A stretch of 64,000 nucleotides of DNA. It comes from an uncultured delta proteobacterium. GTDB taxonomy: Bacteria > Myxococcota > Myxococcia > Myxococcales > Myxococcaceae. Below are positions 1-64,000 of the stretch, one piece after another. The notes under the pieces are model-generated. The model was not told the origin of the DNA, did not search any database, and worked only from the letters and a program-made list of their open reading frames with translations. Each line of letters starts with the position of its first letter. The stretch's first letter is position 1. A program made the position numbers and the translations under genes. Where the stretch lies: NCBI GenBank assembly GCA_963776345.1, contig CAVZMH010000017.1, forward strand, positions 1 to 64,000, given 5' to 3'.

Positions 1-36
1 GGCCGAGTGCCACCGGGCCGGGGGGACGCATCGGTC

Positions 37-64
37 GCTGTAAGGCGCTTCTCACTTCTACGTC
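37..64 (+). promoter_or_regulatory. Putative ECF sigma promoter, copy 1 (TGTAAG-N16-CGTC)
   Basis: GCTGTAAGGC at 37-46 and CGTC at 61-64; same motif and spacing recur at 231-258; ATG follows at 80. Confidence 0.55.
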
Positions 65-79
65 TTGGCTGCTCGAACC

Positions 80-268
80 ATGAGCGCCCCTCTCCTTTCC
101 TCCGTCGCCCTCGCTGCCCTCTCGCTCTACGGCCACGTCCAGCCGCGCTTCATGAACGATCCGGAGCGGACCGGCGGGACGGCGCACCTCGCCCGCGCCA
201 ACTCCCCGAAGAGTCAGGGCTCCGGCTGCAGCTGTAAGGCCGGGGCGGTCGCTGCGTCGTCAGGGTGA
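80..268 (+). CDS. Small hypothetical protein, hydrophobic N-terminus, CSC near C-terminus; possibly a remnant
   Basis: ATG 80 just after ECF-like promoter; 3' end overlaps the second promoter. Confidence 0.3.
   Translation: MSAPLLSSVALAALSLYGHVQPRFMNDPERTGGTAHLARANSPKSQGSGCSCKAGAVAASSG
231..258 (+). promoter_or_regulatory. Putative ECF sigma promoter, copy 2, upstream of the metallothionein-like ORF
   Basis: GCTGTAAGGC 231-240, CGTC 255-258, 16-nt spacer between TGTAAG and CGTC as in copy 1. Confidence 0.6.
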
Positions 269-311
269 ACGCGTGCAAGACCGCCCGCGCCGATCACCGA
301 GGAGACGAATC

Positions 312-452
312 ATGAGCAGTGAAGAGACTTGCCGCTGCGAGAAGAAGAGCTGTGGCTGCACCATGGCCGAGCCCTGTCAGTGCGGCCAGCGCTGCGAGTG
401 CGAGACGACGTGCACCTGCGAGAACGGGTGCTCCTGCGGCGCGGCGAAGTAG
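312..452 (+). CDS. Metallothionein-like Cys-rich peptide, 46 aa (not in ORF track)
   Basis: GAGGAG RBS; MSSEETCRCEKKSCGCTMAEPCQCGQRCECETTCTCENGCSCGAAK; 12 Cys as six CxC motifs, no aromatic residues or His. Confidence 0.8.
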   Translation: MSSEETCRCEKKSCGCTMAEPCQCGQRCECETTCTCENGCSCGAAK

Positions 453-465
453 CCGGCCCGCGGCG

Positions 466-496
466 GGAGCGGGAGGCCCGTCGTGCTTCCCGCTCC
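466..496. terminator. Hairpin between convergent metallothionein-like and ECF genes
   Basis: GGAGCGGGAGGC / GCTTCCCGCTCC 12-bp stem (one G-U pair), 7-nt loop; no U-tract. Confidence 0.5.
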
Positions 497-1074
497 TATC
501 CGTCGCCGTGGGCGCAACCGGTGCTGCCCGGCTCGCCACACGAGCAGTCGATGCAGCCCCGCTCGGCGCAGGAGCCGCACCAGCGCACCACCCGCTTGCG
601 CAGGGTCTGGCGGGCGCGGAACAGGCGCACCCCTGCGTTGTTCGCGGTGATCCCGACCTCCGCGGCGTAGTCCTGCACCGAGACCCCGTCGACCTCGACC
701 CGGCGGAGCGCCAGGGCGTACTCCGGCTTGAGCGTCTCGGAGAGGCGCGACACGCAGCGGCAGACGGCGTCTCGATCGTCGAGACCGGGCTGCCACTCCT
801 CCTCGAGCTGCCTGCCGAGCGCGGCCAGGGCCCGATCGCTCGCGCCTCGTCGCCGGTAGTGATCGATCACCGCGTTGCGGAGGACCCGGTAGAACCAGGC
901 CACGGTGCTCTCGCCGTTCGCGAGGGGCAGCCGGTCCAGGCTCCGGGCGAAGGCGTCCTGGAGAACGTCCTCCGCCAGCTCGCGATGTCCGACCCGCCGC
1001 TCCAGGAACGAGAGGAAGGCGCGCCGGTTCTCGGCGATCACCGCGACGAGCTCGTGGCGAGAAGGCTGGGTCAT
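496..1074 (-). CDS. CorE-like metal-dependent ECF sigma factor
   Basis: Sigma2 (AEDVLQDAF, WFYRVLRN), CRC motif before sigma4, C-terminal Cys-rich tail CGSCAERGCIDCSC. Confidence 0.85.
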   Translation of the reverse strand: MTQPSRHELVAVIAENRRAFLSFLERRVGHRELAEDVLQDAFARSLDRLPLANGESTVAWFYRVLRNAVIDHYRRRGASDRALAALGRQLEEEWQPGLDDRDAVCRCVSRLSETLKPEYALALRRVEVDGVSVQDYAAEVGITANNAGVRLFRARQTLRKRVVRWCGSCAERGCIDCSCGEPGSTGCAHGDG

Positions 1075-1103
1075 CAGCCACTCCGGTTGCGGGCGTGAAT
1101 CAG

Positions 1104-1150
1104 TGCCCAGGGGCGGAATCGAACCACCGACACGGGCATTTTCAGTCCCC
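1104..1150 (-). repeat. att core copy (tRNA-Phe 3' 47 nt, 1 mismatch)
   Basis: Matches 13983-14029 except one G>C. Confidence 0.95.
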
Positions 1151-1418
1151 GTAGCCGAATGGCCAAGTCCTCGAACGAACTCCAGAAGACGAAGGAGCTG
1201 AACTGGACTGCATCACCGGTGCATCAGCAGGTCATGGCCGAGCGGGTGAGCTGACTGTGAGGTCCCACCGCCGCGTCCGTCCGCCCGGTCCCGCCCGCGC
1301 GGCCCACGGCGCCCGTGCACTTGGACGGCACGTCCTGAGCGCGAGACGGCGCTTCCCCGCACGGAGTGAGCGCGGGCTTGTGGCGTAGATGCTGCTAGCC
1401 ATCGGGCCGGGTGAGTGG

Positions 1419-4337
1419 TCACGGTGTCACGGTCGGCTTCGGCGCCGGCTGGCAATGGAGCCGCGCGCACAGTGCGCGCGCCCGGGCGAGATCGAGCAGA
1501 TCGGGATCGGCGTCGCGCCAGTCCGAGAGGAACCCTTCCGCCAGGTGGCGCGCCTCGTCCGCCTTGCCCTGCCGCTCGAGCACCTCCGCAAGGAGGCGCG
1601 CCGAGCGGGGGAGCATCCACGCATGGTAGATCGCGGTCGGCAGCGGCTCCGTCCGGTACTGGCGCAGCGCAGCCACGGCGCACTCGAGGTCGCCGTCCTC
1701 GGCGCAGGCCTGTCCCAGGCCGAACGCCGCGACCTTGCGCACCTTCCAGCGCCGTGACGCGACGAGGTCGCGGATCATGGCCCGGCCCCCCGCCGCATCG
1801 CCGCGCGCGCGCACTGCAAGGGCCTGGACGAACGTCCGCGCGGAGCGGATCTCGTCGGAGAAGACGCTGCTGGCCGGGTCGGCGCGCTCGCGGGTCAGCC
1901 CCCGCGCGTAGCCTTCGGCTCCCGGCACGTCGCCGGCAACCGCCAGGGTGAGCGCGCCGAGCCAGTCGAGCTGCGGCTGGGAGGCGACGAGCTCACGGAT
2001 GCGTGCGCGGAGCTCTCCGGCCGGGGCGTCACCGGAGGCAATCGAGAGGTTCGCATAGCCGGTCGACCCGCCTCCCTGCGCGACGCCCGCCAGGACCGCG
2101 AGTGCCTCCCGCCTCCGCCCCTGGTAGGTGAGCGCAAAGGCGAGCGGCAAGTGGCCCCGGCCGGACCGCGCGATGCGCTCCCGTGCCACCCGCTCGGCCT
2201 CGCGGTACTCGCGGCGCGCCATGTGCACCCAGTCCAGAGTGGGTCTGCCCGGGGACAGGAGGTCCTCGCGCCTCGCGGCCTCGAGCGCGTCGTCGAGCTC
2301 GCCGGCCGCCGCGAAGGCCATGGCCGCCGCCCCCGCCCGGCCAGGGGCCGGCGGCTGAGCGAGCCAGGTGCGGGCGAGCGGGATCAGCTCCGCTCGGCGT
2401 ACGAGATCGCACATCGCCCCGACGATCTGTTCCTGGGCCGGGACGTACATGGGGTCGGCCTGCAGCGCCCGCTGCAGGTAGGCGAGGGTCTCCTCGGGCG
2501 AACCCGCCACCCTCGCTCCCAGCGCGAGGACCTCCTTGTCGTCCGGATAGCGCTCGAGCACCTCCCGGTAGAGCGCCCGGGCGTCGTCCACGCGTTGCTC
2601 GACCGTCGCGTTCCACGCTCGAATGAGCCGTGCCTCGCGCCAGGGCGCTCGGCCTGCGACCCTGATCGCGGTGGTGGCGATCGCCCCCAGCTCGCTGACC
2701 GGCGCTCTCTCGCGAGAAGCCGCGGCGGCGAGCGCGAAGTGGGCGAGCGCGAACTCCGGGTCGAGCGCGATCGCCTTGCGATAGGCCTCCTGCGCGCCGT
2801 TCAGACTCTGCTCCTCGAGCGACTTACCCGTCTCGTACCACCGGTTCGCCTCGAGGTTCGCCGTCACGAGCTGGGCGAGCGGTGTCGCGCCGGTCGAAGG
2901 GCCGCGATCGCCGACCAGCTTCTTCCGGGCCCGGGCGGCGAGGCGGTCGACCAGCGCCAGAACCTCGGACTTTCCCTGCGCCTGCTCGCGATCCGAGAGG
3001 AGGTACTCCCCTCGGTCGGGATCGATCCCGCGCAGCTCCACGACGATCAGCCCCCCCATGCGGCGCACGAAGCCCGCGAGCAGCGTCCGGGCCCCGGCGC
3101 GTTTGGCGATCTCCCGGCCGGTAGACTCGTCGATCCGCACCGCCACGTCCGTCCCGAGCTGCCGCTGGAGGTCCACCATTCGGCTGCGGGTGAGCACGCG
3201 GAGGCCCGGCGACTCCTGGAGCGCGGTGGCGACGAGGCTCCCGATCCCATCGAGATCCGGGTCCCCCGTCTCGTTCGCGAAGTCGGCCACGGCGATGAGA
3301 GGCGGCCCCACCTGATCGGGTGCCGCCTGGTGGATCACGACGACGATGATCGCGCCGAGTGCCCCCACCACCAGCGCGACCGAGCGAAGGAGCCTCTGCA
3401 TCGGCCGGCGGAGTGGGGGTGCTCCTTGCCGGAGCGCGCGGAGGAAGGCCTCGGCCGACTGCGGGCGACGGGACGGGTCGATCTCCAGACACCATCTGCA
3501 GAGCTGTTTCCAGCTCCTGCCGTAGTGTCCGGGGGGCCTCCCGATGCCCGGTTCGAGCGAGGGCGCGGCGCCGTCGCCGCGGTCGGCCAGCGTTCCGGTC
3601 GCGATCTCCGTCATGAGGACGCCGAGCGAGTACAGGTCGGTCGCCGGGCTTAGTTCCCGGCCGGCGACCTGCTCCGGTGCCATGTATGCCGGGGTGCCGA
3701 TCGGACCGTCCCAGGTCGTCGCCCCCGGCAGCCCGTCCATCGCCCGCGCGATGCCGAAATCCGTGACCACGGCCCGTTCGCTCCCACCATGCACCGGTAC
3801 CAGCATGACGTTGCTTGGCTTGAGGTCACGGTGGAGGACTCCCTCCCGGTGCGCCGCCGCCAGCCCGGAGGCGATCTGCGTGACCAGCTCTCTCGCGACC
3901 GGCTCGGGAAGAGGACCGTCTCTGCGCAGACGTTCGGCGAGCGTCTCGCCCTCGAGCAGCTCCATGCTCAAGAACAGCGGAGGCTCTCCCGGGCTCCCGA
4001 GATGGAGTTCGAACACGCGGCAGACGTTGAAGTGCGAGATCCTCCGGGCGAGGAGGATCTCCCGCCGGAATCGTTGCAGCCGAACCTCGGTCGACCCGGG
4101 CTCCAGACGCACCGTCTTCACTGCGATGCGCGCCCCGAGTGCGACGTCGACCGCCTCGTAGACCTCCCCCATGCCGCCACGACCGAGCATCCGGACGACG
4201 CGGAACCGCGACTCCAGCACCGTGCCGGTCGGTAACGCTTCCTGCGCCGGGGCTCCGAGTGGGTCCGTACCCTCCGTCAGTGGCGGCGACACCACCTCAG
4301 TCGGCGACCCCGCTTCGATCCTGCGCTCCGGAGGCAT
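1419..4337 (-). CDS. Hanks-type Ser/Thr protein kinase with TM segment and TPR-like C-terminus
   Basis: GRGGMG, IAVK, HRDLKPSN, DFG, APE motifs; GGGAGG RBS before ATG 4337. Confidence 0.9.
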   Translation of the reverse strand: MPPERRIEAGSPTEVVSPPLTEGTDPLGAPAQEALPTGTVLESRFRVVRMLGRGGMGEVYEAVDVALGARIAVKTVRLEPGSTEVRLQRFRREILLARRISHFNVCRVFELHLGSPGEPPLFLSMELLEGETLAERLRRDGPLPEPVARELVTQIASGLAAAHREGVLHRDLKPSNVMLVPVHGGSERAVVTDFGIARAMDGLPGATTWDGPIGTPAYMAPEQVAGRELSPATDLYSLGVLMTEIATGTLADRGDGAAPSLEPGIGRPPGHYGRSWKQLCRWCLEIDPSRRPQSAEAFLRALRQGAPPLRRPMQRLLRSVALVVGALGAIIVVVIHQAAPDQVGPPLIAVADFANETGDPDLDGIGSLVATALQESPGLRVLTRSRMVDLQRQLGTDVAVRIDESTGREIAKRAGARTLLAGFVRRMGGLIVVELRGIDPDRGEYLLSDREQAQGKSEVLALVDRLAARARKKLVGDRGPSTGATPLAQLVTANLEANRWYETGKSLEEQSLNGAQEAYRKAIALDPEFALAHFALAAAASRERAPVSELGAIATTAIRVAGRAPWREARLIRAWNATVEQRVDDARALYREVLERYPDDKEVLALGARVAGSPEETLAYLQRALQADPMYVPAQEQIVGAMCDLVRRAELIPLARTWLAQPPAPGRAGAAAMAFAAAGELDDALEAARREDLLSPGRPTLDWVHMARREYREAERVARERIARSGRGHLPLAFALTYQGRRREALAVLAGVAQGGGSTGYANLSIASGDAPAGELRARIRELVASQPQLDWLGALTLAVAGDVPGAEGYARGLTRERADPASSVFSDEIRSARTFVQALAVRARGDAAGGRAMIRDLVASRRWKVRKVAAFGLGQACAEDGDLECAVAALRQYRTEPLPTAIYHAWMLPRSARLLAEVLERQGKADEARHLAEGFLSDWRDADPDLLDLARARALCARLHCQPAPKPTVTP

Positions 4338-4669
4338 GGGAAACCTCCCGGGGAGGGCACTTACTCTACGACCCGTGGCGGCCCGGGTCACGTAGAACGA
4401 CGGATGGATTCTGAAAAGCAGAGCTACTTCGAAGGTGCAGGAAACGCTCAACTCCGACCTGGGCGGCGTGGCGACGCTCCCCGACGTCATCGACCATCTT
4501 CCGCGCCGAAGCCGAGCGTGCCGAGGTGGCCCTGCTCACCGCCCGTACCAGGCCCTCGGCCCGCAATCGATTGCGGGCTCGCTCTCAATGGCCCGCCAAT
4601 GCGCCCGTGAATGCTCTCCCGGATCGGGCACACGTCGACCGCTATATCTCCCCCCGGCGGTCGGAAGCG

Positions 4670-5446
4670 GTGAGCGATCACACCATCGCCAAAGAGCTGG
4701 TGACTCTTCGAGCCTCGCTCAAGCTCGCCAAGCGCGGGGGGCTGTGGCTCGGCGACATCGATGCACTCTTGCCGGTCGGCTTTGCTCCGGATTATCGGCC
4801 ACGAACCCGTGCCCTTTCGACCGAGGAGCTCGGGCAGCTGCTCGCCCTTCTGCCGCCAGCCCGAGCAGCGCAGGTGAGCTTCATCGTCGCGACCTCCGCG
4901 TGCTGGAGCGAATCGGTGAAGGCTCGCCGTGGCGACGTTCAGCTCGATTCAGGCTGGGTCCACATCCACGGCACCAAACGGGCGGCCAGAGATCGGCACA
5001 TCCTCGTCCGACACCCAGCTCTCGCGAGCCTGCTCGCATACGCGCTCGAGCACGCTCCTGGCGAGGACCTGCTCTTCCCGTCCTGGAGCAACGTCCGCCG
5101 CGATCTCCTCATCGCCTGCGAGCAGGCGAGAATCGAGCCCTGCTCTCCGAACGACCTGCGCCGCACCTACGCCAAGTGGATGCGCCTGGCCCGCGTTCCC
5201 GCCGAAATCGTCGCTCCAACCATGGGCCACCGGGACACGCGTATGGTCGAGCGCGTCTATGGCCGCCTGTCGCCCGAGGAAATCGGCGCGCTGCTCACCG
5301 CGCACTTCGCTCCGGACTGCATCGCCGGTGCATCAGACAGCGTGAATTTGCCCAGGGGCGGAATCGAACCACCGACACGGGGATTTTCAGTCCCCGTCGT
5401 GGAGTGGCCAAGCCCCCGCCCCAACAGGGGGAACCGTAGCAGGTAA
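4670..5446 (+). pseudogene. Tyrosine integrase, 5'-truncated (copy B); ORF reads through the att core
   Basis: GTKR, NDLRRT, MGH...VY motifs; integrase-like sequence may extend back to about 4590; roughly 90% nt identical to 13247-13920 by eye. Confidence 0.8.
5349..5395 (-). repeat. att core copy (tRNA-Phe 3' 47 nt, exact)
   Basis: Identical to 13983-14029. Confidence 0.95.
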
Positions 5447-5665
5447 CACGGGTTGCATCGCCGGTGCATCAGTCACGAGCCTCAGCGACCCGGGGCCGCG
5501 AAGCCGCCTCTCGGGGCGCCGGAGTCCGAGAGCGTGAGACGCGCTCGCCGTGGCTCGCTCCGCCCGGTCGACCGCTGATTCGCAAATGGGCAGGACGTCG
5601 CGGGCTTGCGACCGGTCTGAGCGGTGCGTTCGGTACAGTCGGCTGGAGAGCCCCGGCCGGCGCGT

Positions 5666-6139
5666 CTACAGAGGCGCGCCCTCGGGAGCGCGCGACAGTT
5701 TCATCGCCACGGCTGTCCCAGGGCACGCCCCTCGACATTCTTCCGAACTCTCGAGCACCGCGGGAAGACTCGTCCGTGGGGTGACGGAGAAGCCGAACCG
5801 CTGAAACCAGTCGGAAGCCGTCGTGGTCAGGAGGTAGATGTCTCGTACCGGGCTCATCCTGGCCTCTCGGAGGAGCTGCCGAACGAGTGCGCTCCCCACA
5901 CCCCGGCGCCCAGCATCAGCAGAAACCGCCACGCTCCGCAGGAGTCCTATGGCGCCGTAGCGTTCGAGGCCAGCGCACCCGATGATCCATCCATCGACTT
6001 CGGCCACGAGAAACCCCGCGAGATGCTCTCGTGCACCGGCGATCGGCAGCCCGTGTTCCCGGACGAGCGCCAAGATTCCAGGCCAGTCCCCCGGCCGGGC
6101 CTGACGTACCTTCGCGAAATCAAGGCCTTGGCTGCTCAT
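5666..6139 (-). CDS. GNAT acetyltransferase, ArsN2-like (arsenic resistance associated)
   Basis: GLERYG..GLLRSVAV, YLLTTTA, C-terminal SEECRGACP motif. Confidence 0.75.
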   Translation of the reverse strand: MSSQGLDFAKVRQARPGDWPGILALVREHGLPIAGAREHLAGFLVAEVDGWIIGCAGLERYGAIGLLRSVAVSADAGRRGVGSALVRQLLREARMSPVRDIYLLTTTASDWFQRFGFSVTPRTSLPAVLESSEECRGACPGTAVAMKLSRAPEGAPL

Positions 6140-6319
6140 GCTGCCGAGTCCCAGTCAGCCCTCTCGGCCCTGAGTCTATCGAGTTACTCGAGCAGCAGGG
6201 AGGTAAGAGCCGGCCCTGGCGAGGGCAGGAGCGCGAGATTGTGAAGTACTGCTCCTTCGCTTCTGGCCCCATCGTCAGCGCGCTGCCTCGGGAAGCGGCT
6301 TGGAGCGCCGGGGGCTGCG

Positions 6320-8947
6320 TCAGATCCACGACCGCCGCAGCAGCCACGACTTCACCCATTGGGTCAGAAGCACGTAGCAGAGGAGCGTCACGAGGAGGAG
6401 CGGCCAGTAGAGCCGCGGCAGCCTGGTGAACCCGAGGACCTCAGCAAAAGGCGAGAACGGCAACCACACGCCGATTGCCATGATCGCCAGGCTCGTGAGC
6501 GTCAGAGGCCAGGCAGCACGGCTCTGCAGGAACGGAACCTTGTTGGTGCGGATGACGTGAATGATGAGCGTCTGGGTCAGCAACGATTCGACGAACCAGC
6601 CGGTCTGGAAGAGCGAGGCGTGCGACGGGGTCACCGCTTTGAACACGAACCACATCATCGCGTACGTCGTGTAGTCGAAGACCGAGCTGCAGGGGCCGAT
6701 GAAGAGAATGAAGCGAGCGATCTCTCCCACCGACCACGGACGCGGTCTCGCGACCTGCTCCGGATCCACGTCGTCGACCGGAATCGGGACCTGAGAGAAG
6801 TCGTACATCAGGTTGTTGGTGAGGATCTGCAACGGCGCCATCGGTAGGAACGGAAGGAAGGCGCTCGCTCCCACAACGCTGAACATGTTGCCGAAGCTGG
6901 AACTCGCTCCCATCCGGATGTACTTGAGGATGTTCGCGAACACCTTCCGACCCTCGATGACTCCCTCCTCGAGGACGAGCAGGCTCTTCTCCAAGAGGAT
7001 GAGGTCCGCCGATTCCTTGGCGATGTCCGTCGCCGAGTCGACCGAGACTCCCACGTCGGCTGCCCGGAGCGCGGGGGCATCGTTGATGCCGTCGCCCAGG
7101 AAGCCGACCACGTGTCCCTTCCGCTGCAGGGCGGCGATCACCCGGTGCTTGTGAGCCGGCGCCAGCCGGGCAAAGAGGGTGACGTTCTCCGTGGCTGATG
7201 CCAGCTCCTCGTCGGAGAGTGCATCGACCTGCGCGCCGAGCAGGACGGGCGGGTTGGAGATGCCCACGTCGCGACAGATCTTCCGGCTGACCGCCTCGTT
7301 GTCCCCGGTCAGGATCTTGACCGAGATGCCGTGCTGCTGGAGGGCGGCCACTGCGGGTCCGGCCGTCTCCTTCGGCGGATCGAAGAAGGCGACGTATCCC
7401 CGAAGAACGAGGTCCGTCTCGTCAGCCTTCGAGTACTCGGCGCGCCGATCCAGATCCCGGAACGCGATTGCCAGCACGCGGAAGCCGTCCGTGCTGAGCC
7501 GCTCATACTCGATCCGGAGGTCGTCGAGCACGATGCTCTCGATCGGGAGAATCTCGCCCCGATGCTCGTAGCGGGTGGAACGAGCGAAGACTGCCTCCGG
7601 TGCTCCCTTGCAGATGAGCCGGTACGTTCCGTCCGGCCGCTCGACAACCACCGACATCAGCCGACGTGCGAAGTCGAACGGGATCTCGTCGATCAGGTGG
7701 TGCTGCGGGATGTGCAGCTGGTCATGGACCTCGGTGTGAGCGAGGATCGCCCGGTCGAGGAGGTTCTTCAGGCCGGTCTGGAAGTAGCTGTTGAGGTACG
7801 CAAGCGTCAGCACGTCCTCATCGTCCTCGAGCAACACATCGCAGTGTCGTTCCAGGACGACACGGTCCATGGTCAGCGTCCCGGTCTTGTCGGTGCAGAG
7901 GACGTCCATGGCGCCGAGGTTCTGGATGGAGTTCAGCCGCTTGACGATGACCTTCTTCTGGGCCATCGCCATCGCCCCCTTGGAGAGGCAGACCGTCACG
8001 ATCATGGGAAGCATCTCCGGGGTCATTCCCACGGCGACGGCGACCGCGAAGAAGAACGCATCGTGCCAGTTGTGCTTGGTGAGCCCGTTGATCAGGAAGA
8101 CCAGAGGGACCATCACCAGGATGAACTGGAGCATCAACCAGGTGAAGCGGTTGACGCCCTTGTCGAAGGCGGTCTGGACCTGCTGACCGACAATTCCTCG
8201 AGCGATGGTCCCGAGGTAGGTGCTCTCACCCGTTGCCACGACGATGGCCGTGGCAGTCCCGCTCTCGACGCTCGTTCCGAGAAAGCAGAGGTTCCGGAAT
8301 TCGATCGGCGAACGGGCTCCCGGAGCTTCCGTCCGATCCGTCTTCTCCACCGGCATTGACTCGCCGGTGAGGCTCGCCTGCACGACGAAGAGGTCCTTGC
8401 TGACGATGACCCTGACGTCGGCGGGAATCATGTCGCCAGCCGAGAGCTTCACTACGTCGCCTGGCACCAGCTCCGCGAGGAGAACTTCCCTGGCCGACGA
8501 ATCGCGGAGCGCGGTGGCGGTCACACGTATCATCGCTCTCAGCTTCGCAGCGGCCGTGTCCGCCCGGACCTCCTGCACGAAGCGGAGCGCGACCCCGAGC
8601 ACCACCATCACCCCCATCACGATGGCTGCCCGCGCATCTCCGGTGAGCGCGGAGATCGTCCCGAGGACCGCAAGGAGGACCACCAGGGGATTCAGCAGGG
8701 CCTTCAGGAGGACTCCCAGTCGTGTGGGCCCGTCCTCGGAAGCCACCGTGTTGGTCCCGAACTTCTCCAGCCTGCGCTCGGCCTCCTCCGAGGTCAGTCC
8801 GGAACGAGAGGTGCCGAGGTGCTCGAGCAGCGCATCGACTTCACTGGTGGCGGCCTCGAGAAGTTGACTCGATGGGCCGAGGGAGGTCCAGCGATCCTTG
8901 CGGATGGTCAAACGCCTCGGGAGCACCGCAGCCATGGAGAGCTTCAT
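6320..8947 (-). CDS. mgtA: Magnesium-translocating P-type ATPase
   Basis: TGES, PEMLP, DKTGT, GDGIND, QTGWFVES motifs. Confidence 0.92.
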   Translation of the reverse strand: MKLSMAAVLPRRLTIRKDRWTSLGPSSQLLEAATSEVDALLEHLGTSRSGLTSEEAERRLEKFGTNTVASEDGPTRLGVLLKALLNPLVVLLAVLGTISALTGDARAAIVMGVMVVLGVALRFVQEVRADTAAAKLRAMIRVTATALRDSSAREVLLAELVPGDVVKLSAGDMIPADVRVIVSKDLFVVQASLTGESMPVEKTDRTEAPGARSPIEFRNLCFLGTSVESGTATAIVVATGESTYLGTIARGIVGQQVQTAFDKGVNRFTWLMLQFILVMVPLVFLINGLTKHNWHDAFFFAVAVAVGMTPEMLPMIVTVCLSKGAMAMAQKKVIVKRLNSIQNLGAMDVLCTDKTGTLTMDRVVLERHCDVLLEDDEDVLTLAYLNSYFQTGLKNLLDRAILAHTEVHDQLHIPQHHLIDEIPFDFARRLMSVVVERPDGTYRLICKGAPEAVFARSTRYEHRGEILPIESIVLDDLRIEYERLSTDGFRVLAIAFRDLDRRAEYSKADETDLVLRGYVAFFDPPKETAGPAVAALQQHGISVKILTGDNEAVSRKICRDVGISNPPVLLGAQVDALSDEELASATENVTLFARLAPAHKHRVIAALQRKGHVVGFLGDGINDAPALRAADVGVSVDSATDIAKESADLILLEKSLLVLEEGVIEGRKVFANILKYIRMGASSSFGNMFSVVGASAFLPFLPMAPLQILTNNLMYDFSQVPIPVDDVDPEQVARPRPWSVGEIARFILFIGPCSSVFDYTTYAMMWFVFKAVTPSHASLFQTGWFVESLLTQTLIIHVIRTNKVPFLQSRAAWPLTLTSLAIMAIGVWLPFSPFAEVLGFTRLPRLYWPLLLVTLLCYVLLTQWVKSWLLRRSWI

Positions 8948-8980
8948 CGGAAGTCCTCAAGCCCTGTTTGAACCTCTGCC

Positions 8981-10843
8981 TCAGGCTCGATTCGCGAGGC
9001 CAGGCAACGTCACGGTGAACATCGCACCGCCTATGCCGGGCCCTGGCCCGCAGAGGATCTGGCCGCCATGCGCCTCTACGATCTGCCGGCAAAGGTAGAG
9101 CCCGATCCCGGCACCCGTGGTCCCCTTCATCCCTCCGAGCCCGTGCTCGACTCGGAAGAACTTCTCGAACACGCGCTCGCGAAACGCTTCGGGAACACCC
9201 GGGCCCGAATCGATCACCCGGAGAACGGCGTCGCCACCAGCGGCGGCTCGCTCACACTCGACGACGATCGTTCCGCCCGAAGGCGTGTACTTGCCGGAAT
9301 TGGAGAGCAGGTTCGAGACCACGAACGCGAGCCGATTGACGTCGACCCGTCCCACGACCGGGGTTTCGAGGCGCGTCTCGAGCACGACGCCGCCATCCTC
9401 GCACTGCGACCGAAAGCGTTCGGTGACTCGATCCACGATTCGCGAGACGTCGACCGCCTCCAAGTTGAGCCGAAGCTGACCGGCCTCGATCCGGGTGAGG
9501 TCGAGAAACTCGTCGACCGTGGCTCCGAGCTGCCCCACTCCGACGAGCGCAGTGGCCACCAGCTCGCGCTGTCTCCCGCTGAGCGACTCCTCGCCGAGCA
9601 TCTCCAGGGTCATCTTCAGAGTAGTTACCGGGGTTCTCAGCTCGTGCGAGGCGACCCCGACCAGCTCGAGCCTCATCTCGTCGAGACGAACTAGCTCGGT
9701 CACGTCGTAGAGCACGAGAACTGCCCCCGCACGCTCCGAGCCGGAGAAGGGCACGAGCCGGGGAAGGAGTCGGCGATGCGCCACGCCGTCTCCAACCGAA
9801 AACGCCCGAGAAAGCTCGATGACTTTCGGATGCCGTTGCCGCTGCCGGAGCGCCTGGAAGATCTCCGCTTGTGCCGTCTCGGGCAATGGCAGGGCCGCGA
9901 GGCCTGGCCCGTCCGCAGCGAGGGAGGGGAAAAGCCGTCGCGCCTCGGCGTTGAACGTGACCACCGTTCCCTCGGCGTCGATCACCAGCACTGCATCCGG
10001 TAGAGCCGCGAGCGTCGACTGGAGCGTTTCGTTCGCCTTGAGCAGCTCCCCGAGGCTCGACCTGCGGAAGGTGGCCAGAGCGCTGGCCATCCGGTTGAAG
10101 CCCTCAGCGAGCCGACCAAGCTCGTCCGTGGAGTGTGCGGTGACTCGTGTCTCGAAATCCCCCGACGCGATGCGGTCGACGCTCGAGGTCAGCTCCCGAA
10201 CCGGGGTCAGAACCACGCGCCCGAGGTGAATCGCGATCAGGCCCGAGAGGATCACGGCTGCGGCGCAGATCACCGCGGCCACGATGGCTCCCCGCATGGC
10301 AGCGTCACGAGTGAACGCCGCGAACCCCCTCAGCTCCGCCGCCTGTTCGTCCCGGATCCTGTCCCCTGCATTCACCGCCTCCCGCAGCCGCGGATTCACC
10401 TCTCGGTGGTAGCGAGGCAGCGAATCGGCTCCGGGCTGGTCCTGGAGGAGAACGTCGCCGGCACGGTGGTAAGCGTCGATGGCTGCGGCGAGTTCGGCTG
10501 CGCGCCGTCGCTCCTCGGTCCCGGTCAGAGGAGACGCGAGCCTGGTGAAGGCCAGTGAGACCTCGGCCCGGCTGGCGAGCAGTCGCGCCCGCCGGTCAGT
10601 CTCACCCGGAACCAGAGCGAGGAGCAGGACATCGTCCTCCCGCTCCAGTCCGTCAGTGACCGCGTCGACTGCCACGGTCGTGGTCTCCGTGTTCCGAAGC
10701 CCTGCTCCGACGACGCGACTGAGCCGGAGGAGCATCAGGCTGGTCAACAGCCCGGCCACAATCGTGGTGATGACGAGTAGCGCACCGGCGAAGACGAATC
10801 TCGTCCGGAGCGACACGCTTCTCCTTGGGCCCGGACTCGTCAT
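8981..10843 (-). CDS. Sensor histidine kinase (HAMP, PAS, HisKA, HATPase), KinB-like
   Basis: Two TM segments, SHELRTP H-box, NLLSN, DSGPG, GAGIGL. Confidence 0.9.
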   Translation of the reverse strand: MTSPGPRRSVSLRTRFVFAGALLVITTIVAGLLTSLMLLRLSRVVGAGLRNTETTTVAVDAVTDGLEREDDVLLLALVPGETDRRARLLASRAEVSLAFTRLASPLTGTEERRRAAELAAAIDAYHRAGDVLLQDQPGADSLPRYHREVNPRLREAVNAGDRIRDEQAAELRGFAAFTRDAAMRGAIVAAVICAAAVILSGLIAIHLGRVVLTPVRELTSSVDRIASGDFETRVTAHSTDELGRLAEGFNRMASALATFRRSSLGELLKANETLQSTLAALPDAVLVIDAEGTVVTFNAEARRLFPSLAADGPGLAALPLPETAQAEIFQALRQRQRHPKVIELSRAFSVGDGVAHRRLLPRLVPFSGSERAGAVLVLYDVTELVRLDEMRLELVGVASHELRTPVTTLKMTLEMLGEESLSGRQRELVATALVGVGQLGATVDEFLDLTRIEAGQLRLNLEAVDVSRIVDRVTERFRSQCEDGGVVLETRLETPVVGRVDVNRLAFVVSNLLSNSGKYTPSGGTIVVECERAAAGGDAVLRVIDSGPGVPEAFRERVFEKFFRVEHGLGGMKGTTGAGIGLYLCRQIVEAHGGQILCGPGPGIGGAMFTVTLPGLANRA

Positions 10844-12207
10844 GCCAGGTTGTAGCGACGACGTTTTCGCAGAAGAGTGTTTTCTCCGATGCCCAGAGTA
10901 TGCGCAGCGGCTTCGATCGACGGCGCGCTGGCCAGGACCCTGGCAATGTGCTCGCGCTCGATCGCGTCCAGGGATACGGACGCCCCCAACGCCACGGCAG
11001 TCTTGCCGGGCGATGGCTGTGAAGGCGCGTCGATGTTCAGGTCTCCTCGGGTGATGATTCCGCCCTCGGACAAGATCGTCGCCCGCTCGACCGCGTTCCG
11101 CAGCTCCCGGAGATTTCCCGGCCAGTCGTAGTCGCGAATCGCCGTCTCGGCTTCGGGATGGAACTCGAGCGGGTGACCCTGCCGGCTTGCGAAGAACTTC
11201 AGGTAGTGCCGGGCGAGCGGCAATAGATCCTCGCGCCTTTCGCGGAGGGGAGGAATCAACAGGGTCAGTACGTTCAGCCGGAAGAGCAAGTCCTCCCGAA
11301 ACCGCCCCCCTTTCACTGCAGCTTCAAGATCGCGGTTCGTTGCCGCGACGAGGCGGACATCTGCTCTCCGTTCCATCGCGTCGCCAAGGCGCTCGTAGCT
11401 CCGGTCGTTGAGGAAACGGAGCAGACGCGCCTGGGCGTCTGCGGTGAGGTCTCCAACCTCGTCCAGAAAGAGCGTTCCTCCCTCTGCCTCCTGCACCTTT
11501 CCGAGCGCGTCCGAGATCGCCCCGGTGAAGGCACCACGCCGGTGTCCGAAGAGAGTGCTGGACATCAGTTCGCTCGACAGGCCCGGGCAGTTGACACTCA
11601 CGAAAGCCGCGTCCCTCCGAGGCGAGCGCGCACGGATCCAGCGAGCGAGCACGTTCTTCCCCGTGCCGCTCTCCCCTCGAAGCAGCACCACCGCCTCCGA
11701 TGCCGCCGCGCGAGCGGCAGTCTGGAGAAATGCGCGGAAGCGCGGACTCTCGGTCTCGAAGAATTCGTCGGCTTCGCTCGCGTTGAGCTGGTCCTGCAAC
11801 TCAGCCAGGCGTCTCTTGAGGAGGCTGGCTTCCACGACTCGTCTTGCCGCCAACCTCACCTGTTCGGGGGAGAAGGGTTTCGGTAGGTAGTCCGAGGCCC
11901 CCAGCCGCATTGCCTCGACCGCGGTCTCGAAAGTAGCGAACGCAGTGATTACGACGATCGGAAGGTCAGGACGCCGACGCAGGAGTTCGGGGATAAGCGC
12001 CAGACTGTTCTGGGCCCCCAGCCAGAGGTCGAGGAAGAGGACGTCGAAGCGGGCACGGTCGACGGCCTCGATCGCGCCGTTTCCGGTCGCGACACCCAGC
12101 ACCCGCGCGCCCGCGGCCTCGAGGCACAGCCGGAGTGACTGCCTCACCCCGGCGTCGTCGTCCGCGACGAGTGCGGCCCATGACGTCTGCAGAGGTCCGT
12201 CCTGCAC
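10840..12207 (-). CDS. Sigma54-dependent response regulator (REC-AAA-HTH), AlgB-like
   Basis: REC domain, GESGTGK, GAFTGA, WPGNLREL; 4-bp overlap with kinase. Confidence 0.92.
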   Translation of the reverse strand: MQDGPLQTSWAALVADDDAGVRQSLRLCLEAAGARVLGVATGNGAIEAVDRARFDVLFLDLWLGAQNSLALIPELLRRRPDLPIVVITAFATFETAVEAMRLGASDYLPKPFSPEQVRLAARRVVEASLLKRRLAELQDQLNASEADEFFETESPRFRAFLQTAARAAASEAVVLLRGESGTGKNVLARWIRARSPRRDAAFVSVNCPGLSSELMSSTLFGHRRGAFTGAISDALGKVQEAEGGTLFLDEVGDLTADAQARLLRFLNDRSYERLGDAMERRADVRLVAATNRDLEAAVKGGRFREDLLFRLNVLTLLIPPLRERREDLLPLARHYLKFFASRQGHPLEFHPEAETAIRDYDWPGNLRELRNAVERATILSEGGIITRGDLNIDAPSQPSPGKTAVALGASVSLDAIEREHIARVLASAPSIEAAAHTLGIGENTLLRKRRRYNLA

Positions 12208-12276
12208 TATCGGCGGGATAGCACAAACCGTACCCGTTCCGGTCCGGAGGCCCTACGCCAGCGAGTCCCGAGCGTT

Positions 12277-12291
12277 CCGCCAGAATGGCGG
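12277..12291. promoter_or_regulatory. Inverted repeat CCGCCA-N3-TGGCGG, candidate enhancer site
   Basis: Perfect 6-bp inverted repeat about 85-100 bp upstream of the sigma54 site. Confidence 0.4.
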
Positions 12292-12374
12292 TTCGAGCAG
12301 GTGAGCGGCCCACCGATTCGGCTGAACGATGCGCGCAGGCCTTTGGATTCCGCGGGCGGGGCTGGAGAGCCGAA

Positions 12375-12390
12375 TGGCATGCGCCTTGCG
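12375..12390 (+). promoter_or_regulatory. Sigma54 -24/-12 promoter
   Basis: TGGCAT-GCGCC-TTGCG, GG-N10-GC, near consensus; divergent from a sigma54 activator gene. Confidence 0.7.
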
Positions 12391-12451
12391 AAGCCCTTGG
12401 GGCAGACCGCATCGTGATTCGTGCGGGCGGGTTCGCAGGACCGAGGCGTAC

Positions 12452-12652
12452 ATGCTCGCCGTCTTCTGCACCGATTGCGGTGCCAGGGCTCACCTCCAGA
12501 ATCAATCTGGGAGCGTTTCCACGACCGTCGGAGGTCAGCCCCGGTTCTTGTGCGGCACCTGCGCGAGAAAGTTCACCAAGCGGGAGAGCGCGGTGACCTA
12601 TCTGAAGACCAAACCCCCGGTCCGCCCGCCAGAGGATCTCACCGGGCTCTGA
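12452..12652 (+). CDS. Small putative zinc-ribbon protein (66 aa)
   Basis: CTDC...CGTC; GAGG RBS; downstream of the sigma54 site. Confidence 0.5.
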   Translation: MLAVFCTDCGARAHLQNQSGSVSTTVGGQPRFLCGTCARKFTKRESAVTYLKTKPPVRPPEDLTGL

Positions 12653-12711
12653 TGACCTGGGCGACCACCTCCGAGGCGGACATCTTCGGACGGTGTCCCC
12701 CTTGCGGGTCG

Positions 12712-13197
12712 ATGCGCCGTCGGGTTCTCGCTGGCTCGTTCGTCATTCTCCTCGGGTGTGCGTCCAGCCGCCCCGGGGAGAATGTGGAACAGGCCCGAGT
12801 GACCGAATCCAAGTGCTCCGAGGCGGACCGAGAGAGGGCAGGGTCTGTCACCGCGCACATCGTCAAGCGAGTCGACCCCGAGTACGTCAGCGTGCACGTG
12901 GGAAAGGGCCTCGGAGACGAGCAGCTCGTCGGCGCTCGCGTCGCTTTCCGTGTGCCCGCGGACTGGGCTGTTGGAGTTCTGGTTCAGGCAGCCCGCTGCT
13001 CGCAAGCCGCCTTCTTGCTTCGGGGGACGGTCTCGGCACCGATCGACCATCTCTGGGAACCGGGGACCTGGATCGATGTCAAGGCCGTGGGTGGAGTCAG
13101 CTCCTCACGGGAGGCGCAGGTCGTTCTGAAGACGGTCACAGGCGACGCAGCCGAGCGGCTTCTCGAGCGCGTTCGCGCCTTCGCCATCCAACGCTGA
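12712..13197 (+). CDS. Hypothetical lipoprotein
   Basis: MRRRVLAGSFVILLGC lipobox-type signal. Confidence 0.55.
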   Translation: MRRRVLAGSFVILLGCASSRPGENVEQARVTESKCSEADRERAGSVTAHIVKRVDPEYVSVHVGKGLGDEQLVGARVAFRVPADWAVGVLVQAARCSQAAFLLRGTVSAPIDHLWEPGTWIDVKAVGGVSSSREAQVVLKTVTGDAAERLLERVRAFAIQR

Positions 13198-13246
13198 TGG
13201 TCGCCCCGCGTGGGGACACGGAGTCTCGCGCCGGCGTTCGGAAGCG

Positions 13247-14044
13247 GTGAGCGACCACACCATTCCCAAGGAGCTGGTGACTCTTCGAGCCTCGCTCGAG
13301 CTCGCCAAGCGCGCGGGGCTGTGGCTCGGCGACATCGATGCGCTCTTGCCAACCGGCTTTGCTCCGCATCATCGGCCACGAACGCGTGCCCTCTCGACCG
13401 ACGAGCTCGGCCAGCTGCTGGCCCTCCTGCCGCCAGCCCGAGCCGCGCAGGTGGGCTTCATCGTGGCGACGTCCGCTTGCTGGAGCGAAGCGGTGAAGGC
13501 TCGCCGCAGCGACGTTCAGCTCGATTCAGGCTGGGTCCACATCCGCGGCACCAAGCGGGCTGCCAGAGATCGGCACATCCTCGTCCGACACCCCGCTCTC
13601 GCCAGCCTGCTCGCGTACGCGCTCAAGCACGCTCCTGGCGAGGACCTGCTCTTCCCCTCCTGGAGCAACGTCCGCCGCGATCTCCTCATCGCCTGCCAGC
13701 AGGCCGGCATCGAGCCCTGCTCTCCGAACGACCTGCGCCGCACCTACGCCAAGTGGATGCGACTCGCACGAGTTCCGGCTGAAGTTGTTGCTCCAACCAT
13801 GGGCCACCGGGACACGCGCATGGTCGAGCGCGTCTATGGCCGCCTGTCGCCTGAGGAAATCGGCGCGCTGCTCACGGCCCACTTCGCTCCGGACTGCATC
13901 ACCGGTGCATCAAACAGCGTGGATTCGGCCGGAAAACGTGGACGGAATGGACGCTCGCGCCGCGCCAACCCAGCGAAAACAGTGCCCAGGGGCGGAATCG
14001 AACCACCGACACGGGGATTTTCAGTCCCCTGCTCTACCAACTGA
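13247..14044 (+). pseudogene. Tyrosine integrase, 5'-truncated (copy A); ORF runs antisense into tRNA-Phe
   Basis: Same motifs as copy B; ends VPRGGIEPPTRGFSVPCSTN. Confidence 0.8.
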
Positions 14045-14055
14045 GCTACCTGGGC
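13983..14055 (-). tRNA. tRNA-Phe (GAA), CCA not encoded
   Basis: GCCCAGGTAGCTCAGTTGGTAGAGC-AGGGGACTGAAAATCCCC-GTGTCGGTGGTTCGATTCCGCCCCTGGGCA cloverleaf. Confidence 0.97.
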
Positions 14056-14142
14056 GTGTGACACCCCCCGCGCCGCAACCCGCCAGACACGAGGGCGCGC
14101 AGGAATAGGACGCAGTTCCCCGCCAGTCAAGCAGGGGACGCC

Positions 14143-14562
14143 CTAGTGAAGGGAGGCGCCGAGCGAGGAGCTCGCCGAGGCGAGGAGCGAGTCCAGCTCG
14201 CCCGGCTCGATGGGCTTGGCCAGCCGCCCGGAGACCAGGGGATGCTCCGGTGCCACCTGCTCCAGCGCACTGTGCGCCGAGCAGAGGATGAACCGCACGC
14301 GGGCGCCGACCCGGCGAGCGAGACCGTACAGCAGCTCGATGCCGCTCATCCCGGGGAGCATCAGATCGAGCACCACGATCACCGGCGCGTCGTCGGCCAC
14401 GGCGCGCTCGAAGAAGCGGAGCGTCTCGGTCGCGTTGCAGGCGCTGAGCACGGTGTAGCCGCGGCGCTCGACCTCCTCGCTCAGGAGCCGGCGAAAGAAC
14501 GCCTCGTCGTCCACCACGAGCACGTACGGCGTGCGATCGTTCGGGGCAGAAGCGTCGTCCAC
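14143..14562 (-). CDS. Single-domain response regulator
   Basis: VLVVDDE, LDLMLPGMSG, KP motifs; start uncertain. Confidence 0.8.
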   Translation of the reverse strand: MDDASAPNDRTPYVLVVDDEAFFRRLLSEEVERRGYTVLSACNATETLRFFERAVADDAPVIVVLDLMLPGMSGIELLYGLARRVGARVRFILCSAHSALEQVAPEHPLVSGRLAKPIEPGELDSLLASASSSLGASLH

Positions 14563-14951
14563 GGCTGGAATGGTAGCGCAGCTTTCTCCCCCGGCGAAGA
14601 TCCGGAACCGGGGACGGAAGGTGCGACGCGGGCCCTGTCCCACTCCTGCTCAGACGGACGCAGGGTCCTGACGCCCGGCCGTTACGAAGTCAGGGGCGCC
14701 TCCCCACCGTGGCCAGATGTCCCACCTCGGCCGCCTGCTCGCCCTCGCCTTCGAGCCGCGCCTCGCACCGGGCGGCGTTGGGTCCCGATTCCTCTGACTG
14801 GAGTTTACGCAATCCGAGCGCGGGCACGCTCCGGCGCTCCGGGCCCATCCAGCACCGAGGGCGACAGTCCTCACCACTCCGACTCAGGTCGGCGCGGACT
14901 CTCTACACACGATGGGTCGAGTGGGCGAATGATCGGGGGCAAGGCTGATCG

Positions 14952-15326
14952 ATGGACCGCACCACCGTCCTCTTCGTCGACGACGACGACTTCATCCGCG
15001 GCGCTTACGGCGACCTGCTTCGCGACGAGGGCTTCTCGGTGGTGGAGGCCGCCGACGGCTGCGAGGCGCTCCAGGCCGCGAGCGCGATCTCCGGCGACGT
15101 GCTCCTGGTCCTCGACGAGATGATGCCCTGCATGCGGGGGAGCGAGGTGCTGGAGCGGCTCGACCGCCGCTCCGACGCGGCCCGCTTCCGCGTGGTGATC
15201 ATCTCCGGCTCCGGGGGCTCCCAGGTCCACACCCTCCCCCGGCGAGGCATTCGCATCCACGCGGTGGTGGAGAAGCCGTTCACCGCCGAGGAGCTGCTGA
15301 GCGCGCTCCACCGGCTGGCCGCCTGA
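14952..15326 (+). CDS. Single-domain response regulator
   Basis: LFVDDD, LDEMMP, KPF motifs. Confidence 0.8.
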   Translation: MDRTTVLFVDDDDFIRGAYGDLLRDEGFSVVEAADGCEALQAASAISGDVLLVLDEMMPCMRGSEVLERLDRRSDAARFRVVIISGSGGSQVHTLPRRGIRIHAVVEKPFTAEELLSALHRLAA

Positions 15327-15389
15327 CGTCGCTCGCCGAGGGCCGGGCGCCAGGGATGGGCCCGAGGCCGGTTCGGCCCGCGTCCTGCG

Positions 15390-15665
15390 TCAACGGGGTT
15401 GCGCGTCCGCACCAGGGCCGAGCTTCCGCTCGTGCCGGCGAATCTCCGCGATCAGGAACGCGGCCGCGGCGGCGACGACCCCCGCATCGTCGAGCCAGCC
15501 CAGCACCGGGATGCCGTCGGGGATGAGGTCCAGCGGCCAGAGCACGTACGCCACCGCCGCCACCCCGGCCAGCTTCCGCCACGCCGCCACGCCCGGGTCG
15601 CGCAGGTAGCGCCAGAGCTTGGTGACGGTCCGGGTCCGTCCGAGCGCCCCTCCAGGCCCCGCCAT
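15390..15665 (-). CDS. YkvA/DUF1232 family membrane protein
   Basis: YVLWPLDLIPDGIPVLGWLDD motif. Confidence 0.8.
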   Translation of the reverse strand: MAGPGGALGRTRTVTKLWRYLRDPGVAAWRKLAGVAAVAYVLWPLDLIPDGIPVLGWLDDAGVVAAAAAFLIAEIRRHERKLGPGADAQPR

Positions 15666-15668
15666 GGC

Positions 15669-18365
15669 TCAGGGCTCCCCGCCCTCGGTGGGCTCTGGGG
15701 CCGGCGGGCCAATCTCCTCGCCGTTCCCGCCCTCACCGTTCTCCTCGGTGGCCTCGGGCAGCTTGGAGATACCGCTGACCTTCTCCCCCGCGCTCTCCAG
15801 GCTGATCAGCCTCACCCCTTGGGTGTTGCGGCCGATGACCGAGATGTCGTGGACCTTGATCCGGATCAACATCCCGCCGCTGGTGACCAGCATCACCTCG
15901 TCGCGATCCTTCACCTGGGCCAGGCCGACCACCTTGCCGTTTCGCTCGGTGGTCTTGATGTCGATGATGCCCTTGCCGCCGCGGCCCTGGATCCGGTACT
16001 CGGCCTCCTCGGTGCGCTTGCCGTACCCGTTCTCGGTGACGGTGAGGATGGTCGAGCCCGGCTCCACCACGTCGGCGCCGACCACCTCGTCGCCGTCCTC
16101 GAGGGTGATGCCCTTCACCCCGTAGGCCTGCCGGCCCATGGAGCGAACCTCGGCCTCGCCGAAGCGGATGCTCATCCCCTGGGCGGTGGAGAGGAGGATG
16201 TCCTTGCTCCCGTCGGTGATGAAGACCGCCACCAGCGAGTCGCCATCCTCCACCCCGAGCGCGATGATCCCCGCCGAGCGCACGTTGGCGAAGGCGTTGA
16301 GGTCGGTGCGCTTCACCACGCCCTTCCGGGTGACGAAGAAGACGAACCGGCTCTCCTCGAACTCCCGGGTGACGAGGATCGACGCCAGCTTCTCGCCCTC
16401 GCCCATCTGGACCAGGTTGATGATCGGCTTGCCCCGCGCGGTGCGGCTGGCGGCGGGGATCTCGTGCACCTTGAGCCAGTAGAGCTTGCCCCGGGTGGTG
16501 ATGGGCATGAGATACGCGTGGGTGCTGGCGACGAAGAGGTCGGAGACGAAGTCGTCCTCCTTCATCGACGCACCGGTCTTCCCCCGGCCGCCGCGGCGCT
16601 GCGACCGGTACTCCGACAGCGGGCTGCGCTTCACGTACCCGGCGTGGGACACGGTGACCACCATGTCCTCCTCGGCGATCAGGTCCTCGCTGGTCAGCTC
16701 GGAGGCCTCGCCGGTGATCTCGGTGCGCCGGTCGTCGCCGAACTTCTCGCGCACCTCGTGGAGCTCGGACCTGACCACCTCGAGCAGGGACGCCTCGTTC
16801 TCGAGGATGTCGCGCAGCCGGGCGATCTCCCGGGTGAGCGAGATCAGCTCGGTGAACAGCTCCTCGCGCTGGATTCCGGTGAGCCGCTGCAGCCGCATCT
16901 CGAGGATCTGCTTGGCCTGCTCCTCGCTGAACCCGCCGTCCTCGTAGCGGTGCTGGAGGCCGGCGTACCTCGGCTCCTCGGCCCGGGCCCGCGCCACCAG
17001 CTGCTCCATCTGCGCCCTGGCCGCCTCGAGGTCCAGCCGGGGCAGCTCGCTGAACCGCTGGTGCTCGTAGAGCGACGGCGAGAGGACGTGCATCAGGCCC
17101 CACCGCGCCTCGTCCGGATCGCGCGAGCGGCGGATGATGGTGATGACCAGATCGATGATGTCCTGCGCGACCAGCAGGCCTTCCACCACGTGGATGCGTC
17201 GCTCGGCGTTGCGCAGCTCGAAGCGGCTGCGGCGAGTGACCACCTCCCGGCGGTGGCTGACGAACCGCTCCAGCAGCTCCCTGAGGTTCAGGGTCCGGGG
17301 CTGGCCGCCGTCGATCGCCAGGAGCACGATGCCGAAGGTCGTCTGCAGCGGCGTGTTGGCGAAGAGGTTGTTCAGCACCACGCCGGAGATGGCGTCGCGC
17401 TTCAGCTCGATGACCAGGCGCATGCCGCGACGGTCCGACTCGTCGCGGATCTGGCTGATGCCCTCGATCTTCTTGTCCCGGACCAGCTCGGCGATCTTCT
17501 CGGTGAGCCGGGCCTTGTTCACCTGGTAGGGGAGCTCGCTGACGATGATGGCCTCGCGCTCGCCCTTGGCGGAGATCTCGATCTCGTGCCGGGCCCGCAG
17601 GATGATCTGCCCGCGGCCGGTCTCGTAGGCCCGCTGGATGCCCTCGCGGCCAAGGATGAACCCCGCGGTGGGGAAGTCCGGGCCGGGGATGTGCTGCATC
17701 AGCTCGCGGACGCTCGCCTTCGGGTGGTCGATCAGGTGCAGCGTGCCGTCGATGACCTCGCGCATGTTGTGCGGCGGGACGTTGGTGGTCATGCCCACCG
17801 CGATGCCCGCGCTCCCGTTCACCAGGAGGTTGGGGAAGCGGGTGGGGAGGACCAGCGGCTCCTTGGTGGAGTCGTCGAAGTTCGGGCCGAAGTCGACGGT
17901 CTCCTTGTCGATGTCGGCGAGCATGGCCTCGGCCAGCTCGGTCATCCGGCACTCGGTGTACCGGTAGGCGGCGGCCGAGTCCCCGTCGACGCTGCCGAAG
18001 TTCCCCTGCCCGTCCACGAGCAGGTAGCGCATGTTCCACGGCTGGGCGAGGCGGACCAGGGCGTCGTAGACGCTCGCGTCGCCGTGCGGGTGGTACTTCT
18101 TGAGCACCTCGCCGACCACGCCCGCGCACTTGCTGTACTTGCGGTTGTGGAGGAGCCCCTCGTCCTGCATCGCGTACAGGATGCGGCGGTGCACGGGCTT
18201 GAGGCCGTCACGCACGTCGGGGAGCGCCCGACCCACGATGACGGACATCGAGTAGTCGAGATAGCTCCTGCGCATCTCGTCCTCGATGTTGATCGGGACG
18301 AGGTCGCCGGCGCCGCCGCCCGGTGGAGTCGGGGGCGCGGGAGGGATCGGAAGGTCGTCGGACAT
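15669..18365 (-). CDS. gyrA: DNA gyrase subunit A
   Basis: [22 protein letters not shown], GyrA-box QRRGGRG, C-terminal pinwheel repeats. Confidence 0.98.
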
Positions 18366-18405
18366 GAGGGGGCTTCTCCCTACCTAACTGCCCGGAACCC
18401 TTGGG

Positions 18406-19140
18406 TCAATCGGCTTCGGTGTTTGGCACCCCGGGGCCGGCCCCGGGCCCGAAACCCCGGCGCTGGAAGGCCTCCCGGACCCGATCTCTCCGCTCTTCCT
18501 GGACCCGGGCCCGGTCGGCCCGGACGCCGCTCACCAGGGCTCCAGGAGCCTCCCGCGGGGACCCACCCCGGAAGGGCGGCGACGGGTCGTACTCCACCAT
18601 CAGCTGGATGCGCTCGGCGACCTCGCGGCCGCGCAGCTCGGCGACCAGGGTGAGCGCGAAGTCGATGCCCGCGGTCACCCCGCCGCCGGTGATGCGGTTC
18701 CGGTCGCGGACCACCCGCGCCTCGACCGGCGTCGCGCCGAGCTCGGGAAGGAGGTCGAGCGAGAGCCAGTGGGTGGTTGCGCGATAGCCGCGGAGCAGCC
18801 CGGCCGCGCCCAGCACCAGCGCCCCGGTGCAGACGCTGGTGACCCACGCCGCGGACGCCCCACGCCTGGCGACGAAGTCGAGCACGGCGTCGTCCGGGAG
18901 GAGCGCGTTCACCCCCACTCCGCCGGGGATGCAGAGGATGTCGAGCGGCGGAGCCTCGTCGAGCGTGCAGTCGGTGCCGAGCGACAGCCCCCACTCGCTC
19001 CGGATCGGCCCGGGCCTGGTCCCGACCAGCACCACCCGCATCCCCGGCGCGCGGGAGAAGACCTCGTAGGGGCCGGTCAGATCGAGCTGGGTGAGGTCGG
19101 GGAAGACGAGCAGGCCGACGGTCAGGGGCTGCTGAACCAT
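18406..19140 (-). CDS. DJ-1/PfpI family protein (isonitrile hydratase-like)
   Basis: QLDLTGP, SVCTG, TGGGVTAGIDF, EYDP motifs. Confidence 0.88.
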   Translation of the reverse strand: MVQQPLTVGLLVFPDLTQLDLTGPYEVFSRAPGMRVVLVGTRPGPIRSEWGLSLGTDCTLDEAPPLDILCIPGGVGVNALLPDDAVLDFVARRGASAAWVTSVCTGALVLGAAGLLRGYRATTHWLSLDLLPELGATPVEARVVRDRNRITGGGVTAGIDFALTLVAELRGREVAERIQLMVEYDPSPPFRGGSPREAPGALVSGVRADRARVQEERRDRVREAFQRRGFGPGAGPGVPNTEAD

Positions 19141-19303
19141 GGGACGTCAGCCTAGCGGCGCAGGCGTCCGGAAGCCCCCGGCGACGAGGCAGCGCCCGAT
19201 CTGTACCGGCCCGATTGGTGCCAGACACCTCGTGACCGCTCCCATCTGTGACGCCCCGGGCAGTGCGCGCCCCCGACCACCTTCGCTAGAAAGGCCGCCC
19301 AGG

Positions 19304-19873
19304 ATGGCCGAGTACACCACCCGTGACCTGACCGAGCTCCCTTCCGGACTCCCCGTCCCGGTCGACGATGGCCGGGCCGCGCACCTCACCGGGCTTGCCG
19401 TGCCCTCCCTCGCGCTGCAGGCGACGACCGGGGAGCGGATCGACCTCTCGCGCGTTCCGGGCCGCGCCGTGGTGTTCGCCTACCCCCGGACCGGCCGGCC
19501 CGGGCAGCCGCCCCTCACCGCGGACTGGGACCTCGTCCCCGGCGCGCGGGGCTGCACGCCCGAGACCTGCGCCTTCCGTGACCTGGCCGAGGACTTCGGC
19601 AAGCACGGGGTGCGCATCTTCGGCCTGAGCACGCAGGAGCCGACCTATCAGCGCGAGCTCGCCGAACGGCTCCACCTGCCCTTCCCGGTGCTCAGCGACG
19701 CCGGGCGCGCGCTCACCGAGGCGCTCCGGCTGCCCACGCTGACCATCGGCGGCCACGTGCTCCTGGCGCGGCTCAGCTGGCTCCAGCACGACGGGCGCAT
19801 CGAGCGCGTCTGGTACCCGGTGTTCCCACCGGACAGGCACGCGTCCGAGGTGCTCGCCTCGCTCTCGCGCTGA
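19304..19873 (+). CDS. Peroxiredoxin/redoxin family protein
   Basis: YPRTG...PGARGCTPETCAFRD, YPVFPPD. Confidence 0.85.
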   Translation: MAEYTTRDLTELPSGLPVPVDDGRAAHLTGLAVPSLALQATTGERIDLSRVPGRAVVFAYPRTGRPGQPPLTADWDLVPGARGCTPETCAFRDLAEDFGKHGVRIFGLSTQEPTYQRELAERLHLPFPVLSDAGRALTEALRLPTLTIGGHVLLARLSWLQHDGRIERVWYPVFPPDRHASEVLASLSR

Positions 19874-19905
19874 CGCGCTCCACGCGCGGGCGGTACAGTC
19901 GAGGC

Positions 19906-20292
19906 GTGAGCTCGACCCCTGCGGCTGGCACGGTCCCGAATCGCCCGGCGGCGGTCTACCTCGTCGCGCAGGCGGCCGTGGTGCTCGGATGGTGGGTGGC
20001 GGTCCTGACGTCGCGCACGGTCCGCGGCTGGTTCTTCCCCTACGGCGGTCTCGACCCGGCGTTCGTCGCCTTCGTGCTCCCGGATCTGGTCCTCATCGTC
20101 GGCGGCTCCCTGGTGGTCGCCCGACGGAGGCTCCGCGGAGATGCAGCGCCGTTGGCCTCGGGCGTACTCCTCGGCGCGGTGGGCTACGGAACACTGTACA
20201 CGGTCGGCTGGACGGTGCTGCTCCAGGCTCCGGCGGCCGGCCTTGTCGCCATGCTGGTGCTCGCCATCGGAACCTGGCGCGCCTGTCGTTGA
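19906..20292 (+). CDS. Hypothetical membrane protein
   Basis: Four hydrophobic segments. Confidence 0.55.
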   Translation: MSSTPAAGTVPNRPAAVYLVAQAAVVLGWWVAVLTSRTVRGWFFPYGGLDPAFVAFVLPDLVLIVGGSLVVARRRLRGDAAPLASGVLLGAVGYGTLYTVGWTVLLQAPAAGLVAMLVLAIGTWRACR

Positions 20293-20305
20293 GGCTCCGG
20301 AGCCT

Positions 20306-20677
20306 CTAGCGCTGCAGCCGCTTGCCGAACGGCGCGAGGGCGAGCATCCCGAACTTGAGGTGCTGGAACGCGAACGGGATGCCGATGATGGTGAGGGCCA
20401 GGCCCACGCCGAGCACCAGGTGGCTGAGGAAGATCCAGATGCCCGCCACCACCAGCCACAGCACGTTCAACGCGAAGCTCCCGACCCCCGCGCCGGGCAC
20501 GTCGTCGAAGTCGTGGCCGAACGGGACGAGGCCCAGCTTCGCCAGCTTGAAGCACTGCAGCCCGAAGGGGATGCCCACCACGGTGAGGCAGAGGAGGACC
20601 CCTGCCGCGAGGTACTCGAGGCAGATCAGCCAGCCCCCGCCGAGGATGACCCAGAGAATGTTGAGGATGAGCTCCAC
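20306..20677 (-). CDS. YccF-domain inner membrane protein
   Basis: Two NxLW...TxxGIPF...PFG repeats. Confidence 0.88.
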   Translation of the reverse strand: MELILNILWVILGGGWLICLEYLAAGVLLCLTVVGIPFGLQCFKLAKLGLVPFGHDFDDVPGAGVGSFALNVLWLVVAGIWIFLSHLVLGVGLALTIIGIPFAFQHLKFGMLALAPFGKRLQR

Positions 20678-20685
20678 GGCTGGAT

Positions 20686-21312
20686 CTACGCCGGACCCGG
20701 GCCGCCCATTTCCGGCGCGCCGTTCAGCCCCTGGAGGAGGCGCTCCGCCTCCTTGCCCACCGGCCCATCGGCGTCCAGCGTCCGGGCCTTCTCCAGCGCG
20801 CTCCGTGCGCCGGCGCGATCACCCTTGAGCTTCAGCGCGATGCCCAGGTTCAGGTGGGCCCGGGGGTTGTCGTGCTGCTTGGCCAGCGCGGCGCGGAACT
20901 CGGCGACCGCCCGGTCCACCTCCCCGCTGAGCAGCTCCTCCTTGCCCTTCTGCACGTGCTGCTCCGAGTCGTTGACCAGCTCGACGTCGAGCACGCTCTT
21001 CCCGGCCACGTTCACCAGCAGCGCCCGCAGGATGCCCGTCCAGTAAAAGGTCAGCCCCTCCGCCGCCACCACCGCCGCGAGCGGCAGGTCCGGAAGCAGC
21101 GGCTTGCCCCGGAACTTGAACCGCACCTTGGTGTAGCGACCGGCGTTGGCCCACTGCCGCAGCGTGTCGGTCACCTTGCGCAGCGCCTCGTCGACAGCAC
21201 CCGGTTGCACGTCGACCGGCAGGGTCTTCGCCGTCTGCTTGCGAGGGGTCGGAGGACGGCGGCGGGAGGTCGGCTTTCGCCGCGGCGCCGCCGGTCTCTT
21301 GCGAGGGGCCAT
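20686..21312 (-). CDS. Hypothetical protein with C-terminal TPR
   Basis: AHLNLGIAL TPR-like helices; GC3-biased codons. Confidence 0.7.
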   Translation of the reverse strand: MAPRKRPAAPRRKPTSRRRPPTPRKQTAKTLPVDVQPGAVDEALRKVTDTLRQWANAGRYTKVRFKFRGKPLLPDLPLAAVVAAEGLTFYWTGILRALLVNVAGKSVLDVELVNDSEQHVQKGKEELLSGEVDRAVAEFRAALAKQHDNPRAHLNLGIALKLKGDRAGARSALEKARTLDADGPVGKEAERLLQGLNGAPEMGGPGPA

Positions 21313-21357
21313 GAGCGGCCCGGACGCTAGCAGACCCTCCGGGAAGAGGCAGACGGG

Positions 21358-21486
21358 TCAGTGACCGTCGTCCGGACCCCCGCCGCGCCCCCGGGGGACG
21401 AACTTCTGGAGCCGCTTCGCCGTGTCCACCTCGCCGGTGTAGATGTTGCCGTCCTGGTCCAGGTCGATCTGGTGGACCCAGTTCAA
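21358..21486 (-). pseudogene. 3' fragment of an NHL-repeat protein
   Basis: WVHQIDLDQDGNIYTGEVDTAKRLQKFV...stop; 5' part missing. Confidence 0.6.
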
Positions 21487-21670
21487 GGCCGCCATCGGTG
21501 TTCCGCCGCATCGGTACGTGCTCCAGCGTCGGGTGGAGCGGGCGAAGGAACTGCTCCGGGAGACCGACTCCGCGATCGCCCAGGTGGCCCTGCGCTGCGG
21601 CTTCGGAGATCAGAGCGCCTTCACCACCGCCTTTCGCCGGCTGACGCGGCAGACGCCCTACCGGCTACCG
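21482..21670 (+). pseudogene. AraC-family HTH 3' fragment
   Basis: FKAAIGVPPHRYVLQRRVERAKELL...CGFGDQSAFTTAFRR. Confidence 0.75.
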
Positions 21671-21828
21671 GGAGATGCACCGGGTCGACTCCTGAGCGGC
21701 AGGCGTCCCGGCGGGGTCCCGCAGATGCTGCACCTGGGTCTGGCGCGCGCAATTCCTGCGCGCTCCGTCGACCCTCCGACCTCCGGAGTCTCCTGGCCCA
21801 CTCGATGCAAGCCGCCCGGTCGAACTCC

Positions 21829-22158
21829 ATGCATGAGCTGTCCATCACCCAGGGCATCGTGGAATCGGTGTGCGAGGCCGTCCCCGAGGGGAAGGTGCTC
21901 GCGGTGACCGTGGAGATCGGCAAGCTCTCCGGCGTGGTCCCGGATTCGGTGCGTTTCTGCTTCGACCTCTGCGCCCAGGGCACCCGGCTCGAGGGGGCGC
22001 GGCTGGACATCCTCGACGTGCCCGGCCAGGGCCGATGCGGGAGCTGCCAGCGCGAGATGGACATGCCCGAGCTGGTCACCACCTGCCCGTGCGGCAATCC
22101 TTTCCTGGAAATCCTCCGCGGGCGCGAGCTGCGGATCCGATCGGTGGAGGTGATGTGA
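21829..22158 (+). CDS. hypA: Nickel metallochaperone HypA
   Basis: MHELSI N-terminus, CGSC and CPCG, GRELRIRSVEV. Confidence 0.92.
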   Translation: MHELSITQGIVESVCEAVPEGKVLAVTVEIGKLSGVVPDSVRFCFDLCAQGTRLEGARLDILDVPGQGRCGSCQREMDMPELVTTCPCGNPFLEILRGRELRIRSVEVM

Positions 22159-23087
22159 TGTGCGCGACCTGCGGATGTTCCGGAACCATCAGCGCGGAAT
22201 CAGCGGCGCTGCTCACGCACGGCCATGATCACGAGCATGGGCACGACCACGCGCATGACCACGACCATCCTCACGCGCACGACCATGACCACGATCACCA
22301 GCACGGACACGACCACGGGCACGATCACGGCCACTCGCACTCGCACGACGCGCCGGGACCGGACTCGACCGCCGCCCGCACCGTGCAGCTCGAGCAGGAG
22401 ATCCTCGGAAAGAACCGCCTGCTCGCCGAGCGCAACCGCGGCTGGCTCCAGGGACGGGAGATCTTCGCCGTCAACCTCATGAGCTCGCCTGGTTCGGGGA
22501 AGACCACGCTCCTCGAGCGCACGGTGCGCGACCTCGGGAAGGAGGTCGTGGTCTCGGTCATCGAGGGTGACCAGGAGACCCGCCTCGACGCCGAGCGGAT
22601 CCGGGCCACCGGCGCCCGGGTGGTGCAGATCAACACCGGCACCGGCTGCCACCTGGACGCCCAGATGCTCGGTCGTGCGCTCCAGGAGCTCTCGCCGGCC
22701 ACCGGCTCGCTGCTGTTCGTGGAGAACGTGGGCAACCTGGTCTGCCCGGCGCTCTTCGACCTGGGCGAGGGCGCGCGGGTGGTCATCGCCTCGACCACCG
22801 AGGGTGAGGACAAGCCGCTGAAGTACCCGCACATGTTCCGGGCCGCGGAGCTGATCCTCCTCAACAAGGTGGATCTGCTGCCGCACCTCCACTTCGACGT
22901 CGACCGGTTCACCGCGCACGTGCGACTGGTGAACCCCTCGGCGAAGGTGATCCAGGTCTCGGCCACCAGTGGGGACGGCTTGCCCGATTGGTACCGCTGG
23001 CTGGCCGCACGAGGGGGCGCCGCCCGTCAGCCAGTGTCCGGTCACGAGGTGTCCGGTGGTAACGAGGTGTCTGGCACCGCCGGCTGA
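22158..23087 (+). CDS. hypB: Nickel incorporation GTPase HypB with His-rich insert
   Basis: MCATCGC, SSPGSGKT, CHLDA, ENVGNLVCPA, EGEDKPLKYP, NKVD. Confidence 0.95.
   Translation: MCATCGCSGTISAESAALLTHGHDHEHGHDHAHDHDHPHAHDHDHDHQHGHDHGHDHGHSHSHDAPGPDSTAARTVQLEQEILGKNRLLAERNRGWLQGREIFAVNLMSSPGSGKTTLLERTVRDLGKEVVVSVIEGDQETRLDAERIRATGARVVQINTGTGCHLDAQMLGRALQELSPATGSLLFVENVGNLVCPALFDLGEGARVVIASTTEGEDKPLKYPHMFRAAELILLNKVDLLPHLHFDVDRFTAHVRLVNPSAKVIQVSATSGDGLPDWYRWLAARGGAARQPVSGHEVSGGNEVSGTAG
22218..22349 (+). repeat. (His-X)22 coding low-complexity tract in hypB
   Basis: HGHDHEHGHDHAHD... 22 alternating His. Confidence 0.9.
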
Positions 23088-23181
23088 CCGCGTACCGCCG
23101 GGTCTTCTCGCGGCGGCGCCTCGACGCCGCTGCACTCGAGGCCGTGCTCGCCCCCACGGCCGCACGTATCCTCGGGGCCAC

Positions 23182-23688
23182 ATGGCCCGCTTCCGTCTCC
23201 TCCCTGAGCAGTCCGAGCTCTGGGCGGAGACCCGGTCCACGCTCCATCCCGTCCGGGTCCACACCACCGGCCTCACCGGGATCGTCGAGGTGCATCTCGG
23301 CGGCGCGCGGCCCCTGCTCACGACGCCGACGCACGTCGAGCTCGAGGCCGAGCGACTGCATTCGGGGAATCGGCTCGTCGATGGCGAGCTGAAGCGGCGG
23401 ATCGACCCACGGGCCTACCCCACGATCCGCGCCGAGCTCGCCGGAGCCTCCCCCGGGGCCCGGCCTGACACCCTCCGCCTCACCGGCACGCTCACCTTCC
23501 ACGGCGTCACCCGCACGCTCGAGGTCGAGGTCACGCTCCGGCACCCGGACCCGCGAACGCTGGTCATCGAGGGCGCCCGTCCGATCGACATGCGCGACTT
23601 CGGGCTGCCGCCTCCCTCCTTCCTCATGTTCCGGATGGACCCGCGCGTTCAGGTCAGGGCGCGGCTGGTCGGGCGCCAGGAGGGATGA
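23182..23688 (+). CDS. YceI-like protein
   Basis: SGNRLVD, GTLTFHGVTR, DFGL motifs. Confidence 0.75.
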   Translation: MARFRLLPEQSELWAETRSTLHPVRVHTTGLTGIVEVHLGGARPLLTTPTHVELEAERLHSGNRLVDGELKRRIDPRAYPTIRAELAGASPGARPDTLRLTGTLTFHGVTRTLEVEVTLRHPDPRTLVIEGARPIDMRDFGLPPPSFLMFRMDPRVQVRARLVGRQEG

Positions 23689-23723
23689 CGTCCCAGGGGA
23701 TGGAAGAGAGGCGGGCCTGACCC

Positions 23724-25820
23724 TCAGGACCCGCTGAGCCGCTCGTTGGGCTGGAGCTCCCGGACGCCCTTCGGGTCGATGGTCAGGAAGAAGAGCGGCT
23801 TCTCCGCCTCTCGCTTGTCGTTGAAGCTGGTCTTCCCCGTCGCCCCGTCGAAGTTCTTCGTCGCCGCGAGCCCGTCGCGCACCGACGCCCGGTCCAGCGC
23901 CGCGGTCTGCTTGTCCAGGAGCTGCCGCAGCATCCGCGCCGAGTCGAAGCCGATCGCGTCGAGGAGCGTGGGGGCAGTGTCCTTGTACGCCTCGCCGTAG
24001 AGGCGGACGAACCGGCGCGTCGCCTCGCGGCCGCTGTCCGCGTAGAAGCCGTCGACGAAGACGCTGCAGAGGACGAACTTCCCGCCCCGCTCGACCAGCT
24101 GCGGGATGCCGTCGGCGTTCTTCGGCGAGCTCCACCCGTTCCCGCCGAGCAAGGTCACCGTGCGGATCTCCTTCCTCCCGGTGGTCTTCTTGAGGTTCTC
24201 GATCTCCTTCGGGTCGCAGGTGTTGGTGATGATGTCCTCCACCGCCAGCGCCGGCGCCACCAGCCCCACCCGCTGCCACTCGTCGGGGATGAAGAGCGCC
24301 TCGAAGTCCACGATGGGCTCGAGCCTGCTCTTGAGCTTCTCCACCATCTTGCGACGGCGGTAGCTGTCCTTGGCGTCCTTGGTGGCCTCCTGGACCTCCT
24401 CGAAGTAGTCGCGCCGGTCCTCGAGGTAGTACCGGCCCACCAGCTTCTTGGCCTGGGGGGTGAATGTCGTCTGGTCCGAGGTGTAGCTCTCCGCTCCCTG
24501 CATCGCCCCACCGCGGGCCACCACGTCGTCCCAGAAGTCGTTGGTCAGCTCCACCCCGTACGGCGTGTTGGGGTAGAGCACCGCGAAGGTCTTGTAGCCC
24601 ATGACCGCGGTGGCCCAGTCGACCAGCGCCTTGGTCTGCGCCGAGTAGGTCAGCATGTTCCGGAAGACGAACGGACCGATGTCGGTCACGTCCTCGCTCC
24701 GGGTGAGCGTCAGCAGCGGCAGCCCGAGGTCCTGCGCCACCAGGGCCGCCCGCTTGCTGTCCTCGATGAACAGCGGGCCGATGGCCGCCGCCGCGCCGTC
24801 GTTGAAGACCAGCTCCTCGACGGCCGTCGCCGCGCGTGCACCATCCCCCTGGGTGTCCTTCACCACCAGCTCGACGTCGCTCCCCTTCAGCGCGAGCCGG
24901 ATGCCCCGCATCACCGCCTCGCCGAAGGCCTTGTACTTGCCGGTGAGCGGGAGCAGCACGCCCAGCGTCCGCCCCCGGACCTGGCCCACCCGGTCGGCGC
25001 GGGCGAGCATCTCTTGGGCCTCGGCGGTGTAGGGGCTCCCGGGCGCGCTGGAGAGCAGCGACTGCAGCGTGGACTTGAGCCTCGGCACGTCGCGAGTGTG
25101 CTGGTAGACGCGGGCCAGCTTGAAGGTCAGCAGCGGCCAGGCGGGATGCGACGGCGAGAGGTCGGCCTGCACCCGCGCCACCTCGTCGCTGGCCACCCGG
25201 GCGTCCACCAGATCGGCGATCTGCGCGAGCGCGGCGTTGCGCTCCTCCGGCGTCGAGGCCGACTCGGCCCTCTGGAGCGCCATCTTCATCGCCTGGTCGT
25301 AGAGGCGCGCGCCATCCGCGGCGCGGCGGAGCGCGTCCTCGAGCTGCGCCCGACGCTCGGCCGGGATGCGATCACGCAGGGGGAGCAACGTCTGGTACGC
25401 GTCGCGGTAGGCCTTCAGCTCCAGCGCGGAGAGACCCAGCTTGAATCGCGCGTCCTGCGCCTGGGGGAAGAGCGGGTTCTCGAAGAGCAGCTCGTTGAAC
25501 TCCTTCCGGGCGTTCACGTAGTCGCCCAGCTCGAAGGAGAGCACGCCAGCCCGATACAGCGCCTCCTCGCCCGCGGTCGTCGCCGGGTATGCCTTGCGGA
25601 AGTTCAGGTAGGTCTCGACCTGCTTCTGCTTCGGCTGGCCCTTCGCGGTGGCCTCGATCTGGGCGAGCGCCTGGTCGGCGTTCGGGTCCCTGACGATCTC
25701 CCCGCTCGGCTTCCGGGGGGGCGCTCCGGGGAGGTCCGGCATCGCGCCGGGGCCCTGGCTGGCGCAGCCGAGGGCGAACAGGGCGGCGAGCGAGGCGGCC
25801 GCGAGTCGGAGGTGCACCAT
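23724..25820 (-). CDS. LpoA-like lipoprotein (TPR plus periplasmic binding fold)
   Basis: LALGC lipobox, TPRs, GVLLPLTG, FDGATG. Confidence 0.75.
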   Translation of the reverse strand: MVHLRLAAASLAALFALGCASQGPGAMPDLPGAPPRKPSGEIVRDPNADQALAQIEATAKGQPKQKQVETYLNFRKAYPATTAGEEALYRAGVLSFELGDYVNARKEFNELLFENPLFPQAQDARFKLGLSALELKAYRDAYQTLLPLRDRIPAERRAQLEDALRRAADGARLYDQAMKMALQRAESASTPEERNAALAQIADLVDARVASDEVARVQADLSPSHPAWPLLTFKLARVYQHTRDVPRLKSTLQSLLSSAPGSPYTAEAQEMLARADRVGQVRGRTLGVLLPLTGKYKAFGEAVMRGIRLALKGSDVELVVKDTQGDGARAATAVEELVFNDGAAAAIGPLFIEDSKRAALVAQDLGLPLLTLTRSEDVTDIGPFVFRNMLTYSAQTKALVDWATAVMGYKTFAVLYPNTPYGVELTNDFWDDVVARGGAMQGAESYTSDQTTFTPQAKKLVGRYYLEDRRDYFEEVQEATKDAKDSYRRRKMVEKLKSRLEPIVDFEALFIPDEWQRVGLVAPALAVEDIITNTCDPKEIENLKKTTGRKEIRTVTLLGGNGWSSPKNADGIPQLVERGGKFVLCSVFVDGFYADSGREATRRFVRLYGEAYKDTAPTLLDAIGFDSARMLRQLLDKQTAALDRASVRDGLAATKNFDGATGKTSFNDKREAEKPLFFLTIDPKGVRELQPNERLSGS

Positions 25821-25832
25821 GGAAGTGGCTCC

Positions 25833-26624
25833 TTACCAGCCGCCAAACCGTGCTTCCACCGAGCCCAGCACGCCGAAGTCGGCGCGCACCACGTCGCCCA
25901 CGTCGATCTCCAGCGAGGCCATGCAGGTCCCGGTGGTCACCACCTGACCGGCGCTCAACGTGACGCCGATGCCGGACAGCTCGTTGACCAACCAGGTGAG
26001 CGCCACCCGCGGGTCGCCGAGGACGTTGGCGCCGCTGCCTTCGCGTGCGTATCGGCCCACCACCTGGGCGCTCACCCGGTGCGCAACCAGGTCCAGGCTG
26101 CGCCAGGGCGCGTGCGTCGCGGGGCCGAGGACGAAGTAGTCGGCGCAGGCGTTGTCGGCGACCAGCTGGGGGGCGCCCGCATGCACGAAGTCCTGGTAGC
26201 GCGAATCGGGAACCTCGATCGCGGGATGCAGGCTGGCAACCGCGTCCAGGACCTCGCCGGTGGCGTAGGGAGCGGCCCGCGGCGCCAGGTCCCGAGCGAA
26301 GGTGAACGCGAACTCCGGCTCCGCGACCCGCATGATGTTGCCGGCAAGCGAGACCTCGCTGCCGCTGGGGAAGGTGCGTTGCGCCAGCAACCTTCCGGCC
26401 AGCGGGCCGTCGACCCCGATGTGAGCCTGGCCCGTCCTGCTGGTGGCGGCGATCTTCCACCCGACGAGCGGCTGCCCGGCGCAGGCCTGCACCTCGCGCT
26501 GGACCGCGTAGCCCTCGGCCCGGGTGTGCGGCCGGACGCTCTCGGGCAGCGCGTCGATGCAGGTGCGCTGCCGCCAGTGCTGCCAGAGGATCTCCGCGGC
26601 GCGGCGGGCGGTGGTGGTGTCCGT
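25833..26624 (-). CDS. 2-keto-4-pentenoate hydratase / FAH family protein; no canonical start codon
   Basis: GWKIAATS, EPEFAF, IEVPDSRY, ADNA, GQVVTTGT; GGAG followed by ACG at 26624. Confidence 0.8.
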   Translation of the reverse strand, partial: TDTTTARRAAEILWQHWRQRTCIDALPESVRPHTRAEGYAVQREVQACAGQPLVGWKIAATSRTGQAHIGVDGPLAGRLLAQRTFPSGSEVSLAGNIMRVAEPEFAFTFARDLAPRAAPYATGEVLDAVASLHPAIEVPDSRYQDFVHAGAPQLVADNACADYFVLGPATHAPWRSLDLVAHRVSAQVVGRYAREGSGANVLGDPRVALTWLVNELSGIGVTLSAGQVVTTGTCMASLEIDVGDVVRADFGVLGSVEARFGGW

Positions 26625-26750
26625 TGCTGTCTCCGTGATCAGGCCGAGCGAGCGTACGCCGCCCGCGGCCGCGGTGCGCGCACCACTTTCCCGGCGGTAG
26701 GGTGCCGGGGCCCGTTCCCATCCCGGGGGCGGGCCCCGTCTTGGCTCGAG

Positions 26751-27503
26751 ATGACCTCGTTCTGGCTGTCGATCCAGTCGTTCGCGCGGACCGCACCGTG
26801 GGTGGTGTTGATCTCCGCCGCCGGCGTCTTCCCTCTGCTCTTCTTCGTGACCGCGCCCTACGGGCGGCACTTCCGTCCCGGCTGGGGCCCCGCGATGGGC
26901 TCGAGGGTCGGATGGATCGCGATGGAGTGGCCGTCGGTCTTCGTCTTCGCCCTGGTGTGGATTGCCAACCCGCTGTTCACCACCCCGATGGTGATGGCGC
27001 TGGGGATCCTCTGGCTCATCCACTACCTGCAGCGCACCTTCGTCTTCTCGCTGCTCCTCGCAGGCCCGGGGAAGAAGCAGTCGGTTCTCACCGTGGCGAT
27101 GGCGAACGTGTTCAACCTGTTCAACGCCACGGGAAACGCGGCGGCGCTCACCGAGAGGCCGTTCGATGCGTCCTTCTTCGTCGGCGTCACCCTCTTCGCC
27201 GCGGGCTTCGTGCTCAATCTGCACTCGGACCACGTGCTGCGCTCGCTGCGGGCGCCGGGCGAGACGGGCTACCGGATCCCCTTCGGCGGCGGCTTCGAGT
27301 ACGTGAGCGCCCCGAACTACCTCGGGGAGATCCTCGAGTGGGTCGGCTTCGCGCTCGCCGCGCAGACACTGGCCGCGTGGGCGTTCGCCGCCTTCACCTT
27401 CGCCAACCTCGCGCCACGCGCCCTGTCGAACCACCGGTGGTACCGGGAGAAGTTCCCCGACTACCCCGAGAATCGCCGCGCGCTCATTCCGTTCATCTGG
27501 TGA
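26751..27503 (+). CDS. 3-oxo-5-alpha-steroid 4-dehydrogenase (steroid 5-alpha-reductase) family
   Basis: APYGRH, GWIAME, HYLQR, HSDHVLRSLR, YRIPFGGGFEYVSAPNYLGEILEW, HRWYREKF. Confidence 0.88.
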   Translation: MTSFWLSIQSFARTAPWVVLISAAGVFPLLFFVTAPYGRHFRPGWGPAMGSRVGWIAMEWPSVFVFALVWIANPLFTTPMVMALGILWLIHYLQRTFVFSLLLAGPGKKQSVLTVAMANVFNLFNATGNAAALTERPFDASFFVGVTLFAAGFVLNLHSDHVLRSLRAPGETGYRIPFGGGFEYVSAPNYLGEILEWVGFALAAQTLAAWAFAAFTFANLAPRALSNHRWYREKFPDYPENRRALIPFIW

Positions 27504-27530
27504 GAGGTGTGACAGGGTTGGGGGCCGACT

Positions 27531-28523
27531 TCACTTGGCGCCGGCACGGTTGGCGATGATCTTCAGGACTGCCTGCTGCGCCTCCGTTGCCGCCCGGGCG
27601 TCATGGGCCAGGGTCACCCCCCGCTCCACGCACGGGTCCTTGTATGTGAATGGCTGCCCAGTTTTCGTGTTCACGACACGTCCACCCTCCACCTCCTCGC
27701 GAGGCGGGCAGTGACGGACTGTCTGGGCGTTTGGCAGCTTCAGCGGAGCCTTGAGCGTCGCAGCGTCGAAGAAGTGGTAGGCGCCAGAGTATTCGGTCAG
27801 GGCCACGTCCTTGCCGGCCTTGACTAGCCGCTCCGCATAGGAGCGGCACGGAGCCACGGAAGCGTAGTCGTCATCCGTCCCGTGAAAGATGCGAACGGGC
27901 CTGTCCGCAAGAGTCTCGTCGTTCAGGTAACGCGTGCCGCATTCCGGGTAGAACGCGATGAAGGCAGAGAACCCGGCGTCGGTTGGACCGTACATACGCC
28001 GGAAGCGTTCAAGGCTGGCGTAGAGGGTTGCCTGGCCGCCTCGCGAGAATCCCAGGAGGGTGATCTTGGCCGGATCGACTCTCGGATGCTTCGAGAGAAC
28101 TGCGAGCGCCCGATATGCGTCAACAATCATGGCCAACCGTCCCAGCTGATCTTGATCGTCGAGCGTGTTGACGATGCCCCGAGGCGTGAAGCTGTCGAAC
28201 ACGAAGGTCGCAATGCCGTTGGAGTTGAGAAGAGTCGCCCAGGCGTCCACCGATCCCGTTATCCCGCCCGACCCGTGGACGACGATGACGGCAGGTAACC
28301 GCTCGGCTCCAGGCTTTGGGATTCGCAGCTCGCCGGCGATGGTAACGGGCTTGCCAGGCAGCCCAGCCAGGAACTCCTGATCGGTCAAGGTCGCCGACGG
28401 AAACGGGATGAGTTCCACCCGCGCCACCTGCGCGAGGGCCATCGAAGGGCTCGCCACGGCGACCGACAGGATGGCCGGGAGGAGAAGCCGCCGGATCGGC
28501 AAGCGCCTGCAGTCGAGTGACAT
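27531..28523 (-). CDS. Dienelactone hydrolase family alpha/beta hydrolase, secreted
   Basis: HGSGG, GFSRGG, HGTDD, HFFD; signal peptide. Confidence 0.8.
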   Translation of the reverse strand: MSLDCRRLPIRRLLLPAILSVAVASPSMALAQVARVELIPFPSATLTDQEFLAGLPGKPVTIAGELRIPKPGAERLPAVIVVHGSGGITGSVDAWATLLNSNGIATFVFDSFTPRGIVNTLDDQDQLGRLAMIVDAYRALAVLSKHPRVDPAKITLLGFSRGGQATLYASLERFRRMYGPTDAGFSAFIAFYPECGTRYLNDETLADRPVRIFHGTDDDYASVAPCRSYAERLVKAGKDVALTEYSGAYHFFDAATLKAPLKLPNAQTVRHCPPREEVEGGRVVNTKTGQPFTYKDPCVERGVTLAHDARAATEAQQAVLKIIANRAGAK

Positions 28524-28734
28524 GACGATCTCCCGCGTGGAAGCCGTATTTCAAAGGCTGCGCGCCGGCTCCGGACCTCGCTGCGTGAGGAGGTCTGGAC
28601 TCAGTGAGGACGGTGCCGCTGTGCCCGGCTTCGACCCGCACGATGTCATCGGGCGTGGCCGAGGAAGCATTCCGGGACCTCGCCGCGCGTCACGGGCAGG
28701 TGGCCGGCGCTGGCAGAGACCGTGTTGGTCTCGT

Positions 28735-28962
28735 CTACGCCAGCCGCGAAGGCGAGTCGGTCACCTCGCGCATCCCGCCCTGGGCGTGGATGGTCTCCAG
28801 GAACCGGGTGAAGTCGTCCAGCGTACAGGCCGGTCCGGGCGGCCCGAGACGGCACACCGCCACGCCGTCCCGCTCGACGAGGATGGTCTCTCCGGCGCAC
28901 GCCCGCTCCAGCAGCTCGGCGAAGCGCACCGTGGCCTCGATCTCGGGAACTCGGGTCAGCAT
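28735..28962 (-). CDS. Phd/YefM-like antitoxin-domain protein with no adjacent toxin
   Basis: EATVRFAELLERACAGETILVERDGVAVCRL; GGAGGAGG RBS. Confidence 0.5.
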   Translation of the reverse strand: MLTRVPEIEATVRFAELLERACAGETILVERDGVAVCRLGPPGPACTLDDFTRFLETIHAQGGMREVTDSPSRLA

Positions 28963-29149
28963 GCGCGGCACCGTCCTCCTCCCGTGCGCGGCCCGCAAGC
29001 CGCACTGAGTCAAGCCTGACTCGCCAGTCAAGGGCTCCTCGCTCCCCGTCGACACCTGCTCTACGAGAACGACAGCTGGCTGACGCAGGCGCTGGGAGGA
29101 CGAGGCCCGCTGAGCGCGTGAGGCGGTGCCGCCACCTCGGCGGCGCTCA

Positions 29150-29232
29150 CTATTCGACGCGCAGCGCGACCTGCGGGTCGATCCGCACGGCGCGCCACGA
29201 CGGTAGCCAGGCGGCGAAGAGCGCCGTGGCGC
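29150..29232 (-). pseudogene. 3' fragment of FtsX/MacB-like ABC permease
   Basis: ALFAAWLPSWRAVRIDPQVALRVE-stop is the typical permease C-terminus. Confidence 0.65.
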
Positions 29233-29235
29233 AGC

Positions 29236-29468
29236 GGGTGGTCGTGACCGAGGCGATGATCGAGCTGGTGCGGGGAGGGGTCGGCCTCGCGGTGCTTCCG
29301 TCCTCGGCAGCGCCCGCCACGAAGGATCTCTCGGTGGTGCGCATCACCGCGGGCGGGTTGCGGCGCCGCTGGCAGGCGGTGGCGATGCGGGCGCGTGCGG
29401 GCTGGGCCCCCCTGCGCGATCTCATCGAGCTGATCCGCCTGGTGGGCGCGCCTGCTGGCGTCCGCTGA
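29236..29468 (+). pseudogene. 3' fragment of LysR-family regulator
   Basis: TEAMIELVRGGVGLAVLP...GLRRRW substrate-binding domain end. Confidence 0.6.
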
Positions 29469-29696
29469 CGGCCCTCACCAGGCCGCGTCAGCTTCCGTGC
29501 GCGTCGAGGCGCTCGTAGGTGAACTTCTGGCCCCCACGCTGGCCTCGTACATCAGGCCGTCTGGCGTCCCTGATCCAGCCGTCACTGCGCTGCCCCGTCG
29601 CACCCGCTCGCGGCCCGGGTCGGCGCCACTGCCAGCAATCCCGACCGCCTGGCGCCACACGTCCCGCCACTTCGCGGAAGATGACTCACCCGATCC

Positions 29697-32429
29697 ATGC
29701 GAATCCACGCGCCTCTCTGCTCCCTGCCGCTTCTGCTGGCCTGCGCGGCGAACGTCTCCGTCCCACCGGCCCCCGCCGCCTCGGCCGCCCCTGCCCCGGC
29801 TGCGGCGGCGAGCGGCCCGGTGCCGATCTTCCGGCTCCCCGCCGACGTGCGCCCCACACATCAGCGCGTCGAGCTCGACGTCGACCCCGGCCGCCCGTCC
29901 TTCCAGGGCCAGGTGGAGATCGCCCTGCGGCTCGAGCGGCCCCGCGAGGACCTCTGGATCTCCGCGCGCGAGCTGACGCTCTCCAGCGGAACGCTGTCCG
30001 TCGGCGCGGAACGTCTCCCGGTCAAGTTCGAGCCGGACGACCTGCGAGGAGTCGCGCGGGTGGTCCTCCCGCGCCGCATCCCCGCCGGGCCGGCGTCCCT
30101 CTCGGTGAGCTTCAGCGGGGCGTTCAATCCCCGCCTGGCAGGGCTCTACCGGGTGAGCTCTCGAGATCGCTGGTACGCGTTCACGCAGTTCGAGGCGGTC
30201 GACGCCCGGCGCGCCTTCCCGTGCTTCGACGAGCCGGCCTTCAAGATTCCCTGGGAGCTGGTGCTCCGGGTGCCGGTGGGGACGATCGCCGTCGCCAACA
30301 CGTCGCAGCACGAGGAGACGGTGGAGGGGGCGACGCGGCGAGTCCGGTTCAAGGAGACGCGTCCCTTGCCGAGCTACCTGGTCGCCTTTGCGGTGGGAGA
30401 CTTCGATGTGGTCACCCCTCCGCCGCTTCCACCCAACGAGGTGCGCAGCTGGCCACTCCAGATCCGCGGTCTCGCCGTGCACGGGCGGGGCGCCGAGCTG
30501 GCGTACGCCCTTCGCGCGGGCGCAGATCTCCTGGTGATGATCGAGCGCTGGTTCGGGACGCCCTTTCCCTTCGAGAAGCTCGATCACCTGGCGGTGCCCG
30601 ACTTCGAGGCCGGGGCGATGGAGAACGCGGGGTTGATCACCTACCGCGAGCCTGCGCTCCTGGTGGACGAGCGGAGCGCGACCGACGAGCAGAAGCTGGA
30701 CGTGGTCGTGGACATGTCACACGAGATCGCCCACCAGTGGTTCGGGGACCTGGTCACCATGGCCTGGTGGGACGATCTGTGGCTCAACGAGTCGTTCGCC
30801 GACTTCGTGGAGACGAAGTTCACCAGCGCCTACCGCCCGGGGAGCGGCTACGAGCTGGTCCACGCCAAGTCGGTGCACCATGCGATGGCCAGCGAGGAGC
30901 TCTCCAGGGTCCATCCGATCCGACCGGTGCTGGAGACCGAGGGAGACATCTTCGGCTTCGACTACGGCATCGTGTACTGGAAGGGCGGCGCGGTCATCGC
31001 CATGTTCGAGCAGTTCCTCGGGCCCGAGCGGTTCCGGGCGGGAATCCGCCAGTACCTCGCCGAGCACCGTGACGGGAACGCGACCCGCGACGACCTGATG
31101 GGTGCGCTCTCGGCGCAGGGGGCCGACGTGGGCCCGGCCCTGCGCAGCTTCGTCGAGCAGCCAGGGCTTCCGCTGCTGCACGCCGAGCTGCGGTGTGAGG
31201 GCGGCTCGCCACGGGTCGCGCTGCGTCAGTCGAGGCAGCTTCCGCTCGGTTCGCCCGCGCAGCCGGGGGGACAATGGGAAGTGCCGGTCTGCGTGCGGAC
31301 CTCGGAGACCCGCGAGCGCCCCGACTGTGTGCTGCTCCGGACCGAGCAGGCGGAGCTCCCGCTGACCCGCAAGACCTGTCCCGCGTGGTTCGCCCTCAAC
31401 CCCGGAGGCAGGGGCTACTACCGGTGGACGCTCCCCGGCCCGCAGCTCCAGAGCTTGTTGAAGAAGGGCTACGCCTCGCTCCGGCCCGCCGAGCGGCTGT
31501 CCCTGGCGAGCAACCTCACCGCCGCGTTCCGCAGCGGAGCGCTCTCCGCCGAGGAGGTGCTCGCCGCCCTGGAGCCGTTTGCCCGCGATCCCGAGCCGGC
31601 GGTGGCCCAGGAGCCGGCAGAGTTCCTGCAGCTGATCCAGGACCGGTACGTCGACCCTGCTCAGCGGCCTCGGGTCCGGGCGTACCTGCGCTCGCTCTAT
31701 GCGCCGGTCCTCGCCCGGATCGGATGGCACTCCCGGCCGGGCGAGCCCGAGCGCGTGAGGATCTTCCGGCCCTGGCTCATCGACACGCTCGCCTTCTCGG
31801 GGGACTCCGCGGTGCTCACCCGGGCCGCGGCGCTGGGCAAGGCGTACCTCGGGGCGGACTCTCGACTCCACCCCGAGGCGGTGGAGGGAAACCTGGTGGA
31901 GGTGGCCCTCCGGGCGGCGGGCCGGCTCGGCTCTCCCCAGCTGTTCGAGACGATGCTCCAGCGACTGTGGGCCGCGGACGACTCGAACGTCCGCCGGGCA
32001 CTCCTCGGAGGGCTCTCGCAGTTCACCGAGCCGGGCCTGGCGGAGCGAGCCAGGGCGCTGTCCTTCGACGACCGGCTCCGGGTCAACGAGCGCCTGGAGG
32101 TGCTGCGCGGACAGGTTGCCGAGCCCGACCTTCTGCCCGCCGCGTGGGCCTGGGTGAAGGGGCACCTCGGGGAGCTCGTTCACCGGATCCCCGAGACCTA
32201 CGCGCAGTACCTCGCCCTCTCGCAGCGAGGCTGCGGCGAGGCGGACGCGGAGGAGCTCGAGCGGTCCCTCGGCCCCGAGATGGAGGCCCATGCCGGCGCT
32301 GGCTACACCCTGGCCAAGGCAGCGGAGGCCACCCGGGTCTGCGGGGCGCTCGCCGCCCACCACCGGGCGAGCGTGGCCCGGTTCTTCGCCGGGACGAGCG
32401 CCGGCCGCGGGCGAGCTGCGCTCCAGTAG
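29697..32429 (+). CDS. M1 family aminopeptidase, lipoprotein
   Basis: GAMEN, HEIAHQWFG...WLNE, ARRAFPCFDEP; LLLAC lipobox. Confidence 0.93.
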   Translation: MRIHAPLCSLPLLLACAANVSVPPAPAASAAPAPAAAASGPVPIFRLPADVRPTHQRVELDVDPGRPSFQGQVEIALRLERPREDLWISARELTLSSGTLSVGAERLPVKFEPDDLRGVARVVLPRRIPAGPASLSVSFSGAFNPRLAGLYRVSSRDRWYAFTQFEAVDARRAFPCFDEPAFKIPWELVLRVPVGTIAVANTSQHEETVEGATRRVRFKETRPLPSYLVAFAVGDFDVVTPPPLPPNEVRSWPLQIRGLAVHGRGAELAYALRAGADLLVMIERWFGTPFPFEKLDHLAVPDFEAGAMENAGLITYREPALLVDERSATDEQKLDVVVDMSHEIAHQWFGDLVTMAWWDDLWLNESFADFVETKFTSAYRPGSGYELVHAKSVHHAMASEELSRVHPIRPVLETEGDIFGFDYGIVYWKGGAVIAMFEQFLGPERFRAGIRQYLAEHRDGNATRDDLMGALSAQGADVGPALRSFVEQPGLPLLHAELRCEGGSPRVALRQSRQLPLGSPAQPGGQWEVPVCVRTSETRERPDCVLLRTEQAELPLTRKTCPAWFALNPGGRGYYRWTLPGPQLQSLLKKGYASLRPAERLSLASNLTAAFRSGALSAEEVLAALEPFARDPEPAVAQEPAEFLQLIQDRYVDPAQRPRVRAYLRSLYAPVLARIGWHSRPGEPERVRIFRPWLIDTLAFSGDSAVLTRAAALGKAYLGADSRLHPEAVEGNLVEVALRAAGRLGSPQLFETMLQRLWAADDSNVRRALLGGLSQFTEPGLAERARALSFDDRLRVNERLEVLRGQVAEPDLLPAAWAWVKGHLGELVHRIPETYAQYLALSQRGCGEADAEELERSLGPEMEAHAGAGYTLAKAAEATRVCGALAAHHRASVARFFAGTSAGRGRAALQ

Positions 32430-32597
32430 ACGGGTGGCTTCGGAGAGCTGAGATGTCGCGGTTCCGAGCGGCCGCGGGCCCGGAGGGGCAAGCCGCACCG
32501 AGTCAAGACGGCCAAGGCCGGTCATCGCCACGTGGATCCTCGGGCCGCCTTGCACGGGGCGCACGGCTCTTCCACTCTCCCGCCCGGAGGGCATCCC

Positions 32598-33650
32598 ATG
32601 ACCACTCGCCGCCACGTCGTCTCGGTGCTGGCCGCACTGCTCGGGTTGACCGTGAACGCGTCGGCCGGGGAACGGCCGGAGCACGGGCACGACGATCACC
32701 TCCTCCGCGTTCCCCAGGACCATCCCACCATCCAGGAAGCGGTCGATGCGGCGAGCGACGGAGATCGGATCCGGGTCAGCCGCGGACGCTTCTGCGGAGC
32801 GACCATCACCAAGCGGCTGGAGCTGACCGGTCGGGAGGGGGCGACGATCGTCGGATGCGCGGAGCCGGCAGCGGGGGCATATCGCGTGGGGTTCCTGCTC
32901 CCCGATGAGCGGGCGTCCGGGACGAAGATCCGGGGCTTCCGGTTCGACGGGCGGGGGGTGTCGAACGCGAACCTCGCTCCGCTCGGCGCGGCCATCCTCG
33001 CCCGGTCCGCGGACGAGGTGAGCGTGATCGACAACCACTTCGACGGGACCTTCCAGGCGGTGACCAACACCGACGGGAGCCGCTGGAGCGTCCTCTTCAA
33101 TCGCATCGAGCACCTCACCGCGCTCACCTGTGACGGCGGCTGCGCGGGCGGCGACGCCATCGTCTTCCAGCAACGGCTGGTGCTGGACCGGCGGCCGAAG
33201 GGAAACCTGGCGGCGTTCAACCACGTCCAGGGCGACATCCCGGACGGGCTCGACGAGTTCTCGATGGTCGGCGTCTTCGTGCTCGGCCAGGAGCGGGCGC
33301 GGGTCGCCGGAAACGTCTTCACCATCCCCCACAATCCGGCCGCCGCCGCGCAGGGCGTGGGCGTGCTGGTGAGCGACCAGTGCTGCGCGGCGGTGGTGGT
33401 CTCGACCTCGGTGAAGACGGACGTGCTGTTCAACGACGGCCGCCGCTCCGAGCTGGTGCTCCGCGTGGACACCGATGCCCAGGGCGGGGCCGGGAACCTC
33501 GAGGGGGCGCGGATCTTCGGAAATCGCGGCCAGGTCGAGCTTCCCGCGGGAGCGACGCCCCCGCACCACGCCGGACGGGAGGCGCTCCGGGCCGCGGGCG
33601 CCTCCCTCCCCGCTCGGACGAGCGGGACTGCGCACTCGATCCTCTTCTAG
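32598..33650 (+). CDS. Secreted parallel beta-helix-like protein
   Basis: Signal peptide, [17 protein letters not shown] motif, Asn-ladder repeats. Confidence 0.65.
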
Positions 33651-34975
33651 GCCTTGCGGCGACGGCGGACGAGGAGGCCGAGCGCGGCCAGCGCCAGGCC
33701 CGCGGCGGGAGCGCCAAAGGGAAGCGCGGTGCAGCCGCTGCCGTTGGAGCTGCTGGGCTGGACCTTGACCGTGAGGGCCGCGGTGGACTGCTGCACCCCG
33801 GGGTAGCGCGCGTCCGGAGTCACCATCTTCGCGGTGAGCTGGATGGTGTAGTCGCCGTCGGTGTCGGGGGTGAAGACGGGCTTCCCGATGTTGTCCGGAT
33901 AGGCGTAGGCCCAGTGGCGGCTGACGCTGGCCACGCCGACCGGGTTGTTGACGGCGGCGGACGAGCCGGCCGGCCGGGCGGAGACGGTCCAGGTGTAGCT
34001 GATGCCGACGTTGTTCCGGTTGGCGAACAGCGGCAGCCGGAGCGCCTCGCCGCGCTTGAGGGCGATGCTCCCACCGGCGCTCACCGCGAAGGCCGCGTTC
34101 GGGTCGAGGCAGGCGTTGGGGTTGGACGGGTCGATGACCACGCAGTAGCGCGCGTCGCAGGCGTCGCCCACGCCGTCGCCGTCGTCGTCGTGCTGGTCAG
34201 CGTTGGCGACGGTGGGGCAGTTGTCCTGGGCGTTCAGCACCCCGTCGTTGTCGATGTCCTTGTCGCAGGCGTCACCGATGCCGTCGTTGTCGGTGTCCTT
34301 CTGGTCGGGGTTGGCGACGCTGGGGCAGTTGTCGCGGGCGTCGTCGACGCCGTCACCGTCGGTGTCCACCACGCACTGCTGGCCGGGGATGCTGAGCGGA
34401 TTGCTCGCGTCGGCGATGCGGGGGCAGTGGTCCTGGGCATCCGGCACGCCGTCGTTGTCGTCGTCGGGGTCGCAGGCGTCGCCGATGCCGTCCTTGTCGG
34501 TGTCGAGCTGGTCGGCGTTGGGGATGGTGGGGCAGTTGTCCTGGGCGTTGGCGATGCCGTCGCCGTCCTTGTCGTCGTCGCAGGCGTCACCCTTGCCGTC
34601 GCCGTCGGTGTCGCGCTGGTCGGGGTTGGCGACCGCCGGGCAGTTGTCGCAGGCGTCGCCGATCCCGTCACCGTCGCCGTCGGCCTGGTCGCGGTTGGCG
34701 ACGAAGGGGCAGTTGTCGAAGCCGTCGGACTTGCCGTCGCCGTCGGCGTCGTCGGTGTAGCTGAGCGTCTTGCCGTCGTCGGTGTAGCTCACCCACACCG
34801 AGCAACCGCAGCCACAGCCACAGCCGCAACCGCCGCCGCCGCCTTGCTCCTGCGGCGCGCCGCACTGCGTGCCGAGACATTCCGGATTGTCGGCGTTCTG
34901 CGCACGCGCCGGCAGCGCGAACGTGAGCACGAGACCGATGGCCAGCAGCCAGAAAAAGCGAGCGCTCATCCCCAT
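33647..34975 (-). CDS. mtsC: MtsC-like thrombospondin type-3 repeat protein with MYXO-CTERM-type tail
   Basis: DNPECLG..CGAP N-terminus, multiple [13 protein letters not shown] repeats, C-terminal GC-hydrophobic-RRRRK. Confidence 0.75.
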
Positions 34976-35010
34976 CTTCCTTCCCCGCCCTTCGCGCACC
35001 GCGGCCACAA

Positions 35011-35026
35011 AGCAAGAGTCGTTCCG
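35011..35026 (-). promoter_or_regulatory. Possible sigma54 promoter for mtsC
   Basis: CGGAAC-GACTC-TTGCT, GG-N10-GC, about 35 nt upstream of ATG. Confidence 0.4.
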
Positions 35027-35362
35027 GCAACGCCGCCGTCGAGGCGTGCCCTCCGGGCGCTGCTGCATCTTTCCTGGCTGACTGATCCGCGCCTGCTCGA
35101 TTGCGGCGTCGGCCCCCCGCCGTGCTGAGGGGTCAACCCCACGGGAGCCACGAACCACTCGTGCTCGGGAGCGAGCGGCGATGCCCTCGACTCGTGAAGC
35201 GAAGAGCACACACTCGGCGTGCGCCGATGGCCGTCGCCGCATCCTCGGGCCGGCGCGCCCGCAAGCCTTGCGTGCGGCGCAGGTTCCCCGACGCCATGCT
35301 CGAGGCTGGAACCCTCTTCGGGCATGGGCGATGCAACTCACGGACTCGAGGGGAGCGTGCCC

Positions 35363-36493
35363 ATGACTCGACCCATGTCCGAGGCCAAGGCCCTTCACGC
35401 GGAGATCGCGCCCGGTGTCGTCCGCGGTGACTGGTGGCATCGCCTCGAGGACGGCCGCGTCCAGTGCGATCTCTGCCCGCGCTTCTGCAGGCTCCACGAG
35501 GGACAGAAGGCCTTCTGCTTCGTCCGCGAGGCCCGGAACGGGGAGATCGTCCTCACCAGCTACGGGCGGGCGACCGGCTTCTGCGTCGACCCGATCGAGA
35601 AGAAGCCGCTCAACCACTTCTACCCGGGCTCGAGCGTGCTCTCCTTCGGCACCGCCGGCTGCAATCTCGGCTGCCGCTTCTGCCAGAACTGGGACATCTC
35701 CAAGGCCCGCGAGGACCGCATCCTCGCCGCCCGCGCCTCGCCGCGACGGGTGGCGGAGGCCGCGGTGGCGGCCGGCTGCAGGAGCGTGGCCTTCACCTAC
35801 AACGACCCGATCATCTTCGCCGAGTACGCGATCGACTGCGCCATCGAGGCACACGCGCGCGGCATCAAGACGGTGGCGGTGTCGAGCGGCTACATGGCGC
35901 CCGAGGCCCGCCGCGCGTTCTACGCGCACATGGACGCGGTGAACGTCGATCTCAAGGCGTTCACCGAGAGCTTCTATCGAGAGCTCTGCTTCGCCCACCT
36001 CGAGCCGGTGCTCGACACGCTCAGATGGCTCAAGCACGAGACGGAGGTCTGGCTCGAGGTCACGACGCTCCTCATCCCCGGCCGCAACGACTCCGAGGAG
36101 GAGGTGGAGAAGCTCTGCACCTGGTTCGCCCGGGAGCTCGGGCCGGAGGTGCCGCTGCACTTCACCGCCTTCCACCCCGACTTCATGATGATGGACGTCC
36201 CACCGACGCCGGCGGCGACGCTCACCCGGGCCCGTGAGCAGGGGAAGGCCGCCGGGCTGAAGCACGTCTACACCGGGAACGTCCGCGACCTCCGGGGCCA
36301 GTCCACCTCCTGCCCGCGCTGCTGGCGGCAGGTCATCGGCCGGGACGGCTACGAGATCACCGACTGGCAGCTCGACGGCCAGGGGCGGTGCAAGGCCTGC
36401 AAGGAGCGGCTCGCCGGGCACTTCGACCCCGAGCCGGGCCGCTGGGGCGCGAGGCGCAGGCCGCTCGACCTCGAGGCCGAGGAATTCAGGTGA
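35363..36493 (+). CDS. amrS: AmmeMemoRadiSam system radical SAM enzyme
   Basis: [37 protein letters not shown]. Confidence 0.92.
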
Positions 36494-37321
36494 GCGGGTC
36501 CGGCGAGCGCCTCGAGGTGCGGCCTCCCGGCCGTGGCCGGCTCCTTCTACCCCGCCCAGCCGGAGGCGCTCCGCGGCGCGGTGGACCGGCTCCTGGCCCA
36601 GGCCGCTCCGCCACCGGTCCACGGCTCGCTGCGAGGGCTGATCGCCCCGCACGCCGGCTACGTCTACTCGGGGCCCATCGCCGCCAGCGCCTACGCCGTG
36701 CTCGCCAGGGCATCTCCCGGCCCGCGGCGCATCGTGCTGCTCGGCCCGTCGCACTTCGTCGCCTTCACCGGGCTGGCGCTCCCGGAGGCCGAGGCGCTGG
36801 AGACCCCGCTGGGCGTGGTGCCGGTCGATCCCCTCGCCGCGTCGCTGCCGGGACGCTTCGCGCAGGTGATTCGCTCGGAGCGGGCGCACCGGCGGGAGCA
36901 CTCGCTCGAGGTGCAGCTGCCCTTCCTCCAGCGCGTGCTCCCCGGAGGCTTCACCGTGGTGCCGATGGCGGTGGGTCTGGCCCCGCCGGCCGAGGTCGCC
37001 GAGGTGATCGAGGCCCTGTGGGACCTGCCCGGCACGCTGGTGCTGGTGAGCACGGACCTCTCGCACTACCTGCCGGCGAGCGAGGCGCGCGAGGTGGACA
37101 GCCGGACCGCCGGGCTCATCGTGAATCGGGAGGCCGAGCAGCTCGAGCCGGACATGGCCTGCGGCCACCACCCGCTCGCCGGCCTGCTGCTCGCGGCGCG
37201 GCGGAGGGGGTTCTCCATCGAGCCGCTCGACTTGCGCAACTCGTCGGACACCGCGGGCGACCCCGAGCAGGTGGTGGGCTACGGAGCGTTCGCGGTGGTC
37301 GAGGCTGGGAGCGCCCGGTAG
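36490..37321 (+). CDS. amrB: AmmeMemoRadiSam protein B (MEMO1 family); +1 frameshift near 36527
   Basis: [12 protein letters not shown] split by one extra base; [32 protein letters not shown]. Confidence 0.85.
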
Positions 37322-37332
37322 GGCCCCGACGA

Positions 37333-37989
37333 TCAGTCCTCGTACCTGTCGTGGTGTCGCACCCAGGCCTGCGTGAAGTCGAGCGCGTCCTCGTCTCGAC
37401 CCTTGGGGACCAGGTCCAGGTAGTTGTAGGCGGTGTTCACCAGGTCGATGCCGCGGGCGTAGGCCGAGTAGGTGTGAAAGATGGCTCCCTCGCCGTCCCG
37501 GTAGAAGACGCTGACCCCTTCCCGGTCCTGATGGCTCTCGCCCGTCTCCTCCGGGGAATAGTTGTAGAGGACCGGTCCCTTCCTGAGCTGCTCGGGGGTG
37601 AAGGAGACGCCGTAGTCGTAGTTGAAGTCCGTCTTCCCCGAGGACAGCCACTTGAACTTCCACCCCATCCGTTTCTTGAAGGCCTCGATCTTGCTCAGCG
37701 GGGCCCGGGAGATGGCGACGAAGGTCACGTCGCGGTGGTTCAGGTGCACCCCGATCTCGTTGAAGTTGTCCGCCCAGAAGGAGCAGTGGGGACACCCCTC
37801 GTTCCAGTCCGGGGCGAACATGAAGTGGTAGACGATGAGCTGGCTGCGCTTCTCGAAGAGGTCCGCCAGGGTCTCCTTCCCCTTCGGCCCCTCGAAGACG
37901 TACTTCTTGTCGACCCTCACCCAGGGGAGCTCTCGCCGCTGACGGTTCAGCTCGTCCCGGAGGTGGGTGAACTCCTTCTCCCTGGCCAA
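37333..37989 (-). CDS. DUF899 thioredoxin-like protein, N-terminus apparently truncated
   Basis: EKEFT..RD...[36 protein letters not shown]. Confidence 0.8.
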
Positions 37990-38320
37990 GCCGGCGGCGC
38001 GGCCGGCGCGCAGCTGACCGCTCCCGCCGCCTCCGTGGCGCTGCCGACCGGAAGCGGTGCGGCCCCGGACGCATCGCCGTACCGGAGCGGGAGCTGCGAG
38101 CGATGTTGGCGAGAGCAGCGTCGGTGCGTTGAGCCCGCTTCGTCGCGCCCGAGCCGGGGCTCCGTCGGGCCGGCAGGCAACCTGGCAGCTCGTCATGGTC
38201 GAGAGGATGGCTGGCACGACCTGCGGCGAGCGAATGGACCTCCCAACAACCCGGGGTACTTCGACACGCACGCCGACCAGCTCGACGTCCGCACCTGGAT
38301 CACCCGGGCGCGCCGAACAA

Positions 38321-39430
38321 CTAGCCGAACAGCTCGCGCACCTTCTCGAAGAAGGTCTTGGTCTGGGGATGGGTCTGCTCCCCGGACAGCTCGGCGAACT
38401 TCTCCAGCAGCGCCTTCTGCTCGGCGGTCAGGTGGGTGGGCGTCTCGACCAGGATGCGCACGTGCTGGTCCCCGCGTCCGCCGCCGTGCAGGTGGGGGAT
38501 GCCCTTGCCCTTGATGCGGAACACCTTCCCGCTCTGGGTACCGGCGGGGATCTTCATCCGGTGCTTGCCGTCGAGCGTGGGCACCTCGAGCTGCGCCCCG
38601 AGCGCCGCCTGGACGAAGGACACCGGCACCTCGCAGAGCACCTCGGTGTCCTCGCGCACGAAGATGGGGTGGTCCTTCACGTGGATGACCACGTACAGGT
38701 CGCCGGAGGGACCCCCGTGCTCTCCCGGCTCGCCCTCGCCGGTCACGCGGACGCGCGTCCCGGTGTCCACGCCGGCGGGAATCTTGACCGTGAGGTTGGT
38801 CTGGCCGTCGATCCGACCCGCGCCCCGGCACTGGGTGCACGGCGCGGTCGCGGTCTGTCCGGAGCCACCGCACGTACTGCAGGGACGGCTCACCGAGAAG
38901 AAGCCCTGCGTGTAGCGCAGCTCGCCCGCTCCCCCGCAGCTCGGGCAGGTGCGAACCTTCTTGTCCGCGCTCCCCGTGCCCTCACAGGCCTCGCAGCGCT
39001 TCGGCTTGGGAATGCGGACCTGCACCTCCGAGCCGAACGCCGCCTCCTCGAAGGTGACCTCGAGGTTGTAGCGGAGGTCCGCCCCGCGGCTGCGCCCGCC
39101 CCTCCGTGACCGGGTGGCGCCGAAGATGTCGCCGAAGATCTCCCCCAGGACGTCGTTCAGGTTCGAGGGGTTGAATCCGCCGAAGCCCTCGAAGGGGTTT
39201 CCGGCCTGGCCGAACCGGTCGTAGCGCGCCCGCTTCTCCGGATCCGACAGGACCTCGTAGGCCTCCGAGGCCTCCTTGAAGCGGTCCTCCGCCTGGTGGT
39301 CGCCCGGATTCCGGTCCGGGTGGTACTGCAGGGCGAGCTTCCGGTACGCGCTCTTCAGCTCCGCCGCCGTGCACTCCCGAACCACACCGAGGACCTCGTA
39401 GTAATCACGCTTGCTCGCAGAGGCGGCCAT
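38321..39430 (-). CDS. dnaJ: Chaperone DnaJ
   Basis: J-domain HPD, G/F region, four CxxCxGxG repeats. Confidence 0.96.
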
Positions 39431-39560
39431 CGGTCCTTGCTCAACCCTTCATCGCCACAGGGGGATTTCACCCGGAGGAGCCCCGGGCCGCTCGGAGCAT
39501 AATGCAGCGCCGTCGGTCGGCAACGCGGGCGACCCGGGACACCGGCACTCCTTGACGCGC

Positions 39561-41312
39561 ATGACCTCCACCCTGGGCCGGCTCCTCGCGCTGTTGCGCC
39601 CTTCGGCGCGCCTCGTCGTCGGCGCGGTGCTCGCCGCCGCGGTGAGCGCCGCCGCCGCGGCCGGGTACGCCTGGCTCATCGGGCCCCTGCTCCGGAGCGT
39701 GCTGCTCTCCGAGCCGATGCACGTCGGCGGGCTCTACACGTCGCCGGAGCAGGCCCGATGGCTGTTGCCCGGGCTGCTGATCCTCCTGGCCGTGGTGAAG
39801 GCCGGGGCGCAGCTGCTCCAGACCGGCTGGATGCAGGTCGCCGGACAGCGCGCGCTGGCCCGGTTGCGCTCGGACCTCTACGCCCACCTCCTCGCGCTCC
39901 CCCCGGCGACCCACGAGTCGCGGGCGAGCGGCGACGTGCTCAGCCGGCTCACCGCCGACGTGGCGCAGGTGGAGTTCTCGGTCACCCAGGCCCTGACCAG
40001 CTGGGTGCGCGACGCGCTCCAGCTCCTCGCGCTCCTCGGTGTCTGCCTGGCGCTCGACTGGCGGCTCTTCGCCCTGAGCTTCGTGGTCTTCCCGGCGGCG
40101 CTGGTGCCCATCACCCGGTTCGCCCGGGCGGTGAAGAAGACGGCGCGGACGACGCAGGGCAGCCTGGGGAACCTCACCGCGCTGGTCGGCGAGCAGCTCC
40201 AGGCCCTCCCGGTGGTCCAGGCCTACGGGATGGAGCCGCGGGTCCGGACGCAGTTCGACGCCGAGCAGGCCCGCTACCTCCGGGAGATGGACCGCTCGCT
40301 CCTGCTCCGTGGCGCGGCGAGCCCCTCCATCGAGCTCCTCGGCATCACCGGCCTCGCGCTCGCCCTCGCGGTCGGCGCCCGGGCGGTCCGGGCCGAGCCT
40401 TCGCTCGCCAGCCACCTCATGTCCTACGTGGGCGCGGTGCTGCTGATGTACGGGCCGCTGAAGACGCTCTCCTCCACCGTCACCCAGGTGGTCGCCGGGG
40501 TGGGCGCGGCCGAGCGGGTGTTCGAGCTCGAGGACCGCAGCGTGCCGCCCGACAGCGGGGACCCCGCGCCGCCGCTCCTCCGCGGGCTCCGGCTGGAGGA
40601 CCTCCGCATCCAGTACGGCGAGGTCGAGGCCATCCGCGGTCTCACGCTGGAGCTCCCCGCGGGCAAGACCGTGGCCCTGGTGGGCGCGTCCGGGGCGGGC
40701 AAGAGCACGCTCTTCTCGGCCCTGCTCCGGTTCGTCGACCCGGCGGGCGGAGGCATCCTCTGGGACGGGCAGGACGTGCGCGCGTTCAGCCGGGCCTCGG
40801 TGCGGGCGCGCATCGCCTGGGTGCCGCAGGATGCGGTGCTCTTCGCGGGCCCGGTGCGCGACGCGGTCCTGGTCGGCAAGCCCGGCGCGAGCGACGCCGA
40901 GGTGTGGAGCGCGCTGGAGCGGGCCCACGGCGCCGAGTTCGTCCGTGCGCTGCCGCAGGGCCTGGACACGCAGGTCGGTGAGCGCGGGGCGCAGCTGAGC
41001 GGCGGAGAGCGGCAGCGGCTGGCAATCGCCCGGGCGTTCATCCGCGAGCCGTCGCTGCTGCTCCTCGACGAGCCAACCAGCAGCCTCGACGCGGCGAGCG
41101 AGGCGCTGGTCCAGGCGGGACTCGCCGAGCTGAAGGCCGGCCGCACCACGCTGGTCATCGCCCACCGCCTGTCGACGGTGAGGAATGCCGACCTGATCGT
41201 CGTCCTGGAGGGAGGCCGGGTCGTCGAGCAGGGGACGCACGACCAGCTCGTGGCGCACGGCACGGTGTACCGCCGGCTGCTGGACCGGGGAGTCGCCGAT
41301 GGCGCGGCGTGA
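39561..41312 (+). CDS. MsbA-like ABC exporter (TMD plus NBD)
   Basis: GASGAGKS, LSGGERQR, LDEPTS, IAHRLST. Confidence 0.9.
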   Translation: MTSTLGRLLALLRPSARLVVGAVLAAAVSAAAAAGYAWLIGPLLRSVLLSEPMHVGGLYTSPEQARWLLPGLLILLAVVKAGAQLLQTGWMQVAGQRALARLRSDLYAHLLALPPATHESRASGDVLSRLTADVAQVEFSVTQALTSWVRDALQLLALLGVCLALDWRLFALSFVVFPAALVPITRFARAVKKTARTTQGSLGNLTALVGEQLQALPVVQAYGMEPRVRTQFDAEQARYLREMDRSLLLRGAASPSIELLGITGLALALAVGARAVRAEPSLASHLMSYVGAVLLMYGPLKTLSSTVTQVVAGVGAAERVFELEDRSVPPDSGDPAPPLLRGLRLEDLRIQYGEVEAIRGLTLELPAGKTVALVGASGAGKSTLFSALLRFVDPAGGGILWDGQDVRAFSRASVRARIAWVPQDAVLFAGPVRDAVLVGKPGASDAEVWSALERAHGAEFVRALPQGLDTQVGERGAQLSGGERQRLAIARAFIREPSLLLLDEPTSSLDAASEALVQAGLAELKAGRTTLVIAHRLSTVRNADLIVVLEGGRVVEQGTHDQLVAHGTVYRRLLDRGVADGAA

Positions 41313-42067
41313 CCGCCGGGGCCGCGAGGAGTCCGGCGTTCCTCCACCGGTTCGAGAGCGCCGAGGTGCTGGCGGAGCTGCTCGGCGTGGCGGAGTCCCC
41401 CCTCGATCCCGAGGAGGTGCTGAGGAGGTTCCGCGCCGGACGCGCCGAGGGTGCCGAGGCGGGCGAGGTCATCCCCACGCTCTTTCCGGGGCCTCCCCGC
41501 TTCCCGGATCCGGACGTCGCCCGGCGGCTGTTCCAGAACCTGCTCGGGCTCTGGGATGCCGCGGCCTCTCCGGACTTCCGGCTCTCCGGCGAGTCCGTGG
41601 CTCCACGACGGCCCCGTCCCGGGAAGGTCGACCCCCCGGGTCCCCCGGGACCGGGCGGACCGGATGCGGCCTACGTCGCCGCGGTCCGCGCATGGCTGGC
41701 GACGGATCGACGGGCCCACCAGCGGCTGACCGATTCGTTCGAGAACCGGCAGGACGCCCTCCTGTGCTCCCTTGACGAGCGGGGCCTCTCGGACGAAGGT
41801 TGGGGGGTCCTCCGCCAGCTGGCGTTCGAGCTGCACGCCGTTCTCGAGCACACAGATGGCGCCGCCCCGGGGTCGGTCCCGCCCGAGGCGCTCGAGGGTG
41901 ACCCAGCGGCGAAGGTTCCGGTGGAGCTGATCGGCCTCGTCGACCAGGCGCTCGCCCCGGCCGAGCAGGACGGCACAGGACCCGTGCCGGAGGCGGAGCG
42001 CGACACCGTTCGCACCCTTGGCCGGCAGGTGCTCGGCGCGCTGTGGGCGGCGCGAGCCCGGAGGTGA
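41309..42067 (+). CDS. Hypothetical protein
   Basis: 4-bp overlap with ABC gene; coding-like codon bias. Confidence 0.6.
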   Translation: MTAGAARSPAFLHRFESAEVLAELLGVAESPLDPEEVLRRFRAGRAEGAEAGEVIPTLFPGPPRFPDPDVARRLFQNLLGLWDAAASPDFRLSGESVAPRRPRPGKVDPPGPPGPGGPDAAYVAAVRAWLATDRRAHQRLTDSFENRQDALLCSLDERGLSDEGWGVLRQLAFELHAVLEHTDGAAPGSVPPEALEGDPAAKVPVELIGLVDQALAPAEQDGTGPVPEAERDTVRTLGRQVLGALWAARARR

Positions 42068-42075
42068 CGGACACC

Positions 42076-42630
42076 ATGGTGAAAGACGACGACGACGGCG
42101 GCGGCTTCACCGGGAAGCGCAACAAGAGCTGGCGGGAGATCGACGCCCGGCGCGGAAAGAGCAAGTACCACTCGCGCCAGGACGACCCGGCCCAGCAGCG
42201 CATCGAGCGCAGCGCGACGTACACCCGGTACAAGCAGGCGGCGGACGCGCTCTTCACCGGCGGCGCCCTCCCCGAGGGCCTGGCGAAGACCTTCGACCCG
42301 GACGGCAAGCGTCAGGCGCAGAAGGAGGCGATGGCCAAGCTGCGCGAGCTGCCCGACCGGAAGGCCTGGGCCGAGGGCGTGCTCGAGTACCTGGAACGGT
42401 ACCCGGAGCTGCCCGAGGACCCGTACTTCCTCGACCAGCTGCTGGACCACCCGCGCGACCGCGTCGTCGGCCAGGCTCTGGGGAAGCTCGAGGCGATGCA
42501 GGAGGCGGGCACCTTGAAGGCCAAGCTGCCCAAGAGCCTCGACCAGCGGCTCAAGTCGCTGGAGCTGACCAGCATGGATCCGGAGCTGCAGCAGCGGGCC
42601 CGGATCCTGCGCGAGCAGCTGCGGGCGTGA
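42076..42630 (+). CDS. Hypothetical protein
   Basis: GGAGG upstream; strong GC3 bias. Confidence 0.7.
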   Translation: MVKDDDDGGGFTGKRNKSWREIDARRGKSKYHSRQDDPAQQRIERSATYTRYKQAADALFTGGALPEGLAKTFDPDGKRQAQKEAMAKLRELPDRKAWAEGVLEYLERYPELPEDPYFLDQLLDHPRDRVVGQALGKLEAMQEAGTLKAKLPKSLDQRLKSLELTSMDPELQQRARILREQLRA

Positions 42631-43104
42631 GCGGGGACGGCTGGACGATTCGCCCCGTCCGGCCCGACGACGCGCCGGCGTTGCGCCGGATGCGCGAGGA
42701 GGCGGGCTGGGACCTGGAGAAGGTTCCGGCGTGGATCGCCGCGTCGCTCTCGGGCGAGCGCCCCACGTGGGTCGCCGTGCTCGCGGGCGCCACGGTGGGC
42801 ATGGTGAGCATCGAGTTCGTCGACCCGGACCCCGAGGTCGCGAACGGCAAGGACGTGGCCGTCATCGCCAGCCTCTCGGTGCTGGCGAGCGCCGCGCGAC
42901 GGGGCATCGGCCGCGCGCTGACCGTCTTCGCCGAGGAGCAGGCGCGGGCCCGCGGGCGTGCGGGTGCTGACGCTCAACACCCGGCCGGCGAACGCCGCGG
43001 CCCTCGCGCTGTACGAGGGGCTCGGCTACCGGCGCTGGAAAGAGCAGGAGCGTCCGTGGGGCCTGGCGGTGTTCCTCCGCAAGCGCCTCGACGGCCCTCG
43101 CTGA
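42627..43104 (+). CDS. GNAT acetyltransferase; +1 frameshift at about 42955
   Basis: RRGIGRAL motif A then, after one extra G, VLTLNTRPANAAALALYEGLGY motif B. Confidence 0.75.
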
Positions 43105-43122
43105 TCCAGGGAACCCCGGTCG

Positions 43123-44166
43123 CTACTTCTCGAGCTTCGCCAGGATGGCGGCGATCCGCTTCTGGTCCGCGGGATCCTTCGCCAGCGCCTTCGCCCTGGC
43201 GTAGTTCTCCGCCGCGCCCTTCTTGTCTCCGGTCGTGGCCAGCGCCTCTCCGAGGCTGTCGTAGCAATTCCAGGAGTCGGGGTGCTCCTTCACGTTCTTT
43301 CGGAACAGGGCGAGCGCCTCGGGGACCTTCTTCTCGCCCAGGAGCTGATAGGCGAGGTTGTTGACGTCGGCCTCGGTGGCGACCTTCATCGCCTGGGCCC
43401 GCAGCTCGGCGGCGCCCTTGAGGTCCTTCTTCTTTTCCAGGATTCCGGCCTTGGTGGTGAGGTTCGGATACGTGGCCTGCATTCCGATCGACCGGTCGAC
43501 CCAGGCCAGCGCCTCATCCAGCTCATGGTCGTTCCGGAGGCACCACTGCGCCGCCTGGTTCCAGGGCTGCCAGGAGAACCGGGCCAGCCCTCGGAGCTGG
43601 CCCTTGAGGCTGGCCAGGGTGACCGCCTTGGTGTCCACGCCGACCGGGAACCCGACCTGGAGCTTCTCCCAGTGGAGAACCACGGTGACCGAGGTCTCGG
43701 TGGGGTTGGAGAACCGGTACTCCAGGCTCTCCTCGAACTCCGTCTGGGCGGGCGTCGCGGTGAGCCGGACCGCGTCCTCCTTCTCGTCGTAGCTGAAGCT
43801 GCCCCACGCGGTGGCGACGTTGCTCAGGACGACCGTCCACTTGCTCGGCCCGGGAATCATGTGGAGCCCGTAGGTTCCTGCCGCGAGCTGCTTCCCTCCG
43901 ACCGTGACCGGGCTGGAGAAGCTGACTGTGGTGTTCTCGTTGGCGCCCGCCCGCCAGACCTCGTCGTAGGGGACGAGCGCTCCCCAGACCTTGCGCTTCC
44001 CGACCGCCGGGCGGTGATAGTCGATGGTGATGTCGGTCAGGCCCACCCGCTGGCTCACCGCGGCATGCGGGCTGGCGTCGGGAAGGCTCAGCCGGGGGGC
44101 CTGGGCCAGGGCGGGAGTGGCGCCGGCCAGGAGCACTCCCAGTAGCAGGGGAAGGTGGGGCTTCAT
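43123..44166 (-). CDS. DUF2911 domain protein with C-terminal TPR
   Basis: YHRP...WGALVPY..VWRAGANENT, WGSFSY. Confidence 0.85.
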   Translation of the reverse strand: MKPHLPLLLGVLLAGATPALAQAPRLSLPDASPHAAVSQRVGLTDITIDYHRPAVGKRKVWGALVPYDEVWRAGANENTTVSFSSPVTVGGKQLAAGTYGLHMIPGPSKWTVVLSNVATAWGSFSYDEKEDAVRLTATPAQTEFEESLEYRFSNPTETSVTVVLHWEKLQVGFPVGVDTKAVTLASLKGQLRGLARFSWQPWNQAAQWCLRNDHELDEALAWVDRSIGMQATYPNLTTKAGILEKKKDLKGAAELRAQAMKVATEADVNNLAYQLLGEKKVPEALALFRKNVKEHPDSWNCYDSLGEALATTGDKKGAAENYARAKALAKDPADQKRIAAILAKLEK

Positions 44167-44418
44167 CTCGACTCCTTCAGGCGCTGACCTCGCAGGACGG
44201 CCGTACGCAGGAAGAGCGAGGGTTTCCATGCGGCTGCAGCGGGACGCGCGGGCAGTGCAGCCCGCCGCGGCGCGCCCTCCTCCGGGCCCGCGGACGGCCC
44301 CCGGGGGACGGGGGCTCGGCCGCTCTGGAGGGGGGCGTTGATTTTGGAGTCAGAACTTTGACCGAAGACCTGCTTGGATGCGCCCCCCACTGGCGTTTCT
44401 GACTGGGAGGAGACCCCG

Positions 44419-45741
44419 ATGAACCATCCGATTCGACGGCTCGGCTGCGGCCTGGCGCTGGCCCTGCTCGCCTCGGCCTGCGGGAGCGACAGCAACAACA
44501 ACACCATCAACATCGACCCGGCGATGACCGAGTCGGCCATCGCCTCGGCGTTCTCGGGAGCGGCGGAGAACTCCACCCTCAACATGGCGGCGGGGACCTA
44601 CCACTTCACCAACTCGCTCAACCTCTCCACCAAGAACGGGATCACGGTGAAGGGCGCGGGGATGACCCAGACCATCCTCGACTTCAGCGCCCAGACCGGC
44701 GGCGCGGACGGGCTGGTCCAGAGCATCCCCTCCGGGCAGACGGTGAAGGTCACCTTCCAGGACTTCGCCGTCCGGGACAGCGCGGGCGATGGCCTGAAGA
44801 TCACCGGCGGGAACGGAGTCCATATCAACCGGGTGAGCGCTTCGTGGCCCACCCGGGCACAGCACGGCCCGTACGGGATCTATCCGGTCCAGTGCAAGAA
44901 CGTGCTGGTCGAGAACAGCTCGGCCGACGGGGCCAGCGACACCGGGATCTACGTCGGTCAGTCGGACACCATCGTGGTCCGGAACAACGTCGTCACCCAC
45001 AACGTGTCCGGCATCGAGATCGAGAACTCGTTCAACGCCGACGTCACCGGGAACGACTCCAACAACAACACCGTCGGGTTCCTGGTCTTCGACCTGCCCG
45101 ACCTTCCGCAGGTCGGCGGGCACAACGTCCGCGTCTACAACAACCAGTTCCGGGACAACAACACGCCGAACTTCGGCGATCCCAGCGGAGAGGTGGCCCT
45201 GGTGCCGGCCGGAACCGGCGGGGCGATCATGGCCAACACCAAGGTGGAGATCTTCGGCAACACCTTCAGCGGAAACAGCGCGGTCGGCTTCTCGGTCATC
45301 AGCTGCTACGCCGCCCTGGGCGTCCAGACCTGCAGCAGTGGGACCGCGGGCTACGTCGCGATCCCCTCCCAGGTGTCCGTCCACGACAACACCTTCACCG
45401 GCAACGGGACCGACCCTCTGGCGCACAACACGAACCAGCAGCATCCGAGCTTCCAGCTGGCTGCGCTGCTGGCCAGCGGCTTTCCCCAGACCCAGGGCGG
45501 GCCGGGCTGGCTCGACGGCCACGTCTCGGACGTCACCTACGACGGCATCTTCCCCCTCGGCGGAACGGGCAATCCGTTCCAGATCTGCGCCCAGAACAAC
45601 GGCTCGGGCCACTTCGCCAACATGCACCTCGACCAGTTCGACGCACAGGCCCCGAACCTCGACCAGATCCTGACCTTCGACGAGTCGGCGTTCAGCTGTT
45701 CGCTCCCGGCCCTCCCGGCGGTCCCGGTGCCGGCGCTCTGA
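44419..45741 (+). CDS. Parallel beta-helix lipoprotein (partner of SO2930-type cytochromes)
   Basis: LASAC lipobox, YGIYPVQC, GASDTGIYVGQS, GIEIENS, VFDLPDLP. Confidence 0.85.
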   Translation: MNHPIRRLGCGLALALLASACGSDSNNNTINIDPAMTESAIASAFSGAAENSTLNMAAGTYHFTNSLNLSTKNGITVKGAGMTQTILDFSAQTGGADGLVQSIPSGQTVKVTFQDFAVRDSAGDGLKITGGNGVHINRVSASWPTRAQHGPYGIYPVQCKNVLVENSSADGASDTGIYVGQSDTIVVRNNVVTHNVSGIEIENSFNADVTGNDSNNNTVGFLVFDLPDLPQVGGHNVRVYNNQFRDNNTPNFGDPSGEVALVPAGTGGAIMANTKVEIFGNTFSGNSAVGFSVISCYAALGVQTCSSGTAGYVAIPSQVSVHDNTFTGNGTDPLAHNTNQQHPSFQLAALLASGFPQTQGGPGWLDGHVSDVTYDGIFPLGGTGNPFQICAQNNGSGHFANMHLDQFDAQAPNLDQILTFDESAFSCSLPALPAVPVPAL

Positions 45742-45746
45742 GCGAG

Positions 45747-46839
45747 GTGCCGCCGGAGCTCGTGGTTCGGTCGGGGCCTCCTGGCCAGCGCGCTGCTGGC
45801 GCTGGCCGCGTGCGGGTCCACGTCGAGCGGTGCGTGCACGCCGCGCGTCCCGACCGACGACACCTACCCCACGAGCCTCGCCGGTTGGTGCCAGGTGGGC
45901 CTCGCGCAGGGCGAGGTGACCGGGCTCGCCAGCGACGTCGTCGCCTACGACCTGACGACCCCGCTCTACTCCGATGGAGCCATCAAGCGGCGCACGGTCC
46001 GGGTGCCGCCCGGCACCGCCGCGGCCTACGACCCGACCGGGCCGCTCGGGTTCCCGGACGGGACGGTGCTCACCAAGAGCTTCGGGTTCCGGGCCGACGC
46101 CCGGGACACGGCGCTCCCCATCCACTGGGTCGAGACGCGCCTGGAGTGGAAGGCCCAGGGCGCGTGGAACTTCATGACCTACCGCTGGAACGACGCCGGG
46201 ACCGAGGCGGTGGCCGCGCCGGGCGGCGAGGTGGTGAGCTTCTCCTACGTCGACGTCGACGGGGTGACCCAGGACGCCCACTACCTCGTGCCCAGCCAGC
46301 TGCAGTGCGAGCAGTGCCACTCCGAGAGCGGCCCGGTGGCTCCCATCGGCCCCAAGGCGCGCTGGCTGAACACCGACCACGCCTACCCCGAGGGCACCGA
46401 GAACCAGCTCGCCCACTGGTCACGGATCGGCATCCTCACCGGGGCGCCCGATCCAGCCGATGCGCCGAGGCTCCCGGCCGCCGCCGACCCCGACGCGGGG
46501 ACGGTGGAGCAGCGCGCGCGCGCGTACCTCGAGGCGAACTGCGGCTTCTGCCACAGCCCCCAGGGGAACGCCCGGATCAGCGGCCTGTACCTGTCCGCCT
46601 CGGTGACCGAGCCGGTGCAGCTCGGCATCTGCAAGCGGCCGGTGGCCGCCGGAGTCGGGGCCGGGGGGCGGCCGTACGACCTCTTCCCGGGACAGCCCGA
46701 CCAGTCGATCATCCCTTACCGGATGTCGTCCACCACGCCGGCCGTGGCGATGCCGCAGATCGGCCGGAGCATCGTGGACGCCCACGGGGTCGCGCTGATC
46801 ACCGAGTGGATCTCCGGCCTGCCCGGAACCTGTCAGTGA
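45747..46839 (+). CDS. SO2930-family diheme c-type cytochrome lipoprotein; +1 frameshift just after start
   Basis: YDLTTPLYSD, CEQCH, CGFCH, MPQIGRS; LAAC lipobox in frame from 45751, GTG 45747 off by one. Confidence 0.8.
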
Positions 46840-46866
46840 CCACCGCGGGGAGCCGACCCCGGCCGC

Positions 46867-47250
46867 TCAGACGGCGATGGCCTGGGGCAGCGCTCCCAGG
46901 CGCCGGTCCGCGGTGAGGAGGCGGAGCGTCTCGACTTCGCACTGCGCGAGGAGCAGACGGTCGAACGGATCACCGTGCTCGAGGGCCACCCGTTCCACCG
47001 CCGTGGCGTGACGGAGGGTGACGTCGAGGGTCTCGAACCCCGCCTGCTCGACCGCCTCGAGCAACGACCCGAGCGGGCCCTCCAGCCGCAGCTTGCCGAG
47101 CGAAGCCTTGATCGCGATCTCCCAGGCGCTCGCGGCGCTGACCCAGCAGGTGTTCGCCGGGGCGGACAGGAGCGACCTCACTCCCCGCGAGAGCTTCGGG
47201 CTGTCGCTCAGGACCCAGAGGAGCACGTGCGTGTCCAGCAGGAGCTTCAC
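46867..47250 (-). CDS. vapC: VapC PIN-domain toxin
   Basis: LLLDTHVLLW, SAASAWEIAIK, HGDPFDRLL. Confidence 0.92.
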   Translation of the reverse strand: MKLLLDTHVLLWVLSDSPKLSRGVRSLLSAPANTCWVSAASAWEIAIKASLGKLRLEGPLGSLLEAVEQAGFETLDVTLRHATAVERVALEHGDPFDRLLLAQCEVETLRLLTADRRLGALPQAIAV

Positions 47251-47507
47251 GGCTCGACCGACCCGCCGAAGAGGCGATCCTGCTCCTTCCTCGACAGCGG
47301 CCGGTCGAAGTCCTTCGAGAGACCCGAGAACAGCTTCTTGCCGGTCCCGAAGCGAATCCGACGGCCCGGAGCGAGACCCGTCAACCGGGCGACCGGCTTC
47401 CCGGCCCGGGCAAGGATGATCTCCTCGCCGGCCTCGGCCGCCTCGATGAGCCGCGAGAGCGTGGTCTTCGCCTCGTGGATGTTGACGGTTTTCAGAGATT
47501 CACCCAT
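47247..47507 (-). CDS. Phd/YefM antitoxin
   Basis: VNIHEAKTTLSRL...GEEIILARAGKPVARL; 4-bp overlap with toxin. Confidence 0.92.
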   Translation of the reverse strand: MGESLKTVNIHEAKTTLSRLIEAAEAGEEIILARAGKPVARLTGLAPGRRIRFGTGKKLFSGLSKDFDRPLSRKEQDRLFGGSVEP

Positions 47508-47508
47508 C

Positions 47509-47533
47509 CTAGCTAAACTTAGTCTAGTCTAGA
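47509..47533 (-). promoter_or_regulatory. AT-rich TA promoter/operator with three CTAG motifs
   Basis: TCTAGACTAGACTAAGTTTAGCTAG directly before antitoxin ATG; TAGACT -10-like; imperfect palindrome. Confidence 0.5.
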
Positions 47534-47610
47534 AGACCGCGGAAGGCCACGGTGCATGCCTCGCCGCCCGGTTGCCTGACGGGCGGGGATCGGGCAGAGC
47601 ACCCCCTTCC

Positions 47611-49836
47611 ATGTTCGTCGCCCTGGCCCGGGCCGTCTCCCGGCACCGCCTGGTGGTCCTCGCCTGCACCCTGGTGGTGCTGGCGCTGGCGGTGCTCGCC
47701 CTGGTCCGCGGCGGGAGCCTGACCAGCGGGACCATCGAGGGCACCGAGTCCTGGCAGGCCGCCGCGCTGGTCCGGGGCGCCGCCGGGGCCGACACCGACA
47801 CCAGCGTGGTCGCCCTGCTCACCCACGCGTCGATGCCTGCGACCGATCCGGTGTTCCAGGCGGCGATGGCCCTGGTGCTGGAGAAGGTCAGCGCCCGCCC
47901 CGAGGTGGAGGGCGTGGTCTCGGTGGTCACCGCGCCGGAGCAGGCCCGGAGCCGCTTCCTCTCGCCCGACGGCAAGGCCGCGCTGGTGCTGGTCCGCCTC
48001 AAGGGCGACGAGAAGGCGGCGGTGGGCGCGTTTCCGGCGGTGAAGGCCGCGCTGCGCGACGGTCCCTTCGACGTGGCGGTGACCGGGAAGCCGGCGTTCC
48101 TCGTCGACCTGAACACCCAGCTGGAGCACGACCTGCTCCGCGCCGAGCTCATCTCCTTCCCGCTCGCGCTGCTGGTCCTCCTCTCGGTGTTCGGGACGCT
48201 GGTCGCCGCGCTCCTGCCCATCGTGGTCGGCGGGCTCGCGGTGCTGGCCGGCGTCGCCGCGGTGCTCGCGCTCTCGCACCACCTGGACATGGCCCAGTAC
48301 ACGCTGAACGTGGTGACCCTCATCGGGCTCGGCGTGGCCATCGACTACTCGCTGTTCATGGTCAGCCGCTTCCGGGCCGAGCTGCACGCCGGGGCGAGCG
48401 TGGAGGCGGCGCTCGAGCGGACCGTCGACACCGCCGGGCGCGCGGTCGCCTTCTCCGGACTCGCGGTCGCGGCCGGGCTCTCGGGGCTGCTCTTCTACAA
48501 GGGCTCGTACCTCGCCGCGATGGGGCTGGGCGGGGCCATCGTCGTCGCCTTCTCGGTCCTCTTCTCGCTCACCGCGCTCCCGGCCATCCTCGGCTGGCTC
48601 GGCCCCCGCGTGGACATGGGGCGGGTGCCGATCCCGGCGTTCGGCCTGAAGGCCGGGGCGTGGGAGCGGATCGCCGGCTGGGTGATGGAGCATCCGCTCA
48701 GGGTGCTCCTGCCGACCCTGGGCTTCATCGCGCTGGTGGGCTGGCCCTTCGTCCGGCTCCAGACCGCCGGAACGGACATCACCGCGCTCCCGGAGTCGGC
48801 CGAGTCGCGCCAGGGCGCGGCGGCGCTGGACCGCGCCTTCCCCGGGCAGAATGCGACCCGCATCCTGGTCGCGGTGCGCTTCCCGGGCGCGCCCTTCACC
48901 CCCGACCGGGCCGGGGCGCTCTACGACGCGACCCGGCGCTGGGCCAAGCTCCCCGGTGTCGTCGGGGTGGAGAGCATCGTCGACCTCGACCCCAACGTGA
49001 CCCGCGACCAGTACGTCCAGCTCGCCGGCGCCGGGCCCGCCTTCCGGCCACCCGAGTTCGCGCTCGCAGAGGCGGCGTATCTGCACGGCGACGTCGCGGT
49101 GGCCCAGGTGCTCACCGCCGCCCCGGCGTCGAGCGTCGAGGCCCGGCGGCTCGTCGACGCGCTGCGGAAGGACCGCGTGGTGGGCGACGGGCGCGCCCTG
49201 GTCGGCGGGCAGAGCGCGGGCGACGTGGACTCGACCGCCTTCGTCCTCGACCGGGCGCCGCTCGCCGTCGGCTTCGTGGTCCTGGTCACGCTGGTGGCGC
49301 TCTTCGTCCTCCTCGGCTCCGTCGTCCTGCCGCTGAAGGCGGTGGTGATGAACTTCCTCTCCATCGCCGCGAGCTTCGGAGCGCTGGTGTGGATCTTCCA
49401 GGAGGGAAATCTGAAATCGCTGCTCGACTTCCAGCCCGGCCCGATCGAGCCCGCGCTTCCCGTGCTGCTCTTCTGCACCCTGTTCGGCCTGTCGATGGAC
49501 TACGAGGTCCTGATGCTCTCGCGGATGCGCGAGGAGTGGACCCGCACCCACGACAACCGGCACAGCGTGGCCGAGGGCCTGGAGCAGACCGGCAGCCTGA
49601 TCACCAGCGCCGCGGCGATCATGGTCGCGGTGTTCGCAGCCTTCGCCCTGGCCCGCATCCTGGTGGTGAAGGCGATGGGCGTGGGCATGGCGATCGCCGT
49701 GGCGCTGGACGCCACGCTGGTGCGGGTCCTGGTCGTCCCCGCCACGATGCGCCTCTTCGGGGCGGCGAACTGGTGGGCGCCGCGGGTGCTGAAGCGCCTG
49801 GCGCTCGCGGCGCATGGAGAGAAGAGCAGTCCATGA
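47611..49836 (+). CDS. MMPL family (RND) lipid transporter
   Basis: GLGVAIDYSLFMVSRFRAE and FGLSMDYEV motifs, two TM bundles. Confidence 0.92.
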   Translation: MFVALARAVSRHRLVVLACTLVVLALAVLALVRGGSLTSGTIEGTESWQAAALVRGAAGADTDTSVVALLTHASMPATDPVFQAAMALVLEKVSARPEVEGVVSVVTAPEQARSRFLSPDGKAALVLVRLKGDEKAAVGAFPAVKAALRDGPFDVAVTGKPAFLVDLNTQLEHDLLRAELISFPLALLVLLSVFGTLVAALLPIVVGGLAVLAGVAAVLALSHHLDMAQYTLNVVTLIGLGVAIDYSLFMVSRFRAELHAGASVEAALERTVDTAGRAVAFSGLAVAAGLSGLLFYKGSYLAAMGLGGAIVVAFSVLFSLTALPAILGWLGPRVDMGRVPIPAFGLKAGAWERIAGWVMEHPLRVLLPTLGFIALVGWPFVRLQTAGTDITALPESAESRQGAAALDRAFPGQNATRILVAVRFPGAPFTPDRAGALYDATRRWAKLPGVVGVESIVDLDPNVTRDQYVQLAGAGPAFRPPEFALAEAAYLHGDVAVAQVLTAAPASSVEARRLVDALRKDRVVGDGRALVGGQSAGDVDSTAFVLDRAPLAVGFVVLVTLVALFVLLGSVVLPLKAVVMNFLSIAASFGALVWIFQEGNLKSLLDFQPGPIEPALPVLLFCTLFGLSMDYEVLMLSRMREEWTRTHDNRHSVAEGLEQTGSLITSAAAIMVAVFAAFALARILVVKAMGVGMAIAVALDATLVRVLVVPATMRLFGAANWWAPRVLKRLALAAHGEKSSP

Positions 49837-51023
49837 GCTCGGTCCTGGTCGTGCTGGTCGTCGTGGCGCTGCTCCTGCTGGTCGACGGGCACCTGCGGCT
49901 GTCCCGCGTCCTCCGCCGTCGCCCCCCGGCGCCGCCCTTTCCGGCGACCGCCCCGTCCATCACCGTCATCCGCCCGGTCAAGGGGCTGGACCCCGGCGCC
50001 GAGGACAACATCCGCGCGTTTCTCACGATGGAATACCCCGGGCGGCTCGAGCTGCTCTTCGTCGTCGACTCGGAGGAGGACCCGGCGTACCCGGCCATCA
50101 AGCGGCTCATCGCCGAGCACCCCACCACGGCGCAGCGGGTGGAGCTCCTGTTCTCGGGCTCGCCGCCGCCGCGGCGGACGGGGAAGCTCAACGCGATGCT
50201 GGTGGGCGTCGCCGCGGCCACCGGCGAGCTGCTGGCGTTCAACGACTCGGACAGCCGCCCGTCGAAGGACGTGCTGGGGCGGCTGGTCTCCGAGCTGCTC
50301 GCCCGGCCCGACTGCGGCTGCACCTTCGCCCCGGTGGTCGGCGAGGCGGATCGGCCCACCGCCGGCGACGTGGCGTACGGGCTCCTGATGAACGCCTGGT
50401 ACGGGCCCACGGTCTCCTGGGCCGCCGAGCCGAAGGGCGAGCTGGATTTCATCATGGGCCAGCTGATGGTGTGCCGGCGCGAGGCGCTCGACGCGGTGGG
50501 CGGGGTCGGCGTGGCCGAGGGCCAGTTCGTGGACGACATGGTCATCGGCCGCGCGCTCTGGAAGGCGGGCTGGAAGAACGTGGTGATCGAGGTGCCGCTG
50601 CGGATCGTCATCGGCGGCATGGGGCTCCTCCAGTTCTTGACGACCTTCCGCCGGTGGATGCTCTTCGGCGAGGGCGGTCTGTCCTTCCGCTTCACCTGGC
50701 CCAACTGGATGCGCGGCATCGCCTGCTGGATCGCCTGGGCGGCGCTGGGCGTGGCCCTCGCCACCGGGAACCTGGCCTCCGCAGGCCTCGCGCTCCTGCC
50801 CATCGCCTTCTCGGTGTGGACCCAGGCCTCGCTCCAGCGCGCGCACCACGGCCCGCGCATCGCGCTGCACCAGCTCTGGGTGCCGGCGGTGCTCCCGCTG
50901 GTGGCCGGCCTGGTGGCGCTCGCCGCCCGGCTGAACCGCCGGGTCGACTGGCGGGGCCGCAGCTACGAGCTGGACGGCGAGGCGCGACTCGACGCCAGCG
51001 GCTCGGCGTCGGCGGGGACGTGA
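49833..51023 (+). CDS. GT2/GT21 glycosyltransferase (ceramide glucosyltransferase / HpnI-like)
   Basis: N-terminal TM, IRPVKG, GKLNAM, NDSD, VDD, FRRW, C-terminal WRGRSY; ATGA overlap with MMPL. Confidence 0.82.
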   Translation: MSSVLVVLVVVALLLLVDGHLRLSRVLRRRPPAPPFPATAPSITVIRPVKGLDPGAEDNIRAFLTMEYPGRLELLFVVDSEEDPAYPAIKRLIAEHPTTAQRVELLFSGSPPPRRTGKLNAMLVGVAAATGELLAFNDSDSRPSKDVLGRLVSELLARPDCGCTFAPVVGEADRPTAGDVAYGLLMNAWYGPTVSWAAEPKGELDFIMGQLMVCRREALDAVGGVGVAEGQFVDDMVIGRALWKAGWKNVVIEVPLRIVIGGMGLLQFLTTFRRWMLFGEGGLSFRFTWPNWMRGIACWIAWAALGVALATGNLASAGLALLPIAFSVWTQASLQRAHHGPRIALHQLWVPAVLPLVAGLVALAARLNRRVDWRGRSYELDGEARLDASGSASAGT

Positions 51024-52354
51024 GGCGGATGGGCCAGGACCCGGTCCTCGACCGCCCCGGCCATCGCGGTGCGGAGGTGGGGCAGGGCCGAGGCGACCAG
51101 CATGGCTCCGGCGCTCACCGCCCGGCGCGGCCCGCGGACGGCCCTGACCGACCCCGCGCCCAGCGCGACCAGGCCGTGGGCCACCACGCGGGCGTACTCG
51201 CGCGCCATGACCGACATGCGAGCCTCGCGGGTGGAGAGCAGCGACATGGAGACGCGCGCCCCGGTCGGCGAGCGCTCCCAGTACCGGAACAGCCCGCGCC
51301 GCAGCGCCGCCATCTCGGCGGTGTCGCTGGAGAAGGCCTCGTAGAGCGCCGAGGCCAGCGCGATGCGGGTGCGGTTCGCCGGCCGGCGCGCGCTGGCGTA
51401 GGCGGCGAGCGCGCGCGGGAGGTCGTTCTTCGCGTCGGTCATCGCCCGGTGGAGCACGCGGGCGTCGCGCACCGCGGAGGCCATGCCACTGGCGCTCAGC
51501 GGGTGGCAGCAGCCCGCGGCGTCGCCCACCAGCACCACGTGACCCTTGTAGACGTGGTCCATGATGCGGGTGTCGTTGGAGGCGACCAGCGGCGGCTCGC
51601 GCTGGAGCGCATCGAGGATGGCCTGGCGCAGCGGCTGGGGCACGCCGGAGAGGATGTCCGGCTCGGTCCGGACGCGGTCGGGCGTGGAGCCGAGCGGCAG
51701 ATCCACCATCACCCGGGCGTGGGTGCCCGAGATGGGGTAGGCCAGCACCGGAGCGGGACCGCCGATGAAGAGGTGCCCGCGGTCCGGGTGCGGCAGCGTG
51801 TCCGCGGCCACCAGCACGCCGACCATGGTGGAGAGGCGATCGTGCCGCTCGGTGATGCCCAGCGCCCGGCGGAGCGGCGAGGCGCGGCCGTCCGCGGCCA
51901 CCAGCATGCGGGCACGCACGCGCTCGGAGTGTCCCTCGTGGGACAGCGTGGCCTCCACGCCGTCCGGCCCGTCCGAGAGCAGGTTGACCCGGGTCCTGCG
52001 ACGCACCTCGACGTCGCCGCGCTTCTCGAGGATGTCCAGCAGCGGGGTGATGAGCGCGTGGTGCTCGATGCCGAGGCCGCGGTTGCCCGGACCGTAGGGC
52101 AGGAGCGCGGTCGTCTCCTTGTCCACCACCGCGAAACCGACGATGGGCACGCCACCCGAGCGGAGCACCTCGGAGAACCCGAAGGCGGTCAGCTCCTCCA
52201 CGCCCACCGGATGGAGCAGCTCTCCGGCCAGCAGCTTCCGGCGGTCCTGCCCCGCGTCGGCGAGCAGGGTCCGCAGGCCAAGCTGGCCCATGGCTGCAGC
52301 GGTGGTGCACCCCGCGGGGCCACCACCGGCGACGAGCACGTCCACTTCGATCAA
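50963..52354 (-). CDS. Squalene epoxidase (squalene monooxygenase)-like FAD oxidoreductase
   Basis: GGGPAG, GELLHP, ADGRAS, GDAAGCCHPLSASGM; TTG start with GAGG RBS; divergent from SQS-OSC. Confidence 0.8.
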   Translation of the reverse strand: MIEVDVLVAGGGPAGCTTAAAMGQLGLRTLLADAGQDRRKLLAGELLHPVGVEELTAFGFSEVLRSGGVPIVGFAVVDKETTALLPYGPGNRGLGIEHHALITPLLDILEKRGDVEVRRRTRVNLLSDGPDGVEATLSHEGHSERVRARMLVAADGRASPLRRALGITERHDRLSTMVGVLVAADTLPHPDRGHLFIGGPAPVLAYPISGTHARVMVDLPLGSTPDRVRTEPDILSGVPQPLRQAILDALQREPPLVASNDTRIMDHVYKGHVVLVGDAAGCCHPLSASGMASAVRDARVLHRAMTDAKNDLPRALAAYASARRPANRTRIALASALYEAFSSDTAEMAALRRGLFRYWERSPTGARVSMSLLSTREARMSVMAREYARVVAHGLVALGAGSVRAVRGPRRAVSAGAMLVASALPHLRTAMAGAVEDRVLAHPPHVPADAEPLASSRASPSSS

Positions 52355-52446
52355 GGCAGCAACCTCACCCCGGCCCTTGTTTCCGGGCTTCTTATAGAGT
52401 TTGACGCCCCTCGGCGCACCCTCCGGGGTGTTTCACTGGGTGTCTC

Positions 52447-53487
52447 GTGACCGGAGCCGAAGATTTCTGCCGCCGCGCTCTTCCGGAGGTGTCCCGCACC
52501 TTCGCGCTGAACATCCCGGTCCTTCCTCCGCCGCTGGACCTGGTGGTCACCGTCGCCTACCTCCTGTGCCGCATCGCCGACACGCTGGAGGACGAGGCCC
52601 GGGGGCAGGTGTCGGAGCGCGCCGAGCTGTTTCACGCGCTCGGACAGCTGGTGACCCTCGCGCCGGGCTGGGAGAAGCGGGCCGAGGAGTTCGCGCGCCG
52701 CTCGGTCGCCGCGCTCCGCCCCTCCGCGCCCTCGGCCGAGGTGCAGCTGGTCCAGGGGACACCGACGGTCCTGGAGGCGATGAGCGGCCTGCCGGACTGG
52801 ACTCACCGCCACATCGCCGCCTGCGTGGGAGAGATGACCGGCGGGATGGCACAGGTGATGGCCGATCTCGACGGCGGCGCGCCGCAGGGCCTGCCGGATC
52901 TGCGCGACACCCTCCAGTACTGCTACTACGTCGCCGGAACGGTGGGGGTGATGCTCACCGGACTCTTCGTCGACGGGGTCGACTCGGTGCGGCCGCGGAA
53001 GGCCGAGCTCGGACCGCGGGCCCCGGCGTTCGGGCGGGCGCTGCAGCTCACCAACATCCTCAAGGACATCCGCGAGGACCTGGACCGCGGCTTCTGCTGG
53101 CTGCCGCGGACCTACCTGGCGCGGCACGGCCTCTCGCCGGCCACGCTGATCCTCCCCGAGCGCCGGACGGCCGCGGTCGCGTTGCTCGACGACCTGGTGG
53201 CGGTGGCCCGCCACGAGTGCGACGTGGCCTTCGAGTACTCGCTCTTGCTTCCGCCTACCGAGCCCGGGCTCCGGCTGTTCTGCCTCTGGCCGCTCCTGTT
53301 CGCGCTGCGCACGCTCGGGGCGCTGGCCCACAACCCGGCGGTGTTCGAGCCGGCGCCGGTGAAGATCGGCCGGGAGACGGTGATGCGGATCATGGTCCTC
53401 ACCCGGGAGAGCGTGGCCGACGACGGCGGCCTGCAGGCGCTCTACGCCGAGTGCGCCCGCGGTCTCCCCGAGGCTCGGGCGGGATGA
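52447..53487 (+). CDS. Squalene synthase (squalene/phytoene synthase family)
   Basis: VSRTFAL, YLLCRIADTLED, YCYYVAGTVG, LQLTNILKDIRED. Confidence 0.9.
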   Translation: MTGAEDFCRRALPEVSRTFALNIPVLPPPLDLVVTVAYLLCRIADTLEDEARGQVSERAELFHALGQLVTLAPGWEKRAEEFARRSVAALRPSAPSAEVQLVQGTPTVLEAMSGLPDWTHRHIAACVGEMTGGMAQVMADLDGGAPQGLPDLRDTLQYCYYVAGTVGVMLTGLFVDGVDSVRPRKAELGPRAPAFGRALQLTNILKDIREDLDRGFCWLPRTYLARHGLSPATLILPERRTAAVALLDDLVAVARHECDVAFEYSLLLPPTEPGLRLFCLWPLLFALRTLGALAHNPAVFEPAPVKIGRETVMRIMVLTRESVADDGGLQALYAECARGLPEARAG

Positions 53488-55430
53488 CTGCCCCGAGGAC
53501 GCGGGCCGGCGCCTCCGCCACCGAGCGGGGGCTGGAGGTGCTCGCCGCCACCCAGGACGTGGGCGGCTCGTGGAAGGGCGACTACGGCGGGCCGCTGTTC
53601 CTGGTGCCGGTGTACGTGGCCGGGCTCGAGCTCCTCGGGCGGCCGCCCGACGCCGGAACGCGCGACGGCTTCATCGGCTACCTCCGCGGGCACCAGAACC
53701 CGGACGGCGGCTGGGGGCTGGACGTCGAGTCGCACAGCCACGTCTTCACCTCGGTGCTGGTCTACGTGACCTTGCGGCTCCTGGGAGTGCCGGCCGAGGA
53801 CCCCCCGCTGCAGCGGGCGCGGGCCTGGTTCCTGCCACTCGGCGGGCCGCTGTCCAGCGGCTCGTGGGGAAAGTTCATCCTGGCGCTGCTCGGGCTGTAC
53901 GACTACGCGGGCCTGGTCCCGGTGCCGCCAGAGCTGTGGCTCTTGCCCGAGTCGCTGCCGCTGCACCCCTCGAAGCTCTGGTGCCACTGCCGGATGGTGT
54001 ACCTGCCGATGAGCTGGCTCTACGGCCGGCGGGTGCGCGCCACGGAGACGCCGCTGCTGGCAGCCATCCGCCGGGAGATCTACGCCGAGCCCTACCAGAC
54101 CGTCGATTGGCCCGCGGCGCGCGAGCGGGTGGCCGAGACGGATGCGTACACCCCGAGGACCTCGTACCTGCGCGCGGCGAACGGCGTGCTCGGGCTGTGG
54201 GAGCGGTTCGCCCCGGCGGGAGCGCGCGAGCGGGCGCTGGACCTCGTCCTGGATCAGATCCGCCGCGAGGACCAGGCGACCAGCTACATCTGCATCGGGC
54301 CCATCAACAAGGTGCTGAACACCGTGGTGTGGCACATCGCCCGGCCCGGCGGGCCCGAGGTCGAGGCCCATGTGAAGCGGCTGCCCGACTACCTGTGGCG
54401 CGCGGCCGACGGGCTGAAGATGCAGGGCTACAACTCCTCGGAGCTCTGGGACACCGCGTTCGCGGTGCAGGGCGTCCTGGCGACCGGGGAGAGCGAGCGG
54501 ATGCGCCCGTCGCTGGAGCGCGCGGCGCACTACCTCGAGTCCAACCAGGTGCTGGAGGACGTGCCGGAGATGGAGAAGGGCTACCGGCACCGGAGCCGCG
54601 GCGGCTGGCCGTTCTCCACCCGGGCGCACGGCTGGCCGATCAGCGACTGCACCGCGGAGGGGCTCAAGGCCTCGCTCCTGCTGGAGAAGGTGGGGATGAA
54701 CCAGGTCCCCCGCGTGCGGCTGCGCGAGGCGGTGGAGGAGATCCTCTCGCTGCAGAACGAGGACGGCGGCTGGGCGACCTACGAGCTGCAGCGCGGGCCG
54801 AAGTGGCTCGAGGCGCTGAACCCCTCGGACGTCTTCTCGACCATCATGGTGGACGTCTCCTACGTCGAGTGCACCTCGGCCTGCGTGCAGGCGCTCGCCG
54901 CGTGGAGAGCCTTCGCCCCCGAGGACGCGCGGTGGCTGCGCGGGCCGATCCGCCGGGGCGAGCGGTTCATCCGGAAGGTGCAGCGCGCCGACGGCTCCTG
55001 GGAGGGCAGCTGGGGCGTGTGCTTCAGCTACGGCGCCTGGTTCGGGACCACGGGGCTGGTCGCCGCGGGAGCGCGGCCGGACGACCCGGCGCTCCGGCGC
55101 GCGGCGGACTACCTCGAGGCCCGGCAGCGCCCGGACGGGAGCTGGAGCGAGACGCTGGAGTCCAACCGCGCGCGGCGCTGGGTGGACGGGGCGCGCGGCC
55201 ACGCGGTGCAGACCTCGTGGGCGCTCCTGTCGCTGGCGGCCTGCGGGCGGCGCGACTCGGAGGCGGTGCGGCGCGGCGTGGCCTGGCTCCGGGAGCACCA
55301 GGGCGAGGACGGCCGCTGGCCCGAGCAGCCCATCACCGGCGTCTTCAACCGGACCAGCGCGATCCACTACGACATCTACCTGCGGCTCTTTCCCGTCTGG
55401 GCGCTCGCGGTCTGCGGCGCCGAGCGCTGA
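53484..55430 (+). CDS. 2,3-oxidosqualene cyclase, cycloartenol-synthase type
   Basis: DCTAE motif (not the DXDD of SHC), WCHCRMVYLPM, MQGYN, HGWPISDCTAE, QW repeats. Confidence 0.92.
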   Translation: MTAPRTRAGASATERGLEVLAATQDVGGSWKGDYGGPLFLVPVYVAGLELLGRPPDAGTRDGFIGYLRGHQNPDGGWGLDVESHSHVFTSVLVYVTLRLLGVPAEDPPLQRARAWFLPLGGPLSSGSWGKFILALLGLYDYAGLVPVPPELWLLPESLPLHPSKLWCHCRMVYLPMSWLYGRRVRATETPLLAAIRREIYAEPYQTVDWPAARERVAETDAYTPRTSYLRAANGVLGLWERFAPAGARERALDLVLDQIRREDQATSYICIGPINKVLNTVVWHIARPGGPEVEAHVKRLPDYLWRAADGLKMQGYNSSELWDTAFAVQGVLATGESERMRPSLERAAHYLESNQVLEDVPEMEKGYRHRSRGGWPFSTRAHGWPISDCTAEGLKASLLLEKVGMNQVPRVRLREAVEEILSLQNEDGGWATYELQRGPKWLEALNPSDVFSTIMVDVSYVECTSACVQALAAWRAFAPEDARWLRGPIRRGERFIRKVQRADGSWEGSWGVCFSYGAWFGTTGLVAAGARPDDPALRRAADYLEARQRPDGSWSETLESNRARRWVDGARGHAVQTSWALLSLAACGRRDSEAVRRGVAWLREHQGEDGRWPEQPITGVFNRTSAIHYDIYLRLFPVWALAVCGAER

Positions 55431-55697
55431 GGGACGCCGCGGCGGCGCGGGTGCGGAGCCGAGGGGCCCGAGTGGAGGCGCGAGTGGAGGTGCCAAACAC
55501 TCGTGACCGCCAGCGCTGCTCGGCCGGCCCTGCGGCCGTCTCCCACTGCGCGCGGGACTGAGCCCGCGGCTCGCGCACCGGCGCCCGCGCGGTCGGGCCG
55601 ATTCGCTGCATCGTGCCGACCGCTCACCGCAGCCCGTGCAAGAGTGCCCCCCTCTCCGCGACCCCTCGGGATGGTCGCCACTCCACGGAACGCTCGG

Positions 55698-57839
55698 ATG
55701 CGCCTCCCTCTCGCCCTCGCCTCGGTCACCCTCCTCGCCTGCGCCGGAGCCCCGAAGCCCGCTCCGCCCCCGCCTCGCGAGCCAGCGCCCCTCGCCCCCC
55801 CACCGGTGGTGAAGGCTCCCCCGCCGGTCGACGAGCCGCTGGGCGCCGCGGCGGCGCGGATCTCCGGGCCGGTCCCGGCGTTCACCGCCGCCTGCCAGGA
55901 CGCGATGGCCCGCGCGCGCGTCGGCCTCGAGGCGGTGAAGACCAGCAGGCCGCCCCGGGACACCGTGGCGACGCTCACCGCGTACGACGATGCGCTCGCC
56001 GCCATCAACGACGCCGGCGCGCAGTCCGAGCTCGCGCGGCAGGGCAGCCCGGACCCGGCGATGCGCAAGGCCGCCGAGCAGTGCGACCGGGAGATCCAGG
56101 CGATGTCCACCGCCATCAACCAGGATCGCGCCCTCTACGACGTGCTCTCCGGGCTCGACCTCTCGGGGCAGGACGGGGCGACCCGGTGGTGGATGACGCG
56201 CGACCTGCGCGAATTCCGCCGCGCCGGCGTGGACCGGGACGACACCACCCGCCAGGAGATTCGCGCCCTGAGCGACGAGATCGTCGCCATCGGCCAGGAG
56301 TTCGACCGGAACATCCGCGACGGCACGAAGACCGTGGCCTTCGCCCCCGCCGACCTCGCCGGCTTGCCGGAGGACTTCCGCAAGGCGCATCCGCCCGGGG
56401 CCGACGGCAAGGTGACCCTCAACACCGACTACCCGGACTACCACCCGTTCATGGCCTACGCCCGCAGCGGCAAGGCACGGGAGACGCTGTGGCGGGCCTA
56501 CAACACCCGGGCGCCGGCCAACGCCGAGGTCCTCACCCGCCTGCTCGCCAAGCGGTACGCGCTGGCCAGGTTGCTCGGCTACGCCAGCTGGGCCGACTAC
56601 ACCACCGAGAACAAGATGATCGGCACCGGGAAGGCCGCCTCCGACTTCGTGGAGCGGATCTCCTCGGCCGCGGCCACGCGGTCCAGGGTCGAGCTAGCCC
56701 AGGTCCTCGCCCGCAAGCGCAAGGACGTGCCTGAGGCGGCCCACCTCGAGGGCTGGGACTACGGTTACTACTCCGACCGGGTGAAGATGGAGCAGTACCG
56801 CTTCGACGCCAAGGCGGCCCGTCCGTACTTCGAGGCCGACCACATGGTTCAGGGCGTGATGGACGTCTCGGGGAAGCTGCTCGACGTCACGTACCGTCCG
56901 GTGCAGGGCGCGACCGTCTGGCACCCGGAGGTCCAGGTCTACGACGTCATCGGAGGGCCCTCGTTCGGCGAGCGCTCGGGCCGGTTGCTCGGACGCATCT
57001 ACCTCGACCTCCACCCTCGCGAGGGGAAGTACAAGCACGCCGCCCAGTACACCGTCATCTCCGGCCAGGCGGAGCACCGGCTTCCCGAGGGGGCGCTGCT
57101 CTGCAACTTCCCCCGCTCGGGCGGACTGATGGAGTACGGCGACGTCCAGACGCTGTTCCACGAGTTCGGCCACCTGGTGCACCACGTGCTGGGCGGGCAC
57201 ACCGGGTGGGCCGCGAACTCCGGGGTGCGAACCGAGCAGGACTTCGTCGAGGCCCCCTCGCAGATGCTCGAGGAGTGGACGCGCGACGGGGGCGTGCTCC
57301 AGGGATTCGCCCGCCACGTGAAGACCGGCCAGCCCATCCCGGCGAAGATGGTCAAGCAGCTCAGGGCCGCGGAGGAGTTCGGCAAGGGCGTCGACGTGCG
57401 GCAGCAGATGTTCTACGCCGCGACCAGCCTGCACCTCTACGACCGCGACCCACGCGGGCTGGAGCCGACGGCCTTCGTCGCCGATCTGCAGTCCCGCTAC
57501 GGGCCGTTCCCCTACGTCCCGGGCACCACGTTCTACACGGCCTTCGGTCACCTGAACGGATACAGCGCCGTGTACTACACGTACATGTGGTCGCTGGTCA
57601 TCGCCAAGGACCTCTTCACCGCGTTCGAGGCGAAGGGTGTGTTCGATCCGGAGACCGGCGCGCGCTACCGGCGCACCGTCCTCGAGCCGGGCGGCGGCAA
57701 GCCGGCGGCGGAGCTGGTCGCCGACTTTCTCGGGCGCCCCTACGACTTCAGGGCCTACGAGGCGTGGCTCGGGCGCGGAGCGCGTCCGGCACCGAAGACG
57801 CCCGCTGCCGGAGGACGGGGACCCGCGGCGCTTCACTGA
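55698..57839 (+). CDS. M3 family oligopeptidase, lipoprotein
   Basis: HEFGH, DFVEAPSQMLE, YSAVYYTYMWS; LLAC lipobox. Confidence 0.92.
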   Translation: MRLPLALASVTLLACAGAPKPAPPPPREPAPLAPPPVVKAPPPVDEPLGAAAARISGPVPAFTAACQDAMARARVGLEAVKTSRPPRDTVATLTAYDDALAAINDAGAQSELARQGSPDPAMRKAAEQCDREIQAMSTAINQDRALYDVLSGLDLSGQDGATRWWMTRDLREFRRAGVDRDDTTRQEIRALSDEIVAIGQEFDRNIRDGTKTVAFAPADLAGLPEDFRKAHPPGADGKVTLNTDYPDYHPFMAYARSGKARETLWRAYNTRAPANAEVLTRLLAKRYALARLLGYASWADYTTENKMIGTGKAASDFVERISSAAATRSRVELAQVLARKRKDVPEAAHLEGWDYGYYSDRVKMEQYRFDAKAARPYFEADHMVQGVMDVSGKLLDVTYRPVQGATVWHPEVQVYDVIGGPSFGERSGRLLGRIYLDLHPREGKYKHAAQYTVISGQAEHRLPEGALLCNFPRSGGLMEYGDVQTLFHEFGHLVHHVLGGHTGWAANSGVRTEQDFVEAPSQMLEEWTRDGGVLQGFARHVKTGQPIPAKMVKQLRAAEEFGKGVDVRQQMFYAATSLHLYDRDPRGLEPTAFVADLQSRYGPFPYVPGTTFYTAFGHLNGYSAVYYTYMWSLVIAKDLFTAFEAKGVFDPETGARYRRTVLEPGGGKPAAELVADFLGRPYDFRAYEAWLGRGARPAPKTPAAGGRGPAALH

Positions 57840-57859
57840 GCCCGGGCGGGCCTCGCGCC

Positions 57860-59173
57860 TCAGAGCGAGCGGAGGAAGGTGAGCAGCTGCTCCTGCGACG
57901 CCGGGGGGAGCGCGTCGAAGCCCTTTCGCGCCGACATCGCCTCGCCCTGGTGCCGGACGATGGCCTCGCGCAGGGTGCCGGAGAGGCCGTCGTGCATCAG
58001 CCGGCTCCGGGTGCGCAGGCCCCACAGCGGGGCGGTCCGGATCCGGTTGGCGCTCCCGGCGAAGGTCTGCTGCATCCCGGCGAACGCCGGGCCGTGATGC
58101 TCCGGGACGGCGAGCACGATGCCGTCGCCCGTGCCCACGTCGTGCATCAGGTAGTCGCTGTAGGGGTGAATGGTCTTGCTCCCCAGCGCCGGCCCGACGC
58201 GGTACGGGCCGCCGAACAAGGGCGTCCCGGTGGGGAGGGTGGTCAGGGTCGGCGCGTGGCAGACCGCGCAGCCGATGGTCTCGAACAGCAGCGAGCCGTT
58301 GCGCGCCTCCGGGGTGGAGGCCAGGCGCGCGTCCCGTGGGGGCGCCTTGGTCGCGCGGATGAAGCGGGCGAACCGGTCCAGGTCGGTGGCTCCGCTGCCG
58401 TCCGGATGGTCCTCCGGGTCGGGCACGGTGTCGCAGAGCGAGGTGACCTCCACCGGCCTCAGCACGCTGGTGACCCCCATCTCGTTGAGGTACGCGTCCG
58501 CGGAGAAGGAGAGGAGGCTCGCGTGCTCCGCCTTCCAGCCGAATCGTCCGATGTGGACCGCCCCGGGGGATTCCAGGACCGGAACGAGCATCGGGGTTCC
58601 GCACACGCCGAGATCGGGCTGTGAGCACTGCCACCGGGCGATGGCGCGCAGCAGCTCGTCGGGCACCGCCTCCACGTACCCGTCGCCGAGCAGGCTGAGG
58701 GAGATCCGCAGGGCGCGAACGTTCTCCGAGTCCGGGAGGTGCTCCTGGGCGTCGCGGTCCGGGAACTCCGGGCCCGGGCAGATCGCCTTGTCGTTGATCA
58801 GGGTCCGGCCGGAGACGACGACCGCGCCGCCTCCGATGCGAACCTCGGGGAAGCCGAACTCGCCCTGCGCGTTGCGGTGGCCGGCGCGAAGCTCGGTCAC
58901 CTGGCTTCCGCCGCCGGCGACCGGGTTCTCGTGGCAGTCGCGGCAGGAGTGGGCGTTGTAGAGCGGGCCGAGCCCGGACGAGACCTCCTCCTGGTGGTCG
59001 AACGCGGCCTGGTCCGTGCGGTGCGTGGAGAGGTCGACCAGCCCGTTGGGGAGCCCGTCGAACCCGGCGTGGGCCTCGGCGGCCTGCTGGGGCGGGGGCG
59101 CCGGCACCGGGGCGCGCGGAGTCGACGTGGTGCAGGCGGTGCAGGCGAGGAGACAGGTGAGCACGCGCCGCAT
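57860..59173 (-). CDS. Di-heme oxidoreductase (DUF1111-like)
   Basis: GLGPLYNAHSCRDCH, GRFGWKA, GCAVCH, RTAPLWGLR, MHDG. Confidence 0.85.
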   Translation of the reverse strand: MRRVLTCLLACTACTTSTPRAPVPAPPPQQAAEAHAGFDGLPNGLVDLSTHRTDQAAFDHQEEVSSGLGPLYNAHSCRDCHENPVAGGGSQVTELRAGHRNAQGEFGFPEVRIGGGAVVVSGRTLINDKAICPGPEFPDRDAQEHLPDSENVRALRISLSLLGDGYVEAVPDELLRAIARWQCSQPDLGVCGTPMLVPVLESPGAVHIGRFGWKAEHASLLSFSADAYLNEMGVTSVLRPVEVTSLCDTVPDPEDHPDGSGATDLDRFARFIRATKAPPRDARLASTPEARNGSLLFETIGCAVCHAPTLTTLPTGTPLFGGPYRVGPALGSKTIHPYSDYLMHDVGTGDGIVLAVPEHHGPAFAGMQQTFAGSANRIRTAPLWGLRTRSRLMHDGLSGTLREAIVRHQGEAMSARKGFDALPPASQEQLLTFLRSL

Positions 59174-59267
59174 GGCGCACCTCCGGTCGCGTCCCTGCTC
59201 CCCTCGAGACGCTGGCCGACACTTCTACCGCCCGGTCTGCCGGGGCGGCAACCGGCCACGGGCCGCC

Positions 59268-59618
59268 TCAGCCGGGGATGACGTTGGGTGCGCGCGTCAC
59301 CACCACCGTCCTCGGCGCGGTCTGGAAATGCGCCGAGGGGTCCACCGTCCCCGGGTAGCTCAGGCCGGCGTGGGTGAGCGTGAGCGTGCTCGACCCGGGC
59401 GGATGCTCGACCACGGTCAGGTTGTCCTGGACGGTCACCCCGGAGCACGTCCCGCCCGGAAGCAGCGTGACCAGCGTCTGGTACGTCCCTCCGAGCGAGA
59501 GCAGGTTGCCTCCGCCTCCTGCGTCAGGCCCTCCGGGCGACGCGCCCGAGTCGCCACAGCCGGACGCCGCCAGCGAGAGGAGCACCGGGGTCATCCAACG
59601 TCGGGAGCGGATGAGCAT
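59268..59618 (-). CDS. Hypothetical lipoprotein, possibly 3'-truncated
   Basis: LAASGC lipobox; possible GG-N10-GC site just upstream. Confidence 0.45.
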   Translation of the reverse strand: MLIRSRRWMTPVLLSLAASGCGDSGASPGGPDAGGGGNLLSLGGTYQTLVTLLPGGTCSGVTVQDNLTVVEHPPGSSTLTLTHAGLSYPGTVDPSAHFQTAPRTVVVTRAPNVIPG

Positions 59619-59729
59619 GCGTCCTGGTAGAGCACAGGACATGCCGTTGCATCTGCCGCCGGCCGCCGACTCGCTGCACGTCGGCTCGGTTTCGCTGCAG
59701 CCCCGACCTTCCGACCGGCGGCGCGGCGA

Positions 59730-59975
59730 TCAGGACCGCTTCTTCAGCTCAGCCTGGTGCTCCCGGACAAAGGCACGGATGTCCTCGGCCATGTCCAGCA
59801 GCTTGAGCCACTGCTCCTGGTAGAGCGTGACCGGGAAGCGGCCGAGACCGTAGACGGAGAGGCCGCCCTTCTCGCTGACCTTCATCGAGACCGCGCCGGT
59901 CCGACGGGTCCGCAACGCCTCGTTCTCGGCCTTCAGCCGCTCCAGCTCCGCTCGGAGTTCGTCGTCGGTCGCCAT
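59730..59975 (-). CDS. Small hypothetical protein
   Basis: Coiled-coil N-terminus, KVSEKGGLSVYGLGRFPVTLY; GC3 bias. Confidence 0.75.
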   Translation of the reverse strand: MATDDELRAELERLKAENEALRTRRTGAVSMKVSEKGGLSVYGLGRFPVTLYQEQWLKLLDMAEDIRAFVREHQAELKKRS

Positions 59976-60043
59976 GGAGGAAAGCATATAGCTCGGAACG
60001 GCGGAGGGGCGGCCGGCGCCGCACCGCCCCTCGACCCGCTGGA

Positions 60044-60337
60044 TCAGGGAAGCCCCGAGACCAGCTTCCGGTACTCGGCCTCGTTGAACACCCGCATGGT
60101 CTCGGTCCGCACGTTCCCCTGCGCACCGATGGCCAGCGCCATCTTGGCGGCGACCTCGTCGCTCGGCCCTTCGATCACCGCGATCGCGTCGTAGTGACCG
60201 AGGCCGAGGTAGTAGGACTTGATCTCCGCTCCCGCGGACTGGAAGGCCTTCTTCGCGGCCTCCAGGCGGGCGGGCCCCTCCTTGATGTTGCGAATGCCCT
60301 GATCGGTGAAGCGCATCAGCGTCACGTAGGTCGGCAT
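60044..60337 (-). CDS. GYD domain protein
   Basis: MPTYVTLMRFTDQG, LGHYD, GNVRTETMR. Confidence 0.88.
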   Translation of the reverse strand: MPTYVTLMRFTDQGIRNIKEGPARLEAAKKAFQSAGAEIKSYYLGLGHYDAIAVIEGPSDEVAAKMALAIGAQGNVRTETMRVFNEAEYRKLVSGLP

Positions 60338-60508
60338 GACTCGACTCCCTTTCTGCGGCGCCGACGCCGGCACTGAGCCAGCGCCGGTCGGGCTACGGTT
60401 AACCCGTGATGCGAGGGCCGCAAGCCACCCGCCCGAGCGTCGAGCCTGGCCGCCCGTTCGCGCGCGGGTGGATTCCGTTCGCGGTCGATCGGGTTCATCC
60501 TCCGGGTC

Positions 60509-61498
60509 GTGCGTGCCCAGGTCCTCGACCGTGCCGGCGTCCCGCTCGCCCTGCGTGAGGTCCCGGAGCCGCGCCCGGGGCCCGACCAGGTCCGGGTGGC
60601 GGTGAGCGCCTGCGGGGTGTGCCGGACCGACCTGCACGTGCTCGATGGCGAGCTGACGGAGCCGAAGCTTCCGCTGGTGCTCGGGCACCAGATCGTCGGG
60701 ACCGTGGTCGAGCGCGGCGCCGGCGTGAGCACGCTCGCAGTGGGGGACCGGGTGGGCATCCCGTGGCTCGGGTGGACCGACGGCACCTGCGCCTACTGCC
60801 GCTCGGGCCGGGAGAACCTCTGCGAGGCGGCGCGCTTCACCGGCTACACGCTCGACGGAGGATTCGCCGAGCAGACGGTGGCCGATGCCCGGTTCTGCTT
60901 CCTGCTCCCGGCGGGGTTCGACGACGTGCACGCCGCGCCGCTGCTCTGCGCTGGGCTCATCGGCTACCGAGCGCTCCGGCTCGCGGGCGACGCTCCTCGC
61001 ATCGGCTTCTATGGATTCGGCGCCTCGGCGCATCTCCTGGCGCAGGTGGTGGTGGCGCAGGGGCGCGCGCTGTTCGCCTTCACCCGGGACGGCGACGTCC
61101 GCGGCCAGGCCTTCGCCCGCGAGCGGGGCGCGGTGTGGGCCGGTGGCTCGAGCGAGAGACCGCCCATGCCGCTCGACGCGGCCATCGTCTTCGCCTCGGC
61201 GGGCGAGCTGGTGGTGCGCGCACTCGAGGCGCTCGCGCCCGGCGGGACGGTGGTGTGCGCCGGCATCCACATGAGCGACATCCCGTCGTTCTCGTACGAC
61301 CTGCTCTGGGAGGAGCGCAGCATCCGGTCCGTGGCGAACCTCACCCGTGAGGACGGGCGCGAGTTCCTCCCGCTGGCGGCACGGCTCGGAGTCCGGCCCG
61401 AGGTGACGGTGTTCCCACTCGAGCAGGCGAACGAGGCGCTGAAGGCTCTTCGCGAGGGGCGCTTCACCGGCGCCGCGGTGCTCACCGTCGGCGCGTGA
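60509..61498 (+). CDS. Zinc-dependent alcohol dehydrogenase family protein
   Basis: CGVCRTDLH, GHQIVG, CAYC...ENLC, LLCAGLIGYR. Confidence 0.92.
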   Translation: MRAQVLDRAGVPLALREVPEPRPGPDQVRVAVSACGVCRTDLHVLDGELTEPKLPLVLGHQIVGTVVERGAGVSTLAVGDRVGIPWLGWTDGTCAYCRSGRENLCEAARFTGYTLDGGFAEQTVADARFCFLLPAGFDDVHAAPLLCAGLIGYRALRLAGDAPRIGFYGFGASAHLLAQVVVAQGRALFAFTRDGDVRGQAFARERGAVWAGGSSERPPMPLDAAIVFASAGELVVRALEALAPGGTVVCAGIHMSDIPSFSYDLLWEERSIRSVANLTREDGREFLPLAARLGVRPEVTVFPLEQANEALKALREGRFTGAAVLTVGA

Positions 61499-61555
61499 GC
61501 AGATGCGCTCCGGATCCGCGCACGTGCGAGCGCTGGACCGCCTCGAGGAACCCGT

Positions 61556-64000
61556 TCAGCGCGCGAGGACGAACGCGCAGACCGAGTCGAGCTGGAGCCG
61601 CAGGCCGTGGAGCGCCTCGACGAGGGTGCGGTGGTAGGCACGCTCCTCGGTGAGCTGCGCGTCGATGGCCGCCGGCGTCAGGCCCTGGTGCCGGAGCGCC
61701 CGCTCCATCCGTGCGAGCACCCGGTCGCGCTCGTCCTCGAGCTTCTTCCGGGCCTCGGCCTGGAGCATCTCGAGCTGTGCGCTGGCAGCCCGCATCGCCT
61801 CTGCCATCCCCGGGTCGACGAAGGCCGCCAGGTCGGGGAAGGCGGCGCGGATCTGGTCTCCCTGCAGCGAGCGCCCCTCCTCCCGGTCGAGGAGCTCGAG
61901 CAGCCTGGGCTCGAGGCCCGGTGACCCGTCGGGTCGCGCCGTCACCGCCACCCGGAGGAGGCTCCGGTCGAGCACGCGGGAGAGCTGGCGCGAGGGCACC
62001 CGGGCTCCGGGGCTCGTGTCCTCGGGCTCCGGCGGCACGACGTGGAACAGGACCTCGAGCCCCCGCGCGGCCGCGCCGCGGTGCTGGATGGCGCGGCAGC
62101 CGTTGCGTCCGTAGGGCCCGTCGCGCAGAAACCCGAACAGCGCCTCGACGATGGGATGCCCGGTGGCGAAGAAGTCGATCTCCTCCTGCTCCACGGCCGT
62201 GTCGCGCCAGAAGGTGCCGAGCACGGTGCGCTCCTCGCCGAGCTGCAGCCCGGGCAGCGCCTCCACTTTGAGCGCGTGCCCGAAGTGGAACGCGCACTGG
62301 AACGCGTCCACCTGCTCGTCGGTGTCGACCCCGATGCCCACCTTGCGCGCCAGCTCGGTGACCGACTCCTCGAGGCGCTCGTCGAGGTCGCGGGCGATGG
62401 CCCAGAGCCCGTCCTCGAGCGAGCCATCCTCGGCGGCCTCGAGGCCGATCCGGACGCGGGCACGCTCGACCAGGGCCTCCACCGCCGCCCGGTCGAAGCT
62501 GCGCTCGTCGAGCAGCGGGTCGTAGGCCCGGCGGATGGCGCTGCGGGCCTCGGCGACGCGGGCGGCGAGGGTGGTACGGTACTCGGCCCGCTCGGCGGGC
62601 GTGGCCAGGGCGAGATCGAGGATGCGTGGCTCGACCTCCTCCAGCACCGCGTCCAGCCCGCCCACCGTCTCGCCGAAGACGCCCACCGCGTCGGCGAGGA
62701 GGGTGAGCACGTCGGAGGCGAGCGTGCCCCGGACGTCGAAGACGTGGATGTCCACCGGCTGCGTCTGGCCGATGCGGTCGAGCCGGCCGATGCGCTGCTC
62801 CATGGTGGCCGGGCTCCAGGGCAGGTCGTAGTTCACCAGGTGGTGCGCGAACTGGAAGTTGCGACCCTCGCCGCCCACCTCGGTGCAGAGGAGAAGCCGC
62901 GGCCCGTCGGGATCGCGGAAGCGGGCCACCTGCCGGTCGCGCTCCACCAGCGGGAGGTCGCCGTGGTAGCCGAGCGCCTCGACGCCGTCGCCCGAGAGCA
63001 GCGAGCGGAGGCTCTCCAGCGTCGCCAGCGCCTCGGTGAACAGCAGCACCTTCGCCTCGGGCTCGTCCTCCCAGATGTCGGCCAGCAGCGCCCGAAGCGC
63101 CAGGTACTTCGCGTCGCGCGCCGGGAGAGTGGGGGGCGAGGGGAGGACGCCGCTCGCGGCCTGGGCGAAGGCGGCGGGCGAGGAGTCGAGGCGGCGGAGG
63201 AGGCCGGCGAGCGCCGCGCCCCGGACCGAGCCCGAGCGCACGGCACCGAGCACGGCATCGCGGGCGACCAGCTCGCTCTCCGGCGGCTCGACGACGTGCC
63301 GGTGGAGGCGCCGGGCGCTGAACCCGCCCACCCGCGCGCGGCGGTTGCGGATCAGCGCCTCCGAGAGGCTGTAGGTCTCGGCGAGGTGGGCCAGCAGCGC
63401 CTCGCGACCACGGAGCGTGGCCAAGGCGGCGTCGTCGGGGAAGCGGGCCCGGAGGGCGGTGACGGCCGTCGCGGCCTCGGCGTCGCTGCCCTCCAGCAGG
63501 GCGCGGACAGTGCGCGAGAGCGCCTCCTGCCGGTCGATGCGGGCCCGGAAGGCGTCGGCGTCGGGCGCGGTCACCGGGTCGAGCAGGGTGAGCAGCGCGC
63601 GGTACTCGTCCGGGTCGAGCTGCATCGGCGTGGCGGTGAGCAGCAGAAGTCCCCAGGTACGCGAGGCGAGCGCCTGGATGGCGGCGAACGCCTTCTCGCC
63701 CCGGAGGTGGTGCGCCTCGTCCACGATGACCAGGTCCCAGCCCGCGGCGGCCGCCTCCTGGACCTCCTCGGGTGAGCGCGAGAGGAGCTCGAGGCTGGTG
63801 ACCACCCGCGGGAACCGCTCCCAGGGCGAGGTGTCCGGCTCCTCGCGGCGACTCCGGGCCAGGCGGTCGCCGTCGACCAGGGTGAAGAGCTGCTGGAACT
63901 TGTGGAACAGCTCGGCGAGCCACTGGACGGTGAGGTGGCTGGGGGCGACCACCAGGACCCGGGCCGCGAGCCCGGAGAGGCGCAGCGCGGAGAAGATCAT
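61556..64000 (-). CDS. SNF2-family helicase, RapA/HepA-like (5' end outside window)
   Basis: DEAHH, TATP, GGEGRNFQF, QRIGRLDRIGQ. Confidence 0.88.
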   Translation of the reverse strand: MIFSALRLSGLAARVLVVAPSHLTVQWLAELFHKFQQLFTLVDGDRLARSRREEPDTSPWERFPRVVTSLELLSRSPEEVQEAAAAGWDLVIVDEAHHLRGEKAFAAIQALASRTWGLLLLTATPMQLDPDEYRALLTLLDPVTAPDADAFRARIDRQEALSRTVRALLEGSDAEAATAVTALRARFPDDAALATLRGREALLAHLAETYSLSEALIRNRRARVGGFSARRLHRHVVEPPESELVARDAVLGAVRSGSVRGAALAGLLRRLDSSPAAFAQAASGVLPSPPTLPARDAKYLALRALLADIWEDEPEAKVLLFTEALATLESLRSLLSGDGVEALGYHGDLPLVERDRQVARFRDPDGPRLLLCTEVGGEGRNFQFAHHLVNYDLPWSPATMEQRIGRLDRIGQTQPVDIHVFDVRGTLASDVLTLLADAVGVFGETVGGLDAVLEEVEPRILDLALATPAERAEYRTTLAARVAEARSAIRRAYDPLLDERSFDRAAVEALVERARVRIGLEAAEDGSLEDGLWAIARDLDERLEESVTELARKVGIGVDTDEQVDAFQCAFHFGHALKVEALPGLQLGEERTVLGTFWRDTAVEQEEIDFFATGHPIVEALFGFLRDGPYGRNGCRAIQHRGAAARGLEVLFHVVPPEPEDTSPGARVPSRQLSRVLDRSLLRVAVTARPDGSPGLEPRLLELLDREEGRSLQGDQIRAAFPDLAAFVDPGMAEAMRAASAQLEMLQAEARKKLEDERDRVLARMERALRHQGLTPAAIDAQLTEERAYHRTLVEALHGLRLQLDSVCAFVLAR

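Follow-up and report, generated by a model that had tools for sequence, protein, structure and literature searches.

The window analysed here, the whole 64,000-nt stretch of contig CAVZMH010000017.1 (assembly GCA_963776345.1, coordinates on the forward strand), carries two 5'-truncated remnants of a widespread myxobacterial tyrosine-integrase family in which the int gene spans its own attachment site, so that the C-terminus of the protein is swapped when the element inserts into tRNA-Phe. A conserved tail of 16 residues would on this occasion be replaced by four residues read from the tRNA, CSTN, and in the family as a whole the exchange probably acts as a state switch. The arrangement is the known design of phage Mx8, now encountered in a distant clade of the Myxococcota together with a short tail and a presumed crossover in the anticodon loop. 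The window locus itself is a decayed example of this design.

The target is the only full tRNA-Phe gene of the genome, located with ARAGORN (GAA anticodon, 13982..14055, minus strand). A 47-nt core antisense to its 3' half is present in three copies (all plus strand), which bound two tandem islands. Copy 1 (1104..1150, one mismatch) is the outermost displaced tRNA 3' fragment, copy 2 (5349..5395) is a hybrid attP-like site at the junction of islands B and A, and copy 3 (13983..14029), with the antisense reading PRGGIEPPTRGFSVP, forms the tRNA-proximal junction, the core next to island A being the 3' half of the intact tRNA gene itself. A second tRNA-Phe called by ARAGORN at 5348-5426 was rejected as it comprises merely a 3' half plus tail. 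Island A (5396..14029, unstranded, 8.6 kb, 65.8% GC) consists of a tail, four cargo genes assigned via Pfam (5666..12207, all on the minus strand) and the int A remnant; the cargo encodes a GNAT acetyltransferase (5666-6139), a P-type cation ATPase (6320-8947), a HAMP-PAS sensor kinase (8981-10843) and a sigma-54 response regulator (10840-12207). Island B (1151..5395, unstranded, 4.2 kb, 70.7% GC) contains a tail, a Ser/Thr kinase-TPR gene (1419-4337, minus strand) and the int B remnant. By sequence, island A was inserted later than island B and gave B its tail.

A preliminary description of this DNA had stated that both integrase frames run through the att core, and they are indeed open through PRGGIEPPTRGFSVP, which comes after the catalytic Tyr. 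Past the core, copy A (13224..14044, plus strand) ends inside the tRNA gene, where translation of the tRNA antisense strand gives the CSTN-stop reported before, and copy B (4628..5446, plus strand) ends in VVEWPSPRPNRGNRSR-stop, which bears out the idea that it borrows the tail of island A (5396..5446, plus strand); in an excised circle of island A, Int A would end in this same tail. The tail of island B, VAEWPSPRTNSRRRRS-stop (1151..1201, plus strand), is orphaned from every integrase frame. Both tails translate as originally given and stop at codon 17 (TAA/TGA), and a codon comparison reproduces the six synonymous third-position differences listed at the time (gtc/gta, gag/gaa, agc/agt, ccc/cct, cgc/cga, cgt/cga); three further codons are identical and seven differ non-synonymously, six of these within codons 9-16. 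Flanking the cores are likely arm-type sites in the form of repeat pairs, all on the plus strand. The pair inside int A (13895..13911), a TGCATC direct repeat with an 11-nt period, encodes part of DCITGAS; the pair inside int B (5318..5334) sits 57 nt nearer the core; the distal pair of island A (5454..5470) lies 58 nt past the core and 7 nt past the tail stop, and that of island B is found at 1209..1225. The 17-mer pair occurs four times in the genome, every time at these junctions.

What the preliminary description did not notice is that both copies are truncated at the 5' end, and its switch is not likely to work at this locus. Each copy retains the catalytic domain (PF00589, E 7e-13 in copy A and 3e-10 in copy B; 40.7 and 49.1 bits in the two copies, Pfam cut-off 27.1) and the C-terminal Tyr motif. 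The first 120 or so of about 398 codons are gone from both, and the N-terminal arm-binding domain and a complete core-binding domain are missing. Copy A covers about residues 126-398 and resembles intact relatives only from 13224, where its DNA is 93% identical to the intact locus L048. Copy B resembles them only from 4628 (about residue 120 of ~398), bears a 1.4-kb internal deletion relative to L048 and has lost 57 nt in frame just 5' of the core, at 5348/5349. Six-frame searches of window positions 1-16000 gave nothing significant for the missing N-terminal part, nor were significant further copies of the family found elsewhere in the genome. The truncations of A and B could go back to one ancestral event: only 19 nt separate their breaks, but the sequence upstream of each is different. 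The N-terminus is also missing, at varied positions, in 12 of 180 relatives with room for it, and most integrated relatives (156 of 180) keep a full-length int. Since both copies are truncated and B has in addition lost its 57 nt, a working switch is unlikely here, and the state switch would be a property of the integrase family, not a functioning feature of the window locus. Neither element has the upstream Xis-like gene or the arm-binding domain, and both would be mobile only with an intact integrase from elsewhere. Among public runs, 4 of the 16 listed were covered, each of them a set of low-depth contigs (the best share was 0.30); 15 of 21 joints included none that matched excision, a result that says little either way, and the listing contained no RNA run.

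The design is well preserved among relatives, which for the frame test were gathered with a catalytic-only alignment excluding the tRNA part and were then dereplicated. The tRNA-Phe-like core is reached in the GxEP frame in 68 of 79 and out of frame in the other 11; in 73 of the 79 no stop interrupts the int frame across the core, versus 20 and 13 for the other two frames, and of 41 distinct distances from Tyr to core, 31 are divisible by three (binomial p 4e-8; this and the p-values below overstate significance because tails and relatives are kin). In the tRNA-Phe relatives 144-443 nt separate the Tyr codon from the T-loop that follows it, and att does not split int ahead of the Tyr. Together with the frames in the window these counts uphold an attP within the 3'-terminal part of int, past the Tyr and with the core in the GxEP frame, in other words an Mx8-like design at tRNA-Phe in which integration swaps the C-terminus. 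Most relatives read through the core, the opposite having been named beforehand as a reason to abandon the proposal. The 120 top protein homologues were kept out of the frame test, as their query contained the core peptide; 86 of them end in CS[TA]x, 22 in another tail and 6 in another frame, and 6 have no core. As many as 30 of 180 relatives lack a core downstream of int, one such group ending about 22 residues past the Tyr, and in the family the tail is therefore dispensable.

Free and integrated elements appear as two natural forms with distinct C-termini, to judge from where each is found: of the viral loci that have a core, 11 of 12 show the tail-side form, and untruncated genome loci are tRNA-ended in 49 of 56 cases and tail-side in 7. 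Viral contigs yielded 33 matches in an alignment scan and no match in a single-protein scan. In the free form the gene order is catalytic Tyr, a variable linker with one repeat pair, the antisense tRNA 3' half, tail, stop and the second repeat pair. The tail form is also rebuilt at tandem junctions, namely in the window, L070 and L068, where two full-length integrases stand in tandem and the inner one ends in a WPTPR tail. The motif outlasts a change of target, as L237 with its tRNA-Asn-like core keeps WPSPR and L128 has PPPRKYKR; a tRNA-Lys call for L127 was rejected, only the 3' half being present. Both ends were available for ten relatives, and the identity between them ends 1 nt past TTTTCA in five and 3-6 nt past it in five, from which we infer a crossover within the 7-nt anticodon loop, near the 3' end of the core.

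The tail reads V-x-E-W-P-S-P-R followed by a basic stretch. In 15 distinct related tails, gathered by DNA similarity, the stop is at codon 17 in 14 (13 TGA, 1 TAA), and codons 1-8 have a pN/pS of 0.12, versus 1.2 and 2.8 in the other frames; values for the int body are 0.11-0.28. Third positions show an excess of change (p 0.004), and Arg plus Lys account for 65 of 120 residues versus 30 in shuffles. These figures support selection at the protein level. Frame and stop, whose loss would have spoken against the earlier claim of a selected peptide, are conserved. That claim has to be qualified in one respect: the conservation is in part DNA-level. The codon for Pro-5 is CCA in 19 of 21 cases, whereas int bodies use CCA in 185 of 2095. 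A/T patches about 10 nt apart also recur on either side of the core, so DNA constraints must be assumed to act on the tail stretch too. Among 61 dereplicated non-tRNA-side cores the P-x-P-R register is present in only 23, which counts against the state switch. One could go further and regard the post-core stretch as kept for its DNA, as a host-factor or Xis site or for core-to-arm spacing, with the peptide merely tolerated, as int happens to lack a stop codon ahead of attP. Besides the patches, the fixed TGGCCAAG with its rare CCA codon, the core-to-arm distance of 58-59 nt in 11 of the 11 cases listed, the predicted disorder of the tail and the existence of relatives without it agree with such a reading. 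It nevertheless appears improbable, since a pN/pS of 0.17 and the third-position excess (p 0.0015) persist once codons 4-6 are left out, the codon-17 stop is held between variable flanks with TGA and TAA interchanging, the excess of Arg and Lys is specific to the frame and indels in the linker preserve it.

Both integrase forms keep the catalytic motifs because all of these precede the core. The GH...VY motif is invariant in alignment A1, and two Arg in GTKRxxRxR are near-invariant; at the position of the box I Arg, 79 of 82 rows of alignment A3 have C, N, E, S or T and one has R. Intact relatives possess the arm-binding domain, modelled as three strands and a helix in L126, and the top full-length structural match of this model is lambda Int (1z1b). 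The modelled fold is thus lambda-like with three domains, and the family also has likely arm sites. AlphaFold assigns a pLDDT below 50 to almost the entire linker, core and tail, and in the monomer model considered for tail docking the tail is disordered.

By analogy with Mx8, the swap would regulate integrase activity. It likely signals whether the element is free or integrated, the free state favouring integration and the integrated state lowering activity. The disordered basic tail may aid engagement of DNA, most simply of the armless attB, or of a partner; the tail form would integrate well and the CSTN form would require the upstream Xis-like protein for excision. A bolder version, for which we see some chance though a rather small one, holds that a phylum-wide clade without the canonical box I Arg uses a dual-coded peptide of 16 residues as directionality switch, each newcomer at the tRNA switching on its predecessor by donating the peptide. 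If true, tandem arrays would be self-destabilising and selection for a crippled inner integrase would follow, as in copy B and at the inner junctions of G007.

Alternatively, the swap could set the amount of integrase instead of its chemistry, with one of the two C-termini as a protease signal or with an altered fate of the mRNA, which in the integrated form is antisense to the tRNA. The exchange affects the very C-terminal end of a disordered region, members of the close clade keep the stop strictly in place and the integrated form has the fixed CS[TA]x end in most top homologues, all of which would suit this explanation. We consider it unlikely given that the final tail residues vary freely (R, S, V) and that tail length ranges from ~16 to >40 residues across distant clades with the inner P-x-P-R register kept, a pattern more in keeping with a binding motif than with a terminal tag. 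That the tail is constitutive and the CSTN form dead, trapping the element until an integrase with a tail is supplied in trans or a tandem rebuilds one, would match the model that PMC7253208 proposes for suicidal integrases of archaeal elements, the selection on the tail, as strong as that on the int body, and the tail forms restored at tandem junctions, but is very improbable with every catalytic motif ahead of the core, full-length int retained in most integrated relatives, a swap in Mx8 that is non-inactivating according to a statement in a review (PMC6070905) and an Mx8 C-terminal segment that is unneeded for excision by the title of a reference.

Returning to the state switch, its best counterpart in outline is Mx8, in which attP lies within int and the new 3' end alters specificity, as summarized in the same review (PMC6070905). 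Mx8 shares several features with the family described here: the tyrosine integrase belongs to an element of the Myxococcota, attP lies in the int 3' end past the catalytic Tyr, the core is formed by an antisense tRNA 3' end in the GxEP frame (which reads GLEPV in Mx8), the linker holds a TG-x-x-x-C repeat pair with an 11-nt period and the start of int is overlapped by a small gene. Mx8 and the present family both match phrog_1. An attP inside int, as in Mx8, is reportedly also present in Mx9. The two designs differ in target (tRNA-Phe here, tRNA-Asp in Mx8), in the shared stretch (47 nt with the crossover presumed in the anticodon loop here, 26 nt at the T-arm/acceptor end in Mx8, from a comparison of Mx8 int with the tRNA-Asp of this genome), in the tail (16 residues here versus 112 after GLEPV) and in the box I Arg, kept in Mx8 and replaced in most of this family. 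Mx8 Int is about 25% identical to the family and is set apart by a very long branch in a quickly computed tree, read for placement and not for order of events; profile comparisons disagree (hhalign prob 90.6, E 1.3e-6 with A1; prob 0.7, E 0.076 with A3). Mx8 was absent among the best 25 of 189 phage matches, and Myxococcus from the organism tally of that search.

Archaeal SSV-type integrases likewise have a tRNA 3' end translated inside the integrase as att, antiparallel in pT26-2 and found also in SSV1 and pTN3, and tandem insertion can restore a gene (PMC7253208, PMC8371274). The SSV-type gene is split before the catalytic Tyr, which is left in int(C), whereas here all catalytic motifs are N-terminal to the site and the exchange is confined to a short tail. 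The lambda-like fold with its likely arm sites is a further difference. No paper on the tRNA-Phe clade was found in the open literature, within the top listings of the larger searches.

Mx8 is the one phage in which the tail swap has been studied; in the Myxococcota, a large clade of phages and islands turns out to have it as a rule. The exchanged piece, 16 versus 4 residues, is small enough for dissection, and intact relatives would offer myxobacterial genetics new tools for integration at tRNA-Phe. The tail peptide is translated solely when the element is free or at tandem junctions, and selection on it shows that the elements cycle in nature. With the crossover presumed in the 7-nt anticodon loop, the window islands belong to the anticodon-centred (A) class of tDNA islands as outlined in the Islander report (PMC4383910), sharing with it an intact tRNA at one end and a displaced 3' fragment at the other and, in tandem arrays, a single integrase and a single fragment for each member; an int frame across attP, there treated as an exception (Mx8, SSV), is the rule in the present clade. 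Beyond core copy 1 lies an ECF sigma gene (496-1074), which in genome G005 is situated ~900 nt from an intact tRNA.

A 47-nt stretch antisense to the 3' half of tRNA-Phe(GAA), the att core, occurs three times in the window: at 1104-1150 with one mismatch (core 1), at 5349-5395 (core 2) and at 13983-14029 within an intact tRNA-Phe(GAA) gene (13982-14055; core 3). The three copies bound two tandem islands, B (1151-5395) and A (5396-14029), each with a PF00589 integrase frame at its end that is open through PRGGIEPPTRGFSVP. Translation bears out the preliminary description in that both frames run through the core, copy A ending past it in CSTN-stop, read on the back of the tRNA, and copy B in VVEWPSPRPNRGNRSR-stop; the segment past core 1 encodes VAEWPSPRTNSRRRRS-stop. 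The six synonymous sense-codon changes described between the two tails are present, together with seven differing non-synonymous codons and a TAA/TGA stop difference. Core 1 is flanked on its left by an ECF sigma gene; in a genome of the same genus (G005) this gene and the intact tRNA are separated by about 900 nt, so the 13 kb found here are insertions. Because an incoming element rebuilds the tRNA and displaces its predecessors, A was the second to arrive, and int B is now terminated by the tail of A, in agreement with the earlier claim that copy B carries the tail of island A.

The cargo of both islands is signalling and transport: a Ser/Thr kinase-TPR in B (1419-4337), a relative of which is also aboard the 4.5-kb island of locus L051, and in A (5666-12207) a P-type ATPase with sensor kinase and sigma-54 regulator, and a GNAT. 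Left of the ECF sigma gene, at 313-451, is a short frame rich in cysteine that by eye resembles metallothionein. In other same-genus genomes (L022, L024-L027) the integrase is absent beside tRNA-Phe, yet its last linker codons (AKTV/AKAV) adjoin the core and appear to be old scars of this family.

For the frame test, relatives were aligned without linker or tRNA part (alignment A1). Of the 192 loci fetched, 79 are genomic (out of the 80 best among 159 matches), 33 are viral, which is every viral match, and 80 are the best of at least 527 metagenomic ones. Catalytic motif and tyrosine are present in 180 rows, 138 of which have a tRNA 3' half within 520 nt past the tyrosine; among the 42 without such a half, nine end within 520 nt and three have a core missed by the pattern, leaving up to 30. 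Merging at 90% identity gave 79 with a Phe-like core, the loose pattern having caught a few other tRNAs too. The integrase frame is open through the core in 73 of these (the other two frames in 20 and 13), which goes against the possibility, raised at the outset, that most homologs stop before it. The core is in the GxEP frame in 68/79 and not in 11/79, and 31 of 41 distinct Tyr-to-core distances are multiples of 3 (p 4e-8, overstated because the sequences are kin). Loci at other tRNAs are all open through the core (8/8) with all three frames represented, so it is not the tRNA-derived peptide as such that is conserved. Some members come from bins labelled Planctomycetales, Gaiellales, Betaproteobacteria and Chloroflexota (L106, L115, L057, L058), possibly through transfer or misbinning.

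Viral and genome loci are natural examples of the free and the integrated form. Among the 12 viral loci with a core, element sequence follows it in 11: ten classed that way and L127, where only a 3' half had been called as a tRNA. One of the 11, L149, stops ahead of the core. An intact tRNA follows in 1/12. Beyond these, three viral loci that the motif pattern overlooked likewise run into a tail, and one more enters an intact tRNA, in a different frame. Untruncated genome loci end at an intact tRNA in 49/56 and otherwise in 7/56. At locus L068 a pair of full-length integrases is spaced 9.1 kb apart, and it is the inner copy that ends in a WPTPR tail.

Searching DNA with the two tails of the window yielded 15 distinct tails, these two included. 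The proposed selection on the peptide was found: pN/pS is 0.12 over codons 1-8 (1.2 and 2.8 in the shifted frames), and 13 of 18 extra alleles fall at third positions (p 0.004, overstated as the tails are kin). Frame and stop are conserved: the stop is at codon 17 in 14/15, and no in-frame stop lies within codons 1-16, whereas the two shifted frames are interrupted there in 5 and 6 tails. Codons 9-16 are freer (pN/pS 0.68) and rich in R+K (65/120 versus 30 in shuffles). A smaller set of 11 tails (14 minus three near-duplicates) gave the same result. Against a pure protein reading count the Pro-5 codon, which is CCA in 19/21 cases versus 9% in integrase bodies, and A/T patches about 10 nt apart around the core; yet pN/pS is still 0.17 when codons 4-6 are left out (p 0.0015, again overstated by kinship), so the stretch is dual-coded, as DNA and protein. 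In the wider family the P-x-P-R register is found in only 23/61 non-tRNA-side cores, yet L237 and L128, which have moved to other tRNAs, retain it.

The genome has four copies of a 17-mer in which TGCATC is directly repeated with an 11-nt period: one within each linker, of int B and int A (5318 and 13895), and one just past each tail stop (1209 and 5454); the distance from core to distal pair is 58-59 nt in 11/11 listed cases. These pairs are likely arm-type sites. In ten relatives with both ends in hand, end-to-end identity stops 1 nt past TTTTCA in five and 3-6 nt past it in five, putting the crossover within the 7-nt anticodon loop, as in Islander's A class (PMC4383910). Longer tails at L126, L068, L131, L132, L127 and L129 cross the distal pair in the same frame (ASPVH-like), although among these loci all three frames are used for the tRNA core; at four others the pair falls in another frame. 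At L262 (G007:C4 ~1665300-1665410) the tail and arm pair of L032 recur, accompanied by just the final 16 nt of the core; this copy sits directly behind an excisionase-like gene of a different island and may be a secondary integration site.

The in-gene att site and tail exchange of the preliminary description stand, while the truncation of both copies and a deletion in B had escaped it. Intact relatives have about 398 residues; similarity to them begins at 4628 in B (about residue 120) and 13224 in A (about residue 126). In B, sequence matching L048 8911-8955 is joined to L048 10358, a 1.4-kb loss that removes the N-terminal part together with a small upstream frame; in intact relatives this frame overlaps the integrase start, and it was read as Xis-like from position and look (Pfam: weak HTH match only). 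A natural full-length member was modelled; over its full length the model matches lambda Int best among structures, and the region lost here corresponds to a three-stranded domain with a helix and to the first core-binding helices. A further 57 nt are missing from B immediately ahead of its core, and no other family copies were found in this 98%-complete genome; both elements are thus very likely immobile on their own. Private changes, synonymous to non-synonymous, number 18 to 7 (A) and 20 to 3 (B), so that the remaining codons still look conserved, suggesting recent loss. The truncation points of the two copies within int lie within 19 nt of each other, yet different sequence precedes each; chance, a hotspot or a shared ancestor could account for this.

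The system is real, a variant of the known Mx8-like design that has decayed at this locus. Mx8 int likewise has Tyr, a linker with repeat pair, antisense tRNA in the GxEP frame and then a tail, in agreement with the proposed Mx8-like design at tRNA-Phe; target tRNA, crossover position and tail differ, the Mx8 tail having 112 residues, and sequence kinship is distant and uncertain. Archaeal suicidal integrases, split ahead of the tyrosine, are a different case (PMC7253208, PMC8371274). No paper on this tRNA-Phe clade was among those listed by the literature searches; island databases may include such elements uncommented.

Both integrase forms retain every catalytic motif and differ only at the C-terminal end. 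Codon patterns show the free-form end to be under selection, and its exchange probably constitutes a state switch, a reading that leans on Mx8: according to a review (PMC6070905), the new int 3' end alters specificity without inactivating the enzyme, and by the title of a cited paper the C-terminal segment is dispensable for excision. Because the tail is rich in basic residues and predicted to be disordered (pLDDT < 50 over most of residues 365-439), we favour DNA or partner binding that aids integration; the CSTN form would have lower activity and still excise with Xis. Members with an ordinary layout (L078-L082, L214, L215) end about 22 residues past Tyr, with the tRNA-Phe core upstream on the opposite strand, so catalysis across the family does not require the tail. 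In 79/82 aligned members (A3 position 206; window 13472-13492) the catalytic Arg that tyrosine recombinases carry in box I is replaced (ATSA[C/N/E/S]WxE). Box II reads NDLRR, and GTKRxxRxR contributes two additional Arg that are nearly invariant, so that a clade which appears to be active has a modified active site.

Follow-up and report, generated by a model that had tools for sequence, protein, structure and literature searches.

A conserved, testable module of five genes that combines sterol synthesis with a membrane glycosyltransferase (GT) and a transporter of the MMPL family was confirmed at the gene level in the window (the whole 64,000-nucleotide stretch of Myxococcaceae DNA analysed here). 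Our preferred reading, to which we assign a probability of about 0.5, is that the module makes cycloartenol, that the GT21-type enzyme glycosylates its 3-hydroxyl and that the MmpL3-like pump moves the sterol or its glycoside from the inner membrane, the steryl glycoside being a predicted product. Bacterial sterols feed debates on how eukaryotic sterol synthesis arose and on sterane biomarkers, and to our knowledge the use of sterols by bacteria is largely unknown. A literature search found no paper that describes this pairing. The cassette consists of the following features:

47611-49836, + strand: MMPL transporter, MmpL3-like RND (741 aa; ATG at 47611, TGA ending at 49836; Pfam PF03176)
49833-51023, + strand: GT21-type membrane glycosyltransferase, UGCG/HpnI-like (396 aa; ATG at 49833; Pfam Glyco_transf_21)
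50963-52354, - strand: squalene epoxidase (SE), an FAD monooxygenase (463 aa; Pfam SE and FAD_binding_3)
52355-52446, no strand: divergent intergenic spacer between the epoxidase and the SQS-OSC pair (92 bp; presumed promoter region, judging by gene arrangement only)
52447-53487, + strand: squalene synthase-type (SQS) SQS_PSY enzyme (346 aa; GTG at 52447; PF00494)
53484-55430, + strand: 2,3-oxidosqualene cyclase (OSC), predicted cycloartenol-synthase type (648 aa; ATG at 53484; TIGR03463)

The five genes lie base for base where the initial annotation had placed them, and the identities it had given them proved right by domain and family scores. Its overlaps were equally exact, with the MMPL stop and GT start sharing ATGA (49833-49836), the SQS stop and OSC start sharing a second ATGA (53484-53487), and the 3' ends of the epoxidase and the GT overlapping by 61 bp (50963-51023). 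The epoxidase starts with TTG at 52354 or with a GTG three codons inside, and a consensus scan of 47200-55800 found no sigma-70-type promoter. The order of all five genes is kept in other genomes, which marks them as genuine genes and not chance ORFs. Purifying selection acts on each of the five (Nei-Gojobori dN/dS of 0.13-0.27 against the same-genus relative L002).

The epoxidase matched the Pfam families SE (PF08491; 110 bits, cut-off 20.1) and FAD_binding_3 (112.5 bits), and its N-terminus contains the FAD-binding GXGXXG motif. Family (SQS_PSY, 167.1 bits) and context suggest that the next enzyme functions as a squalene synthase; its best NCBIfam model is squalene synthase TIGR01559, at 96.9 bits against an equivalog cut-off of 286.75. 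The cyclase is a member of the NCBIfam family TIGR03463 (882.1 bits, above the cut-off of 851) and matched human lanosterol synthase (1w6k) with an E value of 2e-181. Its catalytic D388 aligns to human D455, inside SDCTAE, while Y316, H382 and I386 align to human T381, C449 and V453 and form the Y/H/I triad of cycloartenol synthases; T381 and C449 are the positions that we take to be determinants of this subtype (as Y and H). The triad recurred in 30/30 readable GT-linked OSCs. The rule of I versus V at position 453 for cyclase subtype is that presented in Fig. 7 of PMC4919349, and by its residues the enzyme is a predicted cycloartenol synthase subtype. Neither a squalene-hopene cyclase (SHC) nor HpnH was found over cut-off in the organism's own genome, and no convincing CYP51-like P450 was found anywhere in it. 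The report of no CYP51, isomerase or demethylase gene in the window also holds (Pfam scan of 49 ORFs). Cycloartenol, already suggested as the backbone of the product, is the likely aglycone because the cyclase is of the cycloartenol type and the genome is without a CYP51-like P450.

The GT is a member of family 21 (Pfam PF13506; 63.1 bits, cut-off 21.7). Its description as GT21/HpnI-like was borne out, with HpnI (TIGR03472) as the best NCBIfam model and a ceramide glucosyltransferase as the best PDB match (E 1.2e-15, 60.6 bits, residues 19-276 only). D83, D138, D235 and R274-W275 align to D1, D2, D3 and the RW motif of the UGCG chain, with human UGCG residue numbers presumed for these positions, and all are invariant in 19 homologues, D83 being accompanied by a likewise invariant D79. 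Compared with UGCG, the enzyme has a colinear architecture and a similar length (396 aa versus 391-394); however, the match is distant, the first residue of (Q/R)XXRW is T, and the orthologue is found only beside sterol genes, which differs from a general sphingolipid enzyme. Foldseek searches with an AF2 model (pLDDT 87.7) returned membrane GT-A enzymes, the top matches being BcsA, hyaluronan synthase and PcManGT. HpnI itself was rejected as an identity, given 126.7 bits against a cut-off of 310 and a genome without SHC and HpnH over cut-off. The known sterol glycosyltransferases are GT-B fold enzymes, and these types (GT1 UGT80 of eukaryotes; GT4 HP0421-type of Helicobacter and Borrelia) were likewise rejected, the modelled GT being a membrane GT-A enzyme. 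They share with it the predicted product class, a sterol 3-O-glycoside; Helicobacter and Borrelia, however, glycosylate host cholesterol, whereas in the cassette the sterol would come from the organism's own genes. Another GT (C24:820-2034), closer to HpnI, occurs in 121/171 family genomes (a count that takes in the unpublished genome G195), including OSC-less ones, and the GT of the window is therefore an accessory, sterol-tracking paralogue. The GT tree groups the sterol-linked GTs in a clade of 38 rows with only moderate support (SH-aLRT 89), in which six unlinked Myxococcaceae/Archangiaceae rows are nested.

The transporter belongs to the MMPL family (PF03176; 252.4 bits in two stretches), and its closest relative is MmpL3, the mycobacterial trehalose monomycolate flippase (best PDB match, E 3e-83; best NCBIfam model, NF052608). 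Both Asp-Tyr proton-relay pairs are kept, with D245/Y246 and D630/Y631 aligned to MmpL3 D256/Y257 (TM4) and D645/Y646 (TM10), and here it is paired with a predicted glycolipid-making enzyme. It is taken to work in the manner of MmpL3 without being an equivalog (345.5 bits, cut-off 1400). Its host is Gram-negative, and the protein ends at residue 741 (versus about 1013), with no counterpart of the long cytoplasmic domain at the C-terminus. The initial annotation had seen in it a counterpart of HpnN, which did not stand (TIGR03480/NF052374, 47.7 bits versus 751.85 and 36.9 versus 1100; PDB 5khn, E 4.8e-9). Its broader picture of a sterol counterpart of the hopanoid cluster survives as an analogy, in that a triterpenoid cyclase is clustered with a GT2/GT21-type lipid GT and an MMPL-family RND transporter as in the HpnI/HpnN system. 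It fails as homology at the subfamily level, the transporter being MmpL3-like and the cyclase an oxidosqualene cyclase.

In a survey of 401 Myxococcota genomes, GT orthologues (at least 52% identity) were detected in 46, all 46 of which also contain OSC. In 41/46 both genes are on the same contig, no more than about 4.3 kb from each other, and in the remaining five (G329, G185, G311, G150, G183) the matches abut contig ends. Within one genus (g9), OSC is present in 6/32 genomes and GT and MMPL in those same six. Co-occurrence of the pair with osc across Myxococcota, which had been put forward as a check, was thus confirmed, the GT orthologue being found only in OSC genomes and beside sterol genes. 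Among 80 loci holding GT relatives, 28 have the complete five-gene set (including Corallococcus spp., Myxococcus llanfairpwll..., M. eversor, M. qinghaiensis and Myxococcaceae MAGs), four are cut contigs with sterol genes still visible, and in four from Corallococcus the contig runs out after the GT. Cassette genes are linked in a different order at L013 and L030, and the cassette has an insert at L027 and L028. A Kofleriaceae MAG (L059) shows a second linkage in another order, GT-SE-SQS-OSC on one strand, with no MMPL. The linkage between GT and sterol genes survives rearrangement.

The initial annotation had treated transporter and GT as a pair, but the transporter is not specific to the GT, its link to OSC being the wider one. 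MMPL of at least 57% identity was found in 56 genomes, all OSC-positive; 10 of them are without the GT, and there MMPL starts ~45-50 bp past OSC. An MMPL of 51-52% identity also sits in the OSC cluster of 4/4 genomes of f27. The 10 GT-less genomes imply that the transporter needs no glycoside; it may also carry free sterol, and the GT may have joined later.

In the pathway that we propose, SQS, SE and OSC would convert FPP via squalene and 2,3-oxidosqualene to cycloartenol. The GT, predicted to be an inverting enzyme of the GT2-type superfamily whose cytoplasmic GT-A domain is flanked by an N-terminal helix and by C-terminal helices, would then use a UDP-sugar at the inner leaflet to convert cycloartenol to a beta-glycoside. 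Acceptor and donor are suggested by gene neighbourhood alone; by analogy the sugar would be Glc (as for UGCG) or GlcNAc (as for HpnI). The modelled single N-terminal helix before the GT-A domain, as in UGCG, makes a cytoplasmic active site likely, with glycosylation before export. Like MmpL3 with trehalose monomycolate, the coupled, proton-driven MMPL would flip the product or extract it toward the periplasm and outer membrane, and joint action is argued from the position of the GT right after MMPL and from the ATGA translational coupling. Counting against this proposal, the nearest characterised GT relatives have ceramide (UGCG) and bacteriohopanetetrol (HpnI) as acceptors and not sterols, and more distant pairs of MMPL and GT occur in genomes where no cyclase was found.

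Published chemistry fits the proposal. In Corallococcus coralloides DSM 2259 the SE and OSC genes look intact, yet squalene alone was reported from a GC-MS analysis that followed free-sterol ions in a total lipid extract, acetylated but not hydrolysed (PMC4919349); this species carries the cassette. Cystobacter and Stigmatella, in contrast, accumulate free cycloartenol according to Table 3 of PMC4919349; no GT was found in these genera, although an MMPL orthologue is present (62-64% identity for source-named sequences from Cystobacter fuscus and Stigmatella). A steryl glycoside would fit both observations, and the cassette could explain the apparent lack of sterol in relatives. On a stronger version, which we hold more tentatively and at somewhat below even odds, the GT21-type enzyme would be the first sterol glycosyltransferase from a sterol-synthesising bacterium, and with the MmpL3-like flippase it would turn nearly the whole cycloartenol pool into exported steryl glycoside, so that Corallococcus and its kin seem sterol-free by GC-MS.

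It is unlikely, in our judgement, that the GT acts instead on a non-sterol lipid (ceramide, a diol or a polyprenol-type lipid), its seat in the sterol locus reflecting joint remodelling of outer-membrane lipids and the MMPL exporting the glycolipid, free sterol or both. Such a role would agree with the GT's best solved relative and with the naming of its homologues as ceramide glucosyltransferases by several sources. It would also agree with genomes in which no cyclase was found and which hold MMPL (49-55%) with or without GT (46-50%). G162 (98% complete) has an adjacent MMPL and GT pair with no squalene-cyclase family match, the Kofleriaceae loci L036, L037, L054 and L065 have the pair with no sterol genes in the available DNA, and distant GT paralogues (38-48% identity) occupy 39 loci without sterol neighbours. 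For ceramide specifically, only distribution argues against the function, the orthologue occurring in OSC-positive genomes alone. Its absence from 26/32 g9 genomes and presence only with OSC would be unexpected for a general-lipid enzyme, however, and the other, HpnI-like GT, itself widely conserved, could serve there instead. Moreover, a scan of 87 + 39 + 8 flanking ORFs showed no lipid gene, serine palmitoyltransferase-type or other, beside any relative, and the single hydroxyl of cycloartenol sits at the membrane position of known acceptors.

We consider it about equally improbable that the MMPL is simply a transporter of free cycloartenol to the outer membrane, with the GT a lineage-specific add-on that acts on part of the pool or after export, in which case the two would not form a unit that first makes and then exports a glycoside. 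The position of MMPL directly after OSC in GT-less genomes and its place in the f27 clusters fit such a role, as do the similar proteins of the free-cycloartenol genera and the functional parallel with HpnN and BstA, an MMPL-family inner-membrane protein that adjoins osc in methanotrophs and is reported to bind sterols (PMC10942540). Together with BstB and BstC of Methylococcus capsulatus it is proposed to traffic sterols toward the outer membrane (PMC10942540). BstA has been called HpnN-like, a resemblance that is only weak in the cassette MMPL (a comparison with the description, not the sequence, of BstA), and the cassette has no BstB, BstC, sdmA or sdmB genes and no PF12974 gene (Pfam scan), while the methanotroph system, as far as its published account goes, is without a GT (PMC10942540). 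Against a free-sterol transporter alone, the GT lies immediately past MMPL in every locus bearing both (at L059 the linked GT has no MMPL), the two are ATGA-coupled in the window, and the likely cytoplasmic active site of the modelled GT would put glycosylation ahead of export. Least probable, and very doubtful to us, is a cassette that is silent in ordinary growth, where no sterol accumulates and GT and MMPL have no observable role. Squalene and no sterol came from C. coralloides in the GC-MS study and reportedly also in that of Bode 2003, as told by a citing paper; no RNA run containing the stretch was found, and laboratory silence would explain the missing free sterol in Corallococcus equally well. 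A silent cluster in the laboratory is also the suggestion of the original authors (PMC4919349). It says nothing on function in soil, however, and five intact genes under purifying selection, kept as a unit across several genera, speak against it.

The steryl glycoside reading makes the C. coralloides puzzle of SE and OSC kept with no sterol (PMC4919349) directly testable, and likewise the nature and enzymes of the 'conjugated sterols' of sterol-producing bacteria, whose structure and enzymes were left unidentified (PMC10202945) and for which the cassette offers one candidate enzyme and one candidate transporter. If true, GT-A/GT21 would be a third independent route to steryl glycosides beside GT1 and GT4, an MmpL3-type pump would act on triterpenoids in a Gram-negative bacterium, and surveys that score producers by free sterols alone would undercount them. 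Clusters with MMPL and GT, with MMPL only and with neither provide a natural comparison set. Elsewhere in the window, a Steroid_dh gene (PF02544) lies at 26751-27503 and is not co-distributed with OSC. In favour of the proposed pathway, an HMG-CoA reductase gene is located directly upstream of MMPL at L010 and L030 and is co-directional with it.

The sterol cassette consists of five genes between positions 47611 and 55430 of the window, and the initial annotation was confirmed in its gene coordinates, both ATGA overlaps and the 61-bp tail overlap.

Features of the cassette and its surroundings (window coordinates, strand, description)
26751-27503, + strand: 3-oxo-5-alpha-steroid 4-dehydrogenase family gene (Steroid_dh), 250 aa, PF02544 158.8 bits, 20 kb from the cassette
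46867-47250, - strand: PIN-domain (VapC-like) gene, left flank, abutting the cassette end
47611 (ATG)-49836 (TGA), + strand: MMPL transporter, MMPL Pfam 252 bits
49833 (ATG)-51023, + strand: glycosyltransferase (GT), ATGA overlap with the MMPL stop, Glyco_transf_21 63 bits
50963-52354, - strand: squalene epoxidase (SE), SE 110 bits, 61-bp overlap with the GT tail
92 bp: divergent spacer between SE and SQS
52447 (GTG)-53487, + strand: squalene synthase (SQS), SQS_PSY 167 bits
53484 (ATG)-55430, + strand: oxidosqualene cyclase (OSC), ATGA overlap with SQS, TIGR03463 882 bits (cut-off 851)
Right flank of the cassette: M3 peptidase gene

The host genome is 5.1 Mb in 24 contigs and 98% complete, with close protein relatives in MAGs labeled Myxococcaceae at source. 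As the flanking genes change from genus to genus, the cassette behaves as a movable block of five genes. Across 39 ORFs scanned in the flanks of 12 loci no other conserved gene was found besides an HMG-CoA reductase, located directly upstream of the MMPL-GT pair and on the same strand in two Myxococcaceae MAG lineages (L010, 6175-7680; L030, 6241-7662). Sequencing runs X1 and X2 contain a relative of approximately 96% identity with an unchanged gene order across 47568-55800. Scanning of the cassette returned no promoter-like sites and one terminator-like site, which lies inside OSC and is no excess over shuffled sequence. A small partner ORF would fit upstream of the PIN-domain gene (46867-47507, - strand).

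No RNA dataset was listed as covering 47611-55430. An RNA-library run from the same study (X4) gave short contigs only, at 47996-48339 and 49581-49789 (MMPL) and 55271-55402 (OSC), with heavy cross-mapping at 49209-49782, and this signal was not used as evidence of expression because DNA carry-over is possible. When compared to the same-genus locus L002, dN/dS was 0.24 for MMPL, 0.27 for GT, 0.16 for SE, 0.14 for SQS and 0.13 for OSC; Corallococcus comparisons were saturated and left out.

Co-occurrence of the GT and MMPL pair with osc, which the proposal of a self-made, glycosylated and exported sterol would predict, was borne out in an even sample of 401 Myxococcota genomes. Of these genomes, 108 had an OSC-type match at E ≤1e-120 and 110 at 1e-50, the latter figure taking in two 33%-identical cyclase matches. 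A GT orthologue (at least 52% identity) was present in 46 genomes, all 46 of them OSC-positive, and lay on the same contig as OSC in 41, the remaining five being broken at contig ends. GT matches of 38-47% identity occurred in 13 more genomes and never beside OSC, with OSC located elsewhere in nine and absent from four. The surveyed genomes share kinship and cannot be counted as so many separate events. Signals independent of this kinship came from genus g9, where OSC, GT and MMPL were each present in the identical six of 32 genomes, from linkage kept through rearrangements (loci L013, L030, L027 and L028) and from a differently ordered Kofleriaceae cluster.

Among 80 GT-relative loci in named genomes, 28 carried MMPL, GT, SE, SQS and OSC together, including those of Corallococcus exercitus, C. 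coralloides KYC2213, C. interemptor, C. carmarthensis, C. terminator BB12-2, Myxococcus llanfairpwll..., M. eversor, M. qinghaiensis and many Myxococcaceae MAGs. Four cut contigs still held sterol genes and four Corallococcus contigs ended after the GT. A Kofleriaceae locus (L059, 8215-14280) encoded GT-SE-SQS-OSC on one strand with no MMPL, and four Kofleriaceae loci (L036, L037, L054, L065) had MMPL and GT with no sterol genes in the flanking DNA examined (10-kb flanks for L037 only). The other 39 were without MMPL or sterol neighbors and their GTs were 38-48% identical. The MMPL, GT and sterol genes are a co-inherited, translationally coupled module; the linkage is real and strong, and the glycoside product is predicted. 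L054 is on another contig of the MAG that carries L059, so that the two GT paralogues of this MAG differ in their neighbors, one being beside sterol genes and the other beside an MMPL.

Linkage to the sterol genes is broader for the transporter than for the GT. MMPL of at least 57% identity was present in 56 of the 401 genomes, the 46 bearing the GT and ten GT-less ones (four in g3, five in g14, one in g19). In these ten the gene order is SQS-OSC-MMPL, with the MMPL start approximately 45-50 bp downstream of OSC. MMPL was 62-65% identical in six such GT-less loci (L123-L127 and L142, from genomes G182, G172, G163, G203, G299 and G293). Family f27 has a 51-52% MMPL inside the OSC cluster in four of four genomes. 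The link to OSC dissolves at 49-55% identity, with the g22 copies on other contigs, and five genomes with an MMPL in this range (G162, G157, G192, G208, G118) had no squalene-cyclase family gene over the cut-off. In one of these, G162 (98% complete), a 54% MMPL and a 46% GT are adjacent (L143 on contig C37, 8324-11724). Since this genome has no squalene-cyclase family gene, its pair would act not on a sterol made by the cell but on some other compound or on a sterol that is acquired; the eight ORFs flanking the pair were uninformative.

A quick IQ-TREE phylogeny of the GT (LG+G4, 79 rows; HSPs under 300 aa, from L038, L039, L041 and L062, dropped) placed all linked GTs in one 38-row clade (SH-aLRT 89), with six unlinked Myxococcaceae/Archangiaceae rows nested within it. 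Just outside were the GT of G162 and another unlinked group, followed by a Kofleriaceae clade (support 100) comprising the four MMPL-only GTs and that of L059. A 49-row clade (support 91) holds every MMPL- or sterol-linked GT, with Polyangia, Planctomycetota, Gemmatimonadota and other relatives outside it. The root falls on the very long branch of the host genome's own paralogue on contig C24, making the polarity of the tree uncertain.

The initial annotation had drawn a parallel with the HpnI glycosyltransferase and HpnN transporter of hopanoid clusters, and this stood in part for the GT but not for the transporter. The top NCBIfam model of the GT is HpnI, at 126.7 bits and far under the cut-off of 310, and its closest solved relative by sequence is a ceramide glucosyltransferase (26qs/26qf, E ~1e-15). 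D83, D138, D235 and R274-W275 match the catalytic-motif positions of the latter and are kept in 19 homologues. In an AlphaFold2 model (mean pLDDT 87.7, pTM 0.86), a GT-A domain lies between one N-terminal helix and several C-terminal ones. Foldseek matched the model to GT-A enzymes that are embedded in the membrane, namely BcsA, hyaluronan synthase and PcManGT, with no ceramide glucosyltransferase entries among the returns. The transporter is MmpL3-like (PDB E 3e-83), with a weak match to HpnN (PDB 4.8e-9; NCBIfam 47.7 bits). Residues D245/Y246 and D630/Y631 keep both Asp-Tyr pairs of the proton relay in MmpL3, and the protein stops at residue 741 without the MmpL3 C-terminal domain. The catalytic residues of the GT and the proton relay of MMPL are both intact.

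A second GT in the host genome (L122; contig C24, 820-2034, - strand) is more HpnI-like (251 bits, under the cut-off of 310) and was present in 121 of 171 family genomes, a count that takes in the unpublished G195. As these include OSC-less genomes, the C24 gene is the widespread paralogue and the window GT the accessory one. Two genes approximately 6.5 kb from the C24 gene are a GtrA-like gene and one for a phosphonate-binding-type protein of PF12974, the Pfam family to which BstB belongs. More distant GT paralogues (15 loci, 80 flanking ORFs) had mixed neighbors (GH38, START-like, acyltransferase with ACPS and MIP, DUF4331) that gave no hint of an acceptor.

The OSC and human lanosterol synthase (1w6k, E 2e-181) align over their full lengths, with D388 of the OSC at the catalytic Asp and Y316, H382 and I386 at human T381, C449 and V453. 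Y and H at the first two of these three positions are characteristic of cycloartenol synthases. This Y/H/I triad was found in 49 of 51 readable related loci, including 30 of 30 GT-linked loci. Isoleucine at position 453 marks cycloartenol synthases according to the Fig. 7 legend of Wei et al. (2016; PMC4919349). Across the whole genome the sole match to squalene-hopene cyclase was OSC itself and no HpnH scored over the cut-off. Three P450s are encoded, none convincingly a CYP51: the best PDB matches were other P450s (7wzl, 3dbg), CYP51 was matched at E ~1e-33 to 1e-34 by one P450 only, and the third was scanned with NCBIfam alone. Other candidate modifying genes lie far from the cluster, these being one ERG4/ERG24-family gene on a different contig (C22, 336073-337149) and generic FA_hydroxylase (three matches), 3beta-HSD-type/SDR (13) and Rieske (four) genes; with these, minor downstream modification is possible. 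This combination makes cycloartenol, or a compound very near it, the likely end sterol. The earlier suggestion of glycosylated cycloartenol, made from the lack of a CYP51 gene in the window, accords with this, and cycloartenol is the likely aglycone. The Steroid_dh gene at 26751-27503 was rejected as a sterol modifier, as its distribution does not follow that of the sterol genes: 64 of 171 family genomes have it, none of 14 in the OSC-positive genus g5 and 11 of 13 in g21 (OSC in 0 of 12).

In the proposed pathway, FPP would be converted via squalene and oxidosqualene to cycloartenol, and the GT would transfer a sugar from a UDP-sugar to the single hydroxyl of this sterol on the cytoplasmic side of the membrane. 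A GT-A enzyme of the inverting kind is predicted to give a beta-glycoside. MMPL would then carry this product, and probably free sterol too, towards the outer membrane. We put the full chain from FPP to glycoside to MMPL export at about even odds (roughly 0.5), its chemistry being predicted, while a role of MMPL in handling the sterol or a derivative is rather probable. Kindred systems are the lipid-GT and RND modules of hopanoid clusters and the BstA-type sterol transporters of methanotrophs, and kin to the predicted product are the steryl glycosides of eukaryotes and of sterol-scavenging bacteria. Zhai et al. (2024; PMC10942540) describe BstA as an HpnN-like MMPL-family protein that is encoded beside osc in methanotrophs and binds sterols.

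For C. coralloides DSM 2259, Wei et al. (2016) list an SE (COCOR_01775) and a cycloartenol-type OSC (COCOR_01777) and report squalene with no sterol, from an extract that was unhydrolysed, acetylated and read at free-sterol-derivative ions; lack of expression is suggested there as the cause. This strain encodes a GT homologue of 54% identity (P0057), which we infer by analogy with strain KYC2213 (L018) to lie beside COCOR_01775. The same study reports free cycloartenol from Cystobacter fuscus and Stigmatella, which have proteins 62-64% identical to MMPL; no isolate of either genus was among the best 120 GT homologues or the 80 GT loci. In a search of the main texts of open-access papers, we found no myxobacterial sterol cluster described as holding a GT21/HpnI-like GT or an MmpL3-like transporter.

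Several unusual cyclase genes were also observed. Locus L030 has a 209-aa ORF between SQS and SE (12933-13562) with a SQHop_cyclase_C match, and further short squalene-cyclase-like pieces lie in or near the cassettes of G373 (C41, 19526-19957) and G249 (C570); all are possibly duplication remnants. In genus g4, two family members with very small genomes (G055 and G280, 2.3-2.7 Mb) have an OSC of 48-49% identity, and the sole g4 locus fetched (L130, from G055) had no SE, SQS, GT or MMPL within 9 kb of it. Family f14 (G068, G098, G108, G116) has OSC-like matches of 38-40% identity in unusually long open frames of 1142-1234 aa, which are possibly fused or extended cyclases.
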